Shown: piece after piece, positions 1-28,956 of the stretch
Layout of the letters: every line of letters starts with the position of its first letter
How positions within the stretch are numbered: the stretch's first letter is position 1
Origin: an uncultured bacterium
Lineage (GTDB): Bacteria > Eisenbacteria > RBG-16-71-46 > JABDJR01
Length of the DNA stretch: 28,956 nt
Direction: 5' to 3'
Assembly (NCBI GenBank): GCA_964633885.1
Contig: CAZWKH010000001.1
Location: 1 to 28,956 of the forward strand
Notes under the pieces: generated by a model
Seen by the model: only the letters and a program-made list of their open reading frames with translations
What the model was told of the DNA's origin: nothing
Database searches by the model: none
Position numbers and translations under genes: made by a program

Positions 1-1
1 C

Positions 2-865
2 GGTGATGACCGGCTTCCCCGCGCGCCGCGCAGCCCGGATCATGCGCTTCTGCAGGATGGGCACCTCTTCCGGGGGGAGCTCCACCCCGAGGTCCCCCCG
101 GGCCACCATGATGCCGTCGGCGCGGTCCAGGATCGCCTCGAGGTGCTCCACCGCCTGCGGCTTCTCGATCTTGGCGATGACCGGGATGTCGGCCTTGTGG
201 CGGCGCAAGGCGCGGCGGAGCGCGTCGATGTCCCCGGGCTCGCGGACGAAGGAGAGGGCGATGTACTCCACGCCCAGCTTCACCCCCGCGGCGATGTCGC
301 GGTGATCCTTGGGCGTGAGGGCGGGGGTGCTGAGCTTGCGCCCGGGGATGTTGATCCCCTTGTGGGCGGTGAGCGGGCCCCCCTCGATCACCCGGCAGGC
401 CACCTCTGTGGCGGTGGTGCCGAGCACGCGGAGCCGGATGAGCCCGTCGTCGAGGAGGATCAGGTCGCCTCGCCGGACATCCCCCGGCAGCCCGCGGTAG
501 GTCACGGGAACCCTGACGGCGGCCGTCGCGCGCGCCGGGGCCTGCCGCGCCTTCGCCGCCGCGCCGCGCGCGGGAGTGATGAGCAGGACCCGCGCCCCGC
601 GCCGGAGCAGGAGAACCCCCGCAATGGCGCCCACCCGGATCCTCGGACCCTGCAGGTCCTGCAGGATGGCCAGGGCGCGACCCTCCTCGCGGGCGATCCG
701 CCGCAGCAGCGCCACCGTCTCCCCATGCTCCTCGGCGGTGCCATGCGAGAAGTTGAGGCGGGCCACATCGAGTCCCGCCCGGATGAGCTTGCGCAGGACG
801 GGCTCTGTGCGCGAAGCGGGTCCTATGGTGGCGACGATCTTGGCCCGGCGGGCGGGTTCCGGCAT
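2..865 (-). CDS. pyk: Pyruvate kinase, 5' part; runs off the left edge of the window
   Basis: Not in the ORF track; translated by hand from ATG at 865: [18 protein letters not shown]...[11 protein letters not shown]...[13 protein letters not shown]...LDDGLI...KGINIPG...[17 protein letters not shown]...[13 protein letters not shown]...KPVIT. These are the canonical pyruvate kinase motifs. GGAGA SD-like sequence lies upstream. Confidence 0.97.
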
Positions 866-939
866 GGGCCCATTCTCCCCCAGGCCGGCCGGTTTGGGGA
901 GTGCCGTCGCGCAGGCTCCCCGCCCCCTCGCGGGTCGCG

Positions 940-945
940 TATGCT
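940..945 (+). promoter_or_regulatory. Putative -10 hexamer TATGCT, 6 nt before the ATG at 952 (leaderless-type promoter)
   Basis: Sequence TATGCT-CGGGGC-ATG, with no SD between the hexamer and the start codon. Confidence 0.45.
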
Positions 946-951
946 CGGGGC

Positions 952-2103
952 ATGGTGAAAACCCTGCGCGGCATCCTCATTCCGATCCTGATCGGTTTGT
1001 CCATCCTCGCCGTGGTGGGGCTCCTGGGTTCTGGGCTCATGCTCTATCGCGAAGCCCATGCGGTGCATCCGCTTCTGGGAGTCCTGGTGCTGCTCCTCCT
1101 GGTGGCGGGGATCCTGCTCCTGGTGGTGGTGCCGGTCTCCCTTGTGCTGCGGCTGCCGGGGGCGCTGCGGCGGCCGGACGCGCAGCAGGGGCCGGCCTGG
1201 GACAAGTTCGTCCGCCGCTACGCGAAGCGATTGGCCCGCAACCCGGTGTTGCGGGCGGGATATCCGGAGATCCCCGCCCTCGACGCGGCTCTGCGCGGCA
1301 AGCGCAACGGCGCCGCGATCGAGGGGGCAGCGGCGGGGGCGGTAGCCTTCCTGGACCAGCGCGCCCGGCAGGTGGTGGCCCGCCACGCCGCCGCCGTCTT
1401 CACCGCGACCGCGGTGTCGCAGAGCGGGCGGCTCGACGCGCTGATCGTGCTCTCCGCCCAGCTCCGCCTGGTGAAGGAGATCGCGGAACTCTACTACCAG
1501 CGCCCGCGGCCGCAGGAGCTCTGGGCGCTCTACGCCAATGTGGGCGCCTCGGTGTTCGTGGCCGGAGAGATCCAGGACAGCGAGATCCTCGCCGTCCTGG
1601 GCGCGCCCTTCGTCGCGGGGGTGGGCGGTGTGGTGCCCGGCGCGGCGCCGCTCACCTCGCTCCTGATGACGAGCCTCCTCGACGGCTCGGCCAACGCGTT
1701 CCTCACCCTGCGGGTGGGGGCCCTCGCGCGGCGCTACTGCGGCCTGCGCCTGGAGGGTGGCCGCCGGGAGGTGACGCGGAGCGCGTCCCTGGAGGCGGCC
1801 GGTCTCCTGACCTGCACGGTGGGGGACGGCGCGAAGCGCGTGGCCTCGCTGACGCGGCGGGCGATCGCCGAGGGTGCGGTCCGCGGCACGAAGGTCGTGG
1901 CGCGCGGGGTGGCGGGCTGGGGAACCAGCCTGTTTGGGAAGCTCTCCTCGCTCGCGCAGCAGGCCGGAGCCAAGGCGGTCGAGACCGCCTCGAGCGGCGG
2001 GCGCTATCTCGAGGACAGCCTGCTGTTCTGGGACTCGGTGGCGGAGGCGACCGAGGAGGGGCCGCCCCCGCCTCATCCACTCGGATCCCGAGTCGAAGCC
2101 TAG
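952..2103 (+). CDS. YcjF/DUF697-family membrane protein
   Basis: Two N-terminal hydrophobic helices, then [48 protein letters not shown] and [13 protein letters not shown], typical of DUF697/YcjF. Start placed at ATG 952 rather than the track's 901. Confidence 0.8.
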
Positions 2104-3182
2104 TCTGTATCCTCGTGGAGCTTGCGCAGCTCCCGCTTCATCTCGTCCAGCTGCTCGCGCATCTCCTCGAGGTTCTTGTGGAGCTCTTCCTTGAACTTCT
2201 CGAGCTCCTCCTCGTCCAGATGCAGGAGATAGGCGTCCTTGTCGCCTCTCCACCCGATGATCGGGCCGTCCACATCGACCCGGGGTAGCCTGGGGATGGG
2301 CGGGATCTCGGGGATGGTCACATGGACATCGTCGGGGCCGAGGAAGAACATCTCGGCGTCGCCCATGTCGGAGGCCTCGCCAAGCTTCACCGTCACCGTG
2401 GAACGCTCGCCGCGGCGGAGGATCCTCACGGCCACCGCCTCACCGGGTTCCCGGCCGCGCACCGCCTTGCGCAGATCCTCGGGGTCGCCCACCGCCTCGT
2501 CGCCCAGGGCGAGGATGACATCGCCCGCCTGGAGGCCGGCCTCCTCGGCGGGACCGTCGCCGACGACCTCGGTCACCAGCACGCCCTCGCCCTTGGCCAC
2601 GCCGAAGTAGCCTGCGAGCTGCCCCAGCTCCATCGATTGCACGCCGAGGAAGCCGCCCTGCTCCTGCGCCTGGCGCAGGAAGCGGAGCTTGCGCGCCTGG
2701 TCGCGCTTCTCGCCCTCTTTCAGGATCTCCAGCCGGCGCATCTTGCGGTCGCCGCCCGACTCCTGCTCCACCCACTGGAGGCGCTTCTCGCGGTCGAGGG
2801 GGACGATGTCGAGGCCCCGCGACTGGCCATCGCGGTGGATCACGATCAGGGCCTTCTCGCCGGGTTCCAGCTCACGCACCGCGGCGGTGACGGCCTCCAG
2901 ATCGACCGTGCGCCGCCCCGCGACCTCGACGATGACATCGCCGTCCGCGAGGCCCGCCTTCTCGGCCGGACTGTCGTCCAGGACATCGCTCACCAGGGCG
3001 CCCTGCACATGGCGGTCGATGTCCATCGCCGAGCGCAGGTCGTCGCTCAGCTCCTGGAGCCGGACGCCGATCCACGCGCCGCCGGGCCCGGCCAGGGCGG
3101 GAGAGGAGGGAAGGAGCGCGGCGCCGAGGCCCAGAACGAGCAGGCAAGCCGCCAGAAAACGGAACGAGCGAAGGGGAAACAT
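2100..3182 (-). CDS. Exported tandem-PDZ-domain protein with C-terminal coiled coil
   Basis: Signal peptide MFPLRSFRFLAACLLVLGLGAALLPSSPALA. Two PDZ repeats: AWIGVRLQEL...GALVSDVLDDSPAEKAGLADGDVI and GFLGVQSMEL...GVLVTEVVGDGPAEEAGLQAGDVI. AGGAGG SD precedes ATG 3182. No trypsin-like domain. Confidence 0.85.
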   Translation of the reverse strand: MFPLRSFRFLAACLLVLGLGAALLPSSPALAGPGGAWIGVRLQELSDDLRSAMDIDRHVQGALVSDVLDDSPAEKAGLADGDVIVEVAGRRTVDLEAVTAAVRELEPGEKALIVIHRDGQSRGLDIVPLDREKRLQWVEQESGGDRKMRRLEILKEGEKRDQARKLRFLRQAQEQGGFLGVQSMELGQLAGYFGVAKGEGVLVTEVVGDGPAEEAGLQAGDVILALGDEAVGDPEDLRKAVRGREPGEAVAVRILRRGERSTVTVKLGEASDMGDAEMFFLGPDDVHVTIPEIPPIPRLPRVDVDGPIIGWRGDKDAYLLHLDEEELEKFKEELHKNLEEMREQLDEMKRELRKLHEDTD

Positions 3183-3282
3183 GGTGTCCTCCTGGTTTGA
3201 CATGTCGCACCGGGTGGACGAGGGGGGGTGGAAGTACCTCAGAGTCTACAGGAGACGCGTACCCGCCCGGGCAAGAATTATT

Positions 3283-3675
3283 TCAGCATGCCCGCAGGAA
3301 GGCGATCAGGACGAGCAGGACCAAGAGGGCCCCCACACCCAGGAGCACGCGGCCGAGGCGGCTTCCGGGCTCCAGGCGGGGCCTGCCCGACACCGGAAAG
3401 GCTTCCCGCACCGCGTCCCCGAAGGCCCCCAGCCCCCGGGGAGCCGGCTCGACCGCCCCGGTGAAGCCGGCTTCCTGGAGCACCTCGAGGGCCTCCTCGA
3501 CATAGTCCTCCGGCACCGCGACCCGGGTGGTCTGCATCATGCCGAAGATCCCGGTGGAGAGGCTGGGCAGGTGCACCACCGGCACCGAGTCCGCGGCGAG
3601 GGCGTCGCGGGCCATCTGCGCCTCGAACTCGTTCTTGCCATGGAAGACCACGACCGGGCGCATGGACTCAGTCAT
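3283..3675 (-). CDS. DUF2007-like small protein with C-terminal TM helix
   Basis: MTESMRPVVVFHGKNEFEAQMARDALAADSVPVV...RVAVPEDYVEEALEVL resembles DUF2007 (PII-like fold). The start overlaps the stop of the upstream gene. The upstream part of track ORF 3283..3921 is a shadow of the next gene. Confidence 0.7.
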   Translation of the reverse strand: MTESMRPVVVFHGKNEFEAQMARDALAADSVPVVHLPSLSTGIFGMMQTTRVAVPEDYVEEALEVLQEAGFTGAVEPAPRGLGAFGDAVREAFPVSGRPRLEPGSRLGRVLLGVGALLVLLVLIAFLRAC

Positions 3676-4156
3676 GGTCGGCCCGGGCTTCGGATTCGCC
3701 GGGCAGGATGGCGGCCGGCGCGCCGGCCAGCTCGGGCCGGTGGATCCTGCCGCCATGATGCGCGGTCCAGGCCATGACCGCCGCCAGGGCCAGCATGAAG
3801 AGAAGGCTCGGCAGGAGGGTCGTGCGCCGCGCGGGATGGCGCCGGCCCAGATAGAGGCCGCCCAGCCCCACCAGGCCGGTCGCGATGCCCAGCCACAGGG
3901 CCCGCTCCGCGGCTTCCTCATGGTGCTCGATGGATGCCTCCACGATCCCGGGAAGATGCTCGACGATCTCCTCGGCGGGCTCCCCGGTGACGAAGGCGAC
4001 CACCGACGCGACGCCCACCAGCACGGTGAAGGCCAGAGCCACGCGGTTCAGCGCCCTCGCCGGCCAGAGCCATGCCGCGGCCAGCAGCAGCAACGCGCCG
4101 ATCGACCCGACCACCGGCAAGTGATTGGCCAGAAGATGGAGCTGTTGTCCGTTCAT
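3668..4156 (-). CDS. DUF2231-like four-TM membrane protein
   Basis: MNGQQLHLLANHLPVVG...TGEPAEEIVEHLPG...IEHHEEAAE...TAHHGGRIHRPE, with four hydrophobic segments. GGAGG SD upstream. Confidence 0.7.
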   Translation of the reverse strand: MNGQQLHLLANHLPVVGSIGALLLLAAAWLWPARALNRVALAFTVLVGVASVVAFVTGEPAEEIVEHLPGIVEASIEHHEEAAERALWLGIATGLVGLGGLYLGRRHPARRTTLLPSLLFMLALAAVMAWTAHHGGRIHRPELAGAPAAILPGESEARADHD

Positions 4157-4184
4157 GGGTTCCGCCTCCGGTCCGTGAAGGTCC

Positions 4185-6716
4185 TCACCGCTTGAGCACC
4201 ATGCGCCGTGCCAGGGTGATGTCGCCCGCGGTCAGGCGGCAGAAGTAGATGCCGGCCGCGGCCGGACGACCCTCCGCGTCCCTTCCGTCCCAGTCCACCG
4301 CATGGGAGCCCTCGCCGAGCGGCCCATCGACGAGGGTGGCCACCCGTCGGCCGGTCACATCCAGCACCTCGATGCGCACATCCCGCTCGCGGTCCAGGAG
4401 GAACCGCAGGCGGGTGCTCGCGGCGAAGGGGTTGGGGGAGTTCTGCCAGAGCCGCGGGGTGGCGGAGGGGGTCTCGAGCCGCACCGGCCCCAGGATCTCC
4501 CGGCTGCCGTCCGTCCGTCGGGCCAGGACCCGATACCAGGGCTCGTCCAGATCCGGACTCTCGTCCACCCAGAGGAACTCCGTCCCTCCCGAGAGCGCCT
4601 CGCTCACGGGGTGGAAGCCCGTCTCCGCGCCGGCGCCGCGCTCCACGGTGAACCGCGCTCCGGGCTCCGTCTCGGCGAGGATCCAGCGCAGGGTGGCCGC
4701 CCCCTCCTCCCAGACCACCTGCATGGCGAGGAGCCGCACCGGGGTCGGGGCGTCGATGGCGGCCAGGGCGTTCACCTTTCCGTAGCCGAAGTTGAAGTTG
4801 GGCACCGCTCCGGTCCAGGAGTCGGTTCGAGCCGAGTTCTGCAGCCGCGCCAGCACCTGCCGGCGCGCGTCGGTGGGATGCTTTTCGAGGATGAGCGCGG
4901 CCACCCCCGCGATGTGCGGCGCGGAGAGGCTCGTGCCCTGGCTCGCCACATGGTAGCCGTCCGGCGTGACGGCGCAGCTCACATTGCCGTAGAAGGAGGG
5001 ATCCCCGGTGGAGGACCAGGACGAGGCGATGGCCATGCCGGGAGCGGCGATCTCGGGCTTGAGGGCGTTGTCGCGCCGCGGCCCCAGGCTCGAGAAGGAG
5101 GCGAGGCTCCCCAGGGCCGGCGCCGGCTGGTAGCCGCAGGTGGTGCCCGTCCCCGTCGGCCAGCTGGTCTTGGTGACATAGGCGGCCACAGCGATCATGG
5201 AGTCCGAGGTGGCCGGGCTCCCCACCGTCTTGGCCGGGCTCTCGTAGGTGGACCAGTGGGTCCCGGCTCCCGCCGCGCCCAGCGCGTCGTAGGGGATCCA
5301 GAAGTCGATCGGGGTGGCGGTGGAGGCCAGGTTGTTCACCCGCACCGACCAGGTCCCCTCGTAGGGCGGGTAGGTCGCGTTGGCGTCCCAGAGATCGATC
5401 TCGCAGGTGTTGTCGTCGTTCTGGTCCGCCTTCCAGGAGCCGACATAGATGGTGCCGTCGTTGGTCTGCTTGGTGGCTTCCTGGTTGAGCCCGATCACAT
5501 TGGACGCGTAGCCCCGCGGCGAGGTGACCTGGAAGGAGAGGTTCCGGTTGCCCGCGTACCAGGCCTCCATGATGAGCACATCCTGCTGATCGACCGTGGT
5601 GTTGCCGGCCTTGGCGGTGTAGTCCCCGATGGTGAACTGGAGGACCAGGTAGCTGTTGCCCGGCACGACGGCCTCGGCGTGGAGCCCCGCATCCGCCTCG
5701 TTCCCCGCGGCGGCCACCAGGATCCGGCCCGGTCCGGACAGAGAGTTGAAGGCGAGGTCGAAGGCGTCCGTGCCGTCGTGAGATCCGAACTGGGAGCCCA
5801 GGGAGAGGTTCACCACGCAGGGCCGTCCCATGGCCGTGGCCTTCTGCCGGACCCAGCCCACCGCGTCCAGGACATGGGCCTCGGTGTAGTCGGTCTTGAC
5901 CACCACGAGATCGGCGTCCGGGGCGACCCCGACATAGCTGTAGACGGGAACGATGCCGCTGGTGGCGCGGCCGTTGCCGGCGGCGATTCCCGCCACATGG
6001 GTGCCGTGGCCGTAGGTGTCGCGCTGGCGTGCCGTGCCCGCGTCGATGGCGGCGGAGCCCCAGACCGTCCCGTAGGTGTAGCCCGAACCCGGAGCCGGGC
6101 CGAGCAAGTCCGTCTGATCCCAGATCCACTCCACCCGGGAGGAGCCGTCGTCGTTGCGGAAGTCGGGATGGGCGATGTCGATGCCGGTGTCCACCACCCC
6201 CATGACCACATTGCGCCCGGTCGCGCCGGTGACGGGATAGGGTGGTTGGGTGGCGCCATGGGCGGCCACGGCCGAGATCTCGGGAAGGCTCGTGTCGAGG
6301 AGCCGACGGAGCGGACGCGAGAGCTCGGCGGCGCGCAGCCCCGGCACCCTCTCCAGCTCGCGGAGCCGCGAGAGGGGGACCTCGGCGGTGACGACCGGCC
6401 CCGACTCGGTGACGATGGTGAACCCCGCGGCTCGCAGGGCCTGGGCGTCGTCGGTGACGAGGAGCAGCGACAGGCGCGGTTCCTCTCCCGCGGCGGGGAG
6501 AAGACCGTCGGGTCCTCGGTTCGCCACGGCGGACAGCGTGAGCGGGGGAAGCGCCGGGGCCTCTGCGCTTCCCGCCCCGCGCAAGGCCTGCTCCGCGCGC
6601 AGTAGACGCGGGGAGAGAACTCCGGCGTTGGCCGGCTCCGCGAGGACCGCGAGGGCCTGGGCGATGAAGAGGGCCAGGGCGAGGGCGGCGGGGGCCGCGA
6701 TGCGGCGTCGATTCAC
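4185..6716 (-). CDS. Secreted S8 (subtilisin-like) serine peptidase with prodomain, insertion in the catalytic domain and C-terminal FlgD-Ig/T9SS-like sorting domain
   Basis: Catalytic triad motifs VVDTGID, GHGTHVAGIAAG and GTSLSAPHIAG, and oxyanion motif AAAGNE. C-terminus QNSPNPF...IEVLDVTGRRVATL...WDGRDAEG...AGIYFCRL. GTG start at 6716 follows GGAGG and precedes a signal peptide. Confidence 0.92.
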   Translation of the reverse strand: MNRRRIAAPAALALALFIAQALAVLAEPANAGVLSPRLLRAEQALRGAGSAEAPALPPLTLSAVANRGPDGLLPAAGEEPRLSLLLVTDDAQALRAAGFTIVTESGPVVTAEVPLSRLRELERVPGLRAAELSRPLRRLLDTSLPEISAVAAHGATQPPYPVTGATGRNVVMGVVDTGIDIAHPDFRNDDGSSRVEWIWDQTDLLGPAPGSGYTYGTVWGSAAIDAGTARQRDTYGHGTHVAGIAAGNGRATSGIVPVYSYVGVAPDADLVVVKTDYTEAHVLDAVGWVRQKATAMGRPCVVNLSLGSQFGSHDGTDAFDLAFNSLSGPGRILVAAAGNEADAGLHAEAVVPGNSYLVLQFTIGDYTAKAGNTTVDQQDVLIMEAWYAGNRNLSFQVTSPRGYASNVIGLNQEATKQTNDGTIYVGSWKADQNDDNTCEIDLWDANATYPPYEGTWSVRVNNLASTATPIDFWIPYDALGAAGAGTHWSTYESPAKTVGSPATSDSMIAVAAYVTKTSWPTGTGTTCGYQPAPALGSLASFSSLGPRRDNALKPEIAAPGMAIASSWSSTGDPSFYGNVSCAVTPDGYHVASQGTSLSAPHIAGVAALILEKHPTDARRQVLARLQNSARTDSWTGAVPNFNFGYGKVNALAAIDAPTPVRLLAMQVVWEEGAATLRWILAETEPGARFTVERGAGAETGFHPVSEALSGGTEFLWVDESPDLDEPWYRVLARRTDGSREILGPVRLETPSATPRLWQNSPNPFAASTRLRFLLDRERDVRIEVLDVTGRRVATLVDGPLGEGSHAVDWDGRDAEGRPAAAGIYFCRLTAGDITLARRMVLKR

Positions 6717-6748
6717 AGAAGCACCTCCGGCGGAAGAACCGCGGACAT

Positions 6749-8008
6749 TCAATCTCGGGTCATGAGCTGGCACGACACGCTGGACCCCGCGGCGATCGTG
6801 CCCGCGTCGGCGGGGAGAATAGCGTACCCGTTGGCTCGAGCCATGCTGCTGAGAATACCCGAACCCTGGGGGCCGGTGGGGGACGCGATCCATCCCCCTT
6901 CGCGGGATTCCAGGTGGACGCGCACGAACTCCACCCTGCCGGGCGCGCCGCGCAGGGGTTCGGCGAGCCGCGCCGGGAAGATGGGGCGGAAGAGATCGCG
7001 GCGGCCGGCCATCCGCTTGAGGGCGGGCAGGACGAACTGGTCGAAGACCACCAGCGAGGACACGGCGTTGCCGGGCAGTCCGAACACCGGCACCCCGCGC
7101 AGGGTGCCGAAGAGCTGCGGCTTGCCCGGCTTGACGGCGACTCCGTAGGCATCCACCTCTCCGAGCCGCGCGAGCACGCGGCGGGTGACATCAAAGTCGC
7201 CCACGCTCACCCCGCCGCTGGTCAGGAGGAAGTCGACCCGGGTCACGCCGTCCAGCAGCCGCGCCGAGATCTCCTCATCGTCGTCGCGCACCGCGCCCAG
7301 GTCCACCCCCACGAATCCCTGGTCGGCGATCGCGGCGAGGAGCCCGGGGCGGTTGGAGTCGCGGATCTGTCCCGGGCCCAGCGGCGCCATGGTCGTGACC
7401 AGCTCGTCGCCGGTGGAGAGCACGCCGACCCGGGGGAGCGGGTGCACCCGCACGGCGAACACTCCGGCCGAGAGGAGGAGCGCGATCTGCGCGGGGCCGA
7501 GCCGGTCTCCCCGCGCGAGGGCCTGGGCACCGGCGGTGAGGCTCTCCCCGACGCGGCGCAGGTTCTCGCCCGGCGCCACGGGGCGCAGCACCCGCACCCG
7601 CGCGGGATCGATGGAGTCCGCACGGGAGGCGCGGCGCTCCGGATCCCACAGGTCGGTGAGCTCCACCGGCACCACGGCGTCCGCCCCGGGGGGAAAGGGG
7701 GCTCCGGTCATGATGCGGGCGGCCTCGGCGGGGCCCACCGAAGGGGTCTCCCGCGCTCCGGCGGCGATGGTGGCGGTCACGCGCAGCTCCACCGGAGAGG
7801 AGGGCGTGGTCCCGGCCACATCGGCGGCGCGCACCGCGAACCCGTCCATGGCCGAGTTGTCGAAGGGAGGCATGGACTCGCGGGCGGGAACATCCTCGGC
7901 AAGGGTGTAGCCGCGGGACTCCAGCACATCCCGCGTCACGGCCGCGAGAGGGCGGACCCCATCGAGGACCCGCGAGCGCGCGATGCGCCAGTCGAGGAGC
8001 CGGCTCAC
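6749..8008 (-). CDS. moeA: Molybdopterin molybdotransferase MoeA
   Basis: PPFDNSAMDGFAV, RIMTGAPFPPGADAVVPVE, STGDEL, IRDSN, TSGGVSVGDFD, KPGKP, LPGNAVS and GSGILSSMARAN motifs. Confidence 0.96.
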   Translation of the reverse strand: MSRLLDWRIARSRVLDGVRPLAAVTRDVLESRGYTLAEDVPARESMPPFDNSAMDGFAVRAADVAGTTPSSPVELRVTATIAAGARETPSVGPAEAARIMTGAPFPPGADAVVPVELTDLWDPERRASRADSIDPARVRVLRPVAPGENLRRVGESLTAGAQALARGDRLGPAQIALLLSAGVFAVRVHPLPRVGVLSTGDELVTTMAPLGPGQIRDSNRPGLLAAIADQGFVGVDLGAVRDDDEEISARLLDGVTRVDFLLTSGGVSVGDFDVTRRVLARLGEVDAYGVAVKPGKPQLFGTLRGVPVFGLPGNAVSSLVVFDQFVLPALKRMAGRRDLFRPIFPARLAEPLRGAPGRVEFVRVHLESREGGWIASPTGPQGSGILSSMARANGYAILPADAGTIAAGSSVSCQLMTRD

Positions 8009-8015
8009 CGTCTGC

Positions 8016-8591
8016 TCACCCCTTGCCGCCGGAGGGCCTGGTCGTGTCGTCCGGTGCGGCCGGCCATGCCGGATGCCCGGGGTCCTCGCCGCGCAGGAGG
8101 CGGACCGCGTGGGGGAGCAGGGGGATCAGGATGTCCAGGCACTGTGCGACCCCGCGCGGGCTTCCGGGAAGGTTCACGATCAGGGTGCGGCCATGGATGC
8201 CCGCCACCCCGCGTCCGAGCGGCGCGAAGCGCGCCACCCGCGCGGTCTCGCGGCGCAGGTGCTCGGCGAGCCCCGGCGCTTCGCGCTCGAGGACATCGCG
8301 GGTCGCTTCCGGCGTCACATCCCGCTCCGCGAAGCCGGTGCCGCCGCTGGTGACGATGAGCTCCGCGCCGCGGCCGGCAAGAGCGCGCAGTCGCTCGGCT
8401 ATGGCGGGGCGGTCGTCGGGCGCCGTCTCCAGGGCAAGGATCTCCGCCCCCGCCGCGGCGAGAAGCCGTTGTGCCTCCGGGCCGCTCAGATCTTCCCGCT
8501 CGCCCCTGCTCACGCGGTCCGAGACCACCAGCACCGCGGCGCGGACCGGCGCCGGGCCGGCGGGGTTCCGCGGTGAGCCGGCAGGGGTCAC
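8016..8591 (-). CDS. mog: MogA/MoaB-family molybdopterin adenylyltransferase
   Basis: VLVVSDRVSRGEREDLSGP, TSGGTGFAERDVTPEAT and VNLPGSPRGV motifs. GTGA overlap with the moaC stop. Confidence 0.92.
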   Translation of the reverse strand: MTPAGSPRNPAGPAPVRAAVLVVSDRVSRGEREDLSGPEAQRLLAAAGAEILALETAPDDRPAIAERLRALAGRGAELIVTSGGTGFAERDVTPEATRDVLEREAPGLAEHLRRETARVARFAPLGRGVAGIHGRTLIVNLPGSPRGVAQCLDILIPLLPHAVRLLRGEDPGHPAWPAAPDDTTRPSGGKG

Positions 8592-9094
8592 CGCGAGGCC
8601 TCGGCGGGGTCCACAAAACCCTCGCGCACCCAGCGCCCGCTCTTCCCGCCCTCTTTCAGCTCCAGGCGGACCAGCTCGACATGGGCGTCGCGGTCCACTC
8701 CCTTGACCATGTCGATCAGCGCGAGAGCCGCCACCGAGGCCGCGGTGAGCGCCTCCATCTCCACGCCGGTGGCCGCGCGGGTGCGCGCCTCGGCCAGGAT
8801 GCGCACCGCCTGCTGCTGCGGCATGGGCAGCACCTCCACGGAGATATGATCGAGGGGAAGGGGATGGCAGAGGGGGATGAGTTGCGGGGTGAGCTTGGCG
8901 CCGCCGATGCCGGCGAGACGGGCCACGGCGAGAGCGTCTCCCTTGGGCAGATCGCCATGGGCGATGAGGGCGAGGGTTTCCGGGCGCAGATGCACCCAGG
9001 CGGAGGCGATGGCGCGACGGGAGGTGACGGCCTTGTGGCCCACATCCACCATGCGCGCCTTGCCCTGCCGGTCGAGATGGGGTAGCTCTGTCAT
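8588..9094 (-). CDS. moaC: Cyclic pyranopterin monophosphate synthase MoaC
   Basis: HLDRQGKARMVDVGHK, LIPLCHPLPLD, TGVEMEALTAASVAALALIDMVK and KEGGKSG motifs. Confidence 0.97.
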   Translation of the reverse strand: MTELPHLDRQGKARMVDVGHKAVTSRRAIASAWVHLRPETLALIAHGDLPKGDALAVARLAGIGGAKLTPQLIPLCHPLPLDHISVEVLPMPQQQAVRILAEARTRAATGVEMEALTAASVAALALIDMVKGVDRDAHVELVRLELKEGGKSGRWVREGFVDPAEASR

Positions 9095-9182
9095 GTTGTG
9101 GTACCGGACGCCGCCGCTCGCCCTAACTCCTTGGCGAAAGCCTAATTGACGCCGGGGGGGGAATCAAGCCGGGGGCTTGCGG

Positions 9183-9188
9183 TACACT
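9183..9188 (+). promoter_or_regulatory. Putative -10 element TACACT upstream of dsbD
   Basis: TACACT lies 35 nt upstream of ATG 9224 in the divergent intergenic region. No convincing -35 at 17 bp. Confidence 0.35.
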
Positions 9189-9223
9189 GAGCGCCCTTTG
9201 CCCAACCCACGGGAACTCCGAGC

Positions 9224-11137
9224 ATGATGCACGCCCTTCGACCGATTCTTGCCGCAGCGCTCTTGGCCCTGCTGCTTGCCGCCCCCGTCCGCGCCGATGT
9301 TCCGCCGGTCACCGACGAGGGCATCGCGCAGATCCTCGACGGGGGCCCGCCCGCGGATGCGGTGAAGTTGCGCGCCGCATGGTCCGCGGAACGCGCCGTT
9401 CCCGGCGAGAGCCTCGTCCTGGCGATCGTCGCGGACATGGCCCCGGGTTTCCACATCAACCCCGACCCGGCCCAGGCCGAACCGGTGGGCGACTTCGTGC
9501 CCTATCCCACCTCGGTGCGGGTGGTGGGCGCCTCGGAGGCGCTCACCCTGGAGGCGGCGCGCTTTCCGAAGCCGCATCCGGTGAAGGTGGAGTACGCCGA
9601 GGGCGAGTTGCTCTCCTTCTCCGGCCGGACGATCTTCTACCTGCCCATGCGGGTGGCGGGGGACGCCGCGGCGGGCGGCGCGCTCGAGGTGAGCGTGGAG
9701 GTGGAGTATCAGGCCTGCGACGATGTGAGCTGCCTTCTGCCCAAGGCGGTCACCCTGACCGAATCGATCCCCGTCGCCGCGGCGGGGGAACAGGCGGCGC
9801 CGGTCAACGCGGAACTCTTCGAGGGCCTGGCCGCCACTGCGCCTTCGGCGGGCGCCGACCGGGTGGGCTTCGATCTCTTCGCCTGGAACTTCTCCGTGGA
9901 CGCCTCCACCCGCCTGGGATTCCTGCTCCTGCTGGTGACCGCGATGGTCGGGGGACTCCTCCTCAACTTCACGCCCTGCGTGCTGCCGGTGATCCCCATC
10001 AAGATCATGAGCCTGGCCAACGCGGCGGGGAACCGGCGGCGCATGTTCGCCCTGGGGCTCGTCATGTCGCTGGGGGTGGTGTTCTTCTGGATCGCCCTCG
10101 GGGTGCTGATCGCCGCCGCGAGCGGGTTCACGGCCACGAACCAGCTCTTCCAGTACCCGCTCTTCACCATCGCGGTGGGGGTGGTCATCGCGGTGCTGGC
10201 TGTGGCCATGACCGGCATCTTCTACCTGCAGGTGCCGCGCTTCATCTACGCCTTCAACCCGAGCCAGGAGACCTACACCGGATCCTTCGGCTTCGGGATC
10301 ATGACCGCGGTGCTTTCCACGCCCTGCACCGCGCCCTTCATGGGCGCGGCGGCGGCCTGGGCGGCCACCCGCCCCGCGGGCACGACCCTGGCGACCTTCG
10401 CCGCCATCGGCCTCGGGATGGCCCTGCCCTACTTCGTCCTGTCCACATGGCCCGGACTGGTGAAGAAGATGCCGCGCACCGGCCCTGCGAGCGAGCTGAT
10501 CAAGCAGGTGATGGGGCTCCTCATGCTCGCGGCCGCCGCCTACTTCATCGGAGTCGGGGTGAGCGCCCTCCTGAGCCGCGCCCCCGATCCGCCGGGCCGC
10601 GCCTACTGGTGGCTGGTCATGGTCTTCATCGCCGCCGCGGGGCTGTGGCTCGCCTACCGGACGGTGCGGATCACGCGGCGGACCGGCTCGCGGATGGTGT
10701 TCGCGACCCTGGGCTTTCTGGCCGTGGCCGGCGCGGTGCTCGGGGGAATGCGGCTCACCGACGAGGGGCCGATCGCCTGGGTCCATTACACCCCGGATCG
10801 CCTCGCAGCCGCCCGGGAGCGGGGGGATGTGGTGGTGATGGACTTCACCGCGGAGTGGTGCCTGAACTGCAAGAGTTTGGAGCATGGGGTGCTCCATGCC
10901 CCGGAAGTGGTGGAACTCCTATCCGGCCCAGGGGTTACCCCGGTCAAGGTGGACATCACCGGGCATAACCCCGAGGGCAAGGCCAAGCTCCGGGAGACGG
11001 GAAGGCTGACCATCCCGCTTCTGGTCATCTACGACCCGGAGGGGCGGGAGGTCCTCAAGGCGGACTTCTACACGGTGGACGAGGTAGTTCGGGCGATCCG
11101 GGAAGCCCTCGGGGGGGCGGCCGGCACCCGGCCGTGA
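9224..11137 (+). CDS. dsbD: Protein-disulfide reductase DsbD (alpha, transmembrane beta and thioredoxin gamma domains)
   Basis: Signal peptide; N-domain YQACDDVSCLLP; TM cysteines LLNFTPCVLPVIP and LSTPCTAPFMG; C-terminal thioredoxin DFTAEWCLNCK. Confidence 0.93.
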   Translation: MMHALRPILAAALLALLLAAPVRADVPPVTDEGIAQILDGGPPADAVKLRAAWSAERAVPGESLVLAIVADMAPGFHINPDPAQAEPVGDFVPYPTSVRVVGASEALTLEAARFPKPHPVKVEYAEGELLSFSGRTIFYLPMRVAGDAAAGGALEVSVEVEYQACDDVSCLLPKAVTLTESIPVAAAGEQAAPVNAELFEGLAATAPSAGADRVGFDLFAWNFSVDASTRLGFLLLLVTAMVGGLLLNFTPCVLPVIPIKIMSLANAAGNRRRMFALGLVMSLGVVFFWIALGVLIAAASGFTATNQLFQYPLFTIAVGVVIAVLAVAMTGIFYLQVPRFIYAFNPSQETYTGSFGFGIMTAVLSTPCTAPFMGAAAAWAATRPAGTTLATFAAIGLGMALPYFVLSTWPGLVKKMPRTGPASELIKQVMGLLMLAAAAYFIGVGVSALLSRAPDPPGRAYWWLVMVFIAAAGLWLAYRTVRITRRTGSRMVFATLGFLAVAGAVLGGMRLTDEGPIAWVHYTPDRLAAARERGDVVVMDFTAEWCLNCKSLEHGVLHAPEVVELLSGPGVTPVKVDITGHNPEGKAKLRETGRLTIPLLVIYDPEGREVLKADFYTVDEVVRAIREALGGAAGTRP

Positions 11138-11150
11138 CCAACCGGTCGTT

Positions 11151-11156
11151 TATACT
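11151..11156 (+). promoter_or_regulatory. Putative -10 element TATACT upstream of tlpA
   Basis: TATACT in the dsbD-tlpA gap, with GGAGG SD before ATG 11199. No clear -35. Confidence 0.35.
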
Positions 11157-11198
11157 GTCTCTCCCTCACACGCGTTCGGCCTTTGGACTGGAGGAACC

Positions 11199-11840
11199 AT
11201 GCTGCATCGACTCGCCGTGATCGCCGTCGTCGCCTTCGCCCTCCTGGCAGGGTGCGGAGCCGGCCGGGATACTTCCGACGATTCCTCCGCGCGGCCGGCC
11301 GAGGCCGGGCATGCGGGCTCCCCGGATGCCCGGCTTTCCGCGGCGGCCCCGGCCGGCGACCTGGCCTCCACCCAGGAGACCCCGGCCAGGAGCCCGGGGC
11401 GGCCGGCGGTGGACACCAGCCGCCTCAAGCCCGCTCCCTCGTGGTCTCTGGTCGACCTCTCGGGCAATCCCGTGGAGAGCTCCCAGTTCCAGGGCAAGAT
11501 CGTCATCGTGGACTTCTGGGCGACCTGGTGCGGGCCCTGCCGCAAGGGGATCCCGGAGCTGACCAAGCTCTACGCCGCATACAAGGACAAGGGCGTGGAG
11601 ATCGTCGGGGTCTCGCTGGATCAGCAGGGTCCGGCCGTGGTGAGACCCTTCGTGGCCCAGTACAAGATGAATTACCCGGTGCTGATGGGGACGCAGAAGA
11701 TCGTGAACGATTTCGGCGGAGTGACGGGGATCCCCACCGCCTTCGTGATCAGCCAGGACGGCAAGATCTACAAGAAATATGTGGGCCTCTACCCCGGCTC
11801 GGTCTACGAGCAGGACATCAGGAGCCTGTTGGGGAGCTGA
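11199..11840 (+). CDS. TlpA-family thiol-disulfide oxidoreductase, lipoprotein
   Basis: Lipobox LLAG-C19; VDFWATWCGPC; GVTGIPTAFVISQDG. Confidence 0.92.
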   Translation: MLHRLAVIAVVAFALLAGCGAGRDTSDDSSARPAEAGHAGSPDARLSAAAPAGDLASTQETPARSPGRPAVDTSRLKPAPSWSLVDLSGNPVESSQFQGKIVIVDFWATWCGPCRKGIPELTKLYAAYKDKGVEIVGVSLDQQGPAVVRPFVAQYKMNYPVLMGTQKIVNDFGGVTGIPTAFVISQDGKIYKKYVGLYPGSVYEQDIRSLLGS

Positions 11841-11864
11841 GCCCGGGCCGGAGGAGCCCCGCGG

Positions 11865-13259
11865 CTATCGCGCCGGTCTGCCCTCCCGCGGCGGATCCGC
11901 CGGCGTTCCCTTGACCCCCTCCACATCGCGGGGGATGAGCACGAGGATCTCGGCCTCGCCGGGGTCGCCGGTGCGGCTGCGCACCAGGGTGGCCTTGCGT
12001 CCCCGGAAGGGATCGGTGGAGAGAATCACCGTCTTCTCGTCCTCGGGCTCCTTGCGGAAAGCGCGCACCGCCTCGACCAGCACCGGGTCGGGCCAGACCT
12101 GATCGAAGGGAAGCGCCACCGAGGCCAGGCCCTGGATGCCCAGCTCGTCGCGCAGCGCGCGGCTGACGAAGGCGAGATGGTCCTGGGGGGCGATCCCGGC
12201 CACATAGGTGTGGCCGCCCTCGGCCAGGGCCTCGACCCTCTGCACTCCCGCGCGATGGAAGCGCCGGCGCGTCTCCTCCACCTCGCGATCCTGCTCCAGG
12301 TGCTCCTGGAGGAAGCCGGCCAGGAGGCCCACCTCGTCGTTGCTGACGGGGATGGCCGCCGGACGCGGCCCCGAGGTGCGCGCGTAGTGGATCAGGCGGG
12401 TGAGGCGGCGGATGGGCAGCAGGATCCACTTGGGGGCCGTGAAAGCCACCGCCAGGGCCAGCACCAGGGCGACGAGGATGATGGAAATGAGGTTGCGCAC
12501 GGTCAGCGACAGCGTGCGCTCCAGTCCGGCGCGCTGCAGGGCGAGGTGGCGGGTCGCCTGGATGTAGACCTCGTGGGAGAGATCCTCGATGCGCGCCTCC
12601 GAGCGCATCACCACCTGGAGCAGCGAGTCCGCCTCGGTGCCCGGGCCCAGGGTGACGGTGAGGATGTCGTCCAGGTTGAGCAGGTAGAACCGGGCCTCGC
12701 GCAGCGCCTCTTCGCGATCCCGCGGGTTCGCAGAGCGCTCAGCGCGGCCCCGCAGGGTGAGGAACCGAGTGCGCGCGTCCTCGACCTGCTTGACATGGGA
12801 GAGCACGGTCTGCGGCCGCGGCAGGGGGCCGAGGGCGACCAGGTCGCGCGAGGCGTTCTCGTAGGTGCGCGCGAGGATCAGGACGCGGTCGAACTCCTCC
12901 GGGTCGTAGGGCCAGAGATCGCGGGCGTTCTCCACCACCACGCGCACGAACCCGGCGGCGGCGATGGCGTCCTCGCCGCGGACGGGCTCCCCGGTGTAGA
13001 GGAAGTCAAGGCGCGCCAGGTGGGACTGCGCCAGGGCGAGCTGCACATCGTCCACCATGAGCGACGGATCGACCCCGCCGCCCAGGATGCTGGAGACGGC
13101 CTGGCGGGCGCGGTGGAGCGCCACCAAGGAGCCGGCGACGGGGATCAGCGAGAGGAGCACGAGCAGGATGAGGGTCCACACCAGCTTCGCGCGCACGGTG
13201 AGCGCGCGCTGCCGCGGGAGGACCCGCTCCTGCCAGGGCGTGCTGCTAAGGGGGGCCAT
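11865..13259 (-). CDS. Membrane protein TM-extracytoplasmic helical domain-TM-HAMP-PAS-like, with no catalytic output domain
   Basis: LTVRAKLVWTLILLVLLSL (TM1), a ~200 aa helical loop, ISIILVALVLALAVAF (TM2), ILLPIRRLT...SNDEVGLLA (HAMP), then a PAS-like segment ending EILVLIPRDVE. Starts 2 nt after the ktrA stop. Confidence 0.8.
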   Translation of the reverse strand: MAPLSSTPWQERVLPRQRALTVRAKLVWTLILLVLLSLIPVAGSLVALHRARQAVSSILGGGVDPSLMVDDVQLALAQSHLARLDFLYTGEPVRGEDAIAAAGFVRVVVENARDLWPYDPEEFDRVLILARTYENASRDLVALGPLPRPQTVLSHVKQVEDARTRFLTLRGRAERSANPRDREEALREARFYLLNLDDILTVTLGPGTEADSLLQVVMRSEARIEDLSHEVYIQATRHLALQRAGLERTLSLTVRNLISIILVALVLALAVAFTAPKWILLPIRRLTRLIHYARTSGPRPAAIPVSNDEVGLLAGFLQEHLEQDREVEETRRRFHRAGVQRVEALAEGGHTYVAGIAPQDHLAFVSRALRDELGIQGLASVALPFDQVWPDPVLVEAVRAFRKEPEDEKTVILSTDPFRGRKATLVRSRTGDPGEAEILVLIPRDVEGVKGTPADPPREGRPAR

Positions 13260-13261
13260 GG

Positions 13262-13957
13262 TCAGCGCCCCATCGCTCCGGTGAGAGCGTCGATGGCGTC
13301 CTCGGAGCCGATGACCACAAGCACGGTTCCCTCGGAGAGCGCCTGGTCGGGCTCGGGAAAGCTCGTGACCTCCGTGGTTTCCTGGATCTGCCCCTCGTCG
13401 TCCACCGTGCGCCGCTTGGCGCGCAGGGCGACGACGTTCACTCCGAACCGCTCGCGCAGGTTGAGATCGCGCAGGGTGCGGCCGACCATGTTCGGGTGGG
13501 TGGGCATCTCCGCGACCAGGATCCCTTCCGCGAGGGGGAAGCGTTCGAGGGTCACCGAGGAGACGAGATTGTCGGCGAGCTGGACGCCGTAATCCTCCTC
13601 CGGAGAGATCACCTTGTGCACGCCCACCGCGGCGAGGATGCGGGCGTGGAGCGGGCTGGTGGCGCGGGCGACGATGCGGGGGATCCCCAGCTCGCGCAGG
13701 AGGGCGGAGACGAGGATGTTGGCCTCGCGGTGCTCGCCGATCGCCACCACGCCGGTGGTGAACTCGGCCACCCCCAGAGCCTCGAGGGTGTCCCGGTCGG
13801 TGGCGTCCGCGACCACCGCCCGCGAGACGAACTGCTTGACCTCCTCCACCAGTCTCCCGTTCTTGTCGATGGCGAGGACATCCTGCCGGCGCTCGGCAAG
13901 CCGCCGGGCGACCGGGCCGCCGAATGCGCCGAGACCGATCACGACATAGCGTTCCAT
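13262..13957 (-). CDS. ktrA: Trk/Ktr potassium uptake regulatory subunit (RCK_N + RCK_C)
   Basis: VVIGLGAFG nucleotide-binding motif, AVVADATD, VAIGEHREANIL, VARA...GVHKVISPE, and RCK_C MVGRTLRDLNLRERFGVNVVAL. Confidence 0.93.
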   Translation of the reverse strand: MERYVVIGLGAFGGPVARRLAERRQDVLAIDKNGRLVEEVKQFVSRAVVADATDRDTLEALGVAEFTTGVVAIGEHREANILVSALLRELGIPRIVARATSPLHARILAAVGVHKVISPEEDYGVQLADNLVSSVTLERFPLAEGILVAEMPTHPNMVGRTLRDLNLRERFGVNVVALRAKRRTVDDEGQIQETTEVTSFPEPDQALSEGTVLVVIGSEDAIDALTGAMGR

Positions 13958-14033
13958 GGGTTCTCAGTCCCGCGCCGCGAGAGCGCTCGTATCGGGACTC
14001 CGCGTTCGACGCCCCCGCGCGCCGGCGGGGCGC

Positions 14034-15800
14034 CTACCCGACGAGGATCCTCCCGTCGGGATAACGGTAAAAAGTGCGGGCCCCCGTCTTGCCCACCGCG
14101 AAAGCGAGGGTGAGCGGACCGGTGCGCCCCACGAACATGAGCGTGATGATGATGAGCTGCCCCATGGGTGTCAATGTCGGGGTCACCCCCCGCGAGAGCC
14201 CCACCGTGCCGAACGCCGACACCGCCTCGAAGAGGAGATCCAGATAGTTCTTGTTCGCCTCGAAAAGGAAGAGTCCCATGGCGCCCAGGCCGAGGAGAGT
14301 CCCCGAGAGGAGCGTGACCGACACCGCCCGGAGCAGGGTCTCGTCGGTGATCCGCCGCCCGTAGACCTCCACATCCCGCCGGCCGCGCAACAGCGCCCGC
14401 AGCGAGAGGGCCAGCACCCCGAGGGTGGTGGTCTTGATCCCGCCCGCGGTCCCGCCCGGGGAGCCGCCGATGAACATGAGGACGATCACGATGGTGGCGG
14501 TGATGGGGGCGGCGGCGCCGAGGCTTACCGTGTTGAACCCCGCGGTGCGGCTGGTGACCGACTGGAAGTAGGCGGCCAGGAGCTTGGAGCCGAGCGGGAG
14601 CCCTCCCAGGGAGTTCTCGTAGTCGAAGAAGAAGTAGGCGATGGTCCCCCCCAGGATGAGGAACGCCGTCACGGCGACCACGAGCTTGGTGTGGGTGCGC
14701 TCGCGCCGCCACCAGAGCACGGGGTGGAGGGGGTCCCGGGCCAGGGCCATGAGACTCATCGCCACCGTGAAACCGATGCCGCCGATGAGGACGAGGGTGG
14801 AGACGACGATGCATACCAGCGGATCGCTCACCCACGCGGCCAGGTTGTCGGAGAAGGTCGAGAACCCGGCGTTGCAGAAGGCGGAGACCGAGTGGAAGGT
14901 TCCGTGGTAGAGGGCGGTCAGGAGCGGCATCTGCCGCGTCCAGTACAGGCCGAGGAGGAGTCCCCCCGCGATCTCGGTGATGAAGGTGAAGGCCACGATG
15001 AACTGGAGCAGCTTGGTGATGTCGCGCTTGGCCGTCTCCTCGTAGGCCTCCTCGAGGAGCCCGCGCGAGCCGGCTCCGAAGCTGCGCCCGATGACCAGCG
15101 CCGCCGAGGCGCTCAGGCTCATGATGCCCAGCCCCCCGACCTGGATGAGGAGCAGGATCACCCATTGCCCGAAGGTGGACCAGTAGGTCGGGGTGTCCAC
15201 CACGATGAGGCCGGTCACGCAGACGGCCGAGGTGGAGGTGAAGAGCGCGGTGAGGAAGGGCGCCGACTCCCCGCCCGCCGAGGCCCCCGGGAAGGTGAGC
15301 AGCAGGGTGCCCCCCGCGATGGCGCCGAGGAAGCTCGTGGCGATGGTGCGCGCCGGGCTGCGGGTGACGCCGATCAGGAAGGTGCGCCCGGAGGGCGAGG
15401 TGAGCAGCCGCGCGCCCGCCCGCACCAGCACCCGCAGGGCGAGAAGGAAGCCGATCGCCCAGAAGGTGAGCGGGGTGAGGATGAGCAGCGCGAGCAGCGC
15501 GAGCTCGAGCCAGTGGGTCTTGAAGAAGGGGCCGGCCCGCGGGGTGCCCAGCGCGTCCAGGACGAGCCGAGCCAGCACCAGCGCGAGGAGGAGGATGGCC
15601 ATGGCCTCGCCGACGGGATAGCGCTGCAGGGGGCGGAGCTGGTAGCCCTGGTCCAGAATGATGACGAGGATGAGGACCCACGAAGCGATCCCGGCCCAGC
15701 GGTCGATGCCGCGGAAGCGCCCCGGCGTCAGTTGCAGGGACCGGCGCAAGCGGTGGGGGAGGGAGCCGCCTCCCTCCGGTTTGCGATCCTCTTGGGGCAA
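14034..15800 (-). CDS. ktrB: TrkH/KtrB potassium uptake membrane subunit with an N-terminal membrane extension
   Basis: LFTSTSAVCVTGL, LIQVGGLGIM, SVSAFCNAGFS, FQSVTSRTAGFNT, MFIGGSPGGTAGGIKTTT, EAVSAFGTVGLSRG, MFVGRTGP. TTG start after a GGAGG SD. 588 aa. Confidence 0.95.
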   Translation of the reverse strand: MPQEDRKPEGGGSLPHRLRRSLQLTPGRFRGIDRWAGIASWVLILVIILDQGYQLRPLQRYPVGEAMAILLLALVLARLVLDALGTPRAGPFFKTHWLELALLALLILTPLTFWAIGFLLALRVLVRAGARLLTSPSGRTFLIGVTRSPARTIATSFLGAIAGGTLLLTFPGASAGGESAPFLTALFTSTSAVCVTGLIVVDTPTYWSTFGQWVILLLIQVGGLGIMSLSASAALVIGRSFGAGSRGLLEEAYEETAKRDITKLLQFIVAFTFITEIAGGLLLGLYWTRQMPLLTALYHGTFHSVSAFCNAGFSTFSDNLAAWVSDPLVCIVVSTLVLIGGIGFTVAMSLMALARDPLHPVLWWRRERTHTKLVVAVTAFLILGGTIAYFFFDYENSLGGLPLGSKLLAAYFQSVTSRTAGFNTVSLGAAAPITATIVIVLMFIGGSPGGTAGGIKTTTLGVLALSLRALLRGRRDVEVYGRRITDETLLRAVSVTLLSGTLLGLGAMGLFLFEANKNYLDLLFEAVSAFGTVGLSRGVTPTLTPMGQLIIITLMFVGRTGPLTLAFAVGKTGARTFYRYPDGRILVG

Positions 15801-15838
15801 GGGATACCCTCCGGGAGACCGGGTGGAAAACCGGCTGC

Positions 15839-15867
15839 AGTCTAGGTAAGGAACGGCGCGGGGTCAA
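15839..15867 (-). promoter_or_regulatory. Sigma70-type promoter of the ktrB-ktrA-sensor operon
   Basis: Minus strand TTGACC (15867-15862), 17 bp spacer, TAGACT (15844-15839). Confidence 0.7.
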
Positions 15868-15871
15868 ACTC

Positions 15872-16522
15872 ATGGGCGGGAAGGATCTGGCAAACCGGGT
15901 GGAGGGCTTCGTCCTGGCGGGCGGCCGGTCGAGCCGCTTCGGGACCGACAAGGCCCTGGCCCTGGCCGGCGGGGTGCCTCTCCTCTCCCGCGCTCTGGGG
16001 GAACTGGCGGCCCTGGGGATCCGGGCCAGGATTGTCGCCCCCGACCCGGTCCCCTACGCCGCGCTGGGCGCGGAGGTGGTCTCCTCGGAGCGGCCGGGGC
16101 TGGGCCCCGGCGAGGCCCTGCGGGCCCTTCTGCGGGTCTGCGCCGCCCCCTGGGCGCTGGTCCTGGCCACCGACATGCCGGGAGTGGACGCCGGGGTGAT
16201 CCGGGCGCTGGCCGCCGGCCTCCCCCGGGAAGAGCCCCCCGAGGGCCCGGCCGCGGTCTGCTTCGGCGAGGCCTCGGGGCGCCGCCACCCACTGCCGGGG
16301 CTCTATCACCGGTCCCTCGGGGGGCTCCTCGAGACCCTTCCCGGGGATGTCTCCCTGAGGGGGGTCCTGGAGGAGGCCTCGCCGCGGATCCTCCCCGCCG
16401 ATCCGGAGGATCTCGCCCCCCGCCTGGCCAACCTGAACACGCCGCTGGACATGGAGCGGTTCGAGCGCCTGCGGCCCCGGCTGGCGGCCTTCCCAGGCCC
16501 CGGCGGGCCAGAATCCGATTGA
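15872..16522 (+). CDS. mobA: Molybdenum cofactor guanylyltransferase MobA
   Basis: FVLAGGRSSRFGTDKA, GPGEAL, LVLATDMP, RRHPLPGLY and LANLNTPLD motifs. Confidence 0.9.
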   Translation: MGGKDLANRVEGFVLAGGRSSRFGTDKALALAGGVPLLSRALGELAALGIRARIVAPDPVPYAALGAEVVSSERPGLGPGEALRALLRVCAAPWALVLATDMPGVDAGVIRALAAGLPREEPPEGPAAVCFGEASGRRHPLPGLYHRSLGGLLETLPGDVSLRGVLEEASPRILPADPEDLAPRLANLNTPLDMERFERLRPRLAAFPGPGGPESD

Positions 16523-16547
16523 CACTCCCGGAGGCCCGACCTAGACT
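16519..16547 (+). promoter_or_regulatory. Sigma70-type promoter of the nuo operon
   Basis: TTGACA (16519-16524, overlapping the mobA stop codon), 17 bp spacer, TAGACT (16542-16547). Confidence 0.8.
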
Positions 16548-16557
16548 GGCGCGTCGT

Positions 16558-16575
16558 TTGTGCAAAGTTTCACAA
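16558..16575. promoter_or_regulatory. Rex-type operator (palindrome TTGTGCA-AAGT-TTCACAA)
   Basis: One mismatch to the Rex consensus TTGTGAA-N4-TTCACAA. AT-rich in a very GC-rich background, and 10 nt downstream of the -10 element (a repressor position). CRP/FNR-family TGTGA-N6-TCACA sites have the same geometry. Confidence 0.7.
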
Positions 16576-16648
16576 GTGAATCCCCCGCAGTAGGTTGCCG
16601 GTAGGGGACCCCCGCCGGACCGGGGCCGGGGACTTCCGAAGAGCACCT

Positions 16649-17047
16649 ATGGCAACAGACTACGTACCCATTCTGGTCATGCTGGTCCTGACGAGCGCCT
16701 TCTCCGTGATCGCGCTGGTGCTCGCCTGGTTCCTGGGGCCCTCCAAGCCGGACGCCTCCAAGAACGCTCCCTATGAGTGCGGCATGCCGCCGGTGGGCGA
16801 CGCGCGGGAGCGATATAGCGTCCGCTTCTATGTCGTGGCGATGCTCTTTATCGTCTTCGATCTGGAGACGGTCTTCCTGTATCCATGGGCCGTCATCTTC
16901 CGCCAGCAGGCGATGTTCTTCTTCCTGGAGATGCTGGTCTTCCTGGGCATCCTGCTGGTGGGGTACATCTATGTCTGGCGGATGGGGGCCCTGGACTGGA
17001 GCTCCCACAAGGACCAGGTCATCTGGGGGACCAAGCATGAAGCCTGA
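16649..17047 (+). CDS. nuoA: NADH-quinone oxidoreductase subunit A
   Basis: KNAPYECG, FYVVAMLFIVFDLETVFLYPWA, YVWRMGALDW. Start at ATG 16649. Confidence 0.96.
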   Translation: MATDYVPILVMLVLTSAFSVIALVLAWFLGPSKPDASKNAPYECGMPPVGDARERYSVRFYVVAMLFIVFDLETVFLYPWAVIFRQQAMFFFLEMLVFLGILLVGYIYVWRMGALDWSSHKDQVIWGTKHEA

Positions 17048-17663
17048 GCCGAAGAGCACCCAGGGCAAGCGCTACGGCGGGCCCCAGACTCCGGCGGGGC
17101 TCTCGCCCTACGGGATCCGGGGCAAGGCGGAAGCCGAGGCCGGGGCGGCGGAGCCGCCCCGCAGCTCCTCTCGCACCGATCTCGAGTACGCCGAGCGCAG
17201 CGCGCTCGCCCTGCGCGAGCAGTTCGGGCCGGAGCTCCTCCAGATCATCCACTTCCGGGGCGAGTGGACGGCGGTTCTGAAGCCGGAGCGGGTCCTCGAG
17301 TTCATGCGGTTCCTCCGCGACACCTGGGGTTACCGGATGTGTCACGACGTGACCTCGGTGGACCTCTACCCCGAGGAGCCGCGGTTCATGGTGGTCTACC
17401 ACCTGCTCAACCTGGACCAGTCGGTGCGTTTCCGCGTGAAGTGCCCTCTGGCCGGGGAGACTCCCGAGATCGACTCGGTGGTGCCGCTCTGGCCGGGCGC
17501 CGACTACGCCGAGCGCGAGGTGTTCGATCTCATGGGGATCCGCTTCCGCGGCCACCCCGATCTCAGGCGGATCCTGATGCCGGACGACTACCCGCATCAC
17601 CCGCTGCGCAAGGACTTCCCGCTGACCGGGTTCCCGGTCGGCATCGACGCCCTCAAGGACTGA
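17037..17663 (+). CDS. nuoC: NADH-quinone oxidoreductase subunit C (stand-alone, not a C/D fusion)
   Basis: DVTSVD...RFMVVYHLL, WPGADYAEREVFDLMGIRFRGHPDLRRILMPDDYPHHPLRKDFPL. ATG 17037 overlaps the end of nuoA. Confidence 0.95.
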   Translation: MKPEPKSTQGKRYGGPQTPAGLSPYGIRGKAEAEAGAAEPPRSSSRTDLEYAERSALALREQFGPELLQIIHFRGEWTAVLKPERVLEFMRFLRDTWGYRMCHDVTSVDLYPEEPRFMVVYHLLNLDQSVRFRVKCPLAGETPEIDSVVPLWPGADYAEREVFDLMGIRFRGHPDLRRILMPDDYPHHPLRKDFPLTGFPVGIDALKD

Positions 17664-17742
17664 GGGCACCCATCGCGCCCTGAAGCCGCCCCGCGTCGCG
17701 CCGCCCGGACGGGGGATCTCGCGGGCACGACGAAGAGGAACC

Positions 17743-18402
17743 ATGTCAAAGCTCTCGGCAGAAACCCAGGAGAAGATTCGCGCTCTCCGGGAACGCTATC
17801 CCCAGCGCCGTTCGGCGGTCATGCCCGCGCTGCACTACGCGCAGGCGGACGCCGGCCATCTCGACGAGGAGACGCTCGTTCTGGTGGCGGAGCTCCTCGA
17901 GCTTCCCCCCAACATGACCACCGAGGTGGTGGGCTTCTACACCATGTTCGACCGCGTGCCGCGGGGGCGCTACAAGATCGAGGTCTGCCGCAACCTCTCC
18001 TGCGCCCTGAAGGGGGCGCAGAAGATGGTGGACCACCTCGAGCGCACCCTCGGGATCAAGGTGGGAGAGACCACCCCCGACGGCAAGTTCACGCTGCTCG
18101 AGGCCGAGTGTCTCGGCGCCTGCGGCTACGCGCCGATGATGCAGATCGGCCCCTACTACTTCGAGAACCTGAGCCGCGCGGATGTGGACGCCATCCTCGA
18201 GGCGCTACGCCGCGACGCGGTGCCGCCGGTCGCCCCCGCGGGCTACCTGGAGATGGACGGGGTCGTGCCGGAGCGGGGGAGCGACGGCCGGGCGATCCCG
18301 ACCGCGAGCGAGGCGATCGCGAAGCATCTGGCGGTGCCGCCGGCTCCCCGGCCGGCCGGCGCCGAGACCGCCCCGGCGGGGACGAAGGAGGAAGGGCAGT
18401 GA
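17743..18402 (+). CDS. nuoE: NADH-quinone oxidoreductase subunit E
   Basis: VVGFYTMF, VCRNLSC and ECLGACGYAPM 2Fe-2S ligands; C-terminal extension. Confidence 0.96.
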   Translation: MSKLSAETQEKIRALRERYPQRRSAVMPALHYAQADAGHLDEETLVLVAELLELPPNMTTEVVGFYTMFDRVPRGRYKIEVCRNLSCALKGAQKMVDHLERTLGIKVGETTPDGKFTLLEAECLGACGYAPMMQIGPYYFENLSRADVDAILEALRRDAVPPVAPAGYLEMDGVVPERGSDGRAIPTASEAIAKHLAVPPAPRPAGAETAPAGTKEEGQ

Positions 18403-19697
18403 GCAAGGGGGCGCTGCGGGTCACCACCGCCAACACCGACAGGCCGCGCTCCTTCACCCTCGCGGTGGCCGAGCAGCATGGGGCCTACCAGGCCCTGCGC
18501 AAGGCGCTCAAGGAGTACAAGCCCGACCAGGTCATCCAGATCGTCAAGGACTCGGGCATCCGCGGGCGCGGCGGCGCGGGATTTCCCGCCGGCGCGAAGT
18601 GGGGGTTCGTGCCCAAGAGCATCCCCAAGCCCCGCTATGTCGCCTGCAACGCCGACGAGAGCGAGCCGGGCACCTTCAAGGACCGGATCATTCTCGAGCG
18701 GGACCCGCACCTCCTGATCGAGGGTATCCTCCTGGCCGCCTACGCCATCGAGAGCCACCAGGCCTTCATCTACATCCGTGGCGAGTACGGGCTCCCCATC
18801 CAGCGGGTCTCCGAAGCGGTGCGCGAGGCCTACGCCGCCGGATACCTGGGGAAGAACATCCTGGGCAGCGGGTGGGACTGCGATCTCGCGGTGACGGCGG
18901 GAGGCGGAGCCTACATCTGCGGCGAGGAAACGGGGCTCCTGGACTCCATCGAGGGCAAGCGCGGGCACCCGCGGCTCAAGCCGCCCTTCCCGGCGGTGGT
19001 CGGCCTCTACGGCGGCCCCACCGTGATCAACAATGTCGAGACCCTCTCCTCGGTGCCCGCCATCGTAATGAAGGGTGGCGCGTGGTTCGCGGGGACGGGC
19101 GCGCCGAACTCCTCGGGGCCGCGCATCTTCAATGTGAGCGGCCATGTGGTGAAGCCGGGACTCTACGAGCTCGAGATGGGGGTCACCCTGCGCGAGCTCA
19201 TCTACGACCACTGCGGGGGGATCCGCGACGGCCGGGCGCTCAAGGCGGTCATCCCCGGCGGCGCCTCGACCTCGTTCCTCACCGCCGACCAGATCGACAC
19301 CCCGCTCGACTTCGACTCGCTGGCCAAGGCGGGGTCGGCCATGGGCTCGACCGCGGTGATGGTCATGGACGAGACCACCTGCATCGTGGGCGCCACGCTC
19401 ATCCTGACCCGGTTCTTCGCCCACGAGTCCTGCGGCCAGTGCACCCCCTGCCGCGAGGGGACGCACTGGGCGGAGCGGATCCTGCACCGGTTCGAGCATG
19501 GCGGGGCCAGGCGGGAGGAGATCGACCTCCTCCTCGACATCTGCAGCGAAATGGGCGGAGGGCGCACGATCTGCGCGCTCGCCGACGGCGCCGTCAACCC
19601 GATCCGGAGCAGCATCGAGAAGTTCCGGAGCGAGTACGAAGCGCATGTGGAGAAGGGTTGCCCCCAAGGGGGCCAGCTTTGCGAGGTGGAGTGGTGA
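18399..19697 (+). CDS. nuoF: NADH-quinone oxidoreductase subunit F
   Basis: SGIRGRGGAGFP, CNADESEPGTFKDR, AYICGEETGLLDSIEGKRGHPR, ESCGQCTPCREG, TICALAD. GTG start overlaps the nuoE stop (GTGA). Confidence 0.97.
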   Translation: MSKGALRVTTANTDRPRSFTLAVAEQHGAYQALRKALKEYKPDQVIQIVKDSGIRGRGGAGFPAGAKWGFVPKSIPKPRYVACNADESEPGTFKDRIILERDPHLLIEGILLAAYAIESHQAFIYIRGEYGLPIQRVSEAVREAYAAGYLGKNILGSGWDCDLAVTAGGGAYICGEETGLLDSIEGKRGHPRLKPPFPAVVGLYGGPTVINNVETLSSVPAIVMKGGAWFAGTGAPNSSGPRIFNVSGHVVKPGLYELEMGVTLRELIYDHCGGIRDGRALKAVIPGGASTSFLTADQIDTPLDFDSLAKAGSAMGSTAVMVMDETTCIVGATLILTRFFAHESCGQCTPCREGTHWAERILHRFEHGGARREEIDLLLDICSEMGGGRTICALADGAVNPIRSSIEKFRSEYEAHVEKGCPQGGQLCEVEW

Positions 19698-20692
19698 CGC
19701 TCGAATGGTGGATTGAGATCCTCGCCAAAGTTCTGGTGATCTTCGTCGTCGTGCTCACCTCGGTCGCCTACCTGACGCTCGTGGAGCGGCGGGTCGTGGC
19801 GCTCATCCAGGCGCGACTCGGTCCCAACCGGGCCGGCCCCCAGGGGCTCTTCCAGCCCTGGGCGGACGCCCTCAAGCTCATGTCCAAGGAGCAGGTGATC
19901 CCGACCCAGGCCGACCGCCTGCTCTTCCTGGCCGCTCCCGTCCTCTCGATGGTGCCCGCGCTCATGGCCTTCGCGGTTATCCCCTTCGGCGAGTCCATCC
20001 ACATCTTCGGCCGCGACGTCACCTTCCGGCTGACCGACGTCAACATCGCCGTGCTCTTCCTGCTCGCGCTGTCGAGCATAGGGGTCTACGGAATCTTCCT
20101 GGGCGGGTGGGCGTCCAACAACAAGTACGCGCTCATGGGCAGCCTCCGGTCCTCGGCCCAGATGATCTCCTACGAGCTCACCATGGGGCTCGTGGTGGTC
20201 TCCATCGTGATGACGGTGGGGTCCTTCAGCCTCGTGCAGATCGTGGCCGCCCAGCACAAGCTGCCGTTCATCCTGACCCAGCCGCTGGCCTTCGTCCTGT
20301 TCCTGATCGCCTCCTTCGCGGAGATCAACCGCGTGCCCTTCGATCTGCCGGAGGCGGAGCCGGAGCTGGTGGCCGGCTACCACACCGAGTACAGCGGCAT
20401 GCGCTTCGCCCTGTACTTCCTGGGCGAGTACGCGAACCTGATCACCATGTCCGCGATGGTCACCGTGCTCTTCCTGGGCGGATGGCTGGTGCCCTGGCCC
20501 AGCCCGCTGTGGCTCTCCCCGTTGTGGTTCTGCATCAAGGTGTTCGTGCTCGTCTTCTTCGCCATCTGGACCCGCGGGACCCTCCCGCGGTTCCGCTTCG
20601 ACCAGCTGATGGCGATCGGCTGGAAGTTCCTGCTTCCGCTGGCCCTGTTCAACGTCTTCGCGACCGGGTTGTTCCTGGCGCTGAAGGGATAG
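19694..20692 (+). CDS. nuoH: NADH-quinone oxidoreductase subunit H
   Basis: VERRVVALIQARLGPNRAG, QPWADALKLMSKE, LRSSAQMISYE, EINRVPFDLPEAEPELVAGYHTEYSG, RFRFDQLM. GTG start overlaps the nuoF stop. Confidence 0.97.
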   Translation: MTLEWWIEILAKVLVIFVVVLTSVAYLTLVERRVVALIQARLGPNRAGPQGLFQPWADALKLMSKEQVIPTQADRLLFLAAPVLSMVPALMAFAVIPFGESIHIFGRDVTFRLTDVNIAVLFLLALSSIGVYGIFLGGWASNNKYALMGSLRSSAQMISYELTMGLVVVSIVMTVGSFSLVQIVAAQHKLPFILTQPLAFVLFLIASFAEINRVPFDLPEAEPELVAGYHTEYSGMRFALYFLGEYANLITMSAMVTVLFLGGWLVPWPSPLWLSPLWFCIKVFVLVFFAIWTRGTLPRFRFDQLMAIGWKFLLPLALFNVFATGLFLALKG

Positions 20693-20777
20693 CCGGCCGC
20701 GGGCCGGCCGCCCCGATGGGGGGCGACGGCGCGGCGGGCACTGGATCCGGCGGCGGGCCGCCGGGTGGGGGTACGAC

Positions 20778-21326
20778 GTGGCTCTAGTCGGTTTCATCCT
20801 GATGGCCGTCATGGCCGTCGCGTGCGCCCTCGCTGTGGTGTTCCAACGCAACGCGCTCTACAGCGCGCTCAGCCTGGTGGGGGTGTTCGCGGCCACGGCG
20901 GGGATCTACCTGCTGCTCCAGGCGCCGTTCCTGGCCGTCCTGCAGATCATGGTCTACGCCGGCGCCATCATGGTGCTCTTCGTCTTCGTGATCATGCTCC
21001 TCTCGATCAGCTACGCGGAATCCGGCGAGGCGGAGGGCGTTCCTCCCGGCTGGAGGCGCGTGCTGGGGCTGGTGCTGGGAAGCGTCGTCCTCATCCAGCT
21101 GGCGTTCCTGGGGGGGACCCTGGTCCTCAGCGGGGCCACGGGAGATTTCGTGGGTCCCCGGCTGGGGAGCGCCGAGAGCGTGGGGATGACCCTGTACACC
21201 CGGTACATCTATGCGTTCGAGGTGGCCTCGATCCTCCTGCTGGTGGCGATCGTGGGCGCGGTGGCCATCACCCGCCGGCAGGGGCGCGGACTCGGGGGCC
21301 ATGTGGGCGTCGAGGAGGAGTCGTAA
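20778..21326 (+). CDS. nuoJ: NADH-quinone oxidoreductase subunit J
   Basis: APFLAVLQIMVYAGAIMVLFVFVIMLL, FEVASILLLVAIVGAV. Confidence 0.95.
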   Translation: MALVGFILMAVMAVACALAVVFQRNALYSALSLVGVFAATAGIYLLLQAPFLAVLQIMVYAGAIMVLFVFVIMLLSISYAESGEAEGVPPGWRRVLGLVLGSVVLIQLAFLGGTLVLSGATGDFVGPRLGSAESVGMTLYTRYIYAFEVASILLLVAIVGAVAITRRQGRGLGGHVGVEEES

Positions 21327-21631
21327 TGTCCGTGCCCATTGCGTACTACCAGATTCTGGCCGCGGCGCTGTTCGCCATCGGCGTGGCCGGCGTGATCTTC
21401 CGCCGCAACATCCTCGTGATCTTCATGTGCGTGGAGTTGATGTTGAACGCCGCCAACATCTCGCTGGTGGCGTTCGGGCGGGCGCTCAACTCGCCCGACG
21501 GCCAGGTGCTCGTGTTCTTCGCGCTGGCGGTCGCCGCCGCCGAGGTCTCGGTGGGGCTCGCCATCATCATCGACCTCTTCCGCAAGGAGGGGACGGTGGA
21601 CATCAACCAAGTCAGCTTGCTGAAGGGGTAG
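21326..21631 (+). CDS. nuoK: NADH-quinone oxidoreductase subunit K
   Basis: RRNILVIFMCVELMLNAAN, VAAAEVSVGLAII. TAATG overlap with nuoJ. Confidence 0.96.
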   Translation: MSVPIAYYQILAAALFAIGVAGVIFRRNILVIFMCVELMLNAANISLVAFGRALNSPDGQVLVFFALAVAAAEVSVGLAIIIDLFRKEGTVDINQVSLLKG

Positions 21632-21635
21632 GGCG

Positions 21636-23612
21636 GTGTTGAACGCGTTCTGGCTGATTCCGATCCTGCCGCTCCTGGGTTTTGTCATCAACGGCCTGGG
21701 GCTGAAGTGGATGCCCCGCAAGCTCGCCGGCTACCTGGCCTGCGCGTCGGTGGGGGCCGCCTTCCTCATCGCCGCCGGGGCCTTCCTGGAGCTGCGCGGG
21801 CTGCCGGTCGAGGACCGCGCGATCACGAAGGTCCTGTTCCCCTGGATCGCCGCCGGCAGCTTCCAGGTGAATGTGGCCTTCCTGTGGGATCCGCTCTCCG
21901 CGGTGATGGCGCTGGTGGTGAGCGGCGTGGGCTTCCTCATCCATGTGTACAGCCTGGGCTACATGGCCCACGACCCCGGCTACAAGCGCTACTTCACCTA
22001 CCTGAACCTGTTCACCTTCGCCATGCTGACCCTGGTCCTGGCCGACAACTTCCTCCTGTTGTTCGTGGGCTGGGAAGGGGTGGGGCTCTGCTCCTACCTT
22101 CTCATCGGGTTCTGGTACACGAAGGACTCCGCCTCCGACGCGGGCAAGAAGGCCTTCATCGTCAACCGCATCGGCGACTTCGGCGTGCTGATCGGCATGT
22201 TCCTCCTGTTCTGGACCCTGGGGTCGCTGACCTTCGCCGAGGTCTTCCACAAGGCGCCCCTCGTCTACACCGCCGGCACGGCCCTGCCCACCGCGATCGC
22301 GCTTCTCTTCTTCCTGGGCGCGACCGGCAAGTCGGCCCAGATCCCGCTCTTCGTCTGGCTCCCGGACGCCATGGAGGGCCCGACGCCGGTGTCCGCCCTC
22401 ATCCACGCCGCCACCATGGTGACCGCGGGCGTCTACCTGTTCGTGCGGGCCTCGGGCCTCTTCGCCCTGGCCCCCGAGGCGCTCGCCGTGGTGGCCGTGA
22501 TCGGCGCCCTGACGGCCATCTTCGCGGCGACGATCGGCCTGGTGCAGACCGACATCAAGCGCGTTCTGGCCTACTCGACGGTCTCGCAGCTCGGGTACAT
22601 GTTCCTGGCCGTGGGCGCGGGCGCGTTCGTGGCCGCGATCTTCCACCTCATGACCCACGCCTTCTTCAAGGCGCTCCTCTTCCTGGGGTCGGGCTCGGTC
22701 ATCGAGGCCTGCCACCACGAGCAGGACATGCGCAAGATGGGCGGTCTGGGCAAGAAGCTTCCCGTCACGCGGAACACCTTCATCGTCGGCTCGCTGGCGC
22801 TGGCCGGGGTGCCGATCTTCGCCGGGTTCTTCTCCAAGGACGAGATCCTCTACAACACCTTCACCTCCACCGGCCTCGGCGGGCTGGGGAAGGTCCTGTG
22901 GGTGGTGGGCGCAGCGGCGGCCCTCTTGACCGCCTTCTACATCACCCGCGCAGTGGCCTTGACCTTCTACGGTGAGCCTCGCGACCGGCATGTCTTCGAG
23001 CACGCCAAGGAGTCGCCCCGGGTGATGACGGTCCCGCTGGTGATCCTGGCCGTGCTGTCCACGGTGGGCGGGTTCCTGGGGCTGCCGCTCCTGGCCGGGG
23101 CCAACGCGATGCACAACTGGCTGGGGCCGCTGGTGGGCGCCCACGGCGCGCATGGTGCCGGCCACGGGGAGGGCGCCGCCGAGGCGGCGGCCGCGGCCCA
23201 TGGAGGCGGCCATTCCATGGGCCTCGAGCTGGGTCTGATGGCTTTCTCGGTGGCCATCGCCGTGCTGGGCGTCTGGTTCGGCTGGCAGACCTACATCGTT
23301 AAGCCGGGCCGGGCCAAGGCCATGGGCGCGCGCTTCGCCGGCGCCTACAAGGTGCTCTGGAACAAGTACTACGTGGATGAGATCTACGCCGCCGCCGTGG
23401 TGCGGCCGCTGGTGGGATTCTCGAACTTCCTGTGGAAGATCGTCGATGTGGAGTTCGTCGACGGCGCGGTGAACGGGGCCGGCCGGGTGGTGCGCGGGAT
23501 CGGCGGGTTCCTCCGGCCGATTCAGACCGGGATCACAGGCACCTACGCGGCCGCGATCACCGTGGGGGCCATCCTGATCATGGGCTACATGCTGCTGGGA
23601 GGGGGTCGCTGA
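21636..23612 (+). CDS. nuoL: NADH-quinone oxidoreductase subunit L
   Basis: [82 protein letters not shown]. Confidence 0.97.
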
Positions 23613-25189
23613 TGCCGGTCCTGTCCACCATCATCTTCCTCCCCCTTCTGGGCGCGCTGCTCCTGTGGTTCGTGCCCATGCCGGCCAAGGGCCATCGCAT
23701 CTTTTCGTTCCTGATCGCCGTGGTGACCTTTGCCGTCTCGCTGGCGCTGTGGTTCGGCTTCGACCGGGGCACCGCGGAGTACCAGTTCGTGGAGAACATC
23801 CCCTGGATCGACGCCCTGGGGGTGAGCTACCACCTCGGGGTGGACGGGATCAGCCTGCTCCTCGTGCTGTTGACGACGCTGCTGAGCGCCATCGCGATCC
23901 TCGCCTCCTTCAGCGCGGTCACCGACCGGACCCGGGGCTACTACGCCTTCCTGCTCGTCCTGGAGACCGGGATGCTGGGCGTGTTCTGCGCCCTCGACCT
24001 GTTCCTCTTCTATGTGTTCTGGGAGGCCATGCTCATCCCGATGTACTTCCTCATCGGGGTCTGGGGCGGCGAGCGGCGCATCTACGCCGCGGTGAAGTTC
24101 TTCCTCTACACCATGTTCGGCAGCCTGCTCATGCTGGTGGCCATCATCTTCCTGGCCCTGGCCTACAAGGCGCAGACGGGGGTCCTGACCTTCGACCTGG
24201 CCACTCTCTACGGGACGCAACTCACCTTCGCCCAGGAAGTCTGGCTCTTCAGCGCCTTCGCGCTGGCCTTCGCGATCAAGGTGCCCCTCTTCCCGTTCCA
24301 CACCTGGCTGCCGGACGCCCATGTCGAGGCCCCCACCGCCGGCTCGGTGATCCTGGCCGGGGTGCTGCTGAAGATGGGGACCTACGGCTTCGTGCGGTTC
24401 TGCCTGCCGCTCTTCCCGGCGGCGACGGCGGCGGCGATCCCCTGGGTCCTGGCGCTGTCCGTGATCGGCATCATCTACGGGGCGCTGGTGGCGATGGTGC
24501 AGCCCGACCTGAAGAAGCTGGTGGCCTACAGCTCGGTCAGCCACCTGGGCTTCGTCATGCTGGGCATCTTCGCTCTGAACATGCAGGGGATGAAGGGCGC
24601 GCTGCTGCAGATGATCAACCACGGGATCTCGACCGGCGCCCTCTTCCTCATCGTGGGCATGATCTACGAGCGGCGGCACACGCGGCTCATCGAGCGCTTC
24701 GGCGGGATCACCGCCGTGATGCCGCTCTTCGCGGCCTGCTTCATGATCGTGACCCTCTCCTCGATCGGGCTGCCCGGCACCAACGGATTCGTGGGCGAGT
24801 TCCTGGTGCTGCTGGGGGCCTTCGAGTCCCACAAGGTGGCCGCCGTGCTCGCCGCCAGCGGCGTCATCCTCGCCGCCGCCTACATGCTCTGGATGTTCCA
24901 GCGCGTCATGTTCGGGAAGATCCACCACGAGGAGAACAAGGGGCTCAAGGACCTGAACGGCCGCGAATTCGCCACCCTGCTGCCGCTGCTCGTCCTGATC
25001 TTCTGGATCGGCATCTATCCCAAGCCGTTCCTCGACACGATGGAGGCCTCGGTGGTGCATGTGCTGGATCAGGCGGGGGCGCCGGTGACGGAGCCCGCCC
25101 CGGACGGGGGCGAGCACTCGACGCTCCTGGACGGCGGAGCGCGGATGGATGTGGCGCCGCCGGCGGCCGACGCACAGGGGGTGAAGTGA
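23612..25189 (+). CDS. nuoM: NADH-quinone oxidoreductase subunit M
   Basis: [61 protein letters not shown] overlap with nuoL. Confidence 0.97.
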
Positions 25190-26634
25190 TGCCCGGGGTC
25201 TCGATCAACTGGATGGCCATCCTGCCGCAGATCATCCTGGCCGGGGTGGGGTGCGTCGCGCTGCTCATCTCCGCCGGACGGCGCGGGCGCGCGGGGGGCG
25301 GGGTGCTGGGCCTGTGCGCGCTCGGCGCGCTCACCGCCATGGTCGCCGCGGCCACCGTTCCCTCGGGGCCGCCCGCCTTCGCCGGCTCGGTCGCCGTGGA
25401 CGGCATCAGCAAGCTCGTCGGCATGCTCCTGGCCTTCAGCGCGTTCCTGACCCTGCTCATCACTTCCGGTTATGCCCGCCGCTGGGAGGTGGACAGCGGC
25501 GAGTACTACGCGCTCATCCTGTTCTCCACCAGCGGCATGATGGCCATGGCCGCCGGGCTCGACCTGGTCACCATCTTCATCGGGCTCGAGGTGGCCTCCA
25601 TCTCGCAGTACATCCTGGCCTCCTTCCGCTGGCGCCAGGTGCGCAGCACCGAGGCGAGCGTCAAGTACCTGCTGCTCGGCGCGTTCGCGAGCGGGTTCCT
25701 GCTCTACGGCATCGCCCTGGTCTACGGGGCGACCGGCACCACCCACCTCAGCGAGATCGCGACGCAACTGGCCGCAGCCGGCGTGGCGGAGAATCCGCTG
25801 CTCCTGGTCGGGATCGGTTTCCTGCTGGTGGGGTTGGGGTTCAAGGTGGCGGCGGTGCCCTTCCACATGTGGACGCCGGATGTCTACCAGGGCGCGCCGA
25901 CGGTGGTGACCGCGTTCATGGCCGCCGCGCCCAAGGTGGCCGTGTTCGCCGCGCTTCTGCGCCTGCTCGGCGTGAGCTTCGACGCGGCCCGGCCCGGGTG
26001 GACGCCGCTTCTGTGGTGGATGGCCGCGCTGACCATGGTGATCGGGAACATCCTCGCCCTGGTCCAGAAGGACATGAAGCGGATGCTGGCCTACTCCGCG
26101 ATCGCCCACGCCGGCTATGTGCTCGTCTCCCTGGTGGCGGGGTCGGAGCTGGGCGGGATCGGCACCCTCTACTACCTGGTCGTGTACGCGCTCACCACCC
26201 TGGGTGCCTTCGGCGTGGTGGCCCTGGCCGCCCATGAGACGGAGAAGGGCACCGCGATCGAGAGCTTCGCGGGCCTCGGCTTTACCCGCCCCTGGCTGGG
26301 ACTGGCCATGGCCATCTTCATGTTCTCCCTGGCCGGGATCCCTCCCACCGGCGGCTTCGTGGGCAAGTTCTACATCTTCGGCAGCGCGGTGCAGGAGGGG
26401 CAGGTGCTCCTCGCCGTGATCGGCGTCATGGCTTCGCTCATCTCCGTGTACTACTACCTGCGGGTCGTGGTGCTCATGTACATGCGTCCGGCGCCGGCCG
26501 GGGAGCCGACCCTGGTGCGCGCCAACCTCGCCATCGCCACCGCGCTGGTGCTGGCGGTGCTGGGGATCCTCTTCTTCGGGGTGGTCCCGGGACCGCTCTA
26601 CGCCGCCGCGCGCGCCGCCATCGGAGGGATGTAG
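25189..26634 (+). CDS. nuoN: NADH-quinone oxidoreductase subunit N
   Basis: [75 protein letters not shown] overlap with nuoM. Confidence 0.97.
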
Positions 26635-26644
26635 GTCCGGCGCG

Positions 26645-27547
26645 ATGCTGCGGCTCTTCGTTGACAACCTCCTCCCCGTGATCCTGACCGCGGCGGTGGG
26701 CTACGCCCTCGCCGCGCGGGTGCAGGTGCAGGCGCGCTCCCTGGCGCGGGTGGCGTTCCTCGTCTTCTCCCCCTGCCTCGTCTACCAGATCCTCTTCGAG
26801 AGCCGGCTCCCGATCGGGGACATGGCGCGGATGGCCGGGTTCTCCTTCACCGTCCTGCTCCTCCTGGGTGGCGTGGCGTTCCTCGTCGCGCGGGCCATGC
26901 ACCTGCCGCGGACCCTCACCGCGGCGGCCGTGCTGGTGGTGCTCCTGCCCAACGCGGGGAACATCGGGCTGTCCGTCAACTACTTCGCCTTCGGCGACCC
27001 CGGGCTCACCCAGGCCAGCCTTTTCTTCGTCTCCTCCTCGGTGCTCACCTACACGGTGGGGGTGTTCATCGCGTCGCTGGGGAAGTCCGGGGTGCGCGCC
27101 GCCCTGTTCGGGCTGCCCAGGGTGCCCACCGTCTGGGCGGTGACGGCGGCGCTCCTCATGTCCCACCAGGGTTGGGAGTTCCCCTTCCCCCTCGCGCGCA
27201 GCATCAAGCTCCTCTCCGAGGCCTGCATTCCGGTGTTCCTGGTGATCCTGGGGATCGAGCTTCAGGGAGTGCGCTGGGCGGGACGGGCGCGGCCGCTCCT
27301 GGCCGCTACGGCGCTGCGGCTCGTGGGGGGGGCCGTCATGGCGATCCTCGTGGCCCGCGTCTTCGGACTGGAGGGTCCGGCGCGCCAGGCGGGCATCCTC
27401 GAAGCCGCCATGCCCTCGGCGGTGGTCACGATCATCCTCGCCTCCGAGTACGAGGTGGAGTCCTCCTTCGTGACCTCCGTGGTGTTCCTGACCACGCTCC
27501 TCTGCCCCTTCACCCTGACGCCGCTCCTCGCGCTCCTGGGGGCGTGA
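26645..27547 (+). CDS. AEC-family (auxin efflux carrier / malate permease-like) transporter
   Basis: About ten TM helices with the repeated signature PNAGNIGL and AAMPSAV; ACIPVFLVILG. Confidence 0.9.
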   Translation: MLRLFVDNLLPVILTAAVGYALAARVQVQARSLARVAFLVFSPCLVYQILFESRLPIGDMARMAGFSFTVLLLLGGVAFLVARAMHLPRTLTAAAVLVVLLPNAGNIGLSVNYFAFGDPGLTQASLFFVSSSVLTYTVGVFIASLGKSGVRAALFGLPRVPTVWAVTAALLMSHQGWEFPFPLARSIKLLSEACIPVFLVILGIELQGVRWAGRARPLLAATALRLVGGAVMAILVARVFGLEGPARQAGILEAAMPSAVVTIILASEYEVESSFVTSVVFLTTLLCPFTLTPLLALLGA

Positions 27548-27553
27548 GGGGGG

Positions 27554-28222
27554 CTACCTGGCCTCGGTGGGCGGCGCCGGATACCCCACGGTCTGGGCGA
27601 GAATGACCTGCTTCCCGGCGGGCAGACCAAGCGCCCCGGCCAGCGCTGCGCGGTCCACGCTCCCGCGCACGACGGTGCCGAGCCCCTCCGAGGCGCAGAA
27701 GAGGTAGACATTCTCGCTGATGAAGGCTGCGTCCGCCCCGGTGTAGAGGGTGCGGTCCTCCGCGGACACCTCGGCCAGCTTCGAGAGATCCGCCACATAC
27801 ACCAGGTTCACGGGAGCCTTTGCCACGAAGTCCTGGGCGCCGGTGGCCTCGCGCAGATCCCCCGCGGCAGCCGCGCGGAGGCGGTTGGCCAGGGCGTCGT
27901 AGAGGTACGCCCCCTCCGCCAGGACGACATAGACATCGATCTCCTGCCAGTTCCTTGCCGAGGGGGCCGTCCGCTTGCTCGTGTCGGGGCGATTGATGCC
28001 TGCCGCCGCCCAGAGGAGATCGGCGAGAGTCTGGAGGGGGAGCTTCTCCGTGGTGAACTCGCGGGTGGAGTGCCTCTGCTGGAGCGCCCGCATGAGGGGC
28101 ATGCCGCCCTCGCGGCGGGGCGCCGGCAAGGGAATGTCCTCGATCGCCTGCGCGCCGGCGGGGGTGGTGATGGCCGCGATCAACAGCGCGGCCGAGATGG
28201 CGTGCTTCCGTCGGGTTCTCAT
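27554..28222 (-). CDS. Nitroreductase-family (SagB/ThcOx-like) FMN-binding protein with N-terminal signal peptide
   Basis: IPLPAP...MPLMRALQQRHSTREF, RTAPSARNWQEID, ISENVYLFCASEGLGTVVRG, QTVGYP. N-terminus MRTRRKHAISAALLIAAITTPAGA. GGAGG SD upstream. Confidence 0.88.
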   Translation of the reverse strand: MRTRRKHAISAALLIAAITTPAGAQAIEDIPLPAPRREGGMPLMRALQQRHSTREFTTEKLPLQTLADLLWAAAGINRPDTSKRTAPSARNWQEIDVYVVLAEGAYLYDALANRLRAAAAGDLREATGAQDFVAKAPVNLVYVADLSKLAEVSAEDRTLYTGADAAFISENVYLFCASEGLGTVVRGSVDRAALAGALGLPAGKQVILAQTVGYPAPPTEAR

Positions 28223-28262
28223 CGTCGCCTCCCTTGCCGCCCGCGTGGCGCCGGGGGGTCTC

Positions 28263-28703
28263 TCACCCCAGAGCGGCGAGCACCTCCGCAGGGTGGCCGT
28301 TCACATCCACCTTCGAGTAAGCCTGCAGGATCACGCCGTCGGGCCCGATCACATAGGTGATACGATCCGCGTAGGCTTGGTCGGGGTCGGAGGCCGCGTG
28401 GTACGCCATGCCGATCCGTCGCTCCGGGTCGGAGAGGAGCGGGAAGGGGAAGTTGAACTTCCTGGCGAAGGCCTTGTTGTCATGAACCGTGTCGAAGCTC
28501 ACCCCCAACACCACCGCATTCCTGGCTTCGAATTGCTGGATTCCGTCCCGGAACCCTTGTCCTTCGATCGTTCACCCGGGGGTGTCGGCCTTGGGGAAGA
28601 ACCAGAGGATGACCGTCTTTCCCCTGAAATCGGAGAGGCGAACCTTCGCCCCGGTGTGCGCCGTAGCGGTGAATGCAGGCGCGTGCTCGCCGACCTTGAG
28701 CAT
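28263..28703 (-). CDS. bcp: BCP/PrxQ-type peroxiredoxin, selenocysteine at codon 44
   Basis: Track ORFs 28572..28868 and 28263..28514 are one frame joined across TGA at 28574-28572: MLKVGEHAPAF...VILWFFPKADTPG-U-TIEGQGFRD...VLGVSFD...FPFPLLSDP...RITYVIGPDG. The TGA aligns with the peroxidatic Cys of the TPGCT motif. AAGGAGG SD precedes ATG 28703. Confidence 0.9.
28528..28567 (-). promoter_or_regulatory. Bacterial SECIS-like hairpin immediately 3' of the Sec UGA
   Basis: mRNA UGA-ACGA-UCGAA-GGACAA-GGGUUCCG-GGA-CGGAAUCC-AGCAA-UUCGA: 5 bp lower stem, internal loop, 8 bp upper stem (one G-U pair), G-starting apical loop 23 nt after the UGA. Paired by eye. Confidence 0.7.
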
Positions 28704-28757
28704 GGGCACCTCCTTGGGTTGCGGCCGCGGCCGGGCCTGGGGGGGCATCGTCCGGTG

Positions 28758-28955
28758 ATGCGCGGGACCCGCCGCGTGGGGCAGCATATCACGGCGGCGC
28801 TTCTGCTTGCGACGGCGCTGCCGGTGTCGGTGGGCGCGGCGGTGGGGACTCGGCCCGCCACCGCCCACGCGGCCCAGGCCGCTTCGGCGAGCAGCCTGTC
28901 CGACCCGAACTGGACCCCCGTGGGGCAGGGGATCGCGTTCGCCCGGGTCGAGGCC
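28758..28955 (+). CDS. 5' end of a putative secreted protein; runs off the right edge
   Basis: Open frame from ATG 28758: MRGTRRVGQHITAALLLATALPVSVGAAVG...AHAAQAA...DPNWTPVGQGIAFARVEA, signal-peptide-like. Too short to assign a family. Confidence 0.5.
   Translation, partial: MRGTRRVGQHITAALLLATALPVSVGAAVGTRPATAHAAQAASASSLSDPNWTPVGQGIAFARVEA
28783..28791 (-). promoter_or_regulatory. Putative extended -10 promoter (TG-A-TATGCT) for the peroxiredoxin/nitroreductase genes
   Basis: Minus-strand TGATATGCT about 80 nt upstream of the bcp ATG. Confidence 0.4.
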
Positions 28956-28956
28956 G

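What the first reader, a model, noticed from the sequence alone, without database searches (positions are those of the whole stretch)
16649..26634. Complex I operon nuoA-C-E-F-H-J-K-L-M-N lacks exactly the Fe-S wire and quinone-site subunits (NuoB, D, G, I)
Seen: at the positions where canonical operons carry these genes there is no room for them. nuoA and nuoC overlap, nuoF and nuoH share a GTGA overlap, and the C-E and H-J gaps are only about 80 bp. The retained genes are intact, with cluster ligands in E and F and the conserved charged residues in A, K, L, M and N, and the promoter is near consensus, so this does not look like decay. Established: NuoG carries N1b/N4/N5, NuoI N6a/N6b, NuoB N2, and NuoD forms the quinone site with NuoB. 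These are the subunits with hydrogenase or formate-dehydrogenase-type homologues. Inference: the operon makes the NADH-binding tip, the scaffold NuoC and the full proton-pumping arm, while the intervening catalytic wire comes from elsewhere. That could be a plain split locus, or a separately regulated and possibly interchangeable module. Split nuo loci are known in other bacteria, so novelty depends on what the rest of the genome holds.
Basis: partly seen in the sequence, partly recalled or inferred. Interest (0 to 1): 0.75.

Follow-up and report, generated by a model that had tools for sequence, protein, structure and literature searches.

The report
Complex I operon missing four genes
This is a healthy respiratory complex I operon from an uncultured Eisenbacteria-type bacterium whose four iron-sulfur and quinone-site genes (nuoB, D, G, I) are absent from the operon across the whole lineage, most likely because they sit elsewhere in the genome, which makes it an unusual gene layout rather than a new enzyme.

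Summary
Window 16649-26634 (+) holds ten intact genes, nuoA-C-E-F-H-J-K-L-M-N. There is no room for nuoB, D, G or I and no remnant of them.

It is not a misassembly or decay:
- The same order occurs in eight lineages of Candidatus Eisenbacteria-like bacteria (NuoN identity 55-84%), several on 0.7-2.4 Mb contigs.
- All ten genes are under purifying selection.
- They share a conserved promoter and a palindromic operator.

The layout is the extreme of a wider trend:
- All 80 acidobacterial loci I fetched read A-C-D-E-F-G-H-J-K-L-M(-N), with B and I out of line.
- Other metagenome loci lack B+G+I, G+I, or I alone.
- A published table already lists nuoB and nuoI as orphan genes, often in several copies, in acidobacterial genomes.

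The best reading is therefore an ordinary 14-subunit NADH:quinone oxidoreductase with a dispersed gene set.

The copy number and context of these genes are unknown, so the "interchangeable module" idea stays untested.

Verdict: a new variant of a known kind, of moderate interest.

The parts
16519..16547 (+). sigma-70-type promoter-like site, TTGACA-17 nt-TAGACT, about 100 nt upstream of nuoA
   Evidence: 10 of 12 matches and the only hit in 16300-27000; shuffles give 0.6; the same TTGACAC-N17-TAGACT is conserved upstream of nuoA in L176, L178, L006, L008 and L094/L095, with TA-variant -10 boxes in L179, L177 and L093.
16558..16575 (.). palindrome TTGTG-CAAAGTTT-CACAA, 10 nt downstream of the -10 box; a candidate operator with CRP/FNR-family spacing
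   Evidence: it occurs once per locus, and only upstream of nuoA, in the window, L176, L178/L004, L006, L008, L094/L095 and L179. The arms are invariant and the centre varies. There is one chance hit in 2.1 Mb of non-Eisenbacteria loci. The binding protein is an inference.
16649..17047 (+). nuoA (132 aa)
   Evidence: PF00507, 5e-40. NuoA models. The YECG loop and FDLE motif are read.
17037..17663 (+). nuoC (208 aa); overlaps nuoA by 11 nt, so no nuoB lies between them
   Evidence: PF00329, 8e-44. TIGR01961 above cutoff; aligns to the complex I 30-kDa subunits; the identical protein and the same A-C junction occur on three independent ENA contigs.
17743..18402 (+). nuoE (219 aa, with an Ala/Pro-rich C-terminal tail); follows nuoC after 79 nt, so no nuoD lies between them
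   Evidence: PF01257, 2e-49. TIGR01958 above cutoff; the four N1a cysteines are present.
18399..19697 (+). nuoF (432 aa)
   Evidence: TIGR01959, 618 bits (cutoff 559); 500 bits to M. smegmatis NuoF (8e9g). The FMN motif and N3 cysteines are conserved.
19694..20692 (+). nuoH (332 aa); GTGA overlap with nuoF, so no nuoG lies between them
   Evidence: PF00146, 8e-126; 321 bits to 8e9g chain H, with the TM5-6 loop glutamates conserved.
20778..21326 (+). nuoJ (182 aa); follows nuoH after 85 nt, so no nuoI lies between them
   Evidence: PF00499, 2e-38; junction sequence.
21326..21631 (+). nuoK (101 aa)
   Evidence: PF00420, 2e-30. NF004320 above cutoff. Both TM glutamates (CVELMLNA, AAAEVSVG) are read.
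21636..23612 (+). nuoL (658 aa)
   Evidence: NF005141, 762 bits (cutoff 556). PF00662 plus PF00361.
23612..25189 (+). nuoM (525 aa)
   Evidence: TIGR01972, 664 bits, and NF004499, 620 bits (cutoff 585).
25189..26634 (+). nuoN (481 aa)
   Evidence: TIGR01770, 449 bits (cutoff 333); orthologues at 67-99% identity in about 48 clusters, two of them named Candidatus Eisenbacteria.

Best explanation
The locus is the main operon of an ordinary proton-pumping NADH:quinone oxidoreductase (complex I, the 14-subunit Nuo type) from a bacterium of the candidate phylum Eisenbacteria/Eiseniibacteriota.

The operon encodes:
- the NADH/FMN entry point (NuoE, NuoF);
- NuoC;
- all seven membrane subunits (A, H, J, K, L, M, N).

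The four subunits that carry the rest of the iron-sulfur chain and the quinone site (NuoG, NuoI, NuoB, NuoD) are not lost. They are encoded at other places in the chromosome, as is already recorded for nuoB and nuoI in Acidobacteria, and they assemble with the products of this operon.

Shown here:
- ten intact genes under selection;
- no room for the four genes and no remnants of them;
- the same order throughout the lineage;
- a conserved promoter and operator;
- graded versions of the same dispersal in other phyla.

Inferred:
- that nuoB, D, G and I exist elsewhere in this genome;
- that the assembled enzyme is a standard complex I.
For: Identity and integrity of the ten genes:
- Cofactor ligands and the residues that face the quinone cavity are conserved.
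- dN/dS is 0.11-0.24 against L176, and 0.19-0.41 against L006 and L178, for every gene.

Not an assembly artefact:
- The identical A-C junction occurs on three independent contigs.
- The same A-C-E-F-H-J-K-L-M-N order is on contigs of 1.72, 2.07, 2.39, 2.04 and 0.72 Mb and on several shorter ones.
- It also occurs in a sister group with only 55% NuoN identity.

Lineage: relatives are named Candidatus Eisenbacteria.

Precedent that such operons belong to working enzymes with orphan genes:
- 80 of 80 acidobacterial loci read A-C-D-E-F-G-H-J-K-L-M(-N), with no NuoB or NuoI within +-10 kb.
- Hausmann et al. 2018 (PMC6018796) list nuoB and nuoI on other scaffolds of the same genomes.
- Metagenome loci show the intermediates A-C-D-E-F-H-J.. 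(L122), B-C-D-E-F-H-J.. (L152, L165, L168) and ..G-H-J.. (L097, L140).
- Dispersed nuo clusters are noted in general terms in PMC3144371.
- A cluster lacking nuoG in Chloroflexus is described in PMC3150298.
Against: - The four genes were not found. None lies in the 28.9-kb window or in about 270 kb of DNA around the operon in relatives.
- I could not search whole genomes, so their existence here rests on inference.
- nuoD outside the main operon was seen in no other lineage I sampled, so the precedent covers B, I and G but not D.
- The NJ tree does not resolve whether the I-less operons share one origin.
Confidence: 0.8

Rival explanations
1. Modular or shared-core reading. NuoB, D, G and I are kept as stand-alone genes because they are regulated separately, or exist in several isoforms, or are shared with a second complex-I-like membrane arm. 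The redox wire and quinone site can then be exchanged while the operon supplies a constant N-module tip and pump.
For: - The genes displaced in independent lineages always come from the set B, D, G, I. They are never E, F or a membrane subunit.
- Acidobacterial genomes hold several operons and several orphan copies. SbA1 has three operons, three nuoB and two nuoI.
- Tang et al. suggested a shared nuoG for Chloroflexus.
Against: - No copy-number or regulatory data exist for Eisenbacteria.
- On each long contig, NuoC and NuoN have only one hit among the best 120, so no closely related second arm was seen.
- The operon's own promoter/operator shows nothing about the orphan genes.
Confidence: 0.13
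2. The operon's products borrow NuoB-, NuoD- and NuoI-like subunits from a hydrogenase-type (group 4 / Ehr) or formate-dehydrogenase-type complex. The result would be a hybrid enzyme with another electron route.
For: One relative (L179/L180) has a six-gene Hyf/Ehr-like cluster 8.5 kb downstream of nuoN. It includes a NuoCD-like large subunit and a fused ferredoxin/NuoB-like small subunit.
Against: - That cluster brings its own HyfB/C/F membrane subunits, so it is self-contained.
- Its best relatives are in other phyla at 64-66% identity, and no orthologue on the other long Eisenbacteria contigs appears among the top hits.
- It is absent from the other downstream regions.
- The NuoH and NuoA residues that face the quinone cavity are of the standard complex I type.
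- It has no NuoG equivalent to link NuoE/F.
Confidence: 0.03
3. Artefact or decay: a misassembled contig, or a degenerating operon that has lost four essential genes.
For: None beyond the missing genes themselves.
Against: - The junctions are reproduced in independent short-read and long contigs from many samples.
- All ten genes are intact and under purifying selection.
- The promoter and operator are conserved.
- There are no pseudogene remnants.
Confidence: 0.01

Closest known systems
Canonical nuoA-N operon of 14-subunit bacterial complex I (E. coli, Thermus thermophilus 4HEA, Mycobacterium smegmatis 8E9G)
   Same: All ten genes are clear orthologues. They keep the canonical relative order, with translational coupling between neighbours. 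The best solved-structure matches are M. smegmatis NuoF (500 bits) and NuoH (321 bits).
   Different: nuoB, nuoD, nuoG and nuoI are not in the operon or within 16.6 kb upstream or 2.3 kb downstream of it.
Acidobacterial nuoACD(EFG)HJKLMN operons with orphan nuoB and nuoI (Hausmann et al. 2018, ISME J, PMC6018796, Table S2b)
   Same: nuoA is followed directly by nuoC, and nuoH directly by nuoJ. B and I are encoded elsewhere.
   Different: Here nuoD and nuoG have also left the operon. The proteins are only about 50-57% identical to the acidobacterial ones, so this is not a close relative. The copy number of the orphan genes here is unknown.
Uncultured-lineage operons A-C-D-E-F-H-J-K-L-M-N (L122) and B-C-D-E-F-H-J-K-L-M-N (L152, L165, L168) from JGI metagenomes
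   Same: nuoG and nuoI are out of line (nuoF next to nuoH, nuoH next to nuoJ). L122 also lacks nuoB.
   Different: These operons keep nuoD, and some keep nuoB. Their taxonomy is unknown. NuoN identity to the window is 45-54%.
Second, loosely arranged complex I cluster of Chloroflexus aurantiacus lacking nuoG (Tang et al. 2011, PMC3150298)
   Same: A complex I gene set in which nuoG is missing and presumed to be supplied from elsewhere.
   Different: That genome also has a complete nuoA-N operon. It keeps B, D and I in the cluster and has nuoE/F far apart.

Membership tests
14-subunit NADH:quinone oxidoreductase (Nuo, complex I) | Seven membrane subunits NuoA, H, J, K, L, M, N with the conserved TM acidic and basic residues | tested here: met
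   The residues are read in the translations. E. coli numbering is from memory.
14-subunit NADH:quinone oxidoreductase (Nuo, complex I) | NADH-oxidising NuoE (N1a) and NuoF (FMN, N3) | tested here: met
14-subunit NADH:quinone oxidoreductase (Nuo, complex I) | NuoG, NuoI, NuoB and NuoD present in the genome | not testable with these tools
   They are absent from the window and from about 270 kb of flanks in relatives.
14-subunit NADH:quinone oxidoreductase (Nuo, complex I) | All 14 genes co-linear in one nuoA-N operon (typical, but not required) | tested here: not met
   ten genes, with junctions that leave no room for the other four.
Acidobacteria-type nuoACDEFGHJKLMN operon with orphan nuoB/nuoI | nuoA directly followed by nuoC, and nuoH directly followed by nuoJ | tested here: met
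Acidobacteria-type nuoACDEFGHJKLMN operon with orphan nuoB/nuoI | nuoD after nuoC, and nuoG after nuoF | tested here: not met
   C is followed by E, and F overlaps H.
11-subunit complex-I-like enzymes lacking the N-module (cyanobacterial NDH-1, Bacteroidetes, Fpo types) | No NuoE/F/G; B, C, D and I in line | tested here: not met
   NuoE and NuoF are present, and B, D and I are absent.
Group 4 membrane-bound [NiFe] hydrogenase / Ehr complexes | Large (NuoD-like) and small (NuoB-like) subunits encoded next to HyfB/C-type membrane subunits | tested here: not met
   The window has no large or small subunit gene. NuoL, M, N and H score best to the Nuo models, not the Hyf models. The Ehr-like cluster is a separate locus in one relative only.

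The most novel reading that the evidence does not exclude
In Eisenbacteria the four subunits that set the redox chain and the quinone chemistry of complex I (NuoB, D, G, I) are kept as stand-alone genes. The same holds, in graded form, in Acidobacteria and other soil lineages. The reason would be that they form an exchangeable or separately regulated core: several isoforms, or one set shared among several membrane arms, combined with a constant NuoE/F tip and pump encoded by the operon.
Probability: 0.12. Interest if true: 0.75.

Novelty: new variant of a known kind. Interest (0 to 1): 0.38.

Why it matters
If the plain reading holds, the value is for annotation and operon evolution.

- Annotation: a whole candidate phylum would be scored as lacking complex I, or as having a partial one, by operon- or module-based pipelines, although it very probably has a complete enzyme.
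- Operon evolution: the genes expelled from nuo operons in unrelated lineages come from the same small set. nuoI leaves most often, then B and G, and here also D. The membrane arm, NuoC and NuoE/F stay together. This pattern has not been discussed in the papers I could find. It may say something about assembly order, gene dosage or separate regulation of the Fe-S subunits.
- A practical handle: the conserved promoter/operator upstream of nuoA gives a direct way to test whether the orphan genes belong to the same regulon.

Tried and rejected
**1. Locating nuoB/D/G/I**
- (a) I scanned genome contigs with the NuoD of the nearest D-containing operon (L011). It returned only Acidobacteriota.
- (b) I scanned metagenome contigs with the window's NuoN.
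- (c) I inspected contexts of relatives 10 kb upstream and downstream of the operon. None of the four genes was there.
- (d) I followed a HyfB-like gene downstream of nuoN in L179. It belongs to an Ehr-like cluster limited to one lineage, not to the missing genes.

**2. Hidden domains.** The NuoC N-terminal extension and the NuoE C-terminal tail hold no cysteines. No Fe-S motif is hidden in the retained genes.

**3. Link to the Mo-cofactor genes.** The idea was that NuoG might be a bis-MGD enzyme. The MoeA/MoaB/MoaC/MobA-like synteny is kept in some lineages but is absent upstream of the operon in L094, L177 and L179. I treat it as coincidental.

**4. Single origin of I-less operons.** An NJ tree of NuoH+L+M gives 100% support for the Eisenbacteria clade, but only 10-31% for the deep nodes. 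The question stays unresolved.

**5. RNA genes.** Rfam and tRNA scans of the window found nothing.

**6. Literature.** No paper in the library describes Eisenbacteria complex I.
Full report
**What is in the window**

The window has about 70% G+C, so mechanical ORF lists are full of spurious frames. I fixed the ten genes of the finding by start/stop mapping and confirmed them with Pfam and NCBIfam:

| gene | coordinates (+) |
|---|---|
| nuoA | 16649-17047 |
| nuoC | 17037-17663 |
| nuoE | 17743-18402 |
| nuoF | 18399-19697 |
| nuoH | 19694-20692 |
| nuoJ | 20778-21326 |
| nuoK | 21326-21631 |
| nuoL | 21636-23612 |
| nuoM | 23612-25189 |
| nuoN | 25189-26634 |

The junctions are as described:
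- A and C overlap by 11 nt.
- The C-E gap is 79 nt.
- E/F and F/H share GTGA overlaps.
- The H-J gap is 85 nt.
- The remaining genes overlap by 1 nt or are 4 nt apart.

No nuoB, D, G or I is present:
- tblastn with reference NuoB, D, G and I at E<=10 finds nothing in the window.
- Motif scans find nothing.
- The other genes of the window are unrelated: pyruvate kinase, a PDZ protease, an S8 peptidase, MoeA/MoaB/MoaC, DsbD, a thioredoxin-like protein, TrkA/TrkH, a MobA-like transferase, an AEC-family transporter and a nitroreductase.

**The retained genes are functional**

- NuoE has its four N1a cysteines.
- NuoF has the GRGGAGFP flavin motif and the CxxCxxC...C ligands of N3.
- NuoH keeps the EAEPELVAGYHTEYSG loop and the other residues that line the quinone cavity.
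- NuoC keeps the 30-kDa core.
- These can be read directly in the translations: the YECG and FDLE motifs of NuoA, both TM glutamates of NuoK, and the Glu/Lys series of NuoL, M and N. The mapping to E. coli residue numbers is from my own knowledge.
- Against the closest relative (L176), dN/dS is 0.11-0.24 for all ten genes. Against two more distant relatives it is 0.19-0.41.

This is not a decaying operon.

**Not a misassembly; a lineage-wide arrangement**

The identical NuoC, with nuoA overlapping it, lies on three independent low-coverage ENA contigs. The same ten-gene order, A-C-E-F-H-J-K-L-M-N, was found in these relatives:

| locus | contig size |
|---|---|
| L176 | 1.72 Mb |
| L004/L178 | 2.07 Mb |
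| L006 | 2.39 Mb |
| L007 | 2.04 Mb |
| L179 | 0.72 Mb |
| L008/L009 | 48 kb and 15 kb |
| L094/L095 (different upstream genes) | 11.5 kb and 14.4 kb |
| L177 (sister group, 55% NuoN identity) | 13.7 kb |

L093 carries the start of the same order before its contig ends. A tblastn map of all loci agrees. Two relatives carry the NCBI name Candidatus Eisenbacteria, phylum Candidatus Eiseniibacteriota. That the window itself belongs to this phylum is an inference from 60-69% identity to the named proteins and from the shared synteny.

**A conserved promoter and operator**

- The promoter-like site TTGACA-17-TAGACT (16519-16547) is the only hit in 10.7 kb.
- It is conserved upstream of nuoA in the relatives, although the surrounding intergenic DNA has diverged.
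- Ten bases after the -10 box lies a palindrome, TTGTG-N8-CACAA (16558-16575).
- Its arms are invariant and its centre varies. It occurs once per Eisenbacteria locus, always at this position, and only once by chance in 2.1 Mb of other loci.
- The spacing matches CRP/FNR-family sites. The identity of the regulator is an inference.
- The position, just downstream of the likely transcription start, would suit a repressor.

**The wider picture**

The nearest NuoC outside the clade (P0057, 55% identity) sits in an operon reading A-C-D-E-F-G-H-J-K-L-M.., which lacks only B and I. I used its NuoD to scan one genome per species. This returned 80 loci, nearly all labelled Acidobacteriota/Terriglobia and three carrying other labels. 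Every one reads A-C-D-E-F-G-H-J-K-L-M(-N), with no NuoB or NuoI within +-10 kb.

This is already on record:
- Hausmann et al. 2018 write of nuoACDHJKLMN operons, one of which per genome also holds nuoEFG.
- Their Table S2b lists nuoB and nuoI on other scaffolds, often in several copies. SbA1 has three operons, three nuoB and two nuoI.

Among 80 metagenome loci fetched with the window's NuoN:
- 19 carry H-I-J and 6 carry H-J.
- 7 carry F-G-H and 4 carry F-H.
- L122 reads A-C-D-E-F-H-J-K-L-M-N.
- L152, L165 and L168 read B-C-D-E-F-H-J-K-L-M-N.
- L097 and L140 read (F)G-H-J-K-L-M-N.

So the genes that leave nuo operons in different lineages come from the same set. The Eisenbacteria layout is the most extreme case seen here and the only one with nuoD out of line.

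An NJ tree of NuoH+L+M supports the Eisenbacteria clade at 100% but does not resolve how the variants are related. Dispersed nuo clusters in general, and a Chloroflexus cluster lacking nuoG, are described in PMC3144371 and PMC3150298.

**Where are nuoB, D, G and I?**

I could not find them.
- The acidobacterial NuoD was too distant to pull out the Eisenbacteria gene. The proteins are only about 50-57% identical between the phyla.
- Both collection scans were then spent.
- Contig look-ups accept only window proteins or earlier protein-search hits, so walking along the long contigs was not possible.
- Ten kb upstream and downstream of the operon in several lineages held none of the four genes.

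One lead was a HyfB-like gene 8.5 kb downstream of nuoN in L179. It opens a six-gene cluster:
- HyfB-like;
- HyfC-like;
- a NuoK-like protein;
- HyfF-like;
- a 490-aa NuoCD-like large subunit;
- a fused 2x[4Fe-4S] ferredoxin / NuoB-like small subunit.

The large subunit lacks both NiFe CxxC motifs. The small subunit keeps its cluster ligands. It is therefore an Ehr-like complex with its own membrane subunits. Its closest relatives are in other phyla, and no orthologue on the other long Eisenbacteria contigs appears among the top hits. It cannot be the general source of B, D and I.

**Interpretation**

NuoE/F cannot pass electrons to quinone without NuoG, I, B and D. NuoH and NuoA keep the residues that build the quinone cavity together with NuoD and NuoB. 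The operon has been conserved and kept under selection across a deep clade. The four genes must therefore exist elsewhere.

The acidobacterial record shows that this kind of split is compatible with normal genomes of respiring bacteria. I put 0.8 on an ordinary complex I with a dispersed gene set.

The more interesting possibility is that the four genes are separate because they are exchanged, shared or separately regulated. The recurrence of the same genes among the displaced ones, and the multiple orphan copies in Acidobacteria, hint at this. Nothing here tests it, and I put about 0.12-0.13 on it. Hybrid use of hydrogenase-type subunits (0.03) and artefact or decay (0.01) are poorly supported or refuted.

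**Novelty and score**

- The enzyme is a known kind.
- The gene organisation, a phylum-wide nuoA-C-E-F-H-J-K-L-M-N operon with B, D, G and I all out of line, was not described in any paper I could find.
- It extends a pattern noted only in passing for Acidobacteria.
- I rate it a new variant of a known kind, with interest 0.38.
- The decisive test is a routine profile search of the complete relatives, together with a scan for the conserved promoter/operator.

Noticed in passing
window 16519-16575; also L176 about 1413-1469, L178, L006, L008, L094, L179 upstream of nuoA: The promoter (TTGACAC-N17-TAGACT) and a palindrome TTGTG-N8-CACAA 10 nt downstream are conserved across Eisenbacteria nuo operons, while the rest of the intergenic DNA has diverged. 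The spacing is of the CRP/FNR type. The site is unique to this position in every locus.
   Followed up: partly
L180 10001-17229 (JGI 3300085377 Ga0679466_0000004), 8.5 kb downstream of nuoN in one relative: A six-gene group-4-hydrogenase-like cluster: HyfB, HyfC, a NuoK-like protein, HyfF, a 490-aa NuoCD-like large subunit without NiFe CxxC motifs, and a fused ferredoxin/NuoB-like small subunit. It looks like an Ehr-type complex. It seems limited to this lineage.
   Followed up: partly
L122; L152, L165, L168; L097, L140 (JGI metagenome contigs): Other uncultured lineages carry nuo operons reading A-C-D-E-F-H-J.., B-C-D-E-F-H-J.. and ..G-H-J... About a quarter of the sampled operons that show both H and J lack nuoI in line. 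Their taxonomy is unknown.
   Followed up: partly
window 6749-9094 (-) and 15872-16522 (+): The Mo-cofactor genes MoeA, MoaB-like and MoaC, and a MobA-like nucleotidyltransferase directly upstream of nuoA, keep this synteny in several relatives (L008, L093). It is absent in others (L094, L177, L179), so the link to nuo is probably coincidental.
   Followed up: partly
window 26645-27547 (+): An AEC-family (Mem_trans) transporter gene starts 10 nt after the nuoN stop, with no terminator-like site between them. The same holds in the closest relative, L176, so it may be co-transcribed with the operon.
   Followed up: no
window 28263-28868 (-): A peroxiredoxin (AhpC/TSA) is split over two reading frames. 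Profile positions 1-40 lie in ORF 28572-28868 and positions 62-122 in ORF 28263-28514. This is either a frameshifted pseudogene or a sequencing error.
   Followed up: partly
L027 6530-6889 (-) (Terriglobia chromosome OZ244973.1): An orphan second nuoA copy lies on the opposite strand 2.1 kb upstream of the acidobacterial nuo operon, with no other nuo gene next to it.
   Followed up: no
L106 11164-13665: A metagenome contig carries ..H-I-J-K-L-M-N and then nuoE and nuoF about 4 kb downstream of nuoN. This is another kind of rearranged nuo locus.
   Followed up: no
window 11865-13259 (-); L004 4632-6017; L006 3740-5113: A conserved protein of about 460 aa with no Pfam match lies next to TrkA/TrkH in several Eisenbacteria loci.
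   Followed up: no
window 4185-6893 (-); also L004, L176, L008: An S8 peptidase carries a C-terminal FlgD_ig domain. The same domain ends several unrelated secreted-looking proteins in the neighbouring loci, so it may be a lineage-typical sorting or anchoring domain.
   Followed up: no
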